Shown one piece after another: positions 1 to 64,000 of a DNA stretch of 64,000 bases (position 1 is the first letter of the stretch; every line of letters begins with the position of its first letter). The notes below the pieces were generated by a model. That model had not been told where the DNA came from, did not search any database, and saw only the letters and a list, made by a program, of their open reading frames with translations. Source of the stretch: Verrucomicrobia bacterium UBA1200 (GTDB lineage Bacteria > Verrucomicrobiota > Kiritimatiellia > RFP12 > UBA1067). A program made the position numbers and the translations under genes. The DNA is taken from assembly GCA_002309765.1 (NCBI GenBank), contig DBXY01000052.1, positions 84,210-148,209 of the forward strand, given 5' to 3'.

Positions 1-766
1 GCAACCGCTGCCGGATAATCAACGTCTGGACGGCGGTAGCCACCGTGCCAAAGCCCAGCGACAGCGCCACCATAAGCGTGTAGCGAATCATTGACCGGCC
101 ATCCTCGCGCCAAAAATTTTCCGAAATGACCGGAGAATGCACACGGTTTCGGAGCGTGAACCACGACCAGACGATTTGGAACAACGGCGCGATCACATTC
201 GCCAGAACATATCCCGAAAGCGCGCGGATCGGCATTGTCACCAACATCACCGCTAGTCGGATCGGGGCGGTAAAAATGTTCATGAGCGAAATCGCGCGGA
301 AATTTTTCAACCCCTGCAACGCATTAGTGAACACCGGCGCCGTGGTGCCCAGCAACGCGGAGGCCACAATCAGCACCCCCAACGATCCCGACACAATACG
401 GATTCGCTCAAAAAACAACGGCAACAGCAACGCCGCCGCCACGCAACCGAGAACCACCGCCGCCACCGCCGCTCCCCAAAAACAGCGGAGCAGCGCCTTC
501 ACCTTGCCGGGGCGTCCCGCAGTCTGGTAGATGTTTACGTAGCGAGTCAACGTCACCACCAAAATCGAGATCGGCAAACCAAATACCGTCGAAATGTGGG
601 TAATCGGCAACACCGCGCCCAATTCCGAATCCGGAACGTAATGCGGCACCAGCCACAGACCAATGACCGCGTTAACCAGGTCCGTCAGTCGCAGCGCCAG
701 AAAAATGCAGAACGAATACCACCAAAAATCGCCAAACCTCGCGCGAATACGATCCAAAAGCTTCAT
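1..766 (-). CDS. Wzx-like polysaccharide-biosynthesis / flippase-family membrane protein (N-terminal about 255 aa; the gene runs off the window start)
   Basis: Hand translation of the minus strand from the ATG at 766-764 gives MKLLDRIRARFGDFWWYSFCIFLALRLTDLVNAVIGLWLVPHYVPDSELGAVLPITHISTVFGLPISILVV..., with successive hydrophobic helices and no stop down to position 2. It is missing from the ORF track because there is no stop inside the window. An in-frame upstream stop lies at 886-884, so alternative GTG/TTG starts at 826 or 832 cannot be excluded. The family call rests on the overall multi-helix pattern only. Confidence 0.4.
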   Translation of the reverse strand, partial: MKLLDRIRARFGDFWWYSFCIFLALRLTDLVNAVIGLWLVPHYVPDSELGAVLPITHISTVFGLPISILVVTLTRYVNIYQTAGRPGKVKALLRCFWGAAVAAVVLGCVAAALLLPLFFERIRIVSGSLGVLIVASALLGTTAPVFTNALQGLKNFRAISLMNIFTAPIRLAVMLVTMPIRALSGYVLANVIAPLFQIVWSWFTLRNRVHSPVISENFWREDGRSMIRYTLMVALSLGFGTVATAVQTLIIRQRL

Positions 767-937
767 ATTCCTACCAAAAGGAAAATTCAAACGTAATAGG
801 AGAATAGTACCACATCCGCAAATCACGGTCAACCACCATTTTTGTGATTGCCGCGACCGGGAAATAATGCTAACATAATCATATTACAGATGGTGCCGTA
901 CAAAACGTCGCGCCAAATTTTCTAGGAGGAAGAACTC

Positions 938-1888
938 GTGAACGCCAAGTATGTGTTGATGTCAGCAAGTCTAGCCGTTTTGGTCGGTTGCCAAAGCACG
1001 CAGTGGGAAAAACCCGCCGCCATCCCGCGCGAAGAAGGGTTGTTCCGCTGCCAAATCCACCGCGGCGGCGGCGCTAAAGCAAAGCCGGACAATTCGCTGG
1101 AAACCTTCCTTTGGTGCTGGGGTCACGGCATGGCTCCGGAAGCCGACGCCCGGCTCACCAAAGACGGCGTGGCCATCGCCATGCACGATGACAACTTCAA
1201 ACGCATCGGACGCGGCATCAGTCCAGAATTCGCCACGAAAAAAATCAAAGACCTGACCTGGGACGAAATCAAAGACATTGATACCGGGTCTTATCTCGGC
1301 CCCGAATACGCCTCCACCCGCATCGCCACCATGGAATCGGTGTTCGCCGCCATGAAAGGCCGCCCCGAACGCCTGCTGTACGTGGACGAAAAAGGCGCGC
1401 CGCCCGAACTAATCGCCGAGCTGGCAAACCGTTTCGGGGTGATTGAACAGGTTTACTACACCTCCTCCAACTGGCGGCTGATCCCCCGTTGGCGCAAAAT
1501 CGCGCCCAAGGGACGCTCGATGGTTTGGCTGGGAAACTTTCCGCGAGACAACAGCCCGGAGAACGTGGCCAAGACCGAAGCTTTTGTCCAGAAACGGCTT
1601 GATGAAATGGCCGCCACCGGTTTTAACGGCATCGACCAGGTGCAGATCCACGTCCGTACGGACTTGAAGCGCGACGATCCGTTCTGCCCCTCCACCCCGT
1701 TTCTCAAGCGCGCCGTGGAACTGCTGCACAAGTACGGCGTTTCCGCCCAGACTGTAACCTGGACCGAAGGCACAAACAAAGACGTTTACCGCAAACTTTG
1801 GGATCTGGGGTTCGACCACTTCACCACCGACTATCCGGAAACGCTGTTCGAGGTTGCCGACGGCATCCGTTCCGGATCCTTTAAGTAA
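938..1888 (+). CDS. glycerophosphodiester phosphodiesterase (GDPD) family lipoprotein
   Basis: GTG start preceded by AGGAGG (924-929). Lipoprotein-type signal (LAVLVGC). GDPD signature H-R-G-G-G ... E-N-S-L-E-T-F ... LTKDGVAIAMHDD. Confidence 0.8.
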   Translation: MNAKYVLMSASLAVLVGCQSTQWEKPAAIPREEGLFRCQIHRGGGAKAKPDNSLETFLWCWGHGMAPEADARLTKDGVAIAMHDDNFKRIGRGISPEFATKKIKDLTWDEIKDIDTGSYLGPEYASTRIATMESVFAAMKGRPERLLYVDEKGAPPELIAELANRFGVIEQVYYTSSNWRLIPRWRKIAPKGRSMVWLGNFPRDNSPENVAKTEAFVQKRLDEMAATGFNGIDQVQIHVRTDLKRDDPFCPSTPFLKRAVELLHKYGVSAQTVTWTEGTNKDVYRKLWDLGFDHFTTDYPETLFEVADGIRSGSFK

Positions 1889-1915
1889 CCGATAACGAAA
1901 ATCCAGGGGGAAACC

Positions 1916-4900
1916 ATGCGCTCCGCCTATATCCTGTTTGTGCTGCCGTTCCTGATGACCAATTTTGCCCAAGCTAACCCCGTCCCCGACGAACAACTCC
2001 GGGCGGAATTCGCCAATCCCCCGGATTCGGCAAAGCCCCACGTCTGGTGGCACTGGATGAACGGCAATGTCTCCAAAGCCGGAATCACCGCCGACTTGGA
2101 GGCGATGAAAGCCGCAGGAATCGGCGGGGCGCAAATTTTCGACGTCTCCGACGGCATCCCCAAAGGGCCGGTGGATTTCCTCTCGCCGGAATGGTACGAC
2201 CTGGTGGATTTCGCGCTTTCTGAAGCCGAGCGGCTTGGCATCGAAATCTGCCTGGCCAACTGTTCCGGATGGAGTTCCACCGGCGGCCCGTGGGTAACCC
2301 CGGAAGAGTCGATGAAAAGCGTGGTTTACACCGAAACCCGCTGCAGCGGCGCATTCGACGGCACTCTGCCCCAACCCCCAAACCCGCACAACTTTTATGA
2401 GGACATCGCCGTGCTGGCGGTACCGCTGCCCGCCGCCGAATCGGTTTCTTTGCGGGACTATGGAATGACTGTTTCCGCGCCGAAACTCGACCAGCGGACG
2501 CAACTGGGATTGTTGACTGACGGGCAAACCAAAAACGGGATCGATTTTCAGCGAAAAGGTAAAGACAAAGTACCGTCCCCAATCGTTTTTTCGTTCGGCC
2601 AACCTTTCCCGTTGCGCGGCCTGACCCTTGGCATGACCACGCAAAACCGGTACGACCACTGTTTCGTAACCGTCGAATCGGCAGACGCGGATGGCTCCGC
2701 TTTTCGTCCGTTGGTCAACAACTATAAAGTGTTTCTGCGCTCATACGGCGATTCCCCCCGCGAGTCTTACATTCCCGTACCCGCCGTCAACGCCGGCAAA
2801 ATACGGGTAAACATTGAACTTCCGTCCGCCTCGCCATATAAAATCACGGAGCTTCGTCCTGAGGCCAAAGCGGGATTGCCGCAAGCGGCCGACAAGCTGT
2901 TTCAATTCCGTAGCCAAATCCTGTACCGCCCATATCAGTTCGAGCCAAGCTTTACCGTTCCCAAAGCCGGCATCGTAAACCTAACCTCCCGGATGAAAAA
3001 AGACGGTTCGTTACAGTGGGACGCGCCGCCCGGCGATTGGGCTTTACTCCGCATCGGCTATGCCTGTAACGGTGCCCACCCCCGCCCCGCCACACCAGCC
3101 GGAGCGGGCTTGGAATGCGACAAACTCGATCCCGAGGCGGTCACCCGATCCTTCAACGCCTATGTGGGCAAGGTGATTGAAAACGCCGGCAAACGGCGCG
3201 GAGCTACCCCCGCCCGACCGCCGGCGCTCAACAACACGCTCATCGACAGTTACGAGGTTGGTTGTCAAAACTGGACGCGGGGTTTCGACAAAATGTTCGA
3301 AAAACGCTGCGGCTACAGTTTCATCCCCTACCTCACGGTGTTTTCCGGGCGCATAATCGGCAGCGTGGAAGAGACCGAACGCGCGTTGGAGGATTTCCGC
3401 GCCACCATATCAGAACTCTTCTGCGAAAACTATTCTAAAAAATTCGCCGAACTCTGCCACCGCCACGGAATGAGCCTGTCGCTGGAAGGCTACGGCAACG
3501 CGCCTTGCGACGACTTGGCGTACAGCCGTTGGGCGGACATCCCGATGGGCGAGTTTTGGGCCTCCGCCGGCAACGGGTTGGGCAGCGGCGGCAACGGGCA
3601 TTTCGGAGCCTCCGTTTCCCACGTCTGGGGACAGAAATTTGTCGCGGCCGAGGCGTTTACCGCCGGGCCGGAAACCGGACGCTGGCTCAAAGACCCATTC
3701 TCGCTCAAAGCCCAAGGCGACCGCATCTACTGCACTGGAATCAACCGCATGGTTTACCATCGCTACGCCCACCAACCGTGGGTTGACGCAGCACACTACC
3801 CCGGTATGACCATGGGTCCGCACGGTACGCATTTCGAGCGCACCCTGACCTGGTGGAACCAATCTTCCGACTGGCTGGTTTACCAAGCCCGCTGCCAATA
3901 CCTGCTTCAATCCGGAACATTCGTTGCCGACGCGTTGTTCTTCGCCGGCGACCAAGCCCCCAACTACGGGCTGGACATCGACCGCTGGCACTCCTACGAC
4001 CGCGGAGCGCGTCCGGTCGGGCACCCGATCGGCTACGACTGGGACATTTGCGGAGCAGACGCCCTGCCGAAACTGCAAACTGCCAACGGGCGCATCGTCA
4101 GCCCCGGCAACACCTCATACCGAATGCTCGTTTTACCAGACCGCGAATGGATGTCGCTGAAAACGATCGGCGAATTGGAACGGCTGGCCGCCCAATCCGC
4201 GAAAATTGTCGGTAAAACCAAACCCCGGCGGATACTTGGATTATCCGGCGGCAGTGAGGCCGACCGCCAACTCCGCGACCGCGTGGAAAAACTTTGGCAA
4301 CGCAGCGTCGAACCGGTGACGGCCGGTGAGGCATTAGAGAAACTCGGGCTCGCCAAGGATTGCGAATGTCTCAACCCCGATCTCACCAACAAATTCTCCT
4401 ATATCCACCGCCGGGCAGACAGCGGGGCCGACATTTACTTCGTGGCGTTAGGCAACACCGCCCCGACCGATTTCGAGGTTGCCTTCCGGGTCGCCGGGAA
4501 AACTCCGGAACTTTGGGACGCCGAGACCGGTAAAACCAGAACTGCCGCCGTTTGGCGCGAGACCGGCAACCGTACCATTGTGCCGTTGCATTTTGAACCA
4601 TCCGGCTCTATCTTTGTGGTGTTCCATAACGCCGCCGCAAAAAAACATGTTACCGGATTGACCGTAACCGCCGCCAACCCGGACAAGGCCAACGCCAAGC
4701 GGCTCGAAATCGTCAAAGCCGTGTACGGGGTGCTTAACTCAGACAACACCATGGACATCACCGAAAAACTCCAAGCTGAAATTGCCAACGACCGGCTCGA
4801 AGTAAAGATATCCAACGAACTCGCCGGCCGCGACCCGGCCCGGCAGACCGTTAAAGAAGCCAAAATCGATTACCGACTCGACGGGAATGACCGCTCCGTA

Positions 4901-5659
4901 ACCGTTAAAGAAAACTCCGTCTTAGTTCTGCCGCAAGATTCCTTCGCCTCTTATCCGCCGCCCGGCGGTACGCTTCATTGCGATAACGGAAAGACCGTGT
5001 TTACCGCATTTGCGCCGCTCGCGGCTACGATCGAATATTCTTCCGGCGAACACCAAGGGCTTCAAGTCGGCGAGCTACCTCCCGATCAAGTGTTGGACTC
5101 GCCTTGGACGGTGAAGTTCCCCCAGCCTGACGGAAAAACCGTCACCATCGAATTGTCGAAGCTCTGCTCCTGGACCGACCGGCCCGAACCGGAGATAAAA
5201 TACTTTTCCGGAACCGCCACCTATTCCGGCCATTTCACCGTGAACAAGAACTTGGGTTTCGGCGAACGGGTTTGGCTCGACTTGGGCGCGGTCCGAAATC
5301 TCGCGGAGGTCAGAGTTAACCAAACCGCCTATCCGGTGCTTTGGAAACCGCCGTTCCGGATTGACATCACCTCTGCGGTGGCAGCCGCCAACGGTGCCGC
5401 CGATCTTGAAATCAAGGTCACCAACCTTTGGGCCAACCGGCTGATTGGCGATGATTTCCTGCCACCGGACTGCAAATGGAAAGCCAACGGAGCGCTGGTC
5501 GAAATTCCGCAGTGGGTTAAGGACGGAAAACCCAGCCCTACCGGGCGGCACACTTTCACCACTTGGCGTCACTGGACACGCAATGACCAGCCGCTGGTTT
5601 CCGGCATTCTCGGCCCGGTGCGGCTGCTTTTCTCTCAAGACGTTCCTCTTAACGATTAA
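1916..5659 (+). CDS. large secreted exo-glycosidase, GH106-like (alpha-L-rhamnosidase-type) family
   Basis: 1247 aa with a signal peptide (MRSAYILFVLPFLMTNFAQA). The N-terminal motif FANPPDSAKPHVWWHWMNGNVSKAGITADLEAMKAAGIGG matches, from memory, the family-defining FxNPPxxxRPxxxWxWMNGN start of GH106-type enzymes. The protein is long and multi-domain with C-terminal beta-sandwich regions. Confidence 0.6.
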   Translation: MRSAYILFVLPFLMTNFAQANPVPDEQLRAEFANPPDSAKPHVWWHWMNGNVSKAGITADLEAMKAAGIGGAQIFDVSDGIPKGPVDFLSPEWYDLVDFALSEAERLGIEICLANCSGWSSTGGPWVTPEESMKSVVYTETRCSGAFDGTLPQPPNPHNFYEDIAVLAVPLPAAESVSLRDYGMTVSAPKLDQRTQLGLLTDGQTKNGIDFQRKGKDKVPSPIVFSFGQPFPLRGLTLGMTTQNRYDHCFVTVESADADGSAFRPLVNNYKVFLRSYGDSPRESYIPVPAVNAGKIRVNIELPSASPYKITELRPEAKAGLPQAADKLFQFRSQILYRPYQFEPSFTVPKAGIVNLTSRMKKDGSLQWDAPPGDWALLRIGYACNGAHPRPATPAGAGLECDKLDPEAVTRSFNAYVGKVIENAGKRRGATPARPPALNNTLIDSYEVGCQNWTRGFDKMFEKRCGYSFIPYLTVFSGRIIGSVEETERALEDFRATISELFCENYSKKFAELCHRHGMSLSLEGYGNAPCDDLAYSRWADIPMGEFWASAGNGLGSGGNGHFGASVSHVWGQKFVAAEAFTAGPETGRWLKDPFSLKAQGDRIYCTGINRMVYHRYAHQPWVDAAHYPGMTMGPHGTHFERTLTWWNQSSDWLVYQARCQYLLQSGTFVADALFFAGDQAPNYGLDIDRWHSYDRGARPVGHPIGYDWDICGADALPKLQTANGRIVSPGNTSYRMLVLPDREWMSLKTIGELERLAAQSAKIVGKTKPRRILGLSGGSEADRQLRDRVEKLWQRSVEPVTAGEALEKLGLAKDCECLNPDLTNKFSYIHRRADSGADIYFVALGNTAPTDFEVAFRVAGKTPELWDAETGKTRTAAVWRETGNRTIVPLHFEPSGSIFVVFHNAAAKKHVTGLTVTAANPDKANAKRLEIVKAVYGVLNSDNTMDITEKLQAEIANDRLEVKISNELAGRDPARQTVKEAKIDYRLDGNDRSVTVKENSVLVLPQDSFASYPPPGGTLHCDNGKTVFTAFAPLAATIEYSSGEHQGLQVGELPPDQVLDSPWTVKFPQPDGKTVTIELSKLCSWTDRPEPEIKYFSGTATYSGHFTVNKNLGFGERVWLDLGAVRNLAEVRVNQTAYPVLWKPPFRIDITSAVAAANGAADLEIKVTNLWANRLIGDDFLPPDCKWKANGALVEIPQWVKDGKPSPTGRHTFTTWRHWTRNDQPLVSGILGPVRLLFSQDVPLND

Positions 5660-5666
5660 CTCCCTT

Positions 5667-6473
5667 ATGAGCGAGGCTCCGGATTATTTCAGTTTCCAAG
5701 CCATCGGATTCGTTGAATCTGAACGCAAATACCGCTTCGAAACCCCGCGCCAAGCGGTATTTGCCGAACAAGGATCATTTATCCGGTTCGTCCCGGACGC
5801 GCGCATGGCGCAAGCCGCCACCGACCTGCGCGGTTTCGACCGCGTCTGGGTGCTATTCTGTTTCCATCTGAATCTCGGCAAACCCTGGAAAGCCAAGGTT
5901 CGCCCGCCCGTCTCGCCGGACGGGGCGCGTTACGGGGTTTTCGCCACCCGTTCGCCGCACCGGCCCAATCCCATCGGATTAAGCTGCGTCGAGTTGCTGT
6001 CCATCAGCGATGACGGACTTGGAATCGGACCGAACGACCTGCTGGACGGGACCCCGGTGCTGGACATCAAACCCTATATCCCCGAAGCCGACGCCTTCCC
6101 GGATGCCGCCGCCGGTTGGCGGGATATGGCCGTAGCGGCCGCATGGGAGATCGATTTCTCCGCCGAAGCGCTGGACATTGCCGGAAAAATCCTTTCACTT
6201 TCCGGCCTCGACCTGATCGGTTTCTGTAAACTGCAACTCGGCAGCAATCCGTTCGACCGCCGCCGCAAACGAGTGCGCGAACTTGGCGGCAACGAGTACG
6301 CCATCGGTTGCCGCACTTGGCAAATCCGGTTTGAAGCCGACCTGCAAAACCGAAAAATCCAGGTGCGGGAAATCCAATCCAACTACACCGACGACGAGTT
6401 GTCCGACCATGCGCCCGATCCCTACGCGGACAAAGACGTCCACCGCGCCATCCGGAGGTTAAACCGTGGTTGA
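5667..6473 (+). CDS. trmO: tRNA (N6-threonylcarbamoyladenosine37) methyltransferase TrmO/TsaA
   Basis: The track ORF 5445-6473 overlaps the upstream gene. The in-frame ATG at 5667 (MSEAPDYFSFQAIGFVESE) lies just after the upstream stop. TsaA/YaeB motifs are present: IGFVES, PRQ, GFDRVWVLFCFH, GVFATRSPHRPNPIGLS, LLDGTPVLDIKPYIP. Confidence 0.85.
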   Translation: MSEAPDYFSFQAIGFVESERKYRFETPRQAVFAEQGSFIRFVPDARMAQAATDLRGFDRVWVLFCFHLNLGKPWKAKVRPPVSPDGARYGVFATRSPHRPNPIGLSCVELLSISDDGLGIGPNDLLDGTPVLDIKPYIPEADAFPDAAAGWRDMAVAAAWEIDFSAEALDIAGKILSLSGLDLIGFCKLQLGSNPFDRRRKRVRELGGNEYAIGCRTWQIRFEADLQNRKIQVREIQSNYTDDELSDHAPDPYADKDVHRAIRRLNRG

Positions 6474-7104
6474 CCGCCAAATAATTTGGGATTGGAACGG
6501 CACGCTTCTCAACGACATCGACGCCGCTCTGGCGGCGGCCAACCAGATGCTAGCCAGCCGCGATCTGCCCACCCTGACCTTAGACCGATATCGCGAAATC
6601 TTCGGTTTCCCGGTGCGTGGATTTTATCGTCTGGCCGGTTTCCGGCTTGAAAACGAAGATTGGGACGCGATGGCCTGTGAATTTCACCGGATTTTTCTCT
6701 CGCAACCCACAATGCGGCTGTTTGACGACACCATCCCTACCCTTGAGCATTTTCAAAAGTCTGGGTACCGCCAAGTTATGCTCTCCGCATCGAAGCAGGA
6801 ACTGCTCACTGGCATGATTGGGCAATTCAAACTCACCCCCTATTTCGATGCGGTAAAGGGAATCGACACCCTTTACGGCACCTCGAAAATCGAACTGGGG
6901 AAAGAGTTGCTCCGCCAATCTCCGATACCGCCGGAACGGACGATAATGATTGGCGACACCTTGCATGATGCCGAAGTCGCCGCCGCACTGGGCACGAGTT
7001 GCATACTGGTCGCGCGAGGGCACCAATCCTTGAGACGGCTCCAAACCGCCGGAGTTCCGTTGACCGCAACTCTGTCGGAACTGCGCGTTCTGTTGGGAGA
7101 ATGA
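6466..7104 (+). CDS. HAD-superfamily hydrolase (phosphoglycolate-phosphatase-like, subfamily IA)
   Basis: GTG start overlaps the trmO stop. Motif I is IWDWNGTL (DxDGTL-like) and the C-terminal motif is IMIGDTLHD. Confidence 0.75.
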   Translation: MVDRQIIWDWNGTLLNDIDAALAAANQMLASRDLPTLTLDRYREIFGFPVRGFYRLAGFRLENEDWDAMACEFHRIFLSQPTMRLFDDTIPTLEHFQKSGYRQVMLSASKQELLTGMIGQFKLTPYFDAVKGIDTLYGTSKIELGKELLRQSPIPPERTIMIGDTLHDAEVAAALGTSCILVARGHQSLRRLQTAGVPLTATLSELRVLLGE

Positions 7105-7389
7105 AACATGACATTATAACGGGGCGCAAAATACTAAAGATGTGATGTTTTTAGTTGGTGGGGTTGGTTTTGAAATTGCCTCTTATGGCATATGTTACAC
7201 CGTTGGATTGATTTCTAACGGACAGCAAGGAGGGAAAAATCCATGGCAACAGGAAAAGCTCTCAATGGAAAGCCGTATGCGGGAAATCCGCACGTTGCGC
7301 CTTCGCAATGCTACGGCGGCACAAGTCGGTTTGTGGAGGGGGAAGTCGCATCGGCGGCGACACCGATGCGTGGGTCTCTACTCTACAAC

Positions 7390-9012
7390 ATGAGAAAACT
7401 GATAGCAGTCGCCGTTTCGCTATGCGCGGCGTACGCGTCTGCGGCGAATCCGATTCTGCCGCTATGGGAATACATACCAGACGGCGAGCCTTACATCTTC
7501 GACGATCCAGACAACCCGGGCAAGATGCGAGTGTATCTATACGGCTCGCACGACACTCTGCGCAATGCCTACTGTGGCTACGACTACACATTGTGGTCGG
7601 CACCGCTTGAGGATCCTAATCACTGGAGATGCGACGGGGTCATCTTCCAGTCGGTCAATGACGCGAACGGAGTGCCGCTTCTGAAGTCCGGCAAAGGGGA
7701 GCTCCTTTGGGATCCCGATGCGCAGGTTGTGACGGGGAAGGACGGCAAGAAGACGTATTATCTGTTCCCGTTCAACGTCCGGGCACGCGAACGGCTGGGA
7801 ATGGTGGCAAAGTCCAACCGCCCCGACGGCCCGTTCAAGGTCTGCAATTGGTCCAAGGACGATCCGAAGAAGGTGGATAGCTTCGGATTTCATCTCGCGA
7901 CATTTGTCGATGACGATGGAAGGGCATATGCCTACTGGGGAAGGGATGTGGGGTTCGGCAGCGACAGCGTGTCGGCGGCGGAGCTCGACACCTCCACCAT
8001 GTGCACACTCAAGCCCGGCGCGGAAATTCACAGGAATGTCGTCACCTCGTGGCGCCAGAAAGGGGAGGATCGCTACTTCGAGGGGCCTTCCATGCGCAAG
8101 ATAAAGGGGAAGTACGTGCTCATCTACGCTCGACACACGGCGGAAGGCGAATTTGGCCTTGAAGCAGAGTACTGCACACTCGCCTATGCATACTCCGACA
8201 GCCCGCTCGGACCCTTCACGTACGGCGGGACTTTGATCGACCTGCGTGGACGCGAGAAGGGACCTGACGGAAAGACGCGCATCACAGCGGCGCCGGGCGG
8301 AAATACGCACGGCAGCCTCTGCGAGATCAATGGGCAATGGTACGTGTTCTACCATCGGCAGACCGGCTTGAACGAATTCTCGCGCCAGGCAATGGTGGGC
8401 CGTGTGAATGTGACGATCGACGAGAGGCCGGGCGGGAAGGTAGCGATTTCCGAGGCGGAGATCGATTCCATGGGCTTCGAAACCGAGGGACTTGATCCGT
8501 TCGAGCTCCATGCAGCAGGAATTGCCAGCTATTACACGGGGCCAGTGCCCGCACGCCGCAGGCCGAGATATTCGTATTCCGGGCCCTATCCCGTGCCGTT
8601 TCGATGTGACGGATATGCGGCGAAGAACGCCTACGGTCCGGATGTAAACCGTTGTGCGCTCGTCAATTGCACGGAAGGTTCCGTTGCCGGATGGAAGTAC
8701 TTCAACTTCAATAATACTTTCGGGAAGAAGGGTTTGACGCTGTCCATCGAACTGGAGCCGAATAGATTGCAAGGCGTGATCGACGTGTGGGTGAAGCGTC
8801 CTTCGGCGAATGAGGGCGGCATGAAGGTTGGCTCGTTCACCTTGACTCCGGATTTGCCAGTCGGCATGCAGAGGGTGGAGATTCCCGTAGATGCACTTGC
8901 CGTCGTGAATGGCCGGGAGGCATTGTACTTGACTTTTTCATCGTCTGTGAAGAACCAGTCGATCTGCACATTGCACACCCTGCGGTTCCATCGGCGTGAA
9001 ACCCCAGAATGA
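7390..9012 (+). CDS. secreted GH43-like five-bladed beta-propeller glycoside hydrolase with a C-terminal carbohydrate-binding-like domain
   Basis: The real start is most likely the internal ATG at 7390 (MRKLIAVAVSLCAAYASA signal peptide); the track ORF starts upstream at 7243. The N-terminal PLWEYIPDGEPYIFDDPDNPGKMRVYLYGSHD is typical of the GH43 / clan GH-F fold. The C-terminal roughly 150 aa look like a beta-sandwich CBM. Confidence 0.65.
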   Translation: MRKLIAVAVSLCAAYASAANPILPLWEYIPDGEPYIFDDPDNPGKMRVYLYGSHDTLRNAYCGYDYTLWSAPLEDPNHWRCDGVIFQSVNDANGVPLLKSGKGELLWDPDAQVVTGKDGKKTYYLFPFNVRARERLGMVAKSNRPDGPFKVCNWSKDDPKKVDSFGFHLATFVDDDGRAYAYWGRDVGFGSDSVSAAELDTSTMCTLKPGAEIHRNVVTSWRQKGEDRYFEGPSMRKIKGKYVLIYARHTAEGEFGLEAEYCTLAYAYSDSPLGPFTYGGTLIDLRGREKGPDGKTRITAAPGGNTHGSLCEINGQWYVFYHRQTGLNEFSRQAMVGRVNVTIDERPGGKVAISEAEIDSMGFETEGLDPFELHAAGIASYYTGPVPARRRPRYSYSGPYPVPFRCDGYAAKNAYGPDVNRCALVNCTEGSVAGWKYFNFNNTFGKKGLTLSIELEPNRLQGVIDVWVKRPSANEGGMKVGSFTLTPDLPVGMQRVEIPVDALAVVNGREALYLTFSSSVKNQSICTLHTLRFHRRETPE

Positions 9013-9333
9013 CAAGGGCACGACTCGGCAAGTACGGCTTCATGATCCTTGGGAACGCCGCGCCTGTGCAATTTGCCATGGGCGCATCTGCGTTTTTCAC
9101 CCATGCCGACAGGAAGCGGAAAACAACCAATACAACTGGTAAAAACAACTTGAAGAAGAACGCGGGCTAACTCGCCTGCGTTATTCCCGTTTTTCAAGAG
9201 CGACAGGAATGCGCGAGCGAGTTAGTTCGCGCGCACAAGAAAAGTTGTTTAAATTAGTTGTTTTCAACCATCATGAACTTCGATGGTGAATTACGCAGAT
9301 GCGCCCGAAATCGCGCCAAGTGCCACAACGCGA

Positions 9334-9363
9334 TTGACATCCAATATGCGGTTATGATATAAT
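9334..9363 (+). promoter_or_regulatory. canonical sigma70-type promoter (TTGACA-N18-TATAAT) in the lower-GC remnant region
   Basis: TTGACA at about 9334-9339 and TATAAT at about 9358-9363, with an 18-nt spacer. It sits immediately upstream of the AAA-ATPase gene fragment at 9377. Confidence 0.3.
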
Positions 9364-9376
9364 ACCTACTATGTAA

Positions 9377-9517
9377 ACCTCCAAAAACGGAGTTTTTGAC
9401 GAGATCATTCGCGATGCACTGGATGCCAAAGGTGCAGTGCTGATTGAGGGCGCCAAGTGGCGCGGTAAAACCACGACCGTTGGCGGTCGATGTCATAATC
9501 GGCACTATCAGGGGTGA
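9377..9517 (+). pseudogene. N-terminal fragment of an AAA+ ATPase (DUF4143 / AAA_14-like); truncated remnant
   Basis: Translation: ...GVFDEIIRDALDAKGAVLIEGAKWRGKTTTVGGRCHNRHYQG*. It resembles the N-terminus and Walker-A region (LIEGxRxxGKTT) of DUF4143-family ATPases. An in-frame TAA sits at 9374 just upstream and the reading frame ends after about 46 codons. The region is lower in GC. Confidence 0.35.
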
Positions 9518-9544
9518 GGTCGACCTCAACTCCATCCCGGTACG

Positions 9545-9793
9545 TTGACGGTAGGCGAAGAGTTTTCCGGTCTTATGACGGTGAGTGGTACGACGAACAC
9601 GGTCTTCGCATCCGGCGCGACGATGACGTTTGCGGACGCAGTGGAAGGTTTGCCGAGCGGCATGAGATTAATGGCCGAAAGCAACGGCCTCTATCTTGAG
9701 CGCCCGGGGATGGTCATCATTGTGAAGCAGTTTTCACGATGGGGCCAGAGCGGGATTTGTGGTTACTGTCGTCAGCCCGAACGGGTTGTGTAA
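9545..9793 (+). pseudogene. possible decayed C-terminal fragment of a giant beta-helical repeat protein paralog
   Basis: The 82-aa ORF contains ...TVSGTTNTVFASGATMTF...MAESNGLYLERPGMVIIVK. This matches the conserved extreme C-termini of the giant proteins in this window (GLRLKYSGGTIIIMR*, ARIILGGTLFMVR*, PSGTFIMFR*), except that no stop follows the final K. Confidence 0.3.
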
Positions 9794-9814
9794 CTTGAAC
9801 ATGAAAGGAACAAA

Positions 9815-10663
9815 ATGAACGTTGGCGTATTTCTCTGTCTCGAGCCCTACACGTCGCTCGATAACAACCTCCGTCTCGCGCACGAGTACGGATTCACCCA
9901 CGCGGATATCACGGACACCCATTCGGGCGGCAGTATGTTCGCGAGCGCCGGGCTTTCTGCCTCTGTGAGTCTCGATGACAACCCGTTTGAGATCAGGCGC
10001 ACGTTCGAGCGCCACGGCATGAAGATCATGACGCTTAGCGCGCACGCGCTCCTGCTGGAGCCGTCATCTCCCGCCAACTACGCGACGGCCGAGATCATGA
10101 AGGCCATCAAGTTCGCGGCCGGCGCGGGCATCGAATACGTGATTACCACCGAGACGTTCGCAAAGAGCGAGTGGGCGAAGTCGCTCACCTACAAGGAGAA
10201 GGTGTTCATCGCCGCCGAGAAGCTGTACAACCCCTGCCGCATGGCGACGGACTACGGCATCAAGCTCTGCCTGGAGCAGCACGGTCCGCTCACGGACACG
10301 ATCGATGGCATCGGCGACATCATGGACCGCCTCGGCAACCCCGACTCACTCGGCGTAAACCTCGACACCGGCAACAGTTGGCTCGGCGGCACAAACCCGG
10401 TCGATCTCGCGAAGAAGTACCACGACAAGATCTACCACATCCACTGGAAGGACCTCGGTCCGGAGTGGCTTCCGAAGCGCGGCACCATATTCGGCTGCGG
10501 CTTCTCCACCATCGAGGTGGGGACCGGCTGCATCGACGTGGCGGGCGTGATTGAGGTTCTGAAGGACAACAAGAACATCAAGTACTCCACCCTCGAAGTC
10601 GGCGGCAGCGCGGAACTCCTCCGCGCCAGCGCGAAGTACATTGAGGACCGCTGGAACGCGTAA
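9815..10663 (+). CDS. sugar phosphate isomerase/epimerase (xylose-isomerase-like TIM barrel) protein
   Basis: 282 aa with typical TIM-barrel family features and metal-binding-type H/D/E positions (HIHWKD, LDTGN). No signal peptide. Confidence 0.7.
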   Translation: MNVGVFLCLEPYTSLDNNLRLAHEYGFTHADITDTHSGGSMFASAGLSASVSLDDNPFEIRRTFERHGMKIMTLSAHALLLEPSSPANYATAEIMKAIKFAAGAGIEYVITTETFAKSEWAKSLTYKEKVFIAAEKLYNPCRMATDYGIKLCLEQHGPLTDTIDGIGDIMDRLGNPDSLGVNLDTGNSWLGGTNPVDLAKKYHDKIYHIHWKDLGPEWLPKRGTIFGCGFSTIEVGTGCIDVAGVIEVLKDNKNIKYSTLEVGGSAELLRASAKYIEDRWNA

Positions 10664-10698
10664 AGTCTTCATTCAATCAACAGAAACGGAACGAGATA

Positions 10699-12165
10699 AT
10701 GAACGCAACACGCAGAAATTTTCTGAAGTCCGCCCTCGCGGCGGGCTCTTTCCCGACCATCATCCCCGCCAGTGTCCTTGGCGAGAACGCGCCGAGTAAC
10801 AAAGTGCAGATCGCGCTTATCGGGTGTGGGCGCATCGGCACCACGATGGATATCAGCGGGATTGCGCGGAACGAAGACATCGCCATGCTAACCACGATCT
10901 GCGATGTCGATGCGGCGCGGCTGGCGAACATGAAACCCGTCGCGGAGCGCTATTATCAGCACAAGATGGATCATCTCAAGCTGGAGATGGATTATCGCAA
11001 GGTGCTGGACGATCCGGGAATCGACGGCGTGATGATCTGCACGCAGGACCATTGGCACGCGCGGATGGTGGTGGAAGCGTGTCTAAAGGGAAAAGACGTT
11101 TACGTGCAGAAACCGATGGCCCTCTCCATCGAGGAGAGCGAGGCGATCGTGGAGGCGGTGCGCCGCACGAAACGGGTTTTCCACATCGGCACCCAGCAGC
11201 GGAGCGACCGGGGCGGATGCGGCGACGGTTTCCGGCGCGGGGTCGAGTATGTGATCAGCGGACGCATCGGTACCCTCAAGCGCATCGACGTGGGAATCAT
11301 CGACAACAGCCCCGCTACGGAGTGGAACGTGCCGCTGTACGAGGAGACGCCCGATCCGCGAGACTTTAATTTCGATCTCTGGCTCGGTCCCGCCCGCAAC
11401 GATGTGCGCTATTCGCAGCTGCGCACACACTGGCGTCCCGTCGGGCCGGACGGGAAAGTTGTCGCCAAGATCCCCGGACAGAATGTGGGCTGGCTGCAAA
11501 TCCAGGACTACTGCACCGGCAACATCTCCGGCTGGGGTTCCCATCACGTGGATATCGCGCAATGGGCAATGGGCGGAACCGGCCCGCTTTCCGTGAAATG
11601 CGAAAAGGCCACATTCCTTAAAGGACGACTGTTCAACGTGCATGACGACTGCCTTATCACCTACACCTACCCGAACGGCATCGAAATGCGGCTCGGCACG
11701 CCGCGCCTCACCGGGTTCCGTTGCGGAACCATGTTCTACGGCGAAAACGGCGACTGGATCTCCACCTGCCGCAACACCTCCGTGATTCCCGAAGGGAAAC
11801 GAGTCGATACCGCCTTCAAGCCTAAGGCGGATGTCTGGCGCAACTGCGAAGCGAACAAAAAAGAAATTCTGGAGGGAGAACCCGAAAAGCAGGTGGTGCG
11901 CAACAACGAGAAAAACCACCACCGTCCCTGGTTCCTCGGAATGCGTTCGCGCAAGGACACAAACATCACGGTTGAAGAGGCCAATACCTCGACAATCTCC
12001 TGCATTCTCGGTTACCACGCGATGAACAACATCGGTCACACCATCGGTTGGGATCCGGTGAAACGCGCCTTTACGAATCCGGAAGACCAGAAGCTCTACA
12101 GCTGCTTCGAGCGGCCGCAGTTCTCGGTCGCCCAAGCGCTGAAGGAGATCCGGCAACGCGGGTAA
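10699..12165 (+). CDS. TAT-exported Gfo/Idh/MocA-family NAD(P)-dependent oxidoreductase (ThuB / glycoside 3-dehydrogenase-like)
   Basis: Twin-arginine signal RRNFLKSALAAGSF. Rossmann motif IALIGCGRIG. Gfo/Idh/MocA core VYVQKP. Lies directly upstream of a ThuA-domain gene. Confidence 0.8.
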   Translation: MNATRRNFLKSALAAGSFPTIIPASVLGENAPSNKVQIALIGCGRIGTTMDISGIARNEDIAMLTTICDVDAARLANMKPVAERYYQHKMDHLKLEMDYRKVLDDPGIDGVMICTQDHWHARMVVEACLKGKDVYVQKPMALSIEESEAIVEAVRRTKRVFHIGTQQRSDRGGCGDGFRRGVEYVISGRIGTLKRIDVGIIDNSPATEWNVPLYEETPDPRDFNFDLWLGPARNDVRYSQLRTHWRPVGPDGKVVAKIPGQNVGWLQIQDYCTGNISGWGSHHVDIAQWAMGGTGPLSVKCEKATFLKGRLFNVHDDCLITYTYPNGIEMRLGTPRLTGFRCGTMFYGENGDWISTCRNTSVIPEGKRVDTAFKPKADVWRNCEANKKEILEGEPEKQVVRNNEKNHHRPWFLGMRSRKDTNITVEEANTSTISCILGYHAMNNIGHTIGWDPVKRAFTNPEDQKLYSCFERPQFSVAQALKEIRQRG

Positions 12166-12175
12166 AGGAGACACC

Positions 12176-13750
12176 ATGAGAACAGGTCTAATCGCCATCG
12201 TGGTCATGGCTGTTTCCGCACTGTTGGCGGCAGATCCCGCATCCCGGGATCTCGCGGGAGACGCGGAACGGTATTTCGCAAAGCACACGGTGCCGGGACT
12301 GAAGTCGTTTCAAGATCTTTTGAAACTGGCGGTTTCGCCAATCGACAATCCGGTAGCGGTGGACGCGACGGTTCTGCCCAAACACAAGAATAAGAAAGTC
12401 CGCTGCTGGGGACCGATGATGGTTCCCGTATTCCGTTCGTGGGGACTGAATGCGGAGGAGCTGGATCCCGACGCGCTCGCGAAGGGCGAATTACCGGATG
12501 TTATCTTCGTCACCCAAGCGCCATATTACACGCAGGGCGATGTCGAGATGATCTTCCGGACGGCGGCGGAAGGGGGCCATGTGGTCACCTTGAACGCGAC
12601 CGACCGTTGGAGCGAGGCAATCGCGAAACGGCTCGGCTTCGCTTACGGCGGTGTGCTGACAATCGGTGCGCCGGAACGAGGCGGCGTACTGTTCCCAAAC
12701 TGCCCGAAACTCGTTGACGGTTTTCCGGCAAAACCCCGGCTTGATGCCGAATTCCGCGAAATCGGGCAATGGTTGCACGGGATGTATCTAACAGGTGACC
12801 GTTGCCTGATGGGAGTGGCGGATATCAGTCAAGGACGCATCGCCTCGGCGGTCGCGCAGTATCCGGTCGGGCGCGGGGCGGTCACGCTTTTCGGGCCCCG
12901 CCTTTACGAGAAGCCGGATCTGCCGGTCTGCAAACGGATGCTGCTCAACCTGATTGATCTGCGCGCCCCGGCGCCGAAACCGTTGGGGCTGCCGTTCGTA
13001 TATCATCCCGATCCGCCCGAAGGCAAACCCTACTTTGAACTTCGTGTGCCGGGCACACGCGATGAATACCTCACGGAAGCGCGTCCGAAAGACCACATTT
13101 GGCATTTGGGTTGCTTCTTCTCGTGGAAATTCATCAACGGCATTAACTTCTGGGAGCCGAATGCGCACGGCTTGACGAAAGTGGTTTCCCATCGGGAGGA
13201 AAAGACGGCGCAAGGCGCGCGGTTCGATTCCGAATTGGACTATGCGCTTGACGGTCGGGTAATCTTGCGGGAACGCCGGACCGTGGATGCGGTTGTCCGT
13301 CCTGACGGCAATTACACCCTCGAATGGACCGGCCTTTTCGAAGCACTGGACGATCTCGCGTTCACCGCCAGCAAGCCCCAGTGGGACAAGGAAAAGGGAA
13401 CCTGTAACGGTAACGGATACGCCGGGCTTTCCGCGCGCCTGGCAAAAAACGCGGCGTTTTCTTACTCCTACACGAATGCGCTCGGCTCGGTTGACGCGCG
13501 ATGTTACGGCGACATCTCGCCGCGTATGGACGTTTACGCAAAGTCGAAACGTACCGGTGAGACTACTCGGCTTTCATTTATCGCCGACAAGCCGACGGCC
13601 AACTACACCCTGCATTGGCCAGAAAAGAACGACGGCGACGGGTTCCACTTCATCGCCTTTCCGGAGATGTTTAACGGAACGCTCCAGATGAAGAAAGGCG
13701 ACAAGCGGGAGTTCCATTACACGGTTGAGGTTATGAAGGTTTTGCGTTGA
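12176..13750 (+). CDS. secreted two-domain protein: uncharacterised N-terminal domain fused to a PmoA-like (DUF6807-like) C-terminal domain
   Basis: Signal peptide. Residues about 30-270 are paralogous to the N-terminal half of the next gene (TDRWSEAIAKRLGFAYGGVLT..ERGGVLFPNCPKL versus TDRWSEVIAKRLGHTYGGVLT..ERGGVLFTNCPKL). The C-terminal half (DHIWHLGCFFSWKFINGINFWEPNAHG...) is assigned to the PmoA-like family from memory only. Confidence 0.55.
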   Translation: MRTGLIAIVVMAVSALLAADPASRDLAGDAERYFAKHTVPGLKSFQDLLKLAVSPIDNPVAVDATVLPKHKNKKVRCWGPMMVPVFRSWGLNAEELDPDALAKGELPDVIFVTQAPYYTQGDVEMIFRTAAEGGHVVTLNATDRWSEAIAKRLGFAYGGVLTIGAPERGGVLFPNCPKLVDGFPAKPRLDAEFREIGQWLHGMYLTGDRCLMGVADISQGRIASAVAQYPVGRGAVTLFGPRLYEKPDLPVCKRMLLNLIDLRAPAPKPLGLPFVYHPDPPEGKPYFELRVPGTRDEYLTEARPKDHIWHLGCFFSWKFINGINFWEPNAHGLTKVVSHREEKTAQGARFDSELDYALDGRVILRERRTVDAVVRPDGNYTLEWTGLFEALDDLAFTASKPQWDKEKGTCNGNGYAGLSARLAKNAAFSYSYTNALGSVDARCYGDISPRMDVYAKSKRTGETTRLSFIADKPTANYTLHWPEKNDGDGFHFIAFPEMFNGTLQMKKGDKREFHYTVEVMKVLR

Positions 13751-13771
13751 AATTGAAGAAAGAGGGAAAAG

Positions 13772-15343
13772 ATGAATCACCATATTGTCCGGTTTGCAAT
13801 ATCAATGCTCGCGTTCTGTATGTTGTCCATGGCAAATGCCGACGATGAAGTGCCGCGCTCATTCGCAGATGAGGTGGAACGCTATCTCGCCACGCATCCG
13901 GTAGCGGGAATGGATAGTTATGCCAACTTCTGCCGTCTCGTGGCGCAACCGGCGGCGCAGGGCGCGGTTGACGCCGTCGTGCAACCCGACCACAAAGCCC
14001 GGAAGATCCGCTTCTGGGGCGCGTTGGAACACCTCGCGCTCTTCAAGACGTGGGGACTGGACGCGGAAGAATTCGATCCCGAAGCTGCCGCGCAAGGGGT
14101 TTATCCCGATGTCATCTTCTGCCATCTCGAACCGAACTATTCGCAAGGAGCCGTCGATCGGATTCTGGATGCTGTTCGTCACGGCACGCACTTCGTAACT
14201 TTGCAGAATACAGACCGTTGGAGCGAAGTGATTGCGAAGCGGCTCGGACACACCTACGGCGGCGTGTTGACCGCGCCCGCGCAGGAGCGCGGCGGCGTAC
14301 TCTTCACCAACTGCCCAAAACTTTTCGCCGGTTTCCCGGAGGGACGGCTGGACGCACCGCTTTTCGGTTTTGTCGGACAGTCACGTCACGGAATGTACCT
14401 TTCCGGCGACCGCTGTCTGCTGGGCGTGGCCGACACGCACAAATGCCGTATCGCGACGTCGATCGCGCAATACGCTTACGGAAAAGGCGCGGTCACTCTT
14501 GTCGGACCGTGCGTTAATCCCCATTCCAAGAAAGATATGAACGATCCCGCCTATAAGCGGCTTTTGCTGAATCTGGTGACATTGTTGCCCGCCGTAGTTA
14601 GCGAAAAGCCTTATGATGTGCTGCTCTATACGCGCTGGAAGTGGCATCGCGATCCCAAGACCGGGGTCGTCGGTTCAAAAGGCTCGTTCCATCACTTCTC
14701 CACCGAGACCGGCGCGGGAAATATGGCGGCATATTTCACGGCCAAGGGCCGCACGGTAAAAGTAACGGACGATCCCGAAATCTTCCGCACCGAAGGCTTT
14801 CGGAAATGCCCCTGCGTGGTCTTCGCCTGCGCCAACGAGGAACAGTTTGAGACCGAAACCCAGCGCGAAGCCTTCTATGCGTGGGCGAAAGCGGGCGGCG
14901 GAACGCTCGTCCTGCACTCCGCGAGCAATTGCGAAGTCGGTAACGCGGCATGGCGGGAATTTCTGGGCGGGACCTTCCTCTTCCACTACCCCAAGCATTT
15001 CCCCGTGCCGTTCGCCGAAGCAGACCGCACCCATCCCGCGATTGCGTGTCTGCCGAAGGATTACGTTTGGCCGTCCGAGGAGATTTATGTAAACGACATG
15101 GTACCCGGTGCCGTTACCCCGGTGCTCACATTCCGGGCTGACACCATGCCGGAGGAGATGCGGGATTGGCTCAAGGCACGCGGGCACACCGCAGTAAACG
15201 GACGCCACATTTTGGAATGGACAAAGGATTACGGCAAGGGCCGCGTTTATTATTCCGCGCTTGGACACGATGCTTCCGGTTTCGCCAGACCGGAATTTCT
15301 CGAACATCTCTACCAAGCCGCGCTTTGGACGACGGGACAGTAA
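13772..15343 (+). CDS. secreted two-domain protein: the same uncharacterised N-terminal domain fused to a ThuA (trehalose-utilisation, class-I glutamine-amidotransferase-like) domain
   Basis: Signal peptide MNHHIVRFAISMLAFCMLSMANA. The C-terminal half carries clear ThuA motifs: GGGTLVLHSASN, HP..LPKDYVW.SEEIY, EWTKDYGKGRVYYSALGHD, LYQAALWTTG. Confidence 0.7.
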   Translation: MNHHIVRFAISMLAFCMLSMANADDEVPRSFADEVERYLATHPVAGMDSYANFCRLVAQPAAQGAVDAVVQPDHKARKIRFWGALEHLALFKTWGLDAEEFDPEAAAQGVYPDVIFCHLEPNYSQGAVDRILDAVRHGTHFVTLQNTDRWSEVIAKRLGHTYGGVLTAPAQERGGVLFTNCPKLFAGFPEGRLDAPLFGFVGQSRHGMYLSGDRCLLGVADTHKCRIATSIAQYAYGKGAVTLVGPCVNPHSKKDMNDPAYKRLLLNLVTLLPAVVSEKPYDVLLYTRWKWHRDPKTGVVGSKGSFHHFSTETGAGNMAAYFTAKGRTVKVTDDPEIFRTEGFRKCPCVVFACANEEQFETETQREAFYAWAKAGGGTLVLHSASNCEVGNAAWREFLGGTFLFHYPKHFPVPFAEADRTHPAIACLPKDYVWPSEEIYVNDMVPGAVTPVLTFRADTMPEEMRDWLKARGHTAVNGRHILEWTKDYGKGRVYYSALGHDASGFARPEFLEHLYQAALWTTGQ

Positions 15344-15377
15344 TAAAACTCCGCCCAACGCCGCGCCGGCCCGCATG

Positions 15378-16583
15378 CTACAGTGACATTTCGAGGAGCG
15401 TCTCGAATCTGGCGGTGCGCGGGAAAAGATCAAACAGCTGGGCGCGGCGGAGGCGGTAGCCGCCTTCAAGAATTATCTTCAAATCGCGGGCCAAGGTGGC
15501 AGGGTCGCAGGATACGCAAAAGATTCTCGGCACGCCGCTGTCACGCAATTGTTGCGCCACGTTTGCCGCCATGCCGCCGCGTGGCGGGTCAACGATAACG
15601 GTGGTTTGGTCCCGATGCGCCAGAATCCCGTTTAAATCAAAATGTTCCGCGCCCAATTCCAGGCAACGGAAATCTGCCGGCGAATTCCACGCCTTGGAAT
15701 TTTTCTGAGCGGCGGCAACCGCCGCCCGCCCCGACTCCACACCCGCCAAACGAGTGCCGCCGTTAACGAGGCAGGACAGACCCAACGCCCCCACGCCGCA
15801 ATAAAGGTCAACGATCTCCCCTGCCCCGGAGAATGACGAAAACCACTCCGTCAAAGTCCGAATAAGCAACGAAGCGGCAACGGGGTTTACCTGAAAGAAA
15901 CCATCCGCCGGAACTTGGAGCGGTCCGAACGGGGTACGCTCGGTGAGCATTCGGGGTAAAGTGGAATGTCGCATGGCGGCACTGTACCATCCCGCGCCGT
16001 CGGATTCGGTGCAACGGAACACCACATCCGCGCCGGGACGAAAACGCCGCACGGTAGGCGAATGCAACAACCTGGACAACTCGATGTTTATTGCCGGGTC
16101 GGAGAGCGGGCAGCTGGAGGTCGGCAAAATCTGGTGAGAGCGTTCCCGCATATAACCGAGCGCGATCCGTCCGTCGCGATTACGGCCGCAATGCAAAGTG
16201 AGCTTATTGCGGTAATTAAGGTGGCGGGGCGACGCGACCGGCGGAAGCATGTCCAATCCGTCATATCCCGGCAACCTCGCCAACGCCTCTTGGAGCTGAG
16301 CCTGCTTGACGGCCAATTCCGCGGGATAGGCAAGATCGGCGTAAACGCAACCGGGAACCGGTGAACCGGAGGAAAGTCTGCAATCCGAACCGTCAATCCG
16401 GTCGCGGCTCGACGCGAGCAACTTCACAATACGCCCGCGCATAAAAGAACGCTTGCGCTGCACGATTTCAATCTGGACGGTTTCTCCGGGAAAGGCTCCG
16501 GGAACGAACACCACCGCGTTATCGAGACGCGCCAAGCCGTCACCACCGTAAACGCACTTCTCAATGGTAACCGTTTCCGTCAC
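15378..16583 (-). CDS. RumA/RlmD-family 23S rRNA (uracil-5)-methyltransferase (TRAM domain plus class I SAM methyltransferase)
   Basis: N-terminal TRAM-like beta-barrel (VYGGDGLARLDNAVVFVPGAFPGETV). SAM-binding motif DLYCGVGALGL and a C-terminal catalytic region. The GTG start overlaps the miaB stop (GTGA). Confidence 0.7.
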   Translation of the reverse strand: MTETVTIEKCVYGGDGLARLDNAVVFVPGAFPGETVQIEIVQRKRSFMRGRIVKLLASSRDRIDGSDCRLSSGSPVPGCVYADLAYPAELAVKQAQLQEALARLPGYDGLDMLPPVASPRHLNYRNKLTLHCGRNRDGRIALGYMRERSHQILPTSSCPLSDPAINIELSRLLHSPTVRRFRPGADVVFRCTESDGAGWYSAAMRHSTLPRMLTERTPFGPLQVPADGFFQVNPVAASLLIRTLTEWFSSFSGAGEIVDLYCGVGALGLSCLVNGGTRLAGVESGRAAVAAAQKNSKAWNSPADFRCLELGAEHFDLNGILAHRDQTTVIVDPPRGGMAANVAQQLRDSGVPRIFCVSCDPATLARDLKIILEGGYRLRRAQLFDLFPRTARFETLLEMSL

Positions 16584-17932
16584 TGCACCACCTCGCCGTA
16601 AAGCGTCTGTGGGGCGGCACGGGTTATGCGGACGGGGACGATAGCTCCGGCGCGAATGCCCGGCACCGGTTCAAACACCACGATTTTGTTACCATCCGAG
16701 CGACCGGCCCAACGTTTGGCGTTGCGCAAACTGCGCCCCTCCGCCAACACCTGCTGGACCGTACCGACCAGTAATTCGTTGTTTCGGACCCCGCGCAAAT
16801 CCTGATCGGACAGCAACACCTGATTGCGCCGCATCTTCTCCGTTTCCGAAACATCGTCCTCCATTGCGGCGGCCGGGGTACCCGGACGAGGCGAATACTT
16901 AAAAATAAAGGCGTTGTCAAACCCGGCGGCATCCATCAAACTGCGGGTTTGCTCGAAATCCTCAACCGTCTCGCCGGGGAAGCCGACAATCACATCGGTA
17001 GTGAGCGCAAAATCCGGCATCGCCGAACGTAACCTGCCAACCGCGTCAAGGTACTGCTCGCGGGTATAACCGCGGCGCATGGCCTTCAAAATGCGGTCGG
17101 AACCAGACTGCACCGGCAGATGCAGGTGGTGGCAGATTTGGGGGATGGTGGACATCGCCCGCACCAATTCGGCGGTACAGCCGGAGGGGTGGCCGGAGGT
17201 GAAACGCACGCGCAAAATGCCGGGCAAGGCGGCAACCGCCTCCAAAAGCCGCGCAAATGGCTCGCGGTAACCGCCGGGTGACGGCGGGTCAATCGCGTCA
17301 TCCCACACCGGGTTCATTCGGCCGTAGTTCATCACGCTCTGACCCAGCAGGGTAACCTCGCAAACGCCGTGTCGGGTTAGCGCGGCGATTTCAGCTACAA
17401 TCTCGCGCGCCGGTCTGCTGTATTCGCATCCACGCACATCGGGAACAATACAGTAGGCGCAACGGCGGTTGCAGCCCAACAAGATGGTGACAAAAGCCGA
17501 GAAACCTCCGTCCTCGGTATGCGCTTCCGGAACGTCCGGCACTTCGTTGGGATCGGAGAATTCGCTGATTCCGCGTTCGCCGGCTATTACCCGCTCCACC
17601 AGCCGCGGGATCGCCCCGGCCCGGCGGGTTCCGACCGAAAAATCCAGCGTCGGGACCCGTTTGAAGATTTCATTCCCCAACCGTTGCGCCATGCATCCCA
17701 TCAATCCCACCAAACGTCCGGGATGGTCGCGGCGCGAAGCGCAAAGCAAACCGAGTTTGCCCAGTGCCTTGTCCTCGGCCTTGGCCCGCACGCTGCAAGA
17801 ATTGACGATCACCAAATCGGCGTCCTGTTCGGATTCCGCCGCGACATACCCGGCGGCGGAAAGCACTGCGGACACCGCTTCGGAATCGCGGACGTTCATT
17901 TGGCAGCCGTAAGTGTGGAGAAAAAACTTCAT
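16580..17932 (-). CDS. miaB: tRNA-2-methylthio-N6-dimethylallyladenosine synthase MiaB (radical-SAM methylthiotransferase)
   Basis: N-terminal MTTase domain (FLHTYGCQMNVRDSE). Radical-SAM CxxxCxxC (GCNRRCAYCIVPDVRG). C-terminal TRAM domain. Confidence 0.9.
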   Translation of the reverse strand: MKFFLHTYGCQMNVRDSEAVSAVLSAAGYVAAESEQDADLVIVNSCSVRAKAEDKALGKLGLLCASRRDHPGRLVGLMGCMAQRLGNEIFKRVPTLDFSVGTRRAGAIPRLVERVIAGERGISEFSDPNEVPDVPEAHTEDGGFSAFVTILLGCNRRCAYCIVPDVRGCEYSRPAREIVAEIAALTRHGVCEVTLLGQSVMNYGRMNPVWDDAIDPPSPGGYREPFARLLEAVAALPGILRVRFTSGHPSGCTAELVRAMSTIPQICHHLHLPVQSGSDRILKAMRRGYTREQYLDAVGRLRSAMPDFALTTDVIVGFPGETVEDFEQTRSLMDAAGFDNAFIFKYSPRPGTPAAAMEDDVSETEKMRRNQVLLSDQDLRGVRNNELLVGTVQQVLAEGRSLRNAKRWAGRSDGNKIVVFEPVPGIRAGAIVPVRITRAAPQTLYGEVVQ

Positions 17933-17944
17933 ATTTGTCAGCGG

Positions 17945-19444
17945 TTACCCTTGGCGGGTGATTTTTTGCGACACCAGCGGTTTTCCCGCGTTCCAGAAGG
18001 AATCCAGCGGCACCACCTCAAAGTGGAACGGCTGGTCGGACGGCGTAATGTCGGCGGCGATCACGCATGTGTCGCCCAACCTCGCTTTGGGAGATTCAAG
18101 AGAGTGGTTATAACCGGTCGCTATAACGTATTTGCTCTTTTTCTCGCCCTTATCTGGAATGATGTTGATTTCATATTCGTGCGGGCGGGCGCCTTTTACC
18201 GCTATTGCCGACGGGAACGCCAGCTTGAACGCGTCCTTCTTGGCCTTGGGGACTCCGGCGCCGCCACGGTTGGTGGCTTTGATCCGCGTCACGTAAAGCT
18301 TTGCGTCCGCCGGAAATTCCGGAGCGCGAAACTGTTGTTTGCGGACAGCGAACGCATACGGTTTGGATTCGGCGGCGGGAAGCGGCATCACCCAATCGTC
18401 GCCCACGAACAGATTGGTAAGAAACTCGCGCCTGGTGAAGGTGATATGGTCGGAGTAAACGCTCACCAGCATACCTTGGCGACAGTCTGTTGGATCGGCG
18501 TTCGGCATCATCTTAAACGGATCGATTTGGTCGCGATTGCTGGCCGCGCCGGTATTCTCGTATCCGCACGGCGGGCGGGAGTCGTAAGTGCGCCCGCTAT
18601 AACGAAGCGAACTGGTTCCGATAGAGGTGAAAGTGTCCTGCCAAATCGAACGTTCATCGGTCAGCGAATAGTGGGAATGTCCGGAAAAGGCGATGGCATT
18701 GGGAAACGCGCTGAGGGTTTTGGTGACCACGCCGCTGTCATGGCCCCAAGCCCAAGGACCGTAACAAGTGTCTTTCGGATGGGGATGCTGGGTATAGAAA
18801 AACGGCAGCGCGGGATCGAGTTTCTTCCCGTTGGCGGACATAAAATCTTCGATACGGTCAAAAGAGCATTTTTCCCTCCTGCCGTACCCGTCCCAATGGT
18901 GCCCAATAAAGGAATAACCCTTAATCTGCTTCAGATAAATCGGAGCGTACTCTTCTTGGAAAATGCGTTCCCAGTTGCCCTTGTAATCAGTACTGAGAAC
19001 ATGTTTCGGGCGTTCAGCGTCATTCGGAAAACGTTTCTTGGCGTACCCGCCGTATCCGGCGCCTTCCCAATCGTGGTTGCCGTAAATGAATACCTTTTCG
19101 ACGGTACGCCCGTCCGGCGCCTTGTTGTTGGGGAACACTTTAAACCAAGCGTCGGCGACCTTTTGCAATTGCTCGACCATGCCATTGTCAGCCATGTCGC
19201 CGGCAATCATCACCGCATCTACCTTCTGGTCGCGGAACCACTCAAGGGTATGAACAAATGTTTTAGTGTCGCCCTGGCGTCCGGTGTCGCCGGGCGTTTC
19301 CATAATGTGGATGTCGGACACCACCCCGAACTTAAGCTTGGGGGCGCCGGAAAACAACCCGCCCGGGGCGCGGAAAACACGGCATCCTGAAAACGCGGTG
19401 AACGACAGTGCGCTACCGATAAAGAAACGGCGTGACAAATCCAT
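17945..19444 (-). CDS. TAT-exported calcineurin-like metallophosphoesterase
   Basis: The internal ATG at 19444 is preceded by AAGGAG and gives MDLSRRFFIGSALSF (a twin-arginine-type signal). Metallophosphoesterase motifs present: GVVSDIH, GDMADNG, GNHD, GHHW, GHSH. Confidence 0.75.
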   Translation of the reverse strand: MDLSRRFFIGSALSFTAFSGCRVFRAPGGLFSGAPKLKFGVVSDIHIMETPGDTGRQGDTKTFVHTLEWFRDQKVDAVMIAGDMADNGMVEQLQKVADAWFKVFPNNKAPDGRTVEKVFIYGNHDWEGAGYGGYAKKRFPNDAERPKHVLSTDYKGNWERIFQEEYAPIYLKQIKGYSFIGHHWDGYGRREKCSFDRIEDFMSANGKKLDPALPFFYTQHPHPKDTCYGPWAWGHDSGVVTKTLSAFPNAIAFSGHSHYSLTDERSIWQDTFTSIGTSSLRYSGRTYDSRPPCGYENTGAASNRDQIDPFKMMPNADPTDCRQGMLVSVYSDHITFTRREFLTNLFVGDDWVMPLPAAESKPYAFAVRKQQFRAPEFPADAKLYVTRIKATNRGGAGVPKAKKDAFKLAFPSAIAVKGARPHEYEINIIPDKGEKKSKYVIATGYNHSLESPKARLGDTCVIAADITPSDQPFHFEVVPLDSFWNAGKPLVSQKITRQG

Positions 19445-19735
19445 TGCGAACTCCTTGCTTACTGGGTAGAAACGGTTATGACGTCTTGGGCTTACACCGC
19501 TCGCTGGCATACCGTTTAAAACTGTCGGTGATTCTAGCAGTTTACCCCAATGCGGTCAAGGGCATTTTTCGTCAATCCAGATTACGCTGTTCGTTTTCCC
19601 GCTTGAACCCGAAGACCGAAATTAGTATCATATTTCCGTTTTTCTATCGGGGATGCCGCAGCCTCGAAACGAAAGGCACGGCAAATCAATTGCAAAGTGC
19701 CGCCGCAGTTACCAACCAACGAAAGGGACCAATCC

Positions 19736-22700
19736 ATGACCGCAGGAAAAATGTTCAACAAAAAGCCGTTTGCAAGGACTGATGAATGGGGATTTGTTGC
19801 GATTATCATAATATGCATGGCGATGATACCTTTAGCGATGTTAGCGGATGGCGTTAAGCGTTCGATGTCGCTTGTGGTAATGGTGGACGGTCTTCGTTCC
19901 GACGCGATCGAATCGGGACACATGCCCAACCTTGAAAAACTGCGCGCCGGAAAATGGCAGAGTGGCTACAAGGCCGCATGGTCGGTGACGGGGCAGATCA
20001 CCCCGGGCTCTGCGCCGTCCTCCGGGCCGAACCACGTCTCTATCGCGACGGGATTCAATCCAGCAACGCACGGTGTGACATCAAACACCATACTTGAAAA
20101 CGGAACGCCGTCCGCTATGCCGACCTGGCTCAAGCGCGTTATTGACGCGAAACCGGGAACGACAGCGCTCTTCGTCTATTCCTGGAGCCCTGACGGTAAT
20201 ATCGCCCCGAGCGAAGGTATCGAGTCCATGGGCGACTCGGACAACGAGAACGCCTCCGCGCTCGCGTCGCGCCTCGCTGCCGCGAACGCGCCGGACGCGA
20301 CCTTGTACTTCATCGACGCGGTCGACCACGCTGGTCACGCTGGGCAATACTATTCTTACACCGACGGATATCTCGCCGCCGTATCGACGGTTGACGGCTA
20401 CATCGGCGCGTGCCTCAACGCGATTGCGTCCCGTCCTACCTTCGCGGACGAGGATTGGCTTATCGCCGTCACTTCCGACCACGGCGGATACGGCACATAC
20501 CATGGACAGATTACCGTGGGCGGCCACGCCCAGACTATTCCGATTGTCATCGCCGGGACGAACATAACGCAGGGCCGCATCCCCGGCACGCCGTACAACT
20601 TCGACGTGGCAGCGTCCGCGCTACACCATTTCGGAATCACGGTTGCCGGGCTTCAGGCCTCGCTGCGCGACGGCGCGGCAGAGACGGTACGGACACTCAA
20701 TGACGGTCTATCCGTATATCTCTCGTTCAACGAATCGATGACCGACAACGCGGTCGTTGGCAGTTCCGTCACGCCGGAAATCGTCGGTTCGCCAACCCTG
20801 GTAGCGAACGGAATGCACGGTAAAAGCATGAGCATCTCCACGAACAACGTCTTGAAGCTCGCCGGTTCAGAATCGCTTTCGTTCGAGGATTCCAACCGCA
20901 GTTTCGCGGCGGTTGTCTGGGCAAAGTTCGCCGACAGGGGCGACGCCGGTGGCGATCCCGTCATCTTCGGCAACAAGTCTTGGTCTGGCAATGTAAAGGG
21001 GATGATTCTCACGTCGAGAAAAAAGGCGGGATGGACCTCCCCCGCATCAGGCGCGGGAGTAGGCTTCAACATTGGTTCCGGTTCAGGGCGCATGGATATC
21101 TATCCGATGCCGACCGAGGGTGCCTCGGCGTGGACCTTCTACGCCGTCACGTATTCCGAGAACGGTACTTACACACTCTACCAGGGGCGTAGCGACGGGA
21201 CACTCTATTGGGCGTCCGGGCAGTTCCCCGCCGCCACGCTGGCGTCGGGTATGCCGTTCTACATTGGGCAAGACGGAACTGGCAATTATTCAAAGCACTT
21301 CGTCGGCGAGGTTGATGACTTCGCGCTTTGGACGCGCGGGCTTTCGCATGACGACATCCGCCGCATCTACGAGTGCGGAAGGGCAGGCATGGAATTGGGC
21401 GACCTGCTTAAGATCGAAGCGAACGACGCGCCCACAATGGAAGTCTCGGTTGCCAACGGCGAGTACACGCTGGAATTCGGCGGACGTCGCACAATGACGC
21501 ACGAACTCTACATTGCCTACGGGGCTGATGATGAGGGCGGGAACAAGCACGCATGGGAATCGTTCGACAAAATCGCCGACATTCCAATGGGCACGACGAC
21601 GCACTCATACACCGTGCCGAATGCGCTGAAAGCCGCGAACGCAAAGTTCCGCTTCTTCCTCATGCAGACGGGCAGCCTTCCATACGCAAAGGAGGTCGAA
21701 TACGCCCATTCGGACGGTAACGCCTGGTTTGACACCGGCATCGCGCCGCGGCGCGACCTCGTCGCGGAGTTTGATGTGCGACTAACCGCCGACAACACGG
21801 AATGGGGTACTGGTAAGACCGACACGCAGACCGCAATCTACGAAAACATATTCGGCGCGTTCTGCGGCACGGACAAACGAGGGAACTACGGCATGTGCCG
21901 TTATCGTAGATCGGGTAACAGCAACCACAACAAGTGGGATCGCGAATTAAACACCGGAAACAACTACCAGTTCGTCGGCAGCTGCGTTAACGACACCGAC
22001 TACCACGTCATGTTCTCCACGACGGATCTCGTCATCAACGGCACATCTTACGGCAGCGGAATCACCGCCGCAAACTTCATCGAAGGCGGATACGGCATTA
22101 CGCTTTACCGCAACTTGAAGAACGGCGCGATCTATGACGACACGATGATCGGCTATTTCAAAACCTTCTTGCTCTACACCCCAAAACGCAAGGTGCGCGA
22201 CTACATGCCCGTTGTCGATGCCGACGGCACGGTGGGAATGTTCGATGCGGTAACGGGGCAATTCCAGACGAGCGAGGACACCGCGCTCACTGCAGGTTCG
22301 GACTGCGATGCCGCGCGCAAGGGATGGGTGCGCTGCGTCTCCGAAAAGGTTTATACTGCGAGCGACACTATTCCTGTCACCGCCACCTACACGGGTTTGG
22401 GGAGCGATCCGCTCGACTTCACCGATTCCGCGAACTGGGTTTGCGAGAATGCATACGGCGTCATGCTCGATGGCGCCGTGCCAACCATCGATACGGCGGT
22501 GACGGTAGCGGGCGAGACGGCGTTCGCAGTGCCAAGCGGTGCGGCAACGCCAGTCTGCGCTAGCATCAGATTCAACAACGCCACGCCAACGAACGCGATG
22601 GATTGGAGCGGACTTGATTTCACCAAAGTGACGGTAAACTCCGTGATTGATCTCAAAGGGCATACCCTTTATCTCGCCGATGAAAACAGCGCGGCATTAA

Positions 22701-23827
22701 GCCAGTTTACCGTGACCGACTCCTCGGACGGCGATCCCGGCATACTGCGCATTTCGGTTGCATCGGGCGCGACACTTGCCAACGAGGGCGTATCGTTGAC
22801 CGGAAACCTTAAACTCAAGAAAGAGGGAGAGGGCACATTCTCAGCCGCGAAGGCGGGTCAGGCATATAGCGGCGGCACGGACGTGGATGCCGGAACCGTT
22901 CTCGTTGGTTCGTCTGGCAACGGGCATTTCGGCAGCGGTATCGTCCATATCCCGACTGGAACGACATACGATGCGTACGGCAATGCCGATTCTTCCGTGA
23001 ACCTTGTTCTCGCTGGCGGAAAGATCGCGAATAACGGCGTTAACGCCACGTTACCATCGACACTAAGAATGACGGAAGATTCAACCATCGAGTTTGCCGT
23101 ATTGCCCGCAAACCACGACATGACCATTCCCGCCGGCGCGGTCTGGAATCTCGGCGGAAAGACGCTTTCCGTTGTGATGGACGGCTACGATCCCGACCTG
23201 CAAGTGAGGGACGTTACGATTTCCAACGGGACCTTCACCGTCACCGTCAACACTTACAACAACGAGACGAAGGGGTATGTGCAAATCTACAAACTGCGCG
23301 GCGGGGACGGGCTGAACCTCGACTTGGGCAACACGTGTCTGCGCCTTTCCTCGGGCGGAGTTGCGACTTCGCAAGTTTGCGACTTCACGGCGAATCCGCC
23401 AGACCAGGCGAATGTGGTGTATAGCTATTCGACGAGCCGGTTGCAGATTTTCGGCACGTATACGCCGCAGACGGTACGCGGATTGAACATGACGATGATG
23501 GACGGCTCGACGTTGGACATTTCGCATTGGTCCGGCGCATACAATTGCGTATTCACAAACCCGAAATACAGCAACAGCGCAAACAACACCCTCTGCGATC
23601 TCCAATTCTCCGCCGGGACGATTACGGTGAACCTCGCGGGACGGACGGACTTGGAGGAAATCGCAACGAGCGAATCGCCATACATCGTCACATGGGAAGA
23701 CGAGCCGGACACAGGAGTGTCATTCGTGCTTGATCCGGGAACTGCGGCCAGAACATTTGAAATTGCCAAAGAATCGACCGGGCTTCGCCTCAAGTACAGC
23801 GGCGGGACAATCATCATTATGCGCTGA
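19736..23827 (+). CDS. giant membrane-anchored/secreted protein with an N-terminal nucleotide-pyrophosphatase/phosphodiesterase (NPP, alkaline-phosphatase-superfamily) domain, a LamG-like lectin domain and C-terminal beta-helical repeats
   Basis: Start taken at the ATG at 19736 (MTAGKMFNKKPF...GFVAIIIICMAMIPLAML anchor). NPP motifs: LVVMVDGLRSD, SSGPNHVSIATG (nucleophile region), SDHGGYG (metal ligands). LamG motif: GEVDDFALWTRGLSHDDIRRIY. The C-terminal third is a Gly/Thr/Asn-rich beta-strand repeat region paralogous to the ORF at 61687. Confidence 0.75.
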   Translation: MTAGKMFNKKPFARTDEWGFVAIIIICMAMIPLAMLADGVKRSMSLVVMVDGLRSDAIESGHMPNLEKLRAGKWQSGYKAAWSVTGQITPGSAPSSGPNHVSIATGFNPATHGVTSNTILENGTPSAMPTWLKRVIDAKPGTTALFVYSWSPDGNIAPSEGIESMGDSDNENASALASRLAAANAPDATLYFIDAVDHAGHAGQYYSYTDGYLAAVSTVDGYIGACLNAIASRPTFADEDWLIAVTSDHGGYGTYHGQITVGGHAQTIPIVIAGTNITQGRIPGTPYNFDVAASALHHFGITVAGLQASLRDGAAETVRTLNDGLSVYLSFNESMTDNAVVGSSVTPEIVGSPTLVANGMHGKSMSISTNNVLKLAGSESLSFEDSNRSFAAVVWAKFADRGDAGGDPVIFGNKSWSGNVKGMILTSRKKAGWTSPASGAGVGFNIGSGSGRMDIYPMPTEGASAWTFYAVTYSENGTYTLYQGRSDGTLYWASGQFPAATLASGMPFYIGQDGTGNYSKHFVGEVDDFALWTRGLSHDDIRRIYECGRAGMELGDLLKIEANDAPTMEVSVANGEYTLEFGGRRTMTHELYIAYGADDEGGNKHAWESFDKIADIPMGTTTHSYTVPNALKAANAKFRFFLMQTGSLPYAKEVEYAHSDGNAWFDTGIAPRRDLVAEFDVRLTADNTEWGTGKTDTQTAIYENIFGAFCGTDKRGNYGMCRYRRSGNSNHNKWDRELNTGNNYQFVGSCVNDTDYHVMFSTTDLVINGTSYGSGITAANFIEGGYGITLYRNLKNGAIYDDTMIGYFKTFLLYTPKRKVRDYMPVVDADGTVGMFDAVTGQFQTSEDTALTAGSDCDAARKGWVRCVSEKVYTASDTIPVTATYTGLGSDPLDFTDSANWVCENAYGVMLDGAVPTIDTAVTVAGETAFAVPSGAATPVCASIRFNNATPTNAMDWSGLDFTKVTVNSVIDLKGHTLYLADENSAALSQFTVTDSSDGDPGILRISVASGATLANEGVSLTGNLKLKKEGEGTFSAAKAGQAYSGGTDVDAGTVLVGSSGNGHFGSGIVHIPTGTTYDAYGNADSSVNLVLAGGKIANNGVNATLPSTLRMTEDSTIEFAVLPANHDMTIPAGAVWNLGGKTLSVVMDGYDPDLQVRDVTISNGTFTVTVNTYNNETKGYVQIYKLRGGDGLNLDLGNTCLRLSSGGVATSQVCDFTANPPDQANVVYSYSTSRLQIFGTYTPQTVRGLNMTMMDGSTLDISHWSGAYNCVFTNPKYSNSANNTLCDLQFSAGTITVNLAGRTDLEEIATSESPYIVTWEDEPDTGVSFVLDPGTAARTFEIAKESTGLRLKYSGGTIIIMR

Positions 23828-23879
23828 AAAAAGGCAACGGGGCGTTTGGCAAAAGGCGGAGCCGCGCCGCGGATTGACT

Positions 23880-24623
23880 TTATCCGCGGTCGCGGTTTGG
23901 GTCGGCTTTGGATGCCCAATCCGCCTGCCGGGCGACTCCCATCATAATGGACACGTCATCGTCCGAAAAGACCCCGCGGGAGAAAATCCGCTGGATCCCC
24001 TGCATCATGTGGTCGGCTTTGTCGGGCTTCATGAAACCGATTTCCAGCAGCATTCCGCGCCAAATGTCCAACAGTCTCAGCTTACGCGCCATTTGCGCGG
24101 GTTCGGATTTTTCGACCGGGGGTTCGTATGCGCCCAATGCGGAAAAAAGCTCGTAACAGCAAAGCAGTACCGCCTGGGAAAGGTTCAAAGAGGTGTAATC
24201 GGGATCGACCGGAATGCGTATCAAATGGGTACAGCGGGCGATTTCGTCGTTTACCAAGCCCTTGTCCTCGCGTCCGAAAACCAACGCCACCTTGGAGTTG
24301 GCCGCCAACTGCAGCAGGGTCGGCGACAATTCTCGCGGGGTCTTCACATGCTGACGGTACAACCCGCCGCGCGCCGTCGTTCCCACCACGAACGAGCAGT
24401 CGGACACGGACTCTTCAAAAGTCTCGGTTTTTCGGCAACGCTGGAGAATCCCGGTGGCGTGCACCGCCATGCGCTCCGCCTCGGACCAATCGTCGCAGAG
24501 CCTCGGCGCGGCCAGCACCAAATCGCTGAAACCCATATTGGCCATGGCCCGGCATACCGACCCCACATTGCCACTGTAAAGGGTACCGACCAGCACCACC
24601 CGGAAATTTGACAGCACGCCCAT
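23880..24623 (-). CDS. SpoU/TrmH-family RNA 2'-O-methyltransferase (TrmJ-like)
   Basis: N-terminal RVVLVGTLYSGNVGSVCRAMANMGFSDLVLAAP matches the TrmJ pattern (VLVEPQHPGNIGAVARAMKNMG). SPOUT knot region IRIPVDPDYTSLNLSQAV. Confidence 0.7.
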   Translation of the reverse strand: MGVLSNFRVVLVGTLYSGNVGSVCRAMANMGFSDLVLAAPRLCDDWSEAERMAVHATGILQRCRKTETFEESVSDCSFVVGTTARGGLYRQHVKTPRELSPTLLQLAANSKVALVFGREDKGLVNDEIARCTHLIRIPVDPDYTSLNLSQAVLLCCYELFSALGAYEPPVEKSEPAQMARKLRLLDIWRGMLLEIGFMKPDKADHMMQGIQRIFSRGVFSDDDVSIMMGVARQADWASKADPNRDRG

Positions 24624-24625
24624 GG

Positions 24626-25507
24626 TTATTCCAAGTTTTGCACCTGCTCGCGGATCGCCTCAACACCGGCTTTGAGCGCAATGACGAATTTGGCGATCTC
24701 GGCGTCGTTGGCCTTGGAGCCGATGGTGTTGATTTCGCGGAAGAACTCCTGGCAAAGGAAATCCAGCGTTCGACCGCAAGCGGCCTCTTCGGCGAAGATT
24801 TTTTCAGCTTGCATGAAATGGCTTTCCAAGCGGGTAAGTTCTTCGCTAATGTCGCAACGGTCGGCGAACACCGCCACCTCGCGGGCGACAAGCGCTTGGT
24901 CAATCGCTTCTCCGCCGGTTTGCAGCAATTCGTTCAAACGGCGTTCCAACGCCGCCCGGTAAGCTACCGGCACCCGCGGCGCAAGGTCGCGGATTTTTCC
25001 CGCCATGCCGTGAAGCGTGTTGAAACGCTGGCGAAGGTCGGCCACCAGCTCGGCCCCTTCGCGTTCCCGCATTTTGGTCATCTCCTCAAGGGCGGCGGTG
25101 GCGGCCTGTTGAATCAGCGGCCAAAGCTCTTCGGAATCCCGGAGCGACAAACGGAGCCGTAAAATGTCGGGGATTCGGAGCAGGTCGGAGGAGGTCAAGG
25201 TGTCCTTCAACCCCAACTCGCTGGAAATCAGGCGCAGGGATTCCACTTGCTTGCGGATACCGTCCAAAGACGCGGCGGAATAACCGCCCGACACCGTCTC
25301 CAGCGTGACCGCCCCCTTTATGTAACCGCGATTGACGTAACTGTGAACCAGTTTTTGAAAATCCGCCTCCAGGCAAGCCAACTCGCGCGGCAGGGTGACG
25401 CTGCAATCAAACTGTTTGCGGTTGACCGAACCCAATTCTGCGGTAACTTTGTAAGTTTCATTGGACGCTTCGCCGCGCCCGAAGCCCGTCATGCTGCGAA
25501 TGGCCAT
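24626..25507 (-). CDS. yicC: YicC/YloC-family protein (stress-induced, putative endoribonuclease)
   Basis: Starts MAIRSMTGFGRGE, the hallmark YicC N-terminus. Length 293 aa with a C-terminal DUF1732-like region. Confidence 0.8.
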   Translation of the reverse strand: MAIRSMTGFGRGEASNETYKVTAELGSVNRKQFDCSVTLPRELACLEADFQKLVHSYVNRGYIKGAVTLETVSGGYSAASLDGIRKQVESLRLISSELGLKDTLTSSDLLRIPDILRLRLSLRDSEELWPLIQQAATAALEEMTKMREREGAELVADLRQRFNTLHGMAGKIRDLAPRVPVAYRAALERRLNELLQTGGEAIDQALVAREVAVFADRCDISEELTRLESHFMQAEKIFAEEAACGRTLDFLCQEFFREINTIGSKANDAEIAKFVIALKAGVEAIREQVQNLE

Positions 25508-25508
25508 C

Positions 25509-26501
25509 TCACACCTGCTTTTGTTGCGCCTCGGCGATGTTTATCTGCGATTTCACGGTGGTGCCGGATCCTTTGCGGGAGTAAATCTCGAACGAATCCG
25601 AAACCCGTTTCACGTTTGCCAATCCCATGCCCGCGCCAAACCCGAGCGAACGAATCCACTCGTTGGCGGTAGAGGTGCCGTCGCGGCACGCCCACTCTAC
25701 GTCCTCAATGCCGGGGCCGGCGTCGCGGGCGATGATTTCCGACTTGCCGTTGACAATCTCCCAAGTGAGTACCCCGCCGTCGGAATGGACGCAAAGGTTG
25801 ATTTCCAGCTCGTAGGCCGCCACGGCGATCCGCCGAATGATTTTGGGGGCGATGTTACGTTCCTGCAAAAGTTTCTTGATTTGGTTGGACGCCTTGCCGG
25901 CGCGCTCGAAATCATATTTGCAGATCGGGAATTCGCGGTAAACGTAAATCCCGGAGGCGGTGTCGGCATCGACTCCTTTGGCCTTGCTTTCCAGCCGGTT
26001 GAACTCGCGGGAAAGTTCGCGGAGCAAAGTGCGGTTGATGTCGCGCTGGCAAATAATCCCCACCAAACGCTGATCGCGGTTGATTACCGGGAACCGCCCG
26101 TAATGGTAACGCTCAAAATACCTCAGCGCGAAAGAGAGCGGCATATCATCCTCAAGCACCACCAGCTTGGTGGTCATGTGCTCGCTGCAGGAATCATTTA
26201 TGTAACCGCCGCTCAAAGCCCGTATGATGTCGTCAATACTGACCAGTCCGAAAAACCGTCCGTTCTCTTCCACCGGCACTCCGCTGATTTTGTTCTTGCG
26301 CATCAGCTCCTGAATCTCGTGCATGGTGGCGGAACGCGGGACCTTGGTTAAATCCGTGGTCATCACGTCGCGGACTTTCATCCGCTGGATAAGCTCAAGC
26401 AACACCAGCGGTTCGCTGTCATCCGGAGACATCCCGTGGGATGTAGTGGAAAAGGAGTTGGCCGGTTTGTCTCCCGGCGCCGCTTGAGGTTGCTCAGACA
26501 T
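25509..26501 (-). CDS. CBS-pair domain protein fused to a GHKL-type (RsbW/SpoIIAB-like serine-kinase/anti-sigma) ATPase domain
   Basis: Two CBS motifs (VRDVMTTDLTKV...GVPV; VLEDDMPL...FPVINRDQRLVGIICQRDI). The C-terminal HATPase_c-like region (IARDAGPGIEDVEWA...GFGAGMGLANVKRVSD) carries a GxGxG ATP lid. Separated from the DRTGG gene by 7 nt. Confidence 0.7.
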   Translation of the reverse strand: MSEQPQAAPGDKPANSFSTTSHGMSPDDSEPLVLLELIQRMKVRDVMTTDLTKVPRSATMHEIQELMRKNKISGVPVEENGRFFGLVSIDDIIRALSGGYINDSCSEHMTTKLVVLEDDMPLSFALRYFERYHYGRFPVINRDQRLVGIICQRDINRTLLRELSREFNRLESKAKGVDADTASGIYVYREFPICKYDFERAGKASNQIKKLLQERNIAPKIIRRIAVAAYELEINLCVHSDGGVLTWEIVNGKSEIIARDAGPGIEDVEWACRDGTSTANEWIRSLGFGAGMGLANVKRVSDSFEIYSRKGSGTTVKSQINIAEAQQKQV

Positions 26502-26508
26502 GGTTGCG

Positions 26509-26850
26509 TCACCCGTTTTGCTTTAAAGCTTCATAAACCGCAATGTTGGCCTGGTATTTCGCCAGTTTGCAGGTCATAAGCGTCATGTGCAAATCGTTGG
26601 CGACGTTGACCATGGATGACGGCAACGGCTTTCCGTTGACCACCACCACCCCCAACGCCCCGACAATCTGAGCCGTGCGCAACACCTGGTCGCTCGCCAG
26701 CGAGGTCAGCAACAGGATGTCGTCATCGTCAACCACCAGCACATCGCTCATCAAATCTGACGAGACAACGTTTTTTATCGGACGGTCCAACCCCTCGCCT
26801 TTAACCAAAACCTCGGCTTTGAGCGCTTCGGCAATCTCTAAAATCGTCAT
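26509..26850 (-). CDS. DRTGG-domain protein
   Basis: 113 aa (MTILEIAEALKAEVLVKGEGLDRPIKNVVSSDLMSDVL...LRTAQIVGALGVVVVNGKPL) fits the DRTGG domain that commonly accompanies CBS pairs. Confidence 0.6.
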   Translation of the reverse strand: MTILEIAEALKAEVLVKGEGLDRPIKNVVSSDLMSDVLVVDDDDILLLTSLASDQVLRTAQIVGALGVVVVNGKPLPSSMVNVANDLHMTLMTCKLAKYQANIAVYEALKQNG

Positions 26851-26954
26851 AACTTACCCCTTTTCAGCAATACCCGAAAAACAAGTGAAATGATACAATA
26901 AGCGCGTTTTGTAATCAAGCACAAACGGTGCGGATTTGCGGCTCCGCGGAATCT

Positions 26955-29591
26955 CTACTTGGCAAGCTCCAAAAGCTGTTCCGGCCAGTCCTTAATGATT
27001 TTGGGCGGAACGGCGACTCCGTTCTCCTGCGAATCGTAGGGTTTCCCGCAACCAAGATTCTCCGGATAGGAGACGGCTTTTTTGACGGCGGCTTTCGCCG
27101 CATTGCGGTCGCCGCGCTTTAGCGCGTCGAGCGCGATACCCCGCCAAGCGTTAACCCACGCCGGAAGGGCGTTGTCGCCGCACTCCGACGGCAAAAACGT
27201 CGTCTTTTCGAGATAATCAACCGTCTCCTGAAAACGCCCGCTCTGCGAAAGCGCGGTGGCGTATGCGAGTTTTACCGGATTCGACTCGGGGTAACGGTCA
27301 AAACAAGGCGTTATCTCCGCCAAAGCCGACTCCCAATCCCCGGTCTCCGCAAAATGACGGTAAAGCGCATACCCGACACGCCATGATCGCTGGAATTTTG
27401 CCGCCCGGCGGAGATCGCAAAGCCGCCGATCACCCTTTTCACGCGAGGCGCGGAAAAGATAGAATGTCTCGTCATCGGGTTTGTCGCCGCACTTTTCAAG
27501 CAGCTTGTCCGACCGCTCGCCCCAACCGTTAGCGGCAAATCCGACCGCCGCATAGTACGAGAACTTCCATGAAGGATGGTTCATCGCCGCATGGTCAAGC
27601 GCGGGAAGCGTCTCACGTCGGAACGGCAGCGCGAAATCAATGGGAGCGGCGGCAACCGCGTCCAGCGTCTTCTTTGTCTCACCACCCCGGCCGGTACGGT
27701 ACAACAGATACGCGAGACGCAACCCGCCGACGGGATTAACCGCCGCGAGACGGAAGAACCTTTCGGCGTCATCGTACAATCCAGCCTCTTCGTACCAACC
27801 GCCGAGGTCAATATAAGTCTGGTACGGAAATTCGCCGCGAACAAATTTCGCGAACGGTTCGGTTGCGGCGTCAACAAGATTCAATTCATACCGGGCCGCG
27901 TGGAACAGCGGGACACGGTCGAGAATCCGTCGCGCCGTGTCAGCCGCCGCCACCTTGTCGCCGCGTTTGCGGGCGGCGGCGATCCGCACCAGCCACGCAT
28001 CAAGATTCAACCCGTTCGCAACAAGCGCGTCTTGCGCCATCTTTGCCGCCTCGTCCCAATGCCCCTCCCGCATCTCCGCTTTAGCGACAAGAACAAACGC
28101 GGAAGCGCGGACCTGCGGCGAATAGGCGGCAAGCCCCAACCGTTCCTTGGCCGTAAGCAAATCGCCCTCCGCGAAGAACGCCTGCCCGTCGGCAAAGTTC
28201 GCCTCCGGATCGTAGGTGTTAACCGCCAATGCGCGTTGCGCGTACCCGTGGGCACCAGCGTAATCGCCGCGCCGCACCGACAACGCGGCAAGCTTGTCAA
28301 GCGCGGGGGCAAAACACGGTTCGATTTCGAGGCTTTTCAAAAGTTCCTCTTTCGCCTCGGCATCTTTGCGCTGGAACAGCGCCTGCTCGCCTTTGACATA
28401 ATGGCCGTAGGCGGAATCCCAGTTGAAACCGTCCGGCATCGCCAGCGGACGCGGAACCGTATTCGTCACGTTCAACCGTTTCGCCAAGTCAGCGCGATCC
28501 CGAACCACGCCCCATTTCTCTTCGAAAGTATCCGTCGCCCCCGGTTCAAAGGCGGGGTGCTTGAAGGGCGTTTTCAGCGTATCGCCAGGCTGATTGAAAC
28601 ACCGCCCGGATTGCAATTCCGTATATTGGCCATCCGTATCCGTGAGCAAATCCTCCCAGATGCCGCCCTCACGCGACAGCGCCCAAAGCCAGACCTTTCG
28701 GCCGTATTTCTGCGTCACGCCGTTTTCGTGGATCGAACCGATCTTTTTATCCGGCCACCAGACTCCGTAAACAGTATGGTCGCCGTTCAGCACATGGTAT
28801 GACTTGTGACTGCCGAAGGCATTCTCCGAATAATTGGAGAGGGTGTGGCCTTGGTCATCGACCGGCCAAGGGTGCGGGTCGCCGCCATGCCCGATGTAAG
28901 ACGAACCTGGGAAGAAGAACTCCGGATTACCGTGAGCGGAATAGGCGGCGTTCATCCACTGGTAATATGGCACAGCGAGATTTGAGCCGTTGAACCAAAT
29001 GGTGCGCGTTAGGAAATAGTCGGCGTCCGCCGGCAGGTTTACCTCCACCTGCCATGTGGTTCGGCAAATTAACTCCGTGCTGGAACAGAAATAACTGACA
29101 CTACCGTCAGCATTCGTGCGCACGCACCAATCGACCGGCGTGGCGGAAGTAGGAGCGTGCCCGATGATACCGAAGTTGAACTCGATTCCACCGGAACACC
29201 ACGGTCCACGCATTGCGATATTGCGAAACTTCACCGCATGGTTGAAGTAGATGAAATCGTGTCCCGTCACCTTATCTTGCGCCCCCCACACTTTGCCGCC
29301 GATTTCGGGAAGGATCGTCACCTTGATCCGGTTATTTTCCAATATGACCGCTTTCCACTTTCGGGAAACGCTTTTTTCGTTTGTTCCGTGGAAAAAGAAA
29401 TACGGATATCGCGATTCCCCCGTGGCCGGGACCGGATCGGAATCAAAGAACTGATAAGTGGGCAACTCTATCTCCGTCTCAGTCACGGTTGCGGCGGAAA
29501 ATGTCCGCACCTTGTTGGGATGGCCATTCTCGTCCGCCCCCGCACAAATCGCAAAACACGCGCAAATTGCCAGTATCCGGAGTTTCTTCAT
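26955..29591 (-). CDS. secreted DUF5107-domain protein with C-terminal TPR repeats
   Basis: Start at the ATG at 29591 (MKKLRILAICACFAICAGA signal). The N-terminal roughly 400 aa (YPYFFFHGTNE, ENNRIKVTILPEIGGKVWGAQDKVTGHDFIYFNH) match DUF5107, from memory. The C-terminal roughly 450 aa are TPR-like Ala/Leu-rich helical repeats. Confidence 0.65.
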   Translation of the reverse strand: MKKLRILAICACFAICAGADENGHPNKVRTFSAATVTETEIELPTYQFFDSDPVPATGESRYPYFFFHGTNEKSVSRKWKAVILENNRIKVTILPEIGGKVWGAQDKVTGHDFIYFNHAVKFRNIAMRGPWCSGGIEFNFGIIGHAPTSATPVDWCVRTNADGSVSYFCSSTELICRTTWQVEVNLPADADYFLTRTIWFNGSNLAVPYYQWMNAAYSAHGNPEFFFPGSSYIGHGGDPHPWPVDDQGHTLSNYSENAFGSHKSYHVLNGDHTVYGVWWPDKKIGSIHENGVTQKYGRKVWLWALSREGGIWEDLLTDTDGQYTELQSGRCFNQPGDTLKTPFKHPAFEPGATDTFEEKWGVVRDRADLAKRLNVTNTVPRPLAMPDGFNWDSAYGHYVKGEQALFQRKDAEAKEELLKSLEIEPCFAPALDKLAALSVRRGDYAGAHGYAQRALAVNTYDPEANFADGQAFFAEGDLLTAKERLGLAAYSPQVRASAFVLVAKAEMREGHWDEAAKMAQDALVANGLNLDAWLVRIAAARKRGDKVAAADTARRILDRVPLFHAARYELNLVDAATEPFAKFVRGEFPYQTYIDLGGWYEEAGLYDDAERFFRLAAVNPVGGLRLAYLLYRTGRGGETKKTLDAVAAAPIDFALPFRRETLPALDHAAMNHPSWKFSYYAAVGFAANGWGERSDKLLEKCGDKPDDETFYLFRASREKGDRRLCDLRRAAKFQRSWRVGYALYRHFAETGDWESALAEITPCFDRYPESNPVKLAYATALSQSGRFQETVDYLEKTTFLPSECGDNALPAWVNAWRGIALDALKRGDRNAAKAAVKKAVSYPENLGCGKPYDSQENGVAVPPKIIKDWPEQLLELAK

Positions 29592-29683
29592 ACTTCTCGC
29601 CCCTTTCGCCATACCTTACGAAGCACTTCCCCTTCATCGGTGCGGAATCATATCAAACCATGCGCAATTCCGCAACGATGAAA

Positions 29684-30832
29684 TCATTTCCGTTCATCTC
29701 TCGCGCTTTGCAACACGCTGCAAGTTTTCCGTATGTTGTTGGCAAGATCAAATTCCGCCTCAACGGTGGCTCGGGCGGCTACCGCCAACGGCGACAAATC
29801 CTGCCGCAAGGCGTTTTCCAACGTGTCGGCCAGCAACAGCGGATGGTCCGGGGCGATTATAAAACCGTTTTCCCCGTTACGGATAATCTCCCCCGCCGCG
29901 CCGGCGGTGGTGGTTACCGCCACCGTTCCCAAGGCCATCGCCTCCAAAACCGCGTTCGCGATGCCGTCGCGGTCGCCATCCGGCAACACCCGAGAAGGCA
30001 ACACGACCAAACGCGCACCGGCGATCAAACTGCGGATTTCCGACGGTGTTTTCCAACCCAGCCACTCCACCCGTTCGGCAATTCCGCTCTTCTCCGCACG
30101 GGCCGCCAACGCACTTCGCAACGGGCCATCACCGGCAATGGCACACTTAAAGTCTATCTTCCGCCGAGCCAGTTCCGCCGCCGCGTCCAATAGCGTATCC
30201 AACCCTTTTTTGGCTTCCAACCGCGCTGCGGTGAACAGCACCGACGGGGTGTCCGGACAGTGCCGGAACGGATATTCAGCCAACGGCAGTCCGTGATGGA
30301 CTACCTCCACCCGGTCGGGATCCGGCACGGCCCGGCGGACGCACTCCGCCGCCAGATTTGAACAGGCGATAATCTTTTTTGCCGTGGACAAACGGAAACC
30401 GAGCAAGCCCGGCGGCGATGTAAACACGTCATGGGCGTGTACCGAACAAACCCACGGAATACCCAACACGCGGGCGGCAACCGCCGCGAAATCGGCGGTG
30501 ATGCCGGCAAACTGGGCATTCAGCAAACCGATTCCTTCCGCCCGCGCCAAACGGATCAACCTCACCACCTGCAACAGACGGCGTAACAGCCGAGCGGCAT
30601 CGATTTTTGAATGTGCGGCAAGTTTCCGGGCGTAACCGGCAACGGCAAAGGCCAAACGCCATTGAAACAAATCGGGAAAATGAAAACCCAAACTGTCCGG
30701 ATTACCGCAGCGCAATAAAAACAACCGGGGCGGCAAGCCGGAGTCGCGCAAACCATCCAACTCGCGCCGGATGAACGTTTCACTCGGCGCGAGCCAATCC
30801 AGTACGTAACCGATTTTCAGCGCACCGGCCAT
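29684..30832 (-). CDS. GT4-family glycosyltransferase (GT-B fold)
   Basis: C-terminal E-x7-E-like region (RVLPDGDRDGIANAVLEAMALGTVAVTTTAGAAGEII) and the N-terminal GT4 acceptor domain. Confidence 0.75.
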   Translation of the reverse strand: MAGALKIGYVLDWLAPSETFIRRELDGLRDSGLPPRLFLLRCGNPDSLGFHFPDLFQWRLAFAVAGYARKLAAHSKIDAARLLRRLLQVVRLIRLARAEGIGLLNAQFAGITADFAAVAARVLGIPWVCSVHAHDVFTSPPGLLGFRLSTAKKIIACSNLAAECVRRAVPDPDRVEVVHHGLPLAEYPFRHCPDTPSVLFTAARLEAKKGLDTLLDAAAELARRKIDFKCAIAGDGPLRSALAARAEKSGIAERVEWLGWKTPSEIRSLIAGARLVVLPSRVLPDGDRDGIANAVLEAMALGTVAVTTTAGAAGEIIRNGENGFIIAPDHPLLLADTLENALRQDLSPLAVAARATVEAEFDLANNIRKTCSVLQSARDERK

Positions 30833-31902
30833 TACGGCTGTGGCGGGCAGAGGTTGATGTCAGCCGGGATGGCTTTGATGGCGGCGGTCAACAACTCAAT
30901 GGTGGCGGCGGCATCGTCCAGCGAGATTACCTCGACCGGGCTGTGCATATAACGCAACGGGATGCTGATCTGCGCCACCGCCGCGCCGCCGCGCTCCATG
31001 CGCATCGCCCAGGCGCAGGTGCCGGTTCCGCGTCCCGCGGCCCGGCGCTGCCAAGCGATCTTATTGTCATCGGCGGTCTGTTCCAAAAGTTTGCGCACCA
31101 CCGGATGGTAAGTGGGACCGATGCCGATGATCGGGCCGCCGCCCAGACGGATGTCACCAATCACGGTGCGGTCATCCTTTTGGGCATCGGAAGCGAACCC
31201 GACATCCACGCACAGCCCGATGTCCGGGTTGATGTCAAACGCGGTGGTGTGGCCGCCGACCAAGCCGATCTCCTCTTGCACGCTGGCGACGACATTGAAA
31301 TCGACATTCAGCTTTTCGCGGGCGAGCCGCTTCATCACCTGCGTCACCACGAACGCGCCGATGCGGTTGTCGAAACCACGGCACGAAATGCGGTTGTTCG
31401 CCAAAGGCCGCCAACCGGTATCCACCACCGCCGGCGCGCCCAGCTCGACCAGCTTCATGGCATCCTCGCGGCTCGTGGCGCCAATGTCCACCTTAATCGA
31501 CTTCAGCTCGGTCGGGGCAACCTTTTTGCGCTCTTCCGCGTTCATCAAATGCGGAGGACGCACCCCGAACACACCGTTGACCGGACCGTTAATGCCTTTG
31601 ATCAGAATCCGCTCGGCGGCGACCAGCGGAACCGTAACCCCGCCCAACGCGGAGACGTAAAGGAATCCGTCATCGTCAATGTAATGCACGATAAAGCCGA
31701 TTTCATCGCAATGGCCCTCAAGCATCACCTTGACCGGCGCACCGGCGTTAACGCGGGCGCGGAGGTTGCCGTGACGGTCGATGGCGAGGTCTTTAACCTC
31801 GTCACGAAGCGACTTCGCGAGCAACATCATGCCGTCATACTCAAACCCCGTGGGAGTGGGCATCGAAACCAAAGCCTTCAACAGTTCAAAATCAGGTTGC
31901 AT
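30832..31902 (-). CDS. M42-family metallo-aminopeptidase (FrvX / cellulase-M-like)
   Basis: 356 aa with the typical M42 layout and metal-ligand pattern (HCDEIGF, DNRIG, DVGFASDAQ, MHSPVE). Confidence 0.75.
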   Translation of the reverse strand: MQPDFELLKALVSMPTPTGFEYDGMMLLAKSLRDEVKDLAIDRHGNLRARVNAGAPVKVMLEGHCDEIGFIVHYIDDDGFLYVSALGGVTVPLVAAERILIKGINGPVNGVFGVRPPHLMNAEERKKVAPTELKSIKVDIGATSREDAMKLVELGAPAVVDTGWRPLANNRISCRGFDNRIGAFVVTQVMKRLAREKLNVDFNVVASVQEEIGLVGGHTTAFDINPDIGLCVDVGFASDAQKDDRTVIGDIRLGGGPIIGIGPTYHPVVRKLLEQTADDNKIAWQRRAAGRGTGTCAWAMRMERGGAAVAQISIPLRYMHSPVEVISLDDAAATIELLTAAIKAIPADINLCPPQP

Positions 31903-31924
31903 TTTTACACCTTTCGTTTTCTGG

Positions 31925-32965
31925 TTATTTGTCGACTATCGAGACCTTCGTTCCCGCCGGAAGCAAAACCGCAAGGTCGTCAATGTCGGCGTTGGAAAAT
32001 CTGACAAAACCGGATTCGTCCCCCCGCCCCAGCGATGATTCGTCCCAAGTGCCGTGAAGTCCGGCGAAAGGAACCGGCTCGCCGGTGGTGGCGCTGGAGA
32101 GCGAAATCCACCATGTGCCAAGGATGTTGCCGGGAGCGCCGTAAGGAACGGCGGGAGCGTTTTTGCGGCGGTACACCGGATGCTCAACGCTGCCGCGAAC
32201 CAGATACTCGCCGGCTGCGACTTCGCCCAAACCGATGGAAAACCGTTTGAAGAAACTGCCGTTAAGCGTAAGAACAGCGGAGAAGTCGCGTTTATAGACG
32301 GTAAGCCGGAAATCCGGGTATTTCAAAAGCAGCAGCTTTTGCCCGATCTTCATTTTGGACGGATCCTCAATCCGGTTGATTTTAAGCACGTAAGCGGGGT
32401 TGTTGCGGTATTGTTTGCAAATGCGCGAAAACAAATCGCCCTTAACCACAGTATGCTCGATTTTTTCCGGAGCCGGCAGCGTTGACAACAGCAACGCGTG
32501 ATTGATTTCCGCAATCCGCCGCTCGGCATAGGCGCGAGAATCCTCCGCTTCCGGGATTTCCAACAAATCGAGGTAGATCAACCGCGCGCCCAGCAGGTCG
32601 TCCTCACGTTCCTTCTGTCGCACCAGCTCCAGAAGCCGACGCACGAATTTAGGCTGGGACTTGCTGATGGGCGGGAGCTTTGGCTGCGGCGGATCCAAAA
32701 ACGCGTTTGCCGTCTGGTTGGTGGCGTCCGCCTCCGAGCGGCGGAACAGCCCGCCCCAAAACGACGGGCGCTGGCGCGTGGCGGAGGCGTCGAAATGTGG
32801 AGCATCCTCCGTTCCGGGATTTTCCTCCTCCGGCGAAGCGGAGCACGAGCCGCCCTTGAATACGAAGTAGAGCAAAACCGGCAGAAGCAAAAGCAACCAG
32901 GCCAGCCGCCGCCACGGCGACCGTTCGGGTTCGCTAAACTCTATGCCGTACTTTCCGGGAAGCAT
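31925..32965 (-). CDS. membrane-anchored LysM-domain protein with a YkuD (L,D-transpeptidase)-like C-terminal domain lacking the catalytic Cys
   Basis: N-terminal TM anchor. LysM motif (HTVVKGDLFSRICKQY...KIGQKLLL). YkuD-like LHGTWDESSLGRGDESGFVRFSNADIDDL, in which the SHGC(I/V)R catalytic motif reads SGFVRF (Cys to Phe, TTT codon). Confidence 0.65.
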   Translation of the reverse strand: MLPGKYGIEFSEPERSPWRRLAWLLLLLPVLLYFVFKGGSCSASPEEENPGTEDAPHFDASATRQRPSFWGGLFRRSEADATNQTANAFLDPPQPKLPPISKSQPKFVRRLLELVRQKEREDDLLGARLIYLDLLEIPEAEDSRAYAERRIAEINHALLLSTLPAPEKIEHTVVKGDLFSRICKQYRNNPAYVLKINRIEDPSKMKIGQKLLLLKYPDFRLTVYKRDFSAVLTLNGSFFKRFSIGLGEVAAGEYLVRGSVEHPVYRRKNAPAVPYGAPGNILGTWWISLSSATTGEPVPFAGLHGTWDESSLGRGDESGFVRFSNADIDDLAVLLPAGTKVSIVDK

Positions 32966-32994
32966 GCCCTAACTCCGTAACCAAACTTCGCGTT

Positions 32995-34722
32995 TCACTT
33001 CGAGGATAATTTAGACCAAGTGTCCTTCAGGGTCGCGGTGCGATTGAAAATAGGCTTGCCGGGGGCGGAGTCCGGATCCACGCAAAAATACCCGACGCGC
33101 TCAAACTGGTAATACTCGCCCACCGCAGCCTCGGCAACCGCCGGTTCGGCATAGGCGGTCACGGTCTTCAGCGAGTCCGGGTTAAGGAACTCGGTGAAAT
33201 CATGTTCCGGATCGCCGTCCGGCGCCGGCACGGTGAAGAGCCGGTCGTAAAGGCGCACCTCCACCGGAACCGCATGCGCCGCGCTGACCCAATGGATGGT
33301 TCCCTTGATTTTCCGGCCGTCCGAAGCGTTACCGCCCTGGGACTGCTCGTCATAGGTACCGTGGATTTCGACCACCTTGCCTTCGGAGTCCTTGACCAGA
33401 CTGGTGCAGGTGAAGAGACACGCCCCGCGCAGCCGCACCTCACGCCCGGGAGCCATGCGGAAGAATTTCTTTTCGGGTTCCTCGCGAAAATCGTCGCGCT
33501 CGATCCACAGCTCGCGGCCGAACGGGATTTTGCGGCTACCGGCCGACGGGTCTTCCGGATTGTTCGCCGCCTCGGCATAACGGGTCTCGCCGACCGGGAA
33601 GTTGTCGATGACCACCTTGACCGGATCCAGCACCGCCATGCGGCGCGTGGCGCGTTTGTTCAGATCGTCGCGCACGCAATACTCCAACAGGGCCAGATCG
33701 GTTTCGCTTTCGTACTTAGACACGCCAATGCGCTCGCAGAAATCGGCAATGGCGACCGGGGTGTACCCGCGGCGGCGCAGTCCGCACACCGTCGGCATAC
33801 GGGGATCGTCCCAACCGCTGACCTTGCCCTCTTCGACCAACTGGCGAAGCTTGCGTTTGGACATTACGGTATAGGTAAGGTTGAGCCGCGCGAATTCGCG
33901 CTGCTGCGGACGGATCTTCACGCCGTTGCGCACCACCAGCAGCCCCATCTCGTCGAGACGGTCCACCACCCAGTCATAAAGCGGACGGTGCACCTCGAAC
34001 TCAAGGGTACACATGGAGTGGGTTACACCTTCCAACGCATCCTCGATGGGATGGGCGAAATCGTACATCGGGTAAATGCACCACTTGTCGCCCGCATGGT
34101 AGTGCGGGGTGCGGACGATGCGATAGATAACAGGATCACGGAAATGAATGTTGGGAGACGCCATGTCAATCTTGGCCCGGAGGCAACGCTCCCCTTCCGC
34201 GAACTCGCCGGCGCGCATCCGGCGGAAAAGATCCAGATTCTCCTCCGGCGAGGTGTCACGATAGGGACTCGGTGTACCCGGCTCGGTGGGGATGCCGCGA
34301 TACTTCTTCCACTCCTCCTGGGAGAGCGAACAAACGTATGCGTGACCGGACTTGATCAGGTTCTCCGCGATTTCGTACATCTGGTCGAACATATCCGACC
34401 CGCAGTAAAAATGGTCGCCCCAATCGCACCCCAGCCAGCGAATGTCATTTTGGATACTGCGGGCAAACTCGTCGGACTCTTTCGAAGGGTTGGTGTCGTC
34501 CATACGCAGATGGCAAACGCCGCCAAACGCCTTAGCCATGCCAAAATCCACCATGATTGCCTTGGCATGTCCGATGTGGATATACCCGTTCGGCTCGGGC
34601 GGGAAACGGGTCACCACCAATCCGCCGGTACGGCCCGCCTCAACGTCCTCGGCGATCCACTGCCGCAAAAAATGCCGGGCGGTGTCACTCTCGCGCGCCG
34701 CCGAATCAATCACTTCGCCCAT
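32995..34722 (-). CDS. glnS: glutamine--tRNA ligase
   Basis: HIGH motif (PEPNGYIHIGHAKAI). VMSKR (the GlnRS-type KMSKS). C-terminal anticodon-binding beta-barrels. 575 aa. Confidence 0.9.
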   Translation of the reverse strand: MGEVIDSAARESDTARHFLRQWIAEDVEAGRTGGLVVTRFPPEPNGYIHIGHAKAIMVDFGMAKAFGGVCHLRMDDTNPSKESDEFARSIQNDIRWLGCDWGDHFYCGSDMFDQMYEIAENLIKSGHAYVCSLSQEEWKKYRGIPTEPGTPSPYRDTSPEENLDLFRRMRAGEFAEGERCLRAKIDMASPNIHFRDPVIYRIVRTPHYHAGDKWCIYPMYDFAHPIEDALEGVTHSMCTLEFEVHRPLYDWVVDRLDEMGLLVVRNGVKIRPQQREFARLNLTYTVMSKRKLRQLVEEGKVSGWDDPRMPTVCGLRRRGYTPVAIADFCERIGVSKYESETDLALLEYCVRDDLNKRATRRMAVLDPVKVVIDNFPVGETRYAEAANNPEDPSAGSRKIPFGRELWIERDDFREEPEKKFFRMAPGREVRLRGACLFTCTSLVKDSEGKVVEIHGTYDEQSQGGNASDGRKIKGTIHWVSAAHAVPVEVRLYDRLFTVPAPDGDPEHDFTEFLNPDSLKTVTAYAEPAVAEAAVGEYYQFERVGYFCVDPDSAPGKPIFNRTATLKDTWSKLSSK

Positions 34723-35185
34723 TGTTCAATCTCCAAACCTTAACCTTGACCTTCTTCCGTCCCCACCGTTTTGCCTCGTCATGGGACGGAAACCACAAAT
34801 CCAAACGATTGCCGTTGATGGCTCCGCCGCGGTCCTCAACCCTCGCGTAGCCGTACCCCGGCACCTCCAGCACCGTTCCGTACGGCAACACCGAGATATC
34901 CGCCGCCACCGTGCCGCGTTTGGCGCGGGTACCGCTGGCCGTTACGCCGACCTGCTTGCGCTTGCCTTTATCCGCGCCCTTGCTAACCACCGGCGGTCCC
35001 AAGCCCATCCAGCTGCGCTCCCAGCTGCAGCATTTGCGGCAGTTGCAGTAACCGGTGACCTCAAACTCCATCTCCTGCGGCTGGACCCCGCGTGGGGGAC
35101 GGATCCGTTCCGCCAAACAACCCGCGCCGACCGCAAACAACAACAAAGCCGCCGCTGACGCAAAAATACTCCTCTTGAAAAACAT
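34706..35185 (-). CDS. 3D-domain (MltA/YuiC-like) secreted cell-wall protein
   Basis: Start at the ATG at 35185 (MFFKRSIFASAAALLLFAVGAGC). 3D-domain motifs present: TGYCNC, GTVAADISVLPYGT, GYGYARVEDRGGAINGNRLDLWF. The 3' end overlaps the glnS start by 17 nt. Confidence 0.7.
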   Translation of the reverse strand: MFFKRSIFASAAALLLFAVGAGCLAERIRPPRGVQPQEMEFEVTGYCNCRKCCSWERSWMGLGPPVVSKGADKGKRKQVGVTASGTRAKRGTVAADISVLPYGTVLEVPGYGYARVEDRGGAINGNRLDLWFPSHDEAKRWGRKKVKVKVWRLNNGRSD

Positions 35186-35255
35186 AACTGGAATTTTAAC
35201 AAAAACCGCACCGGCTTGCAATAGTGATTTTAAAATCTTGCGGGCGTAAAAAAAA

Positions 35256-35300
35256 GCCGGCGGCCCTCGAATTGAGAGCCGCCGGCCACAAAAAACCGCA
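35256..35300 (-). terminator. Rho-independent terminator downstream of the 1595-aa giant protein gene
   Basis: GC hairpin GCCGGCGGC-(13 nt)-GCCGCCGGC. On the minus strand it is followed by a T8 run (the plus-strand A8 run at about 35249-35256). Confidence 0.6.
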
Positions 35301-38300
35301 TTAGCGGACCATAAACAGGGTGCCGCCTAGAATAATCCGGGCGGTCTTCTTATCCGCCGAGAGAACCACCGTGTATTTGTCCGGCAGATTGGTCTCGGCG
35401 AAGGTTCCGCTGATGGTACCCACCGAAGTGGTGGCAAAGGTGTAGGAGCCGCCCGCCAACTGCTCGCTGGTGAATTCCAGCTTGGCATTGGTGAGATCCA
35501 AAGAACCTTCACACTGCAGCAGGTCGCCCTGCGCCACCCGGAGCGTACCGGTGAGCACCGTGTCCAAAGCGAGATTCAACGTGCCGATGGCGTCATCGCC
35601 GCCGGGCGAAAGCACGCCCTTGACGTTCAAGGTGCCATGATAAACCCGGCCGCTACCCGACAGGCCAAACAGCTCGTGGGTGTCGCCGTTCAGGTCAAGC
35701 GTGGCACCGGCCGCGACATCGACGTTACGGACGGTCTCGACAAATTCGCTGGAGAGTTTCGGCAGCGCGTCGGTGCCGAGAATCGCGTTCTCGGTCAACT
35801 GGGCTTCCGACAACCCCGCGTTCCAAACGCGGAACTCGAAATAGGTCGCGCTGGCATCGGGATCGTTAAATTCGGAACGGCCCAACACGCAATGCACCTG
35901 ATTTAGGCTCGCGATGGTCCAGTTGTCATAGTGCCGGGTAGCAATGGCGATGGTCTCGCCGGTCCCAGCGTCCTGCTGGTAGAGGGTGACGTCTGAACCA
36001 CCCGCCCCGTCCGGAATTACCACGCAGCCAAAGTGGTAGATGACACCCTCGGTACACTCGTTAACCGGGATGTTGGCATAGTTGCTGACACAGAAGAAGC
36101 CCTTGCCTGTGACCGGGTCTGCACCGCCGCGCCAGCCCATTGCCAGATAATCGGAAGTGGAAGACCCGAAGGCGAACGCCTGACTCCAAGTGCGAGCGAT
36201 ATTCTGCCGTCCCCAGAACTCGATGGTCACCGGACCCTCGGTCGGCAGAATGTCCGTGCCGAGGTTAATCGACGAAGTACCCTTGTTGCCGCCGGAGGTT
36301 TGCGCCGCCTTGCCGCTGTCGAGGCGAACCTGACCCTGCGGGATCGCGTCGGCTCCGCCGATCACGTCGGCGTAGGAGTTGTTGAACGGCCAGCGGTGGG
36401 TCAAGTAGTTGTTCTGCAACAGTTCGGCGCTAGGCTCATCCGGGAAAACGTTGTCATCTTTAACCGTGTCTTCCTGGAGATAGGCAGGAAGCCGGTCCGG
36501 ACCGTAAAGCACGTTCTGGGTGAGTTCGGCATCGGTGAAAACGCGGTTCCAAACGCGGACTTCGTTGTAGTTCGCCATCGCGTCGGCATCACCCCACTCA
36601 TGGGTAGCCCCGAGGAAGCAGTAATTCAGCGCCCACTCTGAGGTAGTCCAATTACTAACGTTGATGGTTCTGGAACCCAACGTGGCGCCGGTGGCAATAT
36701 CCTTACGAACCGCTACCACCGAAGTATTGCCCGCCCCGTCCGGTTTGATGGTAACCGCATAGTAGTATTCAGCATTAAGGTCAATCGTACCGGTACCGGT
36801 TTCGTTGCCGCTCTTACCCAACACATTGACTGAAGTATTCTGAGTGTCACCACCGGTGCAGAAGGTCATCAAAAGACCATTGTCAGTTTTCGAGCTGAAG
36901 CAGAACATTTTTGACCAGTTTCTCCTCTCGCGCAACGTCGTCCACAACTCGATGGTTACCGGGGTGTTGTCCGAAGGGAGAATGTCACTGCCAAGATTGA
37001 CGTAGCCGCCAAAATGCGTACCCGCGTTCAGGCAAATCTGCTTGCCGTCCTCCGAGTAAGTGCAGTTGCCAACAATGAAGGCGTTTTTGTCGCCGACCAA
37101 ATCTTCGGCAGTGCCGTTGAAGCTCCAGCGGTGGACCAACCCGCCGCTGCCGGAGTGAATGGAGAGCGTACCCTCGGCAACGTTGAGATTTTCGACCGAC
37201 GGCACCGTACCCAAAGCGAGCAACCCGCTGCCGGTTTTGGTGATGGCACCGGTGGAACGACCGTTGGCCACCGGAATGCCGTAAGAATACACGCTGTTGG
37301 CACCGGTATCGATGGTCACGCCGCCGGGACCGATGGAGAGTCCGGCGGAATCATTGCCGTTGAAGAAATTCGCGAACACGCCCGAAGGATCGGGATTTTC
37401 TTCCGTCGCCGGGTTGTACGGAGCGAGAGTGGCGTTGTCAACGTAGAACACCAAGGTGTTGGTGGTGGCGCCGAAGTTGAAGCTGGAAGCCTCCACCCGA
37501 CCGCCGTCCGTAACGTTGAGAATAGCCCCCTGGGTCTCGACCGCATTCGCCAACCGGACAGGGGCGGCGGAGTAAACCCGACCATCGCCGCTAACATTCA
37601 AAGTACCGGTACCCAGCTCGCCGACGATGATGGCGCGACCGGCGTTAGGCTGGGTTAGAGTGCCGCCGGAGATGTCCCAAGTACCAACCGAACCGGCATA
37701 ACGGGCAATGCTAAACCACTCGGAGCAAGACGCAGCACCGCCGGTTTGGAAAACCTCGCCAATGCCGTAGCGGCCGATCTGGAAGTTATTGTCCACCTGC
37801 AAGACACCGTCGTTCAGGCGATAAATACCGTGGCCAACCAGATTGTCGTTATTGTTATATTCGCCGATGGCGGCGTCTTCACCGCGTTTGGTGGTGTCAT
37901 GGACGACGCCGCCGTTTTGGATCAATTCGCCAACGCCGAGGTTGCCGATAATCAGTTGCCCGACTTGAATGTCCGCGCCCGGCTCGACGTAAATTTTTGA
38001 AGTGGTGCCTCCTTCCCATGCGGCGATGAAACGGCCGCCTTCCATGTCAATCGAGCTTCCGCTCTCGAAATGCGACTCGGAACCGGTCCCTGTGAAACCG
38101 GAATAGAACCAACCGCCGGAGGTGGTCAGTTTTACGCCGTCGGTCACATAAAGCTTCGTGGCGTTGTAGATGCGGTAATCATGCGTGTAATAGGTGGCAA
38201 GGGAGTTGGTAAAGTATGCCACGCCGTCATAAATCTGCACCCACTGGTTCGGGGTGGAGATACCGCCGTCGAAACTGATCGTGGCGGGACCGGTCTTGAC

Positions 38301-40088
38301 GATATGGTTGGCACTGCACGAAATCTCGCCCGCCATTATCACCGCCGCGTTTGCATCGGCGCTGTTCGCCTCGATGGTCAACGTGCCGGCGGTATAAATT
38401 ATCGGGTTGACAAAAGTCAACGGGGCATTCGCGCCCGTATCATTCAACCGCAAAGTTCTGATGCCTTTCTCGGTAACATTTAAAGCTGCGCCCTCACCGC
38501 CGATGTCCACGGTTAACGGAGCATTCATCGCGGCAAGCGACAGCGGCTGCCCTTCATCCACCGAGAAGTTGGCGGCGCCTTCGCCGATGGAACGGGTCAT
38601 AGGCGACTCGTTGATCGGGGCCCAACCGCCGCCGGCGAGCCGGATGTGCGAATCGTTGGGGATGCCCACGCCCTTTGCCGCATGGAGCAAGCCTTTCCAG
38701 ATCACGGTATCGCCGGTGTAGGTATTCGCGCCGGTAAGGGTAAGGGTGTTGTTTCCAGTCTTGGACAAACCGGCGGTACCGGTAAGGGCGATAGCGTCAT
38801 CGAACTCCGCGTTACCGCCATTGGTATCCAAACCGATACCGACGTTGTAGATACCGTTTATCCGGGCGATCAATGCGGCGGTTGCCGCTTCTGACCAGTT
38901 GTTGACGCCAAAGCCCACGGTGGTGCCGGGGGCAATCGTGAAGTCCGCCTCGGCGATGGAAGGAATCGAATTCTCATTGGACAACACCAAAGTACCGGCG
39001 CTGAGAACGGTAGGCCCCTCGTAATCCGCCGAGCCGTTCAGCACCAAAGTCCCGGCACCGGTCTTGGTAAGTCCGCCGTCGGCAGTGGCGTCGGGATGCT
39101 TGGTGAAGTTGTTGTTGATTGAAGCATAATGTCCTTCGGGGATTTCCAGTTTCGCGCCGCCGTCGTTAACGTAAAGGTGGGCGATTTCCGCCGGAATGTA
39201 AGGATCCCTAATCAGGGTGGTGCCGCCCATCGCCAGCGTGCCGCCGTCAAAGTTGATGGTGGAGTCGGTGCCGTAGGTGTTCTGCCGCTGGATATAGTTG
39301 GCGGAAATTCTTCCACCCTCCATCAGGTTCACCGTACCGTAGCCGTTGACGCTGAGCCGTCCCAACAAATCCATATTGGCAGTACCGCTAACGTTCAGGG
39401 TGGCTTTGCCGTACTCGCCAACGATTACACCGCCGCCGGCGTTGACACCGGAAAACGTACCGCCGGTGAAGTTGTAGATGCCCTCGCTGTCCACCACCAC
39501 GCCGTCCAAGGTGGAGTTCATCCGCCCCATCGCAAACCACGCGGAGTGTTCAATGGTACCGCCGCTCTGGTTGATGATGCCGGTGCCGTAACGGCCGATG
39601 TTAGAGTTGGCGCCAGTTACAGAGAGTTTGCCACCCGTGATGTTCACGGTACCCGTCGAGCCGAGTCCGACACCCACGCCAAAGCCGGGGTCGCCGCCGG
39701 CGCGGACGGTATAGGTGCCGCCGCTGATGTTCAGCGTGGCGACAGACCCCGCCGCATCGGCCACGAAAAGCTGGTCGGATTCAAATGTGCCGTTGGTCAA
39801 GGTAGCAATCACCTCGGCGCTGTCCACTTCCGGGTCGTCGGTAATGTAACCCAGATAAAGCCGCCCCACGACGAGCGTGCCTTCGCTGCTAAGCGAGATG
39901 TCGCTATTGCCGGGGATTCTGGCGTAGTCCGATTCCGCCGGGACAAAAGTCTCGCGCCAGTTCCCGTTGAGCGACCAGGTACTGCCGTCGTCATTGCCAG
40001 TCCAATGCACGTCCGCGGCCGAAGCCAGCATCGCCACACCGGCCGCCGCGCCGAACCACCACAATTTGCCAAAAAGTAATTGCCTCAT
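35301..40088 (-). CDS. giant secreted beta-helical repeat protein with two LamG-like (concanavalin-A-like) domains
   Basis: Start at the ATG at 40088, preceded by AAGGAG, giving MRQLLFGKLWWFGAAAGVAMLASA (signal peptide). The N-terminal two thirds carry many GGTLxxxGxT / NxTG-type beta-strand repeats (autotransporter-associated beta-strand repeat style). Two LamG-like domains (WSFNGTAEDLVGD...EVRVWNRVFTDAEL and HRWPFNNSYADVIGG...EFRVWNAGLSEAQL). Ends ...GGTLFMVR*. Confidence 0.8.
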   Translation of the reverse strand: MRQLLFGKLWWFGAAAGVAMLASAADVHWTGNDDGSTWSLNGNWRETFVPAESDYARIPGNSDISLSSEGTLVVGRLYLGYITDDPEVDSAEVIATLTNGTFESDQLFVADAAGSVATLNISGGTYTVRAGGDPGFGVGVGLGSTGTVNITGGKLSVTGANSNIGRYGTGIINQSGGTIEHSAWFAMGRMNSTLDGVVVDSEGIYNFTGGTFSGVNAGGGVIVGEYGKATLNVSGTANMDLLGRLSVNGYGTVNLMEGGRISANYIQRQNTYGTDSTINFDGGTLAMGGTTLIRDPYIPAEIAHLYVNDGGAKLEIPEGHYASINNNFTKHPDATADGGLTKTGAGTLVLNGSADYEGPTVLSAGTLVLSNENSIPSIAEADFTIAPGTTVGFGVNNWSEAATAALIARINGIYNVGIGLDTNGGNAEFDDAIALTGTAGLSKTGNNTLTLTGANTYTGDTVIWKGLLHAAKGVGIPNDSHIRLAGGGWAPINESPMTRSIGEGAANFSVDEGQPLSLAAMNAPLTVDIGGEGAALNVTEKGIRTLRLNDTGANAPLTFVNPIIYTAGTLTIEANSADANAAVIMAGEISCSANHIVKTGPATISFDGGISTPNQWVQIYDGVAYFTNSLATYYTHDYRIYNATKLYVTDGVKLTTSGGWFYSGFTGTGSESHFESGSSIDMEGGRFIAAWEGGTTSKIYVEPGADIQVGQLIIGNLGVGELIQNGGVVHDTTKRGEDAAIGEYNNNDNLVGHGIYRLNDGVLQVDNNFQIGRYGIGEVFQTGGAASCSEWFSIARYAGSVGTWDISGGTLTQPNAGRAIIVGELGTGTLNVSGDGRVYSAAPVRLANAVETQGAILNVTDGGRVEASSFNFGATTNTLVFYVDNATLAPYNPATEENPDPSGVFANFFNGNDSAGLSIGPGGVTIDTGANSVYSYGIPVANGRSTGAITKTGSGLLALGTVPSVENLNVAEGTLSIHSGSGGLVHRWSFNGTAEDLVGDKNAFIVGNCTYSEDGKQICLNAGTHFGGYVNLGSDILPSDNTPVTIELWTTLRERRNWSKMFCFSSKTDNGLLMTFCTGGDTQNTSVNVLGKSGNETGTGTIDLNAEYYYAVTIKPDGAGNTSVVAVRKDIATGATLGSRTINVSNWTTSEWALNYCFLGATHEWGDADAMANYNEVRVWNRVFTDAELTQNVLYGPDRLPAYLQEDTVKDDNVFPDEPSAELLQNNYLTHRWPFNNSYADVIGGADAIPQGQVRLDSGKAAQTSGGNKGTSSINLGTDILPTEGPVTIEFWGRQNIARTWSQAFAFGSSTSDYLAMGWRGGADPVTGKGFFCVSNYANIPVNECTEGVIYHFGCVVIPDGAGGSDVTLYQQDAGTGETIAIATRHYDNWTIASLNQVHCVLGRSEFNDPDASATYFEFRVWNAGLSEAQLTENAILGTDALPKLSSEFVETVRNVDVAAGATLDLNGDTHELFGLSGSGRVYHGTLNVKGVLSPGGDDAIGTLNLALDTVLTGTLRVAQGDLLQCEGSLDLTNAKLEFTSEQLAGGSYTFATTSVGTISGTFAETNLPDKYTVVLSADKKTARIILGGTLFMVR

Positions 40089-40323
40089 ATTGACCACTCC
40101 TTTACCACATTTAAACCAACTGCATAATAAGTTAATCAATTCCACCTGTAAAGTAAAGTGAAAACCGAGCGCGGAAGTAAAAAAGTTATCCGTCTTGTTA
40201 CCTTGGATAACGCCAACCGCCTCAACATCCATTTTTCTTCCCCGCTTTTTCTTTTTTCGTTTGAATTTTACCGCCTTTTATGGCATAATAAATCGCGATT
40301 TTCAAACGAAAGTGAGGTTTTAA

Positions 40324-40668
40324 ATGGCTGCGCCTTTTGAATTGACCGGAACGGTTAAAGTGCTGATGGACACGATGACATTCCCCAGCGGTTTCAGCAA
40401 ACGCGAATTTGTGGTCACGTCCGAAGACGAATACCCGCAAGACATTAAATTTGCCTGCGTCAAGGAACGGATATCCCAGCTGGACAAACTACAGCCCGCC
40501 GACCGCGTAAAAGTGAGTTTCCGCATTCGCGGCAACGAGTACCAGGGCCGTTATTTTGTCGACCTTCAGGCTTTCAAGGTGGAAAAACTCGACGCCGACG
40601 GTTCGGCCGTGGAATACGACAATCTGGAGCCGCCGGACGCGTTGCCGGACACGGAGATGCCATTTTAA
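40324..40668 (+). CDS. DUF3127-domain protein
   Basis: FELTGTVKVLMDTMTFPSGFSKREFVVTSEDEYPQDIKFACVKERISQLDKLQPADRVKVSFRIRGNEYQGRYFVDLQAF matches the DUF3127 consensus (ELTGTV..V.TF.SGF.KREFVL.T...YPQ.VKFE..KD......GD.V.VSFN.RGRE..GKYF). Confidence 0.7.
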   Translation: MAAPFELTGTVKVLMDTMTFPSGFSKREFVVTSEDEYPQDIKFACVKERISQLDKLQPADRVKVSFRIRGNEYQGRYFVDLQAFKVEKLDADGSAVEYDNLEPPDALPDTEMPF

Positions 40669-40686
40669 CCTGACGCGACACGACCA

Positions 40687-41559
40687 ATGCCCGACCCGAC
40701 ACAATTGCCGCTGCGCGAGCTGATTCGGCGCGGCGCGGATTTTTTGGAGCGCAAAGGCATTCCTGACGCCGCAACCGTATGCGAGTTGCTGGCGGCGCGA
40801 TTGTGCCAATGCAAGAGGATAGAGCTTCACCGGTCGCTGGACGCCCCGCTTTCCGAACCGAGGGTGGATGCGATGCGCCGGGGCATCCAGCGCGTCGCGG
40901 GCGGAGAACCGGTTCAGTATGTGCTGGGGCAATGGGATTTCCGCCACCTGACCCTTAAATGCGACCGCCGGGCGTTGATCCCCCGGCCGGAAACCGAGGG
41001 GCTGGTGGAACTGGTTCTGAAGTCGCCGCAACTCAACGGGAACCCTAAACCGCTGGTGGTGGATGTCGGGACCGGAACCGGATGCGTCATCTTGAGCATC
41101 GCGCAGGAGCATCCCGGCGGGGTGTATGTCGGGCTGGACATCAGCCCTGACGCGCTGGCGCTGGCCGGAGAAAACGCCAAGCTTACCGGGCTGGAAGACA
41201 AGGTGATGTTCGCGGAATCCGACGGTTGCGGCGAATTCGAACCCGCCAGCGTGGACATTCTGGTCTCCAACCCGCCCTATATTCCTTCGGCGACGGTTGA
41301 CGCGCTCGACCCGTGGATCCGGGACCACGAGCCGCGGTTGGCGCTGGACGGCGGGGCGGACGGACTGAATTTCTACCGCTCGTTTCTGATGGACGCCATT
41401 ATGGTGCTGAAATCCGGCGGCGCGGTTTTCTTTGAAATCGGTGACGACCAAAGCCAGGCGCTGCGGGATATGATGGAGGAGCACGGACTGGAGGAGGTCC
41501 GAATCCTCAAGGATCTGGCCGGACGAGACCGCTACGCCACAGGAGTTATGGCGGGCTGA
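40687..41559 (+). CDS. prmC: release-factor glutamine N5-methyltransferase PrmC/HemK
   Basis: SAM motif VVDVGTGTGCV. Catalytic NPPY (SNPPYIP). About 290 aa. Confidence 0.85.
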   Translation: MPDPTQLPLRELIRRGADFLERKGIPDAATVCELLAARLCQCKRIELHRSLDAPLSEPRVDAMRRGIQRVAGGEPVQYVLGQWDFRHLTLKCDRRALIPRPETEGLVELVLKSPQLNGNPKPLVVDVGTGTGCVILSIAQEHPGGVYVGLDISPDALALAGENAKLTGLEDKVMFAESDGCGEFEPASVDILVSNPPYIPSATVDALDPWIRDHEPRLALDGGADGLNFYRSFLMDAIMVLKSGGAVFFEIGDDQSQALRDMMEEHGLEEVRILKDLAGRDRYATGVMAG

Positions 41560-41578
41560 ACGGGTAGCCCGCAGGAGG

Positions 41579-42430
41579 ATGAAAATGTTTTTTGTCGGAC
41601 CGCATGTTTCAACATCCGGCGGCGTGAGCAACGCCCCGCTGAACGCGAGTTCGGTCGGCGCGACCGGATTCGCCATGTTTGTCAAAAACCAGCGGCAGTG
41701 GACGGCGCCGCCGCTGTCCAGCCAAGAGATTGAATTGTTTAAGCAGCGGTTGCGCGAATGCGGCTACTCGCCCGCCCAGGTGCTGCCGCACGCCGGATAC
41801 CTGATCAATCTCGCCAACCCCGACGCGGAGGCGCACGCGAAATCCATGGCTTCGCTTAAAAACGAGCTGTCGCGCTGCATGGCGCTTGGCCTGACAATGC
41901 TGAACCTGCACCCCGGCAGCCACCTGCGCCAACTCACCCCGGAAGCCGCGTGCGACCGGGTGGCCGAATCAATCAACTCTGCGTTGAAAGACTCTGACGG
42001 GGTAACCATCGTTATTGAAAACACCGCCGGGAGCGGGGGCAACCTTGGCTCGAAATTCTCCGAGCTGGCAAGGATTATCAGCGGCGTGAAAGACCAGCAA
42101 CGCATCGGGGTCTGCATCGACACCGCCCACACCTTCGGTTCGGGCATGGACATCTCCACCCCGGATGGCTTTGACCGCGCCATCGCCGAGTTCGACCGGA
42201 CGGTGGGGTTGCGGTTCCTGCGCGGGATGCATCTGAACGACTCGCGCGCGGCGCTGAACTCGCACGTTGACCGTCACGAATCGCTGGGACTCGGGAAAAT
42301 CGGTTTCGCAACCTTCGCGCATCTGATGGAAGATAACAGGTTCGAAGGCATACCGTTGATTCTGGAGACCCCGGACGAATCCAAATGGGCGGACGAGGTT
42401 CGCCGCTTGCTTGAATGCCGGAGAAGCTGA
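41579..42430 (+). CDS. nfo: endonuclease IV (deoxyribonuclease IV)
   Basis: AGGAGG precedes the ATG. Nfo-family TIM barrel with conserved HxxYLINLA, HPG, IENTAG and CIDTAH metal-binding motifs. Confidence 0.85.
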   Translation: MKMFFVGPHVSTSGGVSNAPLNASSVGATGFAMFVKNQRQWTAPPLSSQEIELFKQRLRECGYSPAQVLPHAGYLINLANPDAEAHAKSMASLKNELSRCMALGLTMLNLHPGSHLRQLTPEAACDRVAESINSALKDSDGVTIVIENTAGSGGNLGSKFSELARIISGVKDQQRIGVCIDTAHTFGSGMDISTPDGFDRAIAEFDRTVGLRFLRGMHLNDSRAALNSHVDRHESLGLGKIGFATFAHLMEDNRFEGIPLILETPDESKWADEVRRLLECRRS

Positions 42431-42431
42431 C

Positions 42432-43259
42432 ATGGACAACTCCAGACTAACCAATGAGGAATTTCTGAAATCGTTGCTGGAAACCGGCGGTTACACCACG
42501 CCCGACTCGCGTCGGCCTGCCCGTCCGCCCAAAGCCAGCATCGGAGAGTCTTTCCGCTACGCCGCCACCATCATCGGGCTGGTGCTACGTTGCGTGGTGC
42601 GCTTCGTACAGCGCCGGTTCAATTACGATGTCTGGCAGCGCAACGCCTTTCGATCAGTCGCTTTCGCGGAACGCGCCGGAGCGCTGGTAAAAATCGACGG
42701 GTTTGACAAAAGCAAGTTTGCCAACGGCCCGGTGGTTTTCGTGATGAACCACATGAGTACGCTCGAAACAATGGTCGCCCCGGCGTTAATCATCCCGTTC
42801 AGCGAAATTTCCATCGTGCTGAAAGAATCGCTCGACCGGATCCCGTTTGTCGGCAAGGCCGCCCGGTCGGTCGGCTCCATCGCGGTAAGCCGCAAAAACG
42901 CCCGCGAGGATCTGAAAACCGTACTCACCGAAGGTGTGAAACGCATCCGCGACGGCAAGTCGGTCCTGCTTTACCCGCAAGGGACGCGCCAAGCGGTTTT
43001 CGACCACAAACGGTTCAACTCCCTGGGCGCGAAACTGGCGGAACGCGCCGGAGTGCCGCTGGTGCCGATCGCGGTCCGGACCGACATTCTCCAAACCGGC
43101 AAGCTGATTCGCGATTTCGGGGCGGTTGACCCGTCCCGCCCGCTGCTGGTGTCCTGCGGCGACCCGATCCCGGTTGAAGTGGGCGCGCGAGAGATGCATG
43201 AGCGCAGCCTCAAGTTCATCATGGAGAAGTTGCAGGAATGGGGTTTGGAGACAATTTAG
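42432..43259 (+). CDS. 1-acyl-sn-glycerol-3-phosphate acyltransferase-like (PlsC / lysophospholipid acyltransferase family)
   Basis: Start at the ATG at 42432, immediately after the nfo stop; the track ORF begins with TTG at 42411. Acyltransferase motif I is NHMSTLE (HxxxxD/E variant) and motif III is YPQGTR. Confidence 0.7.
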   Translation: MDNSRLTNEEFLKSLLETGGYTTPDSRRPARPPKASIGESFRYAATIIGLVLRCVVRFVQRRFNYDVWQRNAFRSVAFAERAGALVKIDGFDKSKFANGPVVFVMNHMSTLETMVAPALIIPFSEISIVLKESLDRIPFVGKAARSVGSIAVSRKNAREDLKTVLTEGVKRIRDGKSVLLYPQGTRQAVFDHKRFNSLGAKLAERAGVPLVPIAVRTDILQTGKLIRDFGAVDPSRPLLVSCGDPIPVEVGAREMHERSLKFIMEKLQEWGLETI

Positions 43260-43320
43260 GGGTAAAATATCAACTGAAATGGCGTTCTATTTACGACTTA
43301 TGATTTGAAAGGATGTTTGA

Positions 43321-44646
43321 ATGAATCTGTGGAGAGACCGAAATTATCCCATCATTGTTTCCTGCGCGAAGGGGTTGGCCCCCTACACCGAACAGGAACT
43401 GCTGAAGATGGGCTACAAAATCGTCGAAGTTACCGAAAACACCGTGGTCGTGCGCGGCGCGATGCGCGATATGATGCGGCTTAACCTTCAGCTGCGCACC
43501 GCGCACCGGGTGCTGGTGCCGCTGCTGCGTACCGAATGCTACAACCTCGACCAGCTTTACCAGGACGTGTTTTCCATCGATTGGGAGAACCTGCTGGAGC
43601 CGGACAGCTATTTCACCGTGAACAATGTGGTGCATAACAGCACCATACGCGACACGCGGATGCCTTCGCTGGTCACCAAGGACGCCATCGCCGACCGGAT
43701 GCGCAAACACTGCGGCGGGGCGCGGCCCGATTCCGGACCGGAGACCTTCGGCGCGGCGTTCTTTGTTTACTGGCAAGACAACGAAATGATCGTGTACATC
43801 GACACCGCGAACGAACCGTTGTCCAAACGCGGTTACCGGCGCATTCCCGGCGACGCCCCGATGCAGGAGACGCTGGCCGCCGGCTGTATCCTCGCCTCGG
43901 AATGGGATCCTACGACACCGTTTGTGGCCCCGATGTGCGGCAGCGGCACCCCCGCCATCGAGGCGGCGTTGATCGCGCTCAACCGCGCCCCCGGTTCGTT
44001 CAAAACCCATTTCGGTTTTGAGTCGATAAAGGGATACCAGCTGCGGATTCCGACCGAGCGGGTCAACAATGTCGGCAGACGCCGTTTCGGCGGCGCGTCG
44101 CCGGAGGAGATATGGCGCGAAATGCGCCGCGACGCAGAGGCCGCCGAGACCCCGCAGAATATGCCCCGGATTTTGGCTTCGGACATCAACCCGGCTTTGA
44201 CCGAAGTGGCGAGCCACAATGCCATTGCCGCCGGCGTGGCGAAGTACATCACCTTCTCTTCGCACGATTTCGCGGACACCGAGATACCGCCCGCGCCCGG
44301 CACGATCTTCATGAACCCCGCCTACGGCGAGCGGTTGGGCGCGAATGACGATCTGGTGGCGCTTTACGGGCGCATCGGAGATTTCTTCAAACAGCGTTGC
44401 GCCGGCTACACCGGGTGCGTGCTTACCGGCAATATGGCGCTGTCGCGAAAAATCGGGTTGCGTTCCAAACACCGGATCCCGTTCTTCAACGGCCCGATCG
44501 AATGCCGGATGATGGTTTACGACCTCTACCAAGGCGGAGAGCGGGAAGCCATCCCGTCCAACGCGGAAATTATCGCCGAGCTGCCGCCGGAGCAACGACG
44601 GCAACGCAAATCCCCGAACCATGACGATCTGATAATCGGAGTTTAA
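43321..44646 (+). CDS. THUMP-domain class I SAM-dependent RNA methyltransferase (RlmL N-terminal half / Trm14-like, COG0116)
   Basis: N-terminal THUMP-like region. SAM-binding motif APMCGSGTPAIEAA. NPAYGERLG, an N-methyltransferase (D/N)PP(Y/F)-type motif. Confidence 0.7.
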   Translation: MNLWRDRNYPIIVSCAKGLAPYTEQELLKMGYKIVEVTENTVVVRGAMRDMMRLNLQLRTAHRVLVPLLRTECYNLDQLYQDVFSIDWENLLEPDSYFTVNNVVHNSTIRDTRMPSLVTKDAIADRMRKHCGGARPDSGPETFGAAFFVYWQDNEMIVYIDTANEPLSKRGYRRIPGDAPMQETLAAGCILASEWDPTTPFVAPMCGSGTPAIEAALIALNRAPGSFKTHFGFESIKGYQLRIPTERVNNVGRRRFGGASPEEIWREMRRDAEAAETPQNMPRILASDINPALTEVASHNAIAAGVAKYITFSSHDFADTEIPPAPGTIFMNPAYGERLGANDDLVALYGRIGDFFKQRCAGYTGCVLTGNMALSRKIGLRSKHRIPFFNGPIECRMMVYDLYQGGEREAIPSNAEIIAELPPEQRRQRKSPNHDDLIIGV

Positions 44647-44698
44647 TTCAACCCCCGCGCCAAAGTTTCGAACCGGCGCACCACAGGAGAAACACACC

Positions 44699-45967
44699 AT
44701 GTCGTTATTATCCACGTTCGCCTCCCGCCACCTTTTGGAGGCCACCACCAGCCCCGATCTGGAAAAAATGCTGGAAAAGCCGCTTACCGTTTATGCCGGA
44801 TTCGACCCCACCAGCGATTCGCTGCAGGCGGGTAATTTCGTGACCATCATGGCGTTGACCCGGATGCAGCAGGCCGGGCATCGGGTAATCGCCCTGGTCG
44901 GCGGCGCCACCGGACTGATCGGCGACCCGTCCGGCAAATCGGTGGAGCGCCAGATGCTCACCCCGGAACAGGTGGAGAAAAACCTGATCGGCATCAAGGA
45001 GAACCTTTCGCGCTTCCTGAAATTTGACGACCCGGTAAATCCCGCCATTCTGGTGAACAATTTTGACTGGTACAAGAACGTGAGCGCCATCAACTTCCTG
45101 CGCGACATCTGCGTGAATTTCCGGGTGCCGCAGATGCTGGCCAAAGAGAGCGTGAAAAAACGGTTGGAAGCCACCGACGGCGGCATGACGTTCACCGAAT
45201 TCTCTTACCAGATTCTTCAGGGTAACGACTTTCTGCACCTTTACGACACCTACGGCTGCACGCTGGAAATCGGCGGCGCCGACCAGTGGGGAAACATAAC
45301 CGCCGGCACCGATTTGGTGCGCCGTCTGCGCGGTAAGGAAGTTTACGGCTTGACTTTCCCGCTGGTTTGCGACAGTACCGGCAAGAAATTCGGCAAGAGC
45401 GAGGGTAACGCCATCTTTCTTGACGCCCGCAAGACTTCGTACTACGATTTCTACCAGTTCTTCATGCGGTCGATGGACGCCGACGTAATCCGTTACCTCA
45501 AAATCTTCACGCTGCTTCCGGACGAACGGATTGCGGAACTCGAAGAGTCGCTGGCCAAAGAGCCGGAAAAACGCGAAGCCCAGCGGACGTTGGCCGAAGA
45601 GGTCACCCGCATGGTTCACGGCGAGAAGGGACTGGCCATCGCCAAAGCCGCCACCAACGTGCTGTTCGGCGGCTCGGTGAACGGGCTTTCCGCCGCCGAT
45701 CTGGAGGGAATCTTCGCCAACGTCAAGTCGGCGACGCTGCCCGCCGCCGAAGTAATCGGCAAGTCGCTCATTGACGTCACGGCGGCGGCAAAGATGTTCG
45801 CCTCCAAGGGCGAAGCGCGGAGGATGATCCAGCAGGGCGGGGTGAGCGTGAATAACGTCAAAGTCCCCACCATCGAACGTATCTTCGCCGCCGAAGACCT
45901 GATCGAAGGCCGCGTGGCGGTGCTTCGGAGCGGCAAGAAGAATTTCTTCCTGCTTAAGGTGGAATAG
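44699..45967 (+). CDS. tyrS: tyrosine--tRNA ligase (HIGH motif degenerate, reading QAGN)
   Basis: [45 protein letters not shown] is collinear with E. coli TyrRS GFDPTADSLHLGHLV...[22 protein letters not shown]. KFGKS (KMSKS). C-terminal S4-like domain. Confidence 0.85.
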   Translation: [422 protein letters not shown]

Positions 45968-45977
45968 CAGTTGAACC

Positions 45978-46940
45978 ATGCGCCGCATCGCCAAAATCGA
46001 GGTGGCTGCCGCCAACGCCGGGATTCCGGTCGCGGAGTTTCTGGCAACGCGGTTCACTTACCATTCGCGGGAAGAATGGACGGCGCAGATTGACTCCGGC
46101 GCCATCACCGTTAACGGCGCGGCGGTGCGGCCGGAAGATCCGCTTGCGGCCGGCGCGGTGCTGGAATACGCGCCGCCTGCCGTACCCGAACCGCCAGCCG
46201 ACTTGTCGTACACCGTGCTGGCGGACGACCCGGATTTCATAATCGTGGACAAAAGCGGCAACCTGCCGTGCCATCCGGCGGGGCGGTATTTCCGGCATAC
46301 GCTTTGGGCATTGCTTAAGGAGCGGCAGCATATCGACACCCCGATTTTCGTACACCGGCTCGACCGCGAGACTTCCGGCGTGGTGATGGTGGCCAAGAAC
46401 CCCGCCACGGCCCGCGTCCTCTCCGCGCAGTTTGAGCGGCGGGAGGTCAGCAAGGAATATCTGGCGCTGGTGGAGGGCGAATTTCCCCAACAGCTCAGTA
46501 CCGAAGGGTGGCTGTGCCCGGACACGGTCTCCTCCATCCGCAAGAAACGCCGTTTTGTCCTTGGCGAAACGCCCCCCTGCCCCAACGCCGAACCGGCCGC
46601 CACCGTCTTCCGGCGCGAAGCGTTCGCCAACGGAATCAGTTTGGTGCGAGCGATTCCGCACACCGGACGCACACACCAAATCCGGGCGACGCTTTATTCG
46701 CTCGGTTACCCGGTGGTGGGCGATAAACTCTACGGGCGCGACGAATCTTGCTTTCTGCGCCAACTTGAAGGCCGGCTGACCGACGCCGACCGACGCGCGC
46801 TGCGTCTCGACCGACAGGCGTTACACTCCGCGTTACTGCGGTTCCGGCATCCGCGCAACAATAATGAAGTCTCTGCGACCGCACCCGTACCTGCATCATG
46901 GCACGGCGTTATGCCAATCGGGATAAACAATGAATACTAG
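45978..46940 (+). CDS. RluA-family pseudouridine synthase
   Basis: Catalytic-Asp motif VHRLDRETSGVVMVAKN. N-terminal S4-like region. Conserved HTGRTHQIR. Confidence 0.8.
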   Translation: MRRIAKIEVAAANAGIPVAEFLATRFTYHSREEWTAQIDSGAITVNGAAVRPEDPLAAGAVLEYAPPAVPEPPADLSYTVLADDPDFIIVDKSGNLPCHPAGRYFRHTLWALLKERQHIDTPIFVHRLDRETSGVVMVAKNPATARVLSAQFERREVSKEYLALVEGEFPQQLSTEGWLCPDTVSSIRKKRRFVLGETPPCPNAEPAATVFRREAFANGISLVRAIPHTGRTHQIRATLYSLGYPVVGDKLYGRDESCFLRQLEGRLTDADRRALRLDRQALHSALLRFRHPRNNNEVSATAPVPASWHGVMPIGINNEY

Positions 46941-48792
46941 CCTATCCGCAAAAATCGGGGTGGTCATCACCGTAATACTGGGAGTGGGAATCTGGTATGT
47001 CTACCGCCGCCGCAGATGGCTGGCAAGCTTATCCAAGCGGCTCTGCCCCATGCCCAGACGCATCCAGCTCACCCTTGCGCGTTTCGCTCCGCCCGACCGG
47101 GCTGTCTTTGCCCCCAACGTGCCAGAGGAGTGGGGGCACCCCGCCCTTGAGACACTCAAGAACGCCTTTCCCGATTTAGTGCCGGTTGCGGAATCCGGGT
47201 CAACGGAAAACATTTGCCAAATCAATCTGGCAGCGGACCCAAACCTGCCGGCCGACGGTTACCGGCTGGTAATCGAACCCGGCGAGATAGTTTTGACAGC
47301 ATCCAACCGAGCCGGTCTTTTTTACGGCACCGCCACACTGGCCGCATTAGTTGCCACCGCCAACGAATCGCGTCCCAAATTAATGGAATCCTGCGTGGTT
47401 GAAGATTATCCGGATCTGCCGGAACGCGGTTTTATGCTGGACGTCAGTCGCGACAAAGTCCCCACGCTTACCACGCTGTTCGGTCTGGTTGACCGACTGG
47501 CCGCACTGCGCTACAACCAGCTGCAACTTTACTTTGAACACGTCTTTGCCTATCGCAACCACGAAACGGTTTGGCGCGATGCCTCGCCGTTCACCACGGA
47601 AGAGATCCGCAAACTCGACGACTATTGCCGCAGCAAATGCATCGAACTGGTGCCGAACCAAAATTCGCTGGGACATCTGGAACGCTGGCTAAAACATCCA
47701 GAATACTTGCCGCTGGCGGAACTGCCGCAAGGCGGTGCGCCGCTGCCTTGGGGCGGAACGCGGGATTACCCGTCCGCCATCTCGCCCACCAAGCCCGAAA
47801 CCCTGCGGTTTTTATCGGAACTTTACGACGAACTGTTGCCGAGCTTCACCTCCTGCCGTTTTAACGTCGGATGCGACGAAGTGTTTGATTTGCGAGGCGA
47901 AGGGCATTCAGCCGCCCAAGTGAAAAAATTCGGAGAAGGTCGGGTTATCGTTGATTTCATCAACCGATTAGACGCAGAGGTGAAAAGCCGCGGTCGAACA
48001 ATGATGTTCTGGGCTGACATGGTGCTGCACCACCCGGAACTGGTCAAAGAACTACCGCATGACGCGGTCGCTCTGGTATGGGGATATGAGGCCGACCACC
48101 CATTTGAAACCCAATGTGAAGCCATGGAAAAGGCCGGGATACCGTTTTACGTCTGCCCCGGCACCTCGTCATGGCGCAGTATCGCCGGACGCACCGCAAA
48201 TATGCGGAACAACATCAGATCCGCACTACAGGCGGCGGCAAGACACGGCGCCCGCGGAATGCTGCTGTGCGACTGGGGCGATGCCGGACATTGGCAACCG
48301 CTCTGTGTCAGCTACGCCGCCATTGCCGAGGCGGCTCGGATCGCCTGGTGCCCTAAAACAAATGAAAAGATTCCGCTCCCCAACGCCATGCAGGCGGCTG
48401 GGGTTTTCCCAGATTTGGCAGAACCTTTGTTGGAGCTGGGAGAATTCTACCGGCATTGCGGAAGTCTCCGTGGCAATGCGTCAGAACTATTTCAAGTGTT
48501 GGCCGGACTGCCCACCGCCGCCCCGTTACCGCAGAAAAAATTAACCGCGTTGAACAGGCAGCTGGATAAGATTGAGCGGCGGTTGCCCACCGCCCATACA
48601 GAAGATTCCGAAGAACACCGCATCCAAATCCGCGAAACTAAATTAGTGGCGGCGCTGCTGCGCCAGGCAATCCGGCGTGCGCTGAATCCCTCATGCGAGT
48701 TTCCTTTAGAATTGCGGGAAGAATTCCAAAAAGTGTGGTTAATCCGAAATAGGCCTGGCGGGCTTGCCGACAGTGTAATGCGCTTTAAATGA
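46930..48792 (+). CDS. membrane-anchored GH20-family beta-N-acetylhexosaminidase-like protein
   Basis: N-terminal TM helix. GH20 catalytic-domain hallmarks: EDYPDLPERGFMLDVSRDKVP, RYNQLQLYFEHVFAY, GCDEV. Confidence 0.7.
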   Translation: MNTSLSAKIGVVITVILGVGIWYVYRRRRWLASLSKRLCPMPRRIQLTLARFAPPDRAVFAPNVPEEWGHPALETLKNAFPDLVPVAESGSTENICQINLAADPNLPADGYRLVIEPGEIVLTASNRAGLFYGTATLAALVATANESRPKLMESCVVEDYPDLPERGFMLDVSRDKVPTLTTLFGLVDRLAALRYNQLQLYFEHVFAYRNHETVWRDASPFTTEEIRKLDDYCRSKCIELVPNQNSLGHLERWLKHPEYLPLAELPQGGAPLPWGGTRDYPSAISPTKPETLRFLSELYDELLPSFTSCRFNVGCDEVFDLRGEGHSAAQVKKFGEGRVIVDFINRLDAEVKSRGRTMMFWADMVLHHPELVKELPHDAVALVWGYEADHPFETQCEAMEKAGIPFYVCPGTSSWRSIAGRTANMRNNIRSALQAAARHGARGMLLCDWGDAGHWQPLCVSYAAIAEAARIAWCPKTNEKIPLPNAMQAAGVFPDLAEPLLELGEFYRHCGSLRGNASELFQVLAGLPTAAPLPQKKLTALNRQLDKIERRLPTAHTEDSEEHRIQIRETKLVAALLRQAIRRALNPSCEFPLELREEFQKVWLIRNRPGGLADSVMRFK

Positions 48793-48793
48793 C

Positions 48794-48838
48794 ACAAAAA
48801 AAGCGCCGCGTCTTAATGACGCGGCGCACAATCTTTTT
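48794..48838. terminator. bidirectional Rho-independent terminator shared by the convergent GH20 and 1646-aa giant-protein genes
   Basis: Hairpin GCGCCGCGTCA-tta-TGACGCGGCGC (about 48803-48827). It is flanked by an A7 run upstream and a T5 run downstream, so each strand sees hairpin plus U-tract. Confidence 0.65.
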
Positions 48839-48851
48839 GGATTAAACCGTT

Positions 48852-51800
48852 TTAACGGAACATAATAAACGTTCCCGACGGCTTGGTGTTGTAAAGATAC
48901 AACATCCCGTTCTCAACCTTAGGCTCGAAGAAATCGCAACTCTCCGTCGATCCGTCGACAGTGTAGCTGACTTCCAACAAATCGGACAGCGCTTCCGCTT
49001 CAAGTTGCTCCAGTCCCAGTGACGGGCAGGCCAGATAAGAGTTGCGTCCGGGTTTGCCTTCAAACGTTACCTTAATCTTGCCGACCTCCGCCAACATATC
49101 CGGATTGCCGTTAATGAAGGTAACGCCGCTAAGTTGAGCGTCCATAGCCTTAGCGGTCAATTCATACGTGCCGCCCTTGAACGCATATAGCCCGTTGAGG
49201 ATACCGGTTCCGGAAAGCGTTCCAGTGATTCCGCACGGCGTAGCCGCACGGTTTTGCAACTGAGAACCCTCGTTCAGCACGACTTCCCCGCAAATACGGC
49301 CGTAAGGCGTTGCAGTAATCCGGAGCGTCCGCTCGTCAAACGGAGTCGCCACGCCGCCGGGAACGGTGTAGGCTAGCGCGTTGCCGCGGCCGGAGGAGAT
49401 TCCCCCGCCGTAGTCGTAGGTACGGATCTGGAAAGCATGCCAGCCGGCAGTCAGTTCAGCTGTCCCCTCCACGGCAACGTTGTGCACCTCGGACGAAAAG
49501 ATGGTCTCTCCATCGATCTTCAAACTGATACGGTCGTCATACACACCATCAAACGTCCACTCGCCGGCAATTTCCGGCTCGACGTAGAACCAGCCGGAAA
49601 GCTCGCAGGCGGCGAGTTTACCCGGTTCCCAAGAAGTACTGTGAATAACCTGCAAAGAGGGCAACACCTCGGTTGTATCGTATTCCGGATCAACCCACTC
49701 GTCTTTGTAACCCGAGCCAAGCGCATGGCGGGTCAAGCGAACCGAACTGGCCGGACGCATCTTGAACGCTGCGGTGCTGAACGGTTCATAATCCGCAGCG
49801 GAGGTTGAAGAAGTTCCGCCGTAGCAGTATCCAAGCGCCATCTTCTTGTTTTTCCACTCCGTGACGGCCGGCCCTGCGCCACCGCCAAGATCCATTGCCG
49901 AAATCCGGAAATTGTGCCAACCGGCGGAGAGAGTCACGGATTTCGTCCCTACCCCGTTCCATGTCGTGTTCTCGCAAGCCAATTCGCCGTCAATCCACAT
50001 GGTCAACTTATCATCATAAGTACAGGCGAAGGTGTAAACGCCCGCCTTCTCCACCTCGAAATCGCCTTCGATCCGGTAGTTGGTGTAAAGCGGGGTCAGG
50101 GGCGCAGTGATCAGCTCCTGAATATCATTGGCAAACCATACGGGAGGAATGTCGGAGCGTGACCCGAAATCCACATGGTTGGGGGAAGCGGTCTCGTCAT
50201 TCAACATCGCCGCGAAGACGTTAAGTCCAGCAAAGTGTTCATAGTCGCCGATGTTAATTGTGGCGAAAGTATTCTCCGCAAGCGTTAAACCGCCGCCAAT
50301 GCCGGCCAAGTTCTCGAGCATATTGGCACCGGTGTTTTCAACGGTTATCGATCCGTTTAGACCGCCTTGCACCGCATTAGTGGCGGCAAAGGTGCCTGCG
50401 CCCTTGATAATTATGTTACCCGCACCCTGAATCGCGGTATGCCAAAGCGTATCACCGTTACCGACGTCAAAGGTGAAGGCCGTATCCTTCTCGGCGAACG
50501 GGCCGTTGAAGGTCCCCCACGTCTCGAAGGCGGTGTGCAGGTACTTACGGATGCCCCAATTGTCAGTGCCAAGCGCGGCATCCGCCCAGTTGCTAGGAGT
50601 AGCGATACCAGGATCATCGGTGTTCCAACCCTTGGCCGTACCGCCCGCCAACCAAACCTGCGGGCAAATCGGATAACCGCGCCGCGAGGTGAAGCCGTTC
50701 GGGCCTACCCGCAGCGTACCACCGTTCATCACAAACAATTCGCGGCCAATGGAGTTGGTTTTGTAGTAGTTGAACTGGTAACGGATGTCGATGCCCTTGA
50801 CGTCAAGGTTACCCGAATTCAGCCACAACTCAGCGTAGTGCGTATCGTAACCGTCGCGGATAACGTTGTCAACCACCGCGAGATAACCGCCGTCGATCAC
50901 CATCTTGTGGACGTTATCGGTGTTGCCGCTCCAGCGTCCGAGGATCACCTCGTTCCGCGCGATGAGCTGCGACCCCTCGTCCAGCGTCAAGGTCGCGCTG
51001 GCCGGGCTGGCCTGAATGTCGCCCAGATAGACGTTCGTAACCGTAATCGAGGTACCGTTGCCCAAAACCGCATAGCCGGGGGCGTTCGGCGAACCGGTTC
51101 CCATACGGAGCGAGCCGACCTCCATCACCGTGTCCTCGATCCTGGCCACCGCCGTGCCGCCCGCCGCGAGGGAACAGGGGACGAACGCGCCGGCGCCGCT
51201 AAGTTGAATGTTGCGGTAGGTAGTGTCGGCAACCGGTGCCAAACCCAGCATACCCGATGCCTCGGTAACGACCACAGGCATCTTGAACTCCGTGCCCGAT
51301 GACGTCTCGTGGTCGCCGTACAGGACACCGCCGTTGGGCGCGTTCGCGTCGGTGCCGGCCACGTTTAGGGTATCATACGCGATGTTGCTGGCCAGGTAGT
51401 GCCAGCCAAGGGTGACCTTCGCTTCGCCGTCGCCGGCGAGTCCACCACGCAGGATGAGACCGCTGTCGCTGCCACCGCCGGAAAGTTTTAAAGATCCCGG
51501 AGAAGTGACCGTGACAGTCGAGGCGACCGGGGCGTAACCCGATGTACAGCTCAACACATTTTCCGCGTTAATAGCGGATACCGGGACCGTGAACGGATAT
51601 GTAAGCGCGTAGAAGCGGAACTGCCCATGGTCGAGAATCAGCGATTTCCAATTCTCGCCCGCAAGCGAATCACGCTCAAAACCGGCTATGGTGTTATTGA
51701 TGACTTTGACCGTCCCAACGTTGATGTCCGCATAGACCATCATAAGCGAATCGATGTTTTCCTGACCAGTGATCGTCAGCGTGGCGTCCGCCGGACCGGT

Positions 51801-53792
51801 TATGAAGGGGCGTCCGGCATTGGCGCTTCCGTTAACCGACTGCATGTGGAAACGGTCGCCATCCGGACTTCCGACCGTGGCGTCACCCTCCATCACAATA
51901 CCATAGAGCTGGGGGTTCGTTGAGTACTGATTCTCGTTGTAGATCGTCCCTTTGCCGTTCTGGCCCTCGCCGAGGATGTGGAAGATTTTGGAGTGCGTCT
52001 GAAGATGATGGTCGTACTGGTTGGTATAGGCAAGGTCGAAGGAGGCGTTCCGGACATAGACCGGCGAACTGGACGAACCGAGCGCGAAGTGCTGGGCATC
52101 CGGACCAAGGCGCATTACGCCACCAGAAACCGTGATGCTCTCCGGCGCGGCGAAACCGTCGCCGTCGATCGTCACGGTGCCGGAACCGGACTTGGTGACG
52201 GTCGGAGTGTCAATCTTCGCGCCCGTGATAGTGTAATCCTTGTTACCGGAAAATTCCAACCCGCTTGCCGCCACGGCTTCCGGGACATTGACCGTACTGA
52301 CGAAATTATTCTCCGCTCCGTCGAATTTGGCCGTATAATCGCTCAGGAACGAGACCTGGGTTCCGACATACAAGCCGTTTCCGATCATCCATGCCTCGGA
52401 GGCCCAGGTGTCAGTCGCGTTCTGCGGCCGCCACAGGACGGAGGTCGCGTACCAGAAGGTACCGGTGGGAGAGAAAGTGGTCTCGCCGAGGGAGTTAATT
52501 GCCTTGAAGGCGACATAATACTTCTGGCCGCTGGTCAGGGAAGACAGGTTTGCGGTGAGCGCGTTAGCTTCGGTGTAGGTTCCGACATTCACCGGCAGTG
52601 TGCCCTCCATTGCTTCAGTCGTACCCCAAACCAGAGAGACGGAAACGGAGGTTACGTCATCGCCGAGCTCCGAAAGGGTTCCGGAAACGGTGGCGGAGTT
52701 CGGGTTCAGAGTCACGCCGTCAAAGGTGAGCGTGGTAGGAACAAGGTCGGAAGTGCTCTTGACATCACCGGCGACAACGAACGCCGCGTTCGCCACCGAG
52801 TCGTACTCGGCCTTCAGCCAGTCCGCGGTCGCCGCGCCGTTGAAAATACGCCACTCATCCAGCTTGCCCTGAAGGTGGTCGCCGTGGTTCGACATATTCC
52901 CGTAATTGCCAAAGCCCCATGTGTAACCGGGATCGGCAATGGCGGGGATGGAGTGGGAGTAGTGGAGATTGCCATTGTAGTAACTGGTACCGGTCGTGTT
53001 GTCGTAAACCACGGCAACGTTCACCCACTCGTCAAGCGAGTAGGTCCAGCTCACCTTGTTGTGCCCGCTCGTTCCGCTCGTAAAGGAGAGTTCGTTGCCG
53101 TTCTCATTCAGAATCAAGAACCCGGCAGCACCCCATGACGACATCGCGCCGAACATGATGTGGGTCTGCTTTTTGGCAAAGGTCATCCAACCGGAGATGG
53201 TAAAAATGGTAGAATCCGTCAACTTCGCCAGCGGATTGGTAAGATGAATGCCGGCGTTATCATTGTTGCGGTCCGGAATCTCGTACCCCACGCCAAGTTT
53301 ACCGTTGGGAATAACGGCGGTGTTGCTTCCGACAAACACGTCGAGACCGCTTGCGGAATCTTTGGGCGTCGAGCCGCCATGCACCACCGCCGCATAACGG
53401 ATCCATACCGCCGAGGGCGTGTTTTCCGGCGCCGTAGCCGAGCCGTAATACATTTTTATCTGCGTGGCGGTTCCGGAAAGCGCTGGAACCCTGACCCAGA
53501 CCAGCGACTCGCCGTCGGGATCCCACGTGTCAATTTCATAGGGGAGCGGTTCCCCGGCGGAATCGGTAAAACAGAGGTCGGTGCCGTCCGCCTTAAGGTC
53601 GGCATAACTGAAACCCGTTATCGCGGATGAGAGCCGCACCAGCACGGGAAAGTCCACCAAATCCGAAGCCCCCTGATAGCCCGATAGGGTTAATGTGCAC
53701 TTCTTCGCGTATAAAGAAGCATCTATCGCGGCGCAAGACAACGCCAACGAAAACGCGGCGACACCCGCAGTCAAAAACATACAACGCTTCAT
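48852..53792 (-). CDS. giant secreted protein: N-terminal DUF2341-like domain, LamG-like domain, long beta-helical repeat region and two C-terminal PA14 domains
   Basis: Signal peptide MKRCMFLTAGVAAFSLALSCAA (possible lipobox). N-terminus LTLSGYQGASDLVDFPVLVRL...QIKMYYGS resembles DUF2341. Two PA14-like segments (GDFEVEKAGVYTFACTYDDKLTMWIDGELA...AGWHNFRISAMDLGGG and SGWFYVEPEIAGEWTFDGVYDDRISLKIDGETIF...LTAGWHAFQIRTYDYGGG). Ends ...PSGTFIMFR*. Confidence 0.8.
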   Translation of the reverse strand: MKRCMFLTAGVAAFSLALSCAAIDASLYAKKCTLTLSGYQGASDLVDFPVLVRLSSAITGFSYADLKADGTDLCFTDSAGEPLPYEIDTWDPDGESLVWVRVPALSGTATQIKMYYGSATAPENTPSAVWIRYAAVVHGGSTPKDSASGLDVFVGSNTAVIPNGKLGVGYEIPDRNNDNAGIHLTNPLAKLTDSTIFTISGWMTFAKKQTHIMFGAMSSWGAAGFLILNENGNELSFTSGTSGHNKVSWTYSLDEWVNVAVVYDNTTGTSYYNGNLHYSHSIPAIADPGYTWGFGNYGNMSNHGDHLQGKLDEWRIFNGAATADWLKAEYDSVANAAFVVAGDVKSTSDLVPTTLTFDGVTLNPNSATVSGTLSELGDDVTSVSVSLVWGTTEAMEGTLPVNVGTYTEANALTANLSSLTSGQKYYVAFKAINSLGETTFSPTGTFWYATSVLWRPQNATDTWASEAWMIGNGLYVGTQVSFLSDYTAKFDGAENNFVSTVNVPEAVAASGLEFSGNKDYTITGAKIDTPTVTKSGSGTVTIDGDGFAAPESITVSGGVMRLGPDAQHFALGSSSSPVYVRNASFDLAYTNQYDHHLQTHSKIFHILGEGQNGKGTIYNENQYSTNPQLYGIVMEGDATVGSPDGDRFHMQSVNGSANAGRPFITGPADATLTITGQENIDSLMMVYADINVGTVKVINNTIAGFERDSLAGENWKSLILDHGQFRFYALTYPFTVPVSAINAENVLSCTSGYAPVASTVTVTSPGSLKLSGGGSDSGLILRGGLAGDGEAKVTLGWHYLASNIAYDTLNVAGTDANAPNGGVLYGDHETSSGTEFKMPVVVTEASGMLGLAPVADTTYRNIQLSGAGAFVPCSLAAGGTAVARIEDTVMEVGSLRMGTGSPNAPGYAVLGNGTSITVTNVYLGDIQASPASATLTLDEGSQLIARNEVILGRWSGNTDNVHKMVIDGGYLAVVDNVIRDGYDTHYAELWLNSGNLDVKGIDIRYQFNYYKTNSIGRELFVMNGGTLRVGPNGFTSRRGYPICPQVWLAGGTAKGWNTDDPGIATPSNWADAALGTDNWGIRKYLHTAFETWGTFNGPFAEKDTAFTFDVGNGDTLWHTAIQGAGNIIIKGAGTFAATNAVQGGLNGSITVENTGANMLENLAGIGGGLTLAENTFATINIGDYEHFAGLNVFAAMLNDETASPNHVDFGSRSDIPPVWFANDIQELITAPLTPLYTNYRIEGDFEVEKAGVYTFACTYDDKLTMWIDGELACENTTWNGVGTKSVTLSAGWHNFRISAMDLGGGAGPAVTEWKNKKMALGYCYGGTSSTSAADYEPFSTAAFKMRPASSVRLTRHALGSGYKDEWVDPEYDTTEVLPSLQVIHSTSWEPGKLAACELSGWFYVEPEIAGEWTFDGVYDDRISLKIDGETIFSSEVHNVAVEGTAELTAGWHAFQIRTYDYGGGISSGRGNALAYTVPGGVATPFDERTLRITATPYGRICGEVVLNEGSQLQNRAATPCGITGTLSGTGILNGLYAFKGGTYELTAKAMDAQLSGVTFINGNPDMLAEVGKIKVTFEGKPGRNSYLACPSLGLEQLEAEALSDLLEVSYTVDGSTESCDFFEPKVENGMLYLYNTKPSGTFIMFR

Positions 53793-53973
53793 AGACCACT
53801 CCTATTTCTACAACAATGCAAGACTGGGGAACATGCAAACCCCCGCCCTGCTTGTCACGTTTAACGGAAAAAAACCCATCTCCAATTAACAATTATAATG
53901 TTATCGCATTATTTTTACCCGGTCAATGTAAAAATATTAAAAACGCGTTTTAACCTAAATTTTCCCGGTTGAT

Positions 53974-54016
53974 TTTACAAAAAAACAACCTCCGCACGGC
54001 AACCGTGCGGGGGTTG
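53974..54016 (-). terminator. Rho-independent terminator of the YXWGXW small-protein gene
   Basis: 14-bp stem CAACC(T/C)CCGCACGG with a 3-nt loop. On the minus strand it is followed by TTTTTTTG (the plus-strand A7 run at about 53979-53985). Confidence 0.65.
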
Positions 54017-54048
54017 TTAAAGGACAGGAACGGAACCAATCGCAATAC

Positions 54049-54483
54049 TTATGGGGCCGGAACCCAAACTCGGACGGTACGGTTTTCGTAATGCCCTGGC
54101 TGCCAAGCGCGGCAAACACGGCCGTATGCGTCAACCGAATTCACCCAGCAACCCTCGACCCAGACCTGCTGCACCCGGTCTTCGTAATGTCCGGCCGGTT
54201 GCGCCGGGGCAACCACCACAGGAGCGGGGGCTACCACCACCGGCGCGGGGTTAACCACCACGGGCGGCGGAGGAGGCGGAGCCGGGCGAACGGCATCGGC
54301 AATAGCCGAGCCGATTACGGCCGCTCCGAGGATTCCGGCACCGATAACCCATCCGGGACCACCATGGTGGTGGTGATGGCGGGGCCCAGGGCCGTGGGCA
54401 TAGGTCGGGAACGCGGCGCAGCAGCAAAGCATCCCCGTGACAATCAAGGCAGCAGCCTTACGGATAATCATGTTGTTCTTCAT
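54049..54483 (-). CDS. small secreted His-rich / Pro-rich protein with YXWGXW-type repeats
   Basis: Start at the ATG at 54483, preceded by AAAGGAAG. Signal peptide (MKNNMIIRKAAALIVTGMLCCCAAFPTYA), then PRHHHHHGGP, a (PAPVVV)n proline-rich stretch, and two GHYE(D/N)R..(Q/R)VWV..W repeats. Confidence 0.65.
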   Translation of the reverse strand: MKNNMIIRKAAALIVTGMLCCCAAFPTYAHGPGPRHHHHHGGPGWVIGAGILGAAVIGSAIADAVRPAPPPPPPVVVNPAPVVVAPAPVVVAPAQPAGHYEDRVQQVWVEGCWVNSVDAYGRVCRAWQPGHYENRTVRVWVPAP

Positions 54484-54606
54484 ATCGACTTCCTTTCTTG
54501 GCACCTTACGCCCGGTGCCATCGGGCAAACTGATCACCACAATTGTTCAAACACGCGATTTAAACGATTGATTAACTAGGTTTATTGCCAACAATTTTAA
54601 TTTTTT

Positions 54607-55806
54607 TTACAAATCGTTCACCGGCGGCACCTCCAGCGATTGCCACTTGGGCGGCGGAGGCGGCGGAGTGTCATCGTTGGGATTGATTTGCGCGTCGGCG
54701 TTGTTCTTAAGCACCGCGTCCACAAAAGCAACCATGCGCAACCCTTCCGGCGGACTCACGAAGTCCAACCCCGGATCGGGATTGATAATCTTGCCGGCCT
54801 TGGCAAAGGCGGCGAAGCTGAGATACGACTTTGCCAGCGCGTCAACATACGCCTCGTTGTTCCCAAACGGCGTCGGCGGGCAGAACGGGGTCGGCGGCGG
54901 CACCGACTCGCCGATAGAGGTGACGGAACCGTCCACCGCCCGCAACCGGATAACGCCGGGGTCAATCTGCTTCCAAAGCATCGCGGCCCTGTCACCGTAA
55001 ATCTGAAACGATAATCCGTCTGCCGCCCCGGTCTCGATCTGGCTGGCCAGGAAATAACCGCGCACCCCGTTGTTGAAACGGGCCAGCACGGTACAATCGT
55101 CATCAATCACCCGTCCCGGAACCGTCGGGCGCATATCGGAGGTGAGGTCAACCACCGAGAGCCCGGTAAGCCACTCCGCAAGATAGAAACAGTGCGAAGC
55201 CAAATCCGCCAGACATCCCGCCGGACCGCCGCGGCGCGGATCGGAACGCCACAGCGCCTGACGGTTCCCGGCATTCTCAATCCGGGGCGCCATCCACCCC
55301 AGCCGATACTCCACCACCACTTTGCGGATGGTGCCGAGCGCCTTTTCCTCCAGCATCGCCTTGGCCTTGCGAAGCGCCGGGTAAGCCGGGTAAACCATCG
55401 CCACCCCGAACGGAACCTGGTTCGCGGTCATTTTACGCATCAGGTTCAGCGCCTCGTCGATATTACAGGTGAATGGCTTTTCGCAGAAAATCGGGAAATG
55501 CGCGTCCAGGGCGGACATTGAGATGGGATAGTGCATGGCGTTGGAGGTGACGATGGAGACAAAATCCACCCGTTCCTCCGGCGGCAGGAACGCTTCCCTC
55601 CGGAAGAAATCCCGATATGTCCCGTAAACCCGGTTCGCCTGCAAGTTAAGCGCCCGGCCCGTTTCGTAAGATGAGTTCCGGTTAGAACCAAATGCACCGC
55701 TAACCAATTCAATGCAACCGCATTTCTTAATCGCGCGCCGGTGGATCTCGCCCATGAACGAGTCTTTGCCACCGCCAATCATGCCTATTTTAAGTGTATC
55801 TGCCAT
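54607..55806 (-). CDS. Gfo/Idh/MocA-family oxidoreductase (cytoplasmic, poly-Pro C-terminal tail)
   Basis: Start at the ATG at 55806 (MADTLKIGMIGGGKDSFMGEIH, Rossmann motif). Core motif CEKPF. C-terminus ...PPPPPPKWQSLEVPP. Confidence 0.7.
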   Translation of the reverse strand: MADTLKIGMIGGGKDSFMGEIHRRAIKKCGCIELVSGAFGSNRNSSYETGRALNLQANRVYGTYRDFFRREAFLPPEERVDFVSIVTSNAMHYPISMSALDAHFPIFCEKPFTCNIDEALNLMRKMTANQVPFGVAMVYPAYPALRKAKAMLEEKALGTIRKVVVEYRLGWMAPRIENAGNRQALWRSDPRRGGPAGCLADLASHCFYLAEWLTGLSVVDLTSDMRPTVPGRVIDDDCTVLARFNNGVRGYFLASQIETGAADGLSFQIYGDRAAMLWKQIDPGVIRLRAVDGSVTSIGESVPPPTPFCPPTPFGNNEAYVDALAKSYLSFAAFAKAGKIINPDPGLDFVSPPEGLRMVAFVDAVLKNNADAQINPNDDTPPPPPPKWQSLEVPPVNDL

Positions 55807-55957
55807 ATGCGCCACTCTACTTTCTGCGGCAATAGCTATCCCGGACAAACCGGAACACACCGCTTAACTGTAACGTATCATATATTAAAAGGGACTGTGT
55901 TGGCAAGCGAAAAAAAATTTTTTGCGGCAACCGTTCGGTTTTACCCCAAACGCGGGG

Positions 55958-56614
55958 TTAAAACCCCAAATCGTCATTGACCACCAAAACGTGGAAATCG
56001 GTCCGTTGGGGCTTGCGCTCAAAAACGGCGGTGACATTGCAAATGCGATCGGGCGAAGCGCAGTCGGCGCACATTCCGGTCATGGCGCAAGGAGTGTTTT
56101 TGCCCAACCGCATCGCATTGGGCGGCGAAGCCTGCTGCCTGACGCGCTTACAGGCGTCTTCGATGCCGCCATCGACGATTTTATTGCGACCCACCGTCAA
56201 AATGACCTTTTTCGGACCAAAAATCATAGCCGCCACCCGGTTGCCGACCCCGTCGACATTAACCAGCACCCCGTCAATGGTTACCGCGTTAGCGCTGGCG
56301 AGAAAAAGATCGCAAGTCAGCTGGCGGCGCATCACCATCATTTTTTCTTCCGGGGTTAGGTTCGGGTTGCCGTGAATCAGCAGTTCCTTGCCCATCGACT
56401 GCAACGGTTCGGTCACCTGAAGGTCGGAGACGGTCATCGACCCGCCGAAACCCACCGATTGGGCGTCCTCGGCCTGTTTCAAGATGTATTCCGCCGCGTC
56501 TGAAGCGGCGGGGCAATAAACCGACGTGAAATTGCGCCGCTCCAACGCCTTAACCACGGCCAAGCACTTTTTCTCCCAAAGCCAATTCATCATTCCGCGG
56601 GTACGCTCCGACAT
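55958..56614 (-). CDS. LUD-domain (LutC/YkgG-like lactate-utilisation family) protein with a C-terminal Cys cluster
   Basis: Start at the ATG at 56614 (MSERTRGMMNW). The LUD/DUF162 core (LKQAEDAQSVGFGGSMTV...ANAVTIDGVLVNVDGVGNR) is followed by CAMTGMCADCASPDRIC. Confidence 0.55.
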   Translation of the reverse strand: MSERTRGMMNWLWEKKCLAVVKALERRNFTSVYCPAASDAAEYILKQAEDAQSVGFGGSMTVSDLQVTEPLQSMGKELLIHGNPNLTPEEKMMVMRRQLTCDLFLASANAVTIDGVLVNVDGVGNRVAAMIFGPKKVILTVGRNKIVDGGIEDACKRVRQQASPPNAMRLGKNTPCAMTGMCADCASPDRICNVTAVFERKPQRTDFHVLVVNDDLGF

Positions 56615-56705
56615 TTTCCGCCCCCTATTGTAAGTCTGGCCGCCCGGCAACCGCCGGACGGCCATTGAAGATTGGACCTGACATCAAAAATCAGGCCGTT
56701 ACCGG

Positions 56706-58991
56706 TTATTTGTAACTGATCGTGGTGATGCCGACATCGATGTACGCGCCGCCAACCTTGTTGCCAACGCTCACCGCCAAAACGTTGCGCCCCTGCTTCA
56801 AAGCGCGGCGGAACACCGCCTGATCCAGCTCGATGTCTTCATACTTGATGTTGTATCCGCTCAACTTGGCGATTTCGACCCCGTTGAGGTAAACCACCGC
56901 ATCCTCGTCGTAGAAGCACTTGAGGGCGAATTCGCCTGCGGCAGACAAATCGCCGGAGAAATCAAAGGTGCGCCGGACCCACAGTTTGGGGGAATCCCAC
57001 AACGTGCGGACCACCGCATTATCCTTGGCGTCACGCTTGATGATCTCGTTGCCGAAACCAGCCTCACCGCTCTTCCACGACGAATCGTTGAATTCCGGCT
57101 TCATCCAACCGTCAGCGGGTTGCGAGGTGGTGTACTGCCACTTGGCGGCAGCCGCCTGGGAGGTCGGCAGGATATCCTTGTAAACCGCGATGCGGGTGTC
57201 GGCGGCGGCCGTGTAAACCGCGTCGTGCAGTTTCTTCAGCTCCGCCCGGTTGTACTTCTCGTGCTTGCGGTCGTAGGTGACCAAACCGTTGATCTCGGAT
57301 TCCACGTCCGTGGTCTGGGTGTAAACCGAGGCCGCAAGACCTTTCTTGGCCAACTTCGCCAATTTGCGCATCAAAGCGGTGTAACGGGCGAAAGAAGCCT
57401 CGGTGGTGGTATCGGAGACATACCCCCAGTTCTTGCTGTTCTCGCGCCACAGGTGCCCGGAAATCGACAGCCCGATGCCGCCGAACTCGCCCAGCACCGA
57501 GACGCGGTTGTCCATCACGTCAAACATTCCGGGACCGGGATAGTTGTGCATATCGCGGGTATCGCCCACCCCGTAATCGTTCCAGCCCGACGGACCGTCA
57601 ACCAACCGGGTGGGATCGTAACGCTTAACCCAGTTCTGGGTCATGTTGGTCTTCGCGGCGGCCGGCTGGCCCCAGCTCTCGTTGTACGGCACCCACATCA
57701 CGATGCACGGGAAGGTTTGCAACAGGTCGATCATCCCCTTCAGTTCCTTGCGGTACTCGGCGTAACGCTCGTCCTGGTTGCCCCAACCGCTCACCATGTC
57801 CTGCCAAATCATAATGCCCATCTTGTCGCAGAGGTAGTAGTAGCGCAACGGCTCGACCTTGATGTGCTTGCGCATCATGTTGAACCCAACGCCTTTGAGC
57901 AGGTCGATGTCGTACTTCATCGCCGCCTCGGAGGGCGGGGTCAAGAGCCCGTCCGGCCACCAGCCCTGATCAAGCGTACCCTGCATGTAGCACATTTCGT
58001 TGTTCAGGTAAAAGCGCGGAACGCCCTTTTCATCCTTGCGCCACTCGACCTTGCGCATTCCGAAGTAACCGTTCACAACGTCATCGGCGCTGTCGGGGGC
58101 CTCCAGCGTAATTTCCAAACCGTAAAGGTTAGGATTGGCGGGCGACCACAACTGCGCGTCCTTCACCGGCAGCACCACCGGTTTCCCCCAGCTTTTAACT
58201 TTGCCGCTGGAGACCACTTTGTCGCCGTATTTCACCTTCAGGCTGACCTTGGCATTGGAGAGGTCGCCCTCGGCCTGGACGGTAACCGCCACCGTTCCGG
58301 CATCGATATCCGTGACCACCTTGTAACCGGTGATGTAGGTGGCAGGGACTACTTCGGCCCAAACGGTCTGCCAAATGCCGGAAACGCGGGTGTACATGCA
58401 TCCGCCCGGCTTGCAGTGCTGCTTGCCCATGCTCTGGGTGAAACGTCCGTCACTGTTGGTCGGGTCCCAAACCGACACCACCAGTTCGTTCGCACCCTGC
58501 ACCGCCGCGTCGGTAATGTCAATCGTAAAAGGCTGGTTGCCGCCGGTGTGCGGGGCATCGGTGACCTCAATGCCGTTGACGAACACCTGCGCCCGGTAAT
58601 CGACCGCGCCAAAGTGCAGCAACAGTCTTTCCTTAGAGGAATCGAACTTGGCATCGAACGACCGCTTGTACCAAAGCTGCTCCGGCGTTTCCATCAAATG
58701 CTTCACGCCGGAAAGCGCGGATTCCACGCAGAACGGCACCAGAATCTCGCCCTGCCACTCTTCCGGAACCCCGTCTTCGCGCTTGTTGATGCTGTACTGC
58801 CACAAACCGTTCAGATTCTGCCAGTTCTCGCGCACCAGGTTCGGCCGCGGATACTCCGTCCACGCCGTTTCCGGGGTTATCTTCTCACCCCAAACCGTCA
58901 TCAGCGGGTTCTCCGCCGGAGCGTAAGCCAATGACTCACCCGCCACCATCAGCCCCGCTACCGCCACGGTCAAACCAATCAACTTATTCAT
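56706..58991 (-). CDS. secreted GH2-family glycoside hydrolase (beta-galactosidase / beta-mannosidase / glucuronidase type)
   Basis: Signal peptide. GH2 sugar-binding jelly-roll, Ig-like domain and TIM-barrel catalytic region (NMMRKHIKVEP...WVPYNESWG acid/base region). Confidence 0.75.
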   Translation of the reverse strand: MNKLIGLTVAVAGLMVAGESLAYAPAENPLMTVWGEKITPETAWTEYPRPNLVRENWQNLNGLWQYSINKREDGVPEEWQGEILVPFCVESALSGVKHLMETPEQLWYKRSFDAKFDSSKERLLLHFGAVDYRAQVFVNGIEVTDAPHTGGNQPFTIDITDAAVQGANELVVSVWDPTNSDGRFTQSMGKQHCKPGGCMYTRVSGIWQTVWAEVVPATYITGYKVVTDIDAGTVAVTVQAEGDLSNAKVSLKVKYGDKVVSSGKVKSWGKPVVLPVKDAQLWSPANPNLYGLEITLEAPDSADDVVNGYFGMRKVEWRKDEKGVPRFYLNNEMCYMQGTLDQGWWPDGLLTPPSEAAMKYDIDLLKGVGFNMMRKHIKVEPLRYYYLCDKMGIMIWQDMVSGWGNQDERYAEYRKELKGMIDLLQTFPCIVMWVPYNESWGQPAAAKTNMTQNWVKRYDPTRLVDGPSGWNDYGVGDTRDMHNYPGPGMFDVMDNRVSVLGEFGGIGLSISGHLWRENSKNWGYVSDTTTEASFARYTALMRKLAKLAKKGLAASVYTQTTDVESEINGLVTYDRKHEKYNRAELKKLHDAVYTAAADTRIAVYKDILPTSQAAAAKWQYTTSQPADGWMKPEFNDSSWKSGEAGFGNEIIKRDAKDNAVVRTLWDSPKLWVRRTFDFSGDLSAAGEFALKCFYDEDAVVYLNGVEIAKLSGYNIKYEDIELDQAVFRRALKQGRNVLAVSVGNKVGGAYIDVGITTISYK

Positions 58992-59170
58992 GCGTTAATT
59001 CCTTTCAAATAAGATTAAAAACTACGGATTTCCGCGGAAACCGGCCGCCCGCCGCGATTGCAAATGTGACTCAAGCAACCCAATCGCCGCCGACAGACAT
59101 TTCCTTGAAAACGTAAAAAGCATAACACAAAACAACCGGTGAAGTAAAGCCGCATTTTTGTGCATAAGTT

Positions 59171-59274
59171 GGATGGTTAGGTGGTTAGGTGGTTGGGTGG
59201 TTGGGTGGTTTGATTTAGTCGCTAGTCGATCTAGTTATTCTAGTTAATCTAGTCAATCTAGTCAATCTAGTCAA
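59171..59274. repeat. two adjacent short tandem repeat arrays in the GH127-GH2 intergenic region
   Basis: (GGTGGTTR)x5 at about 59171-59211, followed by (TCTAGTYAW)x5 at about 59230-59274. The second array is preceded by the degenerate copies TAGTCGC / TAGTCGA. A GACTTC(A/G) doublet and a TTCWTT-rich tract follow, up to about 59345. Confidence 0.8.
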
Positions 59275-59371
59275 AAGACTTCAGACTTCGGACATAAGAC
59301 ATCCAGCCTCTAGCGACTACCTGCCCCCTAATTCTTCATTCTTCTCTCTTCATTTTTCATTTCCAAGCAGA

Positions 59372-61312
59372 CTATTTCGCTTTTGGAAGCCATGTCTGGA
59401 CGTGCTTGCCATTCCAACCATTGACGGAGGCGTAGTCGCACATGGTGATGAATCCGTCCTTGGTGGGGACGCGGAACTCAAGCCGGTGCGCCGGCGACTG
59501 GGGTACGATCCGTTCAACGGCCACGGTACCGTCCGCGCCCGCTTTGATCGCGACCGGGGCGGCATAGTTCGGATCCGTGTTCTCGTCGCGAGAAAGCGCG
59601 ATGGGACCCCACGTAACCGCCTGGAACGGGGCGGAGGCGTGGTTGCGTCCGACCGGCGCGTCGAGCAGGCGCGCCTTGAAGTCGAATGTCACGGCGACCT
59701 TGTCGCCCGCACGCCATGCGCGCGCCAGTTTCAGGTACTTCCCGGGGATAACCTCGCTGACTGGCTCGCCGTTGATAGTAACGGTTGTCTTTTCGCTCCA
59801 TGCCGGGATGCGCAGGGAGATTGTGAAGGATTCCTCGCGCGCGGGCGAAACGGTCATGCGCCACCCGCCCATGTCGAGCAAGTCGCCTTCCGCCGCTAAG
59901 CGAATCTCGCCGCCCGACGCGGTTTTTGCAACAGCCGAGCCGGCGTTATACAGGTTCACGACCGGACCATCCTGCGCCTGCATCACCGCCACGAAGGGGA
60001 TGTACGCAAGGCCCATCGGCCCGTTCAAATTGCAACAGGTGACGGGGCCGCTCTCGAACGTCCAGCCCCACCCCTTGTTCGTCACCTTTTCGCCGTTGAG
60101 CAGGTTCACGTAACTGAACCCGTCACCGTTCGGCTTCATCGCGCCAAGCAGCCCGTTGTAAACGTAGAGTTCAATGGCGTCCGCCGCCCGCACGTCGCCG
60201 GTCAGGCGCAGAACCTGGCTTGCGTACTTCATCCACGTCACGCCTACGCACGTCTCCATCATCCGCGTCATGTCGGGGTTCGACTGCTCGGCGGCCGTGT
60301 TGTCCCACGCCTCGCCGAACCAGCGCGGCCAGTGCGGGTAGTTTCCGCCGCCGTTGCCAACGATCGTGATTTCGTGTCGCAGCACGCTGTCGAAATACTT
60401 GACCACCGCCTCGCTCGCCGACGTATCACCCGTCACGCGGCTCCATTCGGCAAGACCCTCAAAAACGGATGTCATCTCGTAAGCCTTCGGGTACGGCTCG
60501 CCCATCCGCCACGGCATCGTACCCGTGCGGGCCTGCTCAAAGAGGTTGCTCCCTTTAGCGCCGCCGCACTCGATAATGTAGCGCGCGAAGTCGAGGTAGT
60601 CCTTGCGTCCGGTTAGCTTGTACAAGCGCATGAACGGTTCCAGCAGCGACGACGATTCGATACAGTTCGGGCTCCACCCGATCTCGCGGATATCGCGCTT
60701 CGGCGCGGGGCCGACCTGACGGATGATGCAGTCCGCCTGGCGCTGGAGCGAGGCCAGCACCTCCGGACGGCGTTCCACCCATTCGTAGTAGTCCTCCAGC
60801 CCCAGCATCACGTACTTCCGCTCCCACAGGTCGCCGCAGTGCGGATGCGAATGGCCATCGCCGCCGGGCTGCAGCTCATCCGGCACGCAGCTGACGCTGC
60901 CGTTCGGCCGCTCCGTCGCGAGGATGTCCGCGACTGCGGTGTCCAGCACCGCCTTTAACCCGGGGTCGCGCAGATGGCGGTACTGCATGGCCCCGGACCG
61001 CACGAATTTCCCCCACATCTCGCCGAGCGCGAACTGGGGCCGCCCCTCCCTGAAGAATGCCGCGAATTCATGGTACGGCACGTTCCCCTTGTGCCAATTC
61101 GCGACGCTCTTTTCAATCGGCACCTCCAACCCGCCCGAAAGTCTAACGGCACCGGCGGGAAGCGGCTCCATCACGTCTCGCACCGCACACTTCACCTGTT
61201 CGGCCGGCGCCGCAGGGGTGGTGTCGGCATATACCGCGCCGACCATAACAGCGGCGGACAGAAGGATTGCGAACGATTTTCCTCTACGGGATTCTTTCTT
61301 CACGGCATTCAC
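59372..61312 (-). CDS. secreted GH127-family (DUF1680) beta-L-arabinofuranosidase-like glycoside hydrolase
   Basis: Signal peptide MNAVKKESRRGKSFAILLSAAVMVGAVYA. The DUF1680/GH127 (alpha/alpha)6 domain carries a conserved Cys-rich zinc region (CCNLNGPMG). Confidence 0.7.
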   Translation of the reverse strand: MNAVKKESRRGKSFAILLSAAVMVGAVYADTTPAAPAEQVKCAVRDVMEPLPAGAVRLSGGLEVPIEKSVANWHKGNVPYHEFAAFFREGRPQFALGEMWGKFVRSGAMQYRHLRDPGLKAVLDTAVADILATERPNGSVSCVPDELQPGGDGHSHPHCGDLWERKYVMLGLEDYYEWVERRPEVLASLQRQADCIIRQVGPAPKRDIREIGWSPNCIESSSLLEPFMRLYKLTGRKDYLDFARYIIECGGAKGSNLFEQARTGTMPWRMGEPYPKAYEMTSVFEGLAEWSRVTGDTSASEAVVKYFDSVLRHEITIVGNGGGNYPHWPRWFGEAWDNTAAEQSNPDMTRMMETCVGVTWMKYASQVLRLTGDVRAADAIELYVYNGLLGAMKPNGDGFSYVNLLNGEKVTNKGWGWTFESGPVTCCNLNGPMGLAYIPFVAVMQAQDGPVVNLYNAGSAVAKTASGGEIRLAAEGDLLDMGGWRMTVSPAREESFTISLRIPAWSEKTTVTINGEPVSEVIPGKYLKLARAWRAGDKVAVTFDFKARLLDAPVGRNHASAPFQAVTWGPIALSRDENTDPNYAAPVAIKAGADGTVAVERIVPQSPAHRLEFRVPTKDGFITMCDYASVNGWNGKHVQTWLPKAK

Positions 61313-61345
61313 CCTCTCTTTCCTTCCTTAAGACTCCTCTTGCCC

Positions 61346-61418
61346 TAAAAGATCGTTTGACCACTCTTGCCCAAAGTCAAACGTATGTTATCACTTTTAT
61401 CCGTTATACGCAATCCGA
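61346..61418. promoter_or_regulatory. two inverted-repeat candidate operator sites upstream of the giant-protein gene at 61687
   Basis: GTTTGAC-N14-GTCAAAC (about 61346-61373) and ACGCAAT-CCGATT-ATTGCGT (about 61399-61418), lying 270-340 nt upstream of the start codon. Confidence 0.3.
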
Positions 61419-61686
61419 TTATTGCGTTTATTGATGGGCGAGGAGACGTTTTCCAAGTCAGCTTTGTAAACGGCCGGCCCGCAAATGGCGGTTTACGGAG
61501 ACGACGTTATAACGGCGGTTTTATGGCAAATCGCGGTCGCGATGCGCCCGCTAGCGCCACATTTTACCCCCCAAAAACCGCGAAAAATCGATTTTTGGCG
61601 AAAATATAACCTTTTTTTTGTGAAAAGATTATTTCCTTTTCCCATGATTTGTGGTATTATTAGTTTTGTTGAAAGGAGATTCGGTT

Positions 61687-64000
61687 ATGAAGAATGCTAA
61701 AATGACGAGGATTGGCCACACATTTTTTAAACGCGTCACACGCTCGCATGGCGTGTGGAAGGGTTTGTCGATTGCCACCGCCTTCATCTTTATGCGGTTC
61801 AGCGTTTTTGCGATGAATGAGACGGTCAGCGAGGATCTGGTGCTGACCAACGACTGGGCGGTGGACGGCACCCTAACGGTGGAGGAAGGCGTGACGGTCG
61901 ATCTGAACGGCCATACGCTCACGGTGCGGGGCATAGCCGGGGACGGCGCGATCGTCTGCACGAGCGGCGACACCGGCATCCTTTGCATCGATTCCGACTC
62001 CAACCTGACCAACGACTCGGTGGGGTTGTTCGGAAACCTTCAGCTGGTAAAAACCGGAAGCGGGACCTTCACGGCGGCAAGGAAGTACCAGGGTTATACC
62101 GGCGGGACGAAAATCGACGGTGGCGTATTCAAGTACAATTCCGCCGGTTCGCTCGGACAGGCCGGCAGCGCGAATCTCGTTAAGAACGGGGATTTCGAAA
62201 GCGCGTCTATCTCGGGCAAATACGCATACACGACCGGCGCCGAGTGGTCGGCAAACCCATACTGGACCTGCGACGGTGTGAACGCCGGGCTTGACAAAGG
62301 CAAGAACTCGAACACCATGTTTGAGAGTGGTATCGATGTCGGGACATACGCCGCCTATCTGCGAACCGGGAATAACGGAACAACTGATTTCGGGGACGGA
62401 TGGTTCGAGCAAACGATAACCTGTTTCATACCGGGAATCTACCGGCTGGGTTTTGTGAGCATCCCACCGAGCTTGTCCGCGCGCAGGGGCGCATCCGTCA
62501 CCGTTACTCTGACAGACACTGTCAGTAACGCCGGGATTTTCACCTTTACCTATTCGGCCGGCTACACCGCCAAAACCGCGATCGATGTGCCAATGATAAC
62601 GATAGCCAAAGCCGGAACCTATGCCCTGCGTTTCTCCCAGAAGGGCAGCGACAAAATTCAGGTAACCGGATTCGATGACATCGTCTTGGAACAGGTGTCT
62701 GACCGCAACCTGATCCGGAACGGGACGTTTGACGAGGCGGATGTCGGATCGCCGGGAAGCACCGTATGGGCCACGTCACCGGAATGGACGGCAAACCCAT
62801 ACTGGACGGCGTCCGGAGGCGATGACAGCTCTTACGCCGGTCTTATACCCAACGGTGCCGGCGGATACATCGCCCCATCGACGCCGGTTGGCAAATACGC
62901 GGCAGTTCTGAGAACCACTGCAAATGGCAGCGAAGTGTATATCCGCCAGGCGTTCAGCGTCGCCAAGCCGGGGATCTATCAGTTGCGATTCTCGTATATC
63001 GCCTGCTACCTCTATTCCAATACCAGAGGATCGACGGTGACGGCGAACATCCTCCACGGGGATGAGGTGATAACCGTCGGGGCTGTCGTGGCGTCGGATA
63101 CGGGCCGGACGGGTTTCGAGACCACTCTGGTCCTACCCGAAGCGGGGGATTACATTTTGGAATTCCGCCAAACTCCCGGCAACGGCACCCGAATCACGAT
63201 GCTCGACGACGTTATACTCCTCCCCATGGTGGATGTGACGGTTAACGAGAGCGGAACGATTGATTTTAACTGTAAGTCGAAACATGCGGACTGCCAGTTT
63301 ATCCTGGCCGGCGGGATGCTGTATAATCCGGGACCGACCGTTCTGAAGTATCTGTTTTTGACGGCGGACTCGACTATGAGTGTCATCAACCATTCGGGAA
63401 TGGGGGCTGACGAAGGCGGCGCAATTATTGATCTGGGCGGGCACAACCTTTCGATAGGGATCCCCTCGGGAATATTCCACCGTCTTTTTAAAACCGCAAT
63501 CCTCAACGGAACCATCACCACTTCCGGAGCCGGAACATTGTACCTCGGTGTTGACGGCGGATATGTGGCGGCGACGAATCTCGACCTCCATGCCAGTTGC
63601 GCGCTAAACATCATTAACGACGTCTCCTTGCGCGATTATAAGACAACCTACACGGGTAACTCCAACTCGGGGACGGCGGAAATGACGGTGAGCGGCACAT
63701 TTACGCCACAAACCGATTGCTTCTACGGCTGTACCCTTCAGGACGGGGTCACGATTGACTTTTCGGAGCGGGAAACCACGCTGAGTGTCGTCTCGTCGTT
63801 CACCTCCGGAAGCAACACGTTGTCATTTGCGCCGTACGCGACAATCATGGTCGATCTGGCCGGAAACGGATCCCGTTTTCTGGCCAGCGCCGGAAACCCC
63901 TATCTTATCAAATGGGATACTGAACCAGCGGACGTAACTTTTGTTTTGGATGAAGCGACGAGGAATAACCACTTCATCATCAAACCGGATCAAACCGGAT
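61687..64000 (+). CDS. giant secreted beta-helical repeat protein with two tandem DUF642-like carbohydrate-binding modules (5' part of at least 771 codons; continues past the window end)
   Basis: Absent from the ORF track (no stop in the window). Hand translation from the ATG at 61687 (AAAGGAG RBS) gives MKNAKMTRIGHTFFKRVTRSHGVWKGLSIATAFIFMRFSVFA... and runs without a stop to position 64000. The N-terminal framework (HTLTVRGIAGD...GNLQLVKTGSGTFTAARKYQGYTGGTKIDGGVF) is paralogous to the 22600-22960 region of the gene at 19736. Two internal repeats: NLVKNGDFESA...ANPYWT...GTYAAYLRT...PGIYRLGF and NLIRNGTFDEA...ANPYWT...GKYAAVLRT...PGIYQLRF. Confidence 0.7.
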   Translation, partial: MKNAKMTRIGHTFFKRVTRSHGVWKGLSIATAFIFMRFSVFAMNETVSEDLVLTNDWAVDGTLTVEEGVTVDLNGHTLTVRGIAGDGAIVCTSGDTGILCIDSDSNLTNDSVGLFGNLQLVKTGSGTFTAARKYQGYTGGTKIDGGVFKYNSAGSLGQAGSANLVKNGDFESASISGKYAYTTGAEWSANPYWTCDGVNAGLDKGKNSNTMFESGIDVGTYAAYLRTGNNGTTDFGDGWFEQTITCFIPGIYRLGFVSIPPSLSARRGASVTVTLTDTVSNAGIFTFTYSAGYTAKTAIDVPMITIAKAGTYALRFSQKGSDKIQVTGFDDIVLEQVSDRNLIRNGTFDEADVGSPGSTVWATSPEWTANPYWTASGGDDSSYAGLIPNGAGGYIAPSTPVGKYAAVLRTTANGSEVYIRQAFSVAKPGIYQLRFSYIACYLYSNTRGSTVTANILHGDEVITVGAVVASDTGRTGFETTLVLPEAGDYILEFRQTPGNGTRITMLDDVILLPMVDVTVNESGTIDFNCKSKHADCQFILAGGMLYNPGPTVLKYLFLTADSTMSVINHSGMGADEGGAIIDLGGHNLSIGIPSGIFHRLFKTAILNGTITTSGAGTLYLGVDGGYVAATNLDLHASCALNIINDVSLRDYKTTYTGNSNSGTAEMTVSGTFTPQTDCFYGCTLQDGVTIDFSERETTLSVVSSFTSGSNTLSFAPYATIMVDLAGNGSRFLASAGNPYLIKWDTEPADVTFVLDEATRNNHFIIKPDQTG

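Follow-up and report, generated by a model that had tools for sequence, protein, structure and literature searches.

Giant proteins encoded in the 64-kb stretch of DNA analysed here (the window) share a short C-terminal tail, and on sequence the same tail is common to hundreds of very large, predicted secreted proteins of gut and rumen Kiritimatiellia. Full-text literature searches returned no description of it. We give even chances to the reading that this tail acts as a modular C-terminal tag restricted to the lineage, of the form G-[T/L/F]-(I/L/V/F/M)4-[R, less often K/W/Q/Y/H]-COOH, which marks Sec-exported adhesin- or lectin-like giants of these bacteria for the cell surface. It would be an undescribed, non-tripartite surface-sorting or anchoring tag, presumably read by an envelope partner that its carriers share. 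The initial annotation had called it a candidate novel sorting or anchoring signal, and the modularity of the tail, the Sec signal peptides of its carriers, its positional equivalence to known signals and its coil state in AlphaFold2 models all point to such a role.

The features of the window on which the analysis was based are the following:

19736-23827, plus strand: giant protein 1, with a signal/anchor N-terminus, a Phosphodiest/sulfatase-like domain, LamG and a C-terminal beta-solenoid of ~580 aa; the ORF opens at 19697, and the likely start at 19736 (MTAGKMF...) was set by ortholog P0241
23801-23824, plus strand: tail of protein 1, GGTIIIMR, with the stop TGA at 23825-23827
35301-40091, minus strand: giant protein 2, with PATR repeats and two LamG-like regions; the ORF reaches 40232, and the likely start M48 (MRQLLFGKLWWFGAAAGVAMLASA/AD) was set by ortholog P0001
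35304-35327, minus strand: tail of protein 2, GGTLFMVR, with the stop TAA at 35301-35303
48852-53792, minus strand: giant protein 3, with a signal peptide, DUF2341, LamG and PA14
48855-48878, minus strand: tail of protein 3, SGTFIMFR, with the stop TAA at 48852-48854
9518-9790, plus strand: decayed 3' remnant of a tagged gene of the protein 1 type, with the tail GMVIIVK at 9707-9727

Translation of 19697-23827 (plus strand), 35301-40232 (minus strand) and 48852-53792 (minus strand) gave the C-termini ...KYSGGTIIIMR, ...RIILGGTLFMVR and ...TKPSGTFIMFR, each followed directly by the stop codon, which bears out the earlier claim that all three giant proteins have one C-terminal end in common. When the six frames of the window were cut at stop codons into 1182 segments of 30 aa or more, exactly three had a C-terminus of this type, and these three are the longest ORFs of that set. 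As background, about 0.6% (18/3058) of the non-coding 'shadow' ORFs in related DNA end in the motif, so that three tagged giants out of three would arise by chance with a probability of about 2e-7. Both counts rule out chance or a compositional artefact as the origin of the tail. Furthermore, the codons and stop codons differ among the three genes (ATC ATC ATT ATG CGC TGA in protein 1, CTG TTT ATG GTC CGC TAA in protein 2 and TTT ATT ATG TTC CGT TAA in protein 3), indicating that the tail is conserved at the amino-acid level and excluding conservation of the DNA itself.

The additional copy at 9518-9790 is regarded as the decayed 3' remnant of a tagged gene because hhalign matches it to the last columns of the profile built for the protein 1 family (E 7.7e-6). 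It had been described as a pseudogene fragment (9545-9793) with the same kind of ending; the tail-like ...ERPGMVIIVK is indeed present, but it is not the end of an ORF. Where the protein 1 family has its stop, the remnant has CAG (9728-9730), one substitution away from TAG, and its reading frame continues for 21 codons past GMVIIVK.

The consensus was derived from 114 distinct relatives of protein 3, most of which end in the tail. Seven residues make it up: G at -7 (75/114, 66%), T, L or F at -6, I, L, V, F or M at -5 to -2, and at -1 mainly R (75/114, 66%), with W (15, 13%), Q (8) and K (7, 6%) as the other frequent residues. Only G(-7) and R(-1) stand out, the remaining positions being kept by residue class alone; positions -8 to -12 are rich in P, G, A and S and unconserved, and the onset of conservation at -7 is abrupt. 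This consensus is wider than the pattern first proposed, G-(G/T)-(T/M)-hydrophobic(3-4)-(R/K), with T, L or F at -6 and W and Q also admitted at -1.

The tail is widespread within its lineage. The family of the protein 1 C-terminal domain comprised 701 sequences with E<1e-3, and the tail ends 124 of 150 representatives taken from different 50%-identity clusters and hence less than 50% identical to each other. A metagenome scan, whose query was an alignment of 7 closer sequences, yielded 25 loci, with the tail directly at the stop codon in 22. All carriers with a source name are labelled Kiritimatiellae or Kiritimatiellia, and the genome loci are mostly so labelled. Besides the three intact copies and the remnant in the window, 1-6 copies per MAG were found in the few contigs sampled, a per-genome frequency that is biased because the loci were picked through homologs of the giant proteins. 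In related DNA the tail tracks ORF size, being present in 25/67 ORFs of 1000-1500 aa, in 17/40 of at least 1500 aa and in none of the 204 of 80-200 aa. This last count speaks against the possibility, raised in the initial annotation, that the motif is as frequent on unrelated cytoplasmic proteins.

Several lines of evidence show that the tail is modular. BLAST found no significant similarity among proteins 1, 2 and 3, and clustering of the 80 aa before the tail separated 309 tagged proteins into 26 unrelated contexts, among them a LamG end with a linker, a 'DIGCYE' beta-helix end and a 'DGLYL' solenoid end. In the AlphaFold2 model of protein 1, GLRLKY is the final strand; the SGGTIIIMR that follows is modelled as coil, with a pLDDT of 77 for the last 10-residue block against 93.6 overall. 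In two unrelated contexts, after a confident solenoid and after a LamG domain, the tail was coil or of low pLDDT; in both, it is thus predicted to lie outside the adjacent fold, with the caveat that its failure to dock in AlphaFold2 counts as negative evidence only. When the C-terminal domain of protein 1 was compared with the PDB by Foldseek, no match reached significance, and there was a weak resemblance to beta-helix proteins.

These data bear on a purely structural explanation, according to which the tail simply finishes or caps the C-terminal domain as its final strand, plays no part in sorting and owes its conservation to common descent. Members of the protein 1 family have a conserved 'DGLYL/TGLRL' strand ahead of the tail, and the two could pair as a hairpin; within a family, tail and domain are inherited together. 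Nevertheless, at least 26 unrelated contexts precede the same tail, including LamG through a low-complexity linker of ~15 residues; conservation starts sharply at -7; and in both modelled contexts the domains are confident while the tail is coil of reduced or low confidence. We therefore consider a mere cap very unlikely.

Regarding export, a simple rule detected a Sec-type signal peptide in 197 of 237 tagged proteins, few of them with a lipobox, and all three giants of the window are positive once their starts are corrected. The tail is not a general companion of signal peptides, as at least seven signal-peptide proteins of the window lack it, including GH2, GH20, GH127 and DUF5107 proteins. 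Homologs from other phyla have a different C-terminal signal at the tail site, either PEP-CTERM or an autotransporter barrel. The 120 PATR homologs of protein 2 include 62 that are PEP-CTERM-like, 7 that are aromatic-ended (barrel-like) and 14 with the ending F[FY]R[LV]xxP, and the tag is confined to the 5 closest; in the passenger homologs P0024, P0056, P0065 and P0077 the PF03797 barrel continues where the tail starts. The tail thus occupies the position of the PEP-CTERM/exosortase signal or of the autotransporter barrel of other phyla, and it may well replace them in function too.

This arrangement raises the possibility of a strand similar to the beta-signal of outer-membrane proteins, which would pair with the edge strand of a separate Omp85/BAM-type or 'split autotransporter' barrel that translocates or holds the solenoid. 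Like the OMP and autotransporter signals recognised by BAM, the tail is a short, hydrophobic, strand-like C-terminus on exported proteins of diderms, with a Gly a short distance upstream, and some tails have W (15/114) or, in few cases, Y as the last residue, as aromatic-ended classical beta-signals do. The carriers resemble autotransporter passengers: PATR repeats typical of these are present, without a barrel, in protein 2 and its relatives, and the tail begins at the point where passenger homologs run into PF03797. On the other hand, most tails end in Arg or Lys rather than Phe, Trp or Tyr, and the hydrophobic residues are consecutive instead of alternating. Moreover, no barrel precedes the tail (no barrel family of Pfam, PF03797 included, matches the window proteins, and AlphaFold2 predicts a solenoid followed by coil), and neither a barrel domain nor an Omp85 gene was seen near tagged genes. 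No classical OMP was found within the sampled DNA for a comparison of beta-signals. On balance, a pairing of this kind seems improbable to us.

We also compared the tail with known sorting-signal models. At E<=10, the last 52-60 aa matched no sorting-signal model of Pfam or NCBIfam; the sole match, RDR6, was judged spurious. NCBIfam matches to the 'TafC fimbrial protein' scored 20-47 bits against a cutoff of 410 bits, and TafC, a protein of haloarchaeal Tat-fimbriae, was considered irrelevant. A word-indexed protein search returned no match for the C-terminal 146 aa of protein 2. PATR (PF12951 / TIGR02601) is confined to residues 388-417 and 488-517 of protein 2, with none in proteins 1 and 3; these matches are distant from the C-terminus of protein 2, and the tail is not the end of a PATR repeat. 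The earlier concern that the C-termini could belong to a known domain HMM such as PATR was thus not substantiated, since Pfam and NCBIfam leave them uncovered at this threshold.

Haft has proposed eight criteria for tripartite C-terminal sorting signals (doi 10.1101/2023.06.07.544157). The tail agrees with five of them (1, 2, 6, 7 and 8). The stop codon follows directly in all three window genes and in the large majority of the metagenome loci and family representatives counted above (criterion 1); three intact copies plus a remnant occur within 64 kb, and 1-6 in the contigs sampled per MAG (criterion 2); most carriers have an N-terminal signal peptide by the simple rule (197/237; criterion 6); many pairs of carriers are alike only in the signal, as seen from the absence of BLAST alignments among the giants and the 26 upstream clusters (criterion 7); and homologs elsewhere lack the signal or have another one, only 5 of the 120 homologs of protein 2 being tagged (criterion 8). 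The tail departs from the three architectural criteria (3, 4 and 5), which are common to all characterised small sorting signals (doi 10.1101/2023.06.07.544157): the signature should contain three or more invariant residues, but only G(-7) and R(-1) stand out, each at 66%; instead of a hydrophobic region as long as a transmembrane helix there is a run of 5 residues; and where 2-5 clustered basic residues would be expected, the tail has one terminal R or K, or else W/Q.

These features can be set against the PEP-CTERM/exosortase system and the tripartite class in general (LPXTG, GlyGly-CTERM, PGF-CTERM, MYXO-CTERM). The likeness lies in the extreme C-terminal position, the several copies per genome, the otherwise unrelated carriers with signal peptides, the different signal found at the same place in homologs of other lineages, and the kind of protein that is decorated, namely surface proteins of the PVC group of the PATR, LamG and beta-helix types. 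Unlike this class, the tail has no invariant triad, no transmembrane helix (5 hydrophobic residues), one terminal basic residue and no HMM match. A degenerate or miniature tripartite signal (PEP-CTERM, GlyGly-CTERM etc.), cut by an exosortase- or rhombosortase-like intramembrane enzyme, would account for the superficially similar layout (Gly-Gly or Ser-Gly, hydrophobics, Arg) and for the location at the PEP-CTERM site of homologs from Verrucomicrobiota and Planctomycetota. The hydrophobic run of 5 instead of ~20 residues, the single basic residue in place of 2-5, and the absence of PEP or another invariant triad bring it close to refuted by architecture. No sorting-signal model matched at E<=10, no genuine PEP-CTERM protein was seen among 703 ORFs of related genomes, and we regard this reading as scarcely credible. 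In particular, a transmembrane anchor cut by an intramembrane sortase is impossible with a hydrophobic stretch of just five residues and one basic residue.

Other systems resemble the tail in part. The C-terminal domain of T9SS substrates in Bacteroidota is likewise a lineage-restricted C-terminal label on Sec-exported giants, adhesins as well as enzymes, bound for the surface, with remote machinery serving many substrates, a likeness that for the tail would extend to destination and machinery. In contrast to that domain, which is folded and ~70-100 aa long (TIGR04183/TIGR04131), the tail has 7-8 residues, is predicted to be unfolded and is negative for these models in NCBIfam with full proteins and with tails (E<=10) alike. 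T1SS C-terminal signals differ in that their carriers have no Sec signal and contain RTX/Ca-binding repeats ahead of the signal, which stays uncleaved, whereas the carriers here have Sec-type signal peptides and no RTX family in Pfam or NCBIfam. The distinction drawn in the initial annotation from autotransporter barrels, T9SS C-terminal domains, PEP-CTERM and LPXTG therefore stands, given the missing barrel, the missing model match and the different architecture. In type V pili of Bacteroidota and in chaperone-usher systems, the C-terminus can be a free hydrophobic strand, unpaired in the monomer and available for beta-augmentation. Such subunits have a common acceptor fold (plus a lipoprotein N-terminus in type V), in contrast to the tagged proteins, which have no universal domain and few lipoboxes.

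Partners of the tail were also looked for in the gene neighbourhood. No partner, processing enzyme or transporter was found beside tagged genes in the window, in 79 genome loci or in 25 metagenome loci. In the window, the tagged genes are flanked by those for tRNA synthetases, RNA methyltransferases, glycoside hydrolases and the like; LuxR-type two-component systems and AraC-type regulators recur in the 79 genome loci, and no neighbour recurs across the 25 metagenome loci. This is compatible with a somewhat unlikely alternative in which the tails work with no dedicated machinery, either entering the outer-membrane/LPS interface or self-associating as short cross-beta 'zippers' that bundle the giants, with the terminal R, K, W, Y, H or Q placed at the interface or serving as a 'gatekeeper'. 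An unbroken run of five beta-branched or aliphatic residues between a Gly and a charged or amphipathic residue is consistent with it, as are the exposure of the tail in AlphaFold2 models and the absence of machinery beside every tagged gene examined. Membrane interfaces favour R, K, W, Q, Y and H, which are also preferred gatekeepers of segments prone to aggregation, and the set of terminal residues fits these preferences. However, five residues would give weak membrane affinity to proteins of 1300-2800 aa, the conserved Gly(-7) and the strict C-terminal placement suggest specific recognition, and a one-to-many system predicts equally well that no machinery lies nearby.

According to the preferred reading, a surface tag with a shared reader, the giants would first pass through Sec by means of their N-terminal signal peptides, which are seen in the sequences. 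The beta-solenoid, LamG and other domains would then fold, so that the last 7-9 residues, as modelled in two contexts, stay free as a hydrophobic strand attached through a flexible linker of Pro, Gly, Ala and Ser. Finally, an envelope component encoded elsewhere and common to many carriers could capture this exposed strand along with the Arg and the carboxylate at its end. Beta-strand augmentation in a hydrophobic groove is the most plausible mode of capture, and the partner would pass the protein across the outer membrane or retain it there. More tentatively, and with somewhat less than even confidence, we propose a new non-tripartite sorting system of gut and rumen Kiritimatiellia in which a 7-residue 'beta-strand tag' is read by an outer-membrane or periplasmic receptor, in place of exosortase/PEP-CTERM and autotransporter barrels, for the display of a large repertoire of giant lectin- or adhesin-like proteins.

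Short C-terminal signals have repeatedly led to envelope machinery before, as in the cases of sortase, exosortase, rhombosortase, archaeosortase, myxosortase and T9SS. The tail shows the traits of distribution by which these systems were noticed, but its architecture, too short for an anchor and with a single basic residue, is found in none of them, and its reader therefore likely works differently. The tail marks hundreds of giant LamG, DUF2341, PATR, PA14 and LRR proteins, and a pattern anchored at the C-terminus would predict the surface proteome of abundant, uncultured, polysaccharide-degrading bacteria of the rumen and gut. Tag counts would also offer a handle for finding the machinery through phylogenetic profiling.

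Lastly, some minor observations were made. The source organism of the window is an uncultured rumen/gut Kiritimatiellia bacterium. A choice-of-anchor-Q-like match in P0234 stops 9 residues short of the C-terminus at 22.6 bits against a cutoff of 25 bits, and this lead is marginal overall (22.6-25 bits against the same cutoff). The few small carriers that were checked are secreted BspA-LRR and LamG proteins, and a rare variant of the tail has an extra ...NFDNLKGRKKS at its end.

Giant proteins 1, 2 and 3 are encoded by the window's three largest ORFs, and their translations end, directly before the stop codon, as follows:

19697-23827, + strand: protein 1 ORF, ending ...KYSGGTIIIMR
35301-40232, - strand: protein 2 ORF, ending ...RIILGGTLFMVR
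48852-53792, - strand: protein 3 ORF, ending ...TKPSGTFIMFR

Of all 1182 stop-delimited segments in six frames (30 aa or longer), 3 had this type of ending, exactly the three giants, against a background of about 0.6% among non-coding 'shadow' ORFs in related genomes; together with the translations, the scan confirmed the shared C-terminus described in the initial annotation. Because the three tails differ in codons and stop codons, the peptide, not the DNA, is conserved. Mechanically called starts of proteins 2 and 1 lay too far upstream (window 40092-40232 and 19697-19735), and once starts were corrected by orthology all three giants had Sec-type signal peptides:

about 40091, - strand: protein 2 start, M48 (ortholog P0001)
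19736, + strand: protein 1 start, MTAGKMF (ortholog P0241)

The giants showed no significant or collinear mutual similarity in BLAST. Protein 1 combines Phosphodiest/sulfatase-like and LamG domains with a long beta-solenoid at its C-terminus; protein 2 carries LamG-like regions besides its PATR repeats, and protein 3 has DUF2341, LamG and PA14. Furthermore, when the 80 residues preceding the tail were compared across 309 tagged proteins, they formed 26 clusters, counted as unrelated at E<1e-3, and proteins 1, 2 and 3 fell into three different ones. In one of these contexts a LamG domain ends and a low-complexity linker of about 15 residues leads on to the tail. Others are the protein 1 solenoid with its 'DGLYL' end and a 'DIGCYE' beta-helix end; in P0234, which has the latter, a choice-of-anchor Q match just below threshold stops 9 residues before the C-terminus.

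The closest database proteins (91-93% identical) came from Kiritimatiellae MAGs, and the great majority of related genome loci belonged to Kiritimatiellia MAGs of rumen and gut origin (goat, sheep, yak, roe deer, cattle and human), some of which still bear the earlier labels Verrucomicrobia or Lentisphaerae; all carriers with a source name were labelled Kiritimatiellae or Kiritimatiellia. HMMER, run exhaustively with the C-terminal 580 aa of protein 1, retrieved 701 representatives, each standing for one 50%-identity cluster; the tail ended 124 of the best 150 of these, the remainder being mostly near-variants. For protein 3, the C-termini of 114 distinct relatives showed G at -7 in 75, T/L/F at -6, I/L/V/F/M at -5 to -2 and R (75), W (15), Q (8) or K (7) at -1, while -8 to -12 were Pro/Gly/Ala/Ser-rich without conservation. 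The stop followed the tail directly in 22 of 25 independent metagenome loci. The tail is a modular, lineage-wide, position-locked C-terminal peptide of Sec-exported giants, and almost certainly a genuine, selected tag.

Several variants were seen. P0241, the 93% ortholog of 19736-23827, lacks the terminal Arg, ending ...YSGGTIIIIL and not ...YSGGTIIIMR, which could be a sequence error, a recent mutation or tolerated variation. Trp always replaced Arg in two upstream-context clusters (...RTMILVW, ...RTMLFIW), and MAG RUG12088 holds both types:

Trp-ending tagged Kiritimatiellia giants: P0129, P0134, P0136, P0141, P0142, P0145, P0147, P0161, P0181, P0212, P0216, P0235

In P0269 and at the ends of the matched ORFs of L096, L097 and L098 the hydrophobic run is not terminal and an 11-residue basic extension follows (...GGLVIIVNFDNLKGRKKS).

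Related DNA totalling 1.17 Mb had the tail on 25 of 67 ORFs of 1000-1500 aa and 17 of 40 of at least 1500 aa, many 'untagged' giants being near-variants or spurious opposite-strand ORFs. It was not found there on small or cytoplasmic-type proteins: none of 204 ORFs of 80-200 aa had it, and the small carriers checked were secreted BspA-type LRR and LamG proteins. Sec-type signal peptides were found on 197 of 237 tagged proteins, with a lipobox on few. The tail is not a general export signal, since at least seven other signal-peptide proteins of the window (GH2, GH20, GH127 and DUF5107 proteins included) lack it; the class that it marks is adhesin- or lectin-like. The richness of the window in such enzymes and related proteins, DUF5107+TPR among them, fits a polysaccharide-degrading lifestyle:

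1916-5659, 46930-48792, 56706-58991, 59372-61312, 26955-29612: signal-peptide glycoside hydrolases and related proteins, without tail

Of the top 120 PATR homologs of protein 2, drawn mainly from Verrucomicrobiota and Planctomycetota and in smaller part from Proteobacteria, 62 ended in a PEP-CTERM-like signal, 14 in F[FY]R[LV]xxP and 7 in an aromatic, barrel-like residue; four hits had the autotransporter barrel domain PF03797, and only the 5 closest had the tail. No genuine PEP-CTERM protein was found among 703 ORFs of related Kiritimatiellia loci. The tail thus stands at the position that PEP-CTERM or a barrel takes in other phyla. The recurrent F[FY]R[LV]xxP ending (...ARFFRLRQP, ...QFYRLEVP), in Verrucomicrobiota and Planctomycetota, may represent either a further tag or the final strand of a terminal domain that these proteins share:

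F[FY]R[LV]xxP before the stop: P0020, P0022, P0023, P0026, P0035, P0051, P0063, P0080, P0119 and others

No Pfam or NCBIfam model covered the tail, even at E<=10, and full-text literature searching found no published description. Of the eight attributes that Haft gives for small sorting signals at the C-terminus (doi 10.1101/2023.06.07.544157), the tail shows C-terminal location (1), several copies per genome (2), signal peptides (6), otherwise unrelated carriers (7) and homologs with other signals (8), and lacks an invariant triad (3), a transmembrane helix (4; five hydrophobic residues) and a basic cluster (5; one basic residue). This architecture essentially excludes a degenerate tripartite signal. 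The initial distinction from autotransporter barrels, T9SS CTDs and PEP-CTERM stood, given the terminal Arg, five hydrophobics, no folded domain and no model match (TIGR04183 and TIGR04131 included). T1SS signals differ in that tail carriers have Sec signal peptides and no RTX repeats. Alternatively, the tail could serve a separate barrel as a beta-signal-like strand; unlike OMP/autotransporter beta-signals, it ends in Arg, its hydrophobics are consecutive and do not alternate, and no barrel accompanies it. TafC is a subunit of haloarchaeal Tat-fimbriae; its NCBIfam matches in P0152 (residues 2100-2246) and P0204 (residues 1430-1584), at 41-47 bits against a 410-bit cutoff, were judged not meaningful and probably reflect a shared beta-rich domain.

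AlphaFold2 (last 300 aa of protein 1, 30-sequence alignment) gave a confident beta-solenoid (mean pLDDT 93.6) with GLRLKY as its last strand and SGGTIIIMR as coil, pLDDT falling to 77 in the last 10-residue block. Foldseek found no significant PDB match for this solenoid, which beta-helix adhesins and tailspikes resembled only weakly. In a second model, of a LamG-end relative, the LamG core was confident and linker and tail fell below pLDDT 50. The tail is predicted to be unpacked, the models leaving five consecutive hydrophobic residues exposed in two unrelated contexts, which favours a partner, membrane or self-association over a purely structural strand, a reading also disfavoured by the 26 upstream contexts. 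The sequence and model tests run all support the candidate novel sorting or anchoring signal proposed initially, and a role in surface sorting or anchoring is somewhat more probable than not. A shared envelope component encoded elsewhere would capture the tag, most plausibly by beta-augmentation; this specific partner-capture mechanism is tentative. No candidate partner adjoined tagged genes in any data set examined, as expected of a one-to-many system. The tail could instead insert directly or self-associate without a partner, and the residues of its terminal set, R/K/W/Y/H/Q, typically occupy interfacial or 'gatekeeper' positions.

The initial annotation also reported a tailed pseudogene fragment. 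The fragment is real, with a signal-peptide gene of 589 aa (7243-9012) before it and a gene of 282 aa (9815-10663) after it, but was mis-described: its frame runs past GMVIIVK (9707-9727) into CAG and 20 further codons. That CAG, at the former stop position, differs from TAG by a single substitution, and the fragment matches the final columns of the profile built for the protein 1 family (hhalign E 7.7e-6). It is a decayed gene end:

9518-9790, + strand: decayed 3' remnant of a protein-1-type tagged gene (profile alignment)

Lastly, LuxR-type response regulators, HisKA_3 histidine kinases and AraC/periplasmic-binding-domain regulators adjoined DUF2341 giant genes at 6-7 loci each, and this recurrence hints at substrate-sensing control of giant expression:

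L074 6817-7608, L055 5777-8236, L081 34-1374 and cluster members: regulator genes beside DUF2341 giants in related loci
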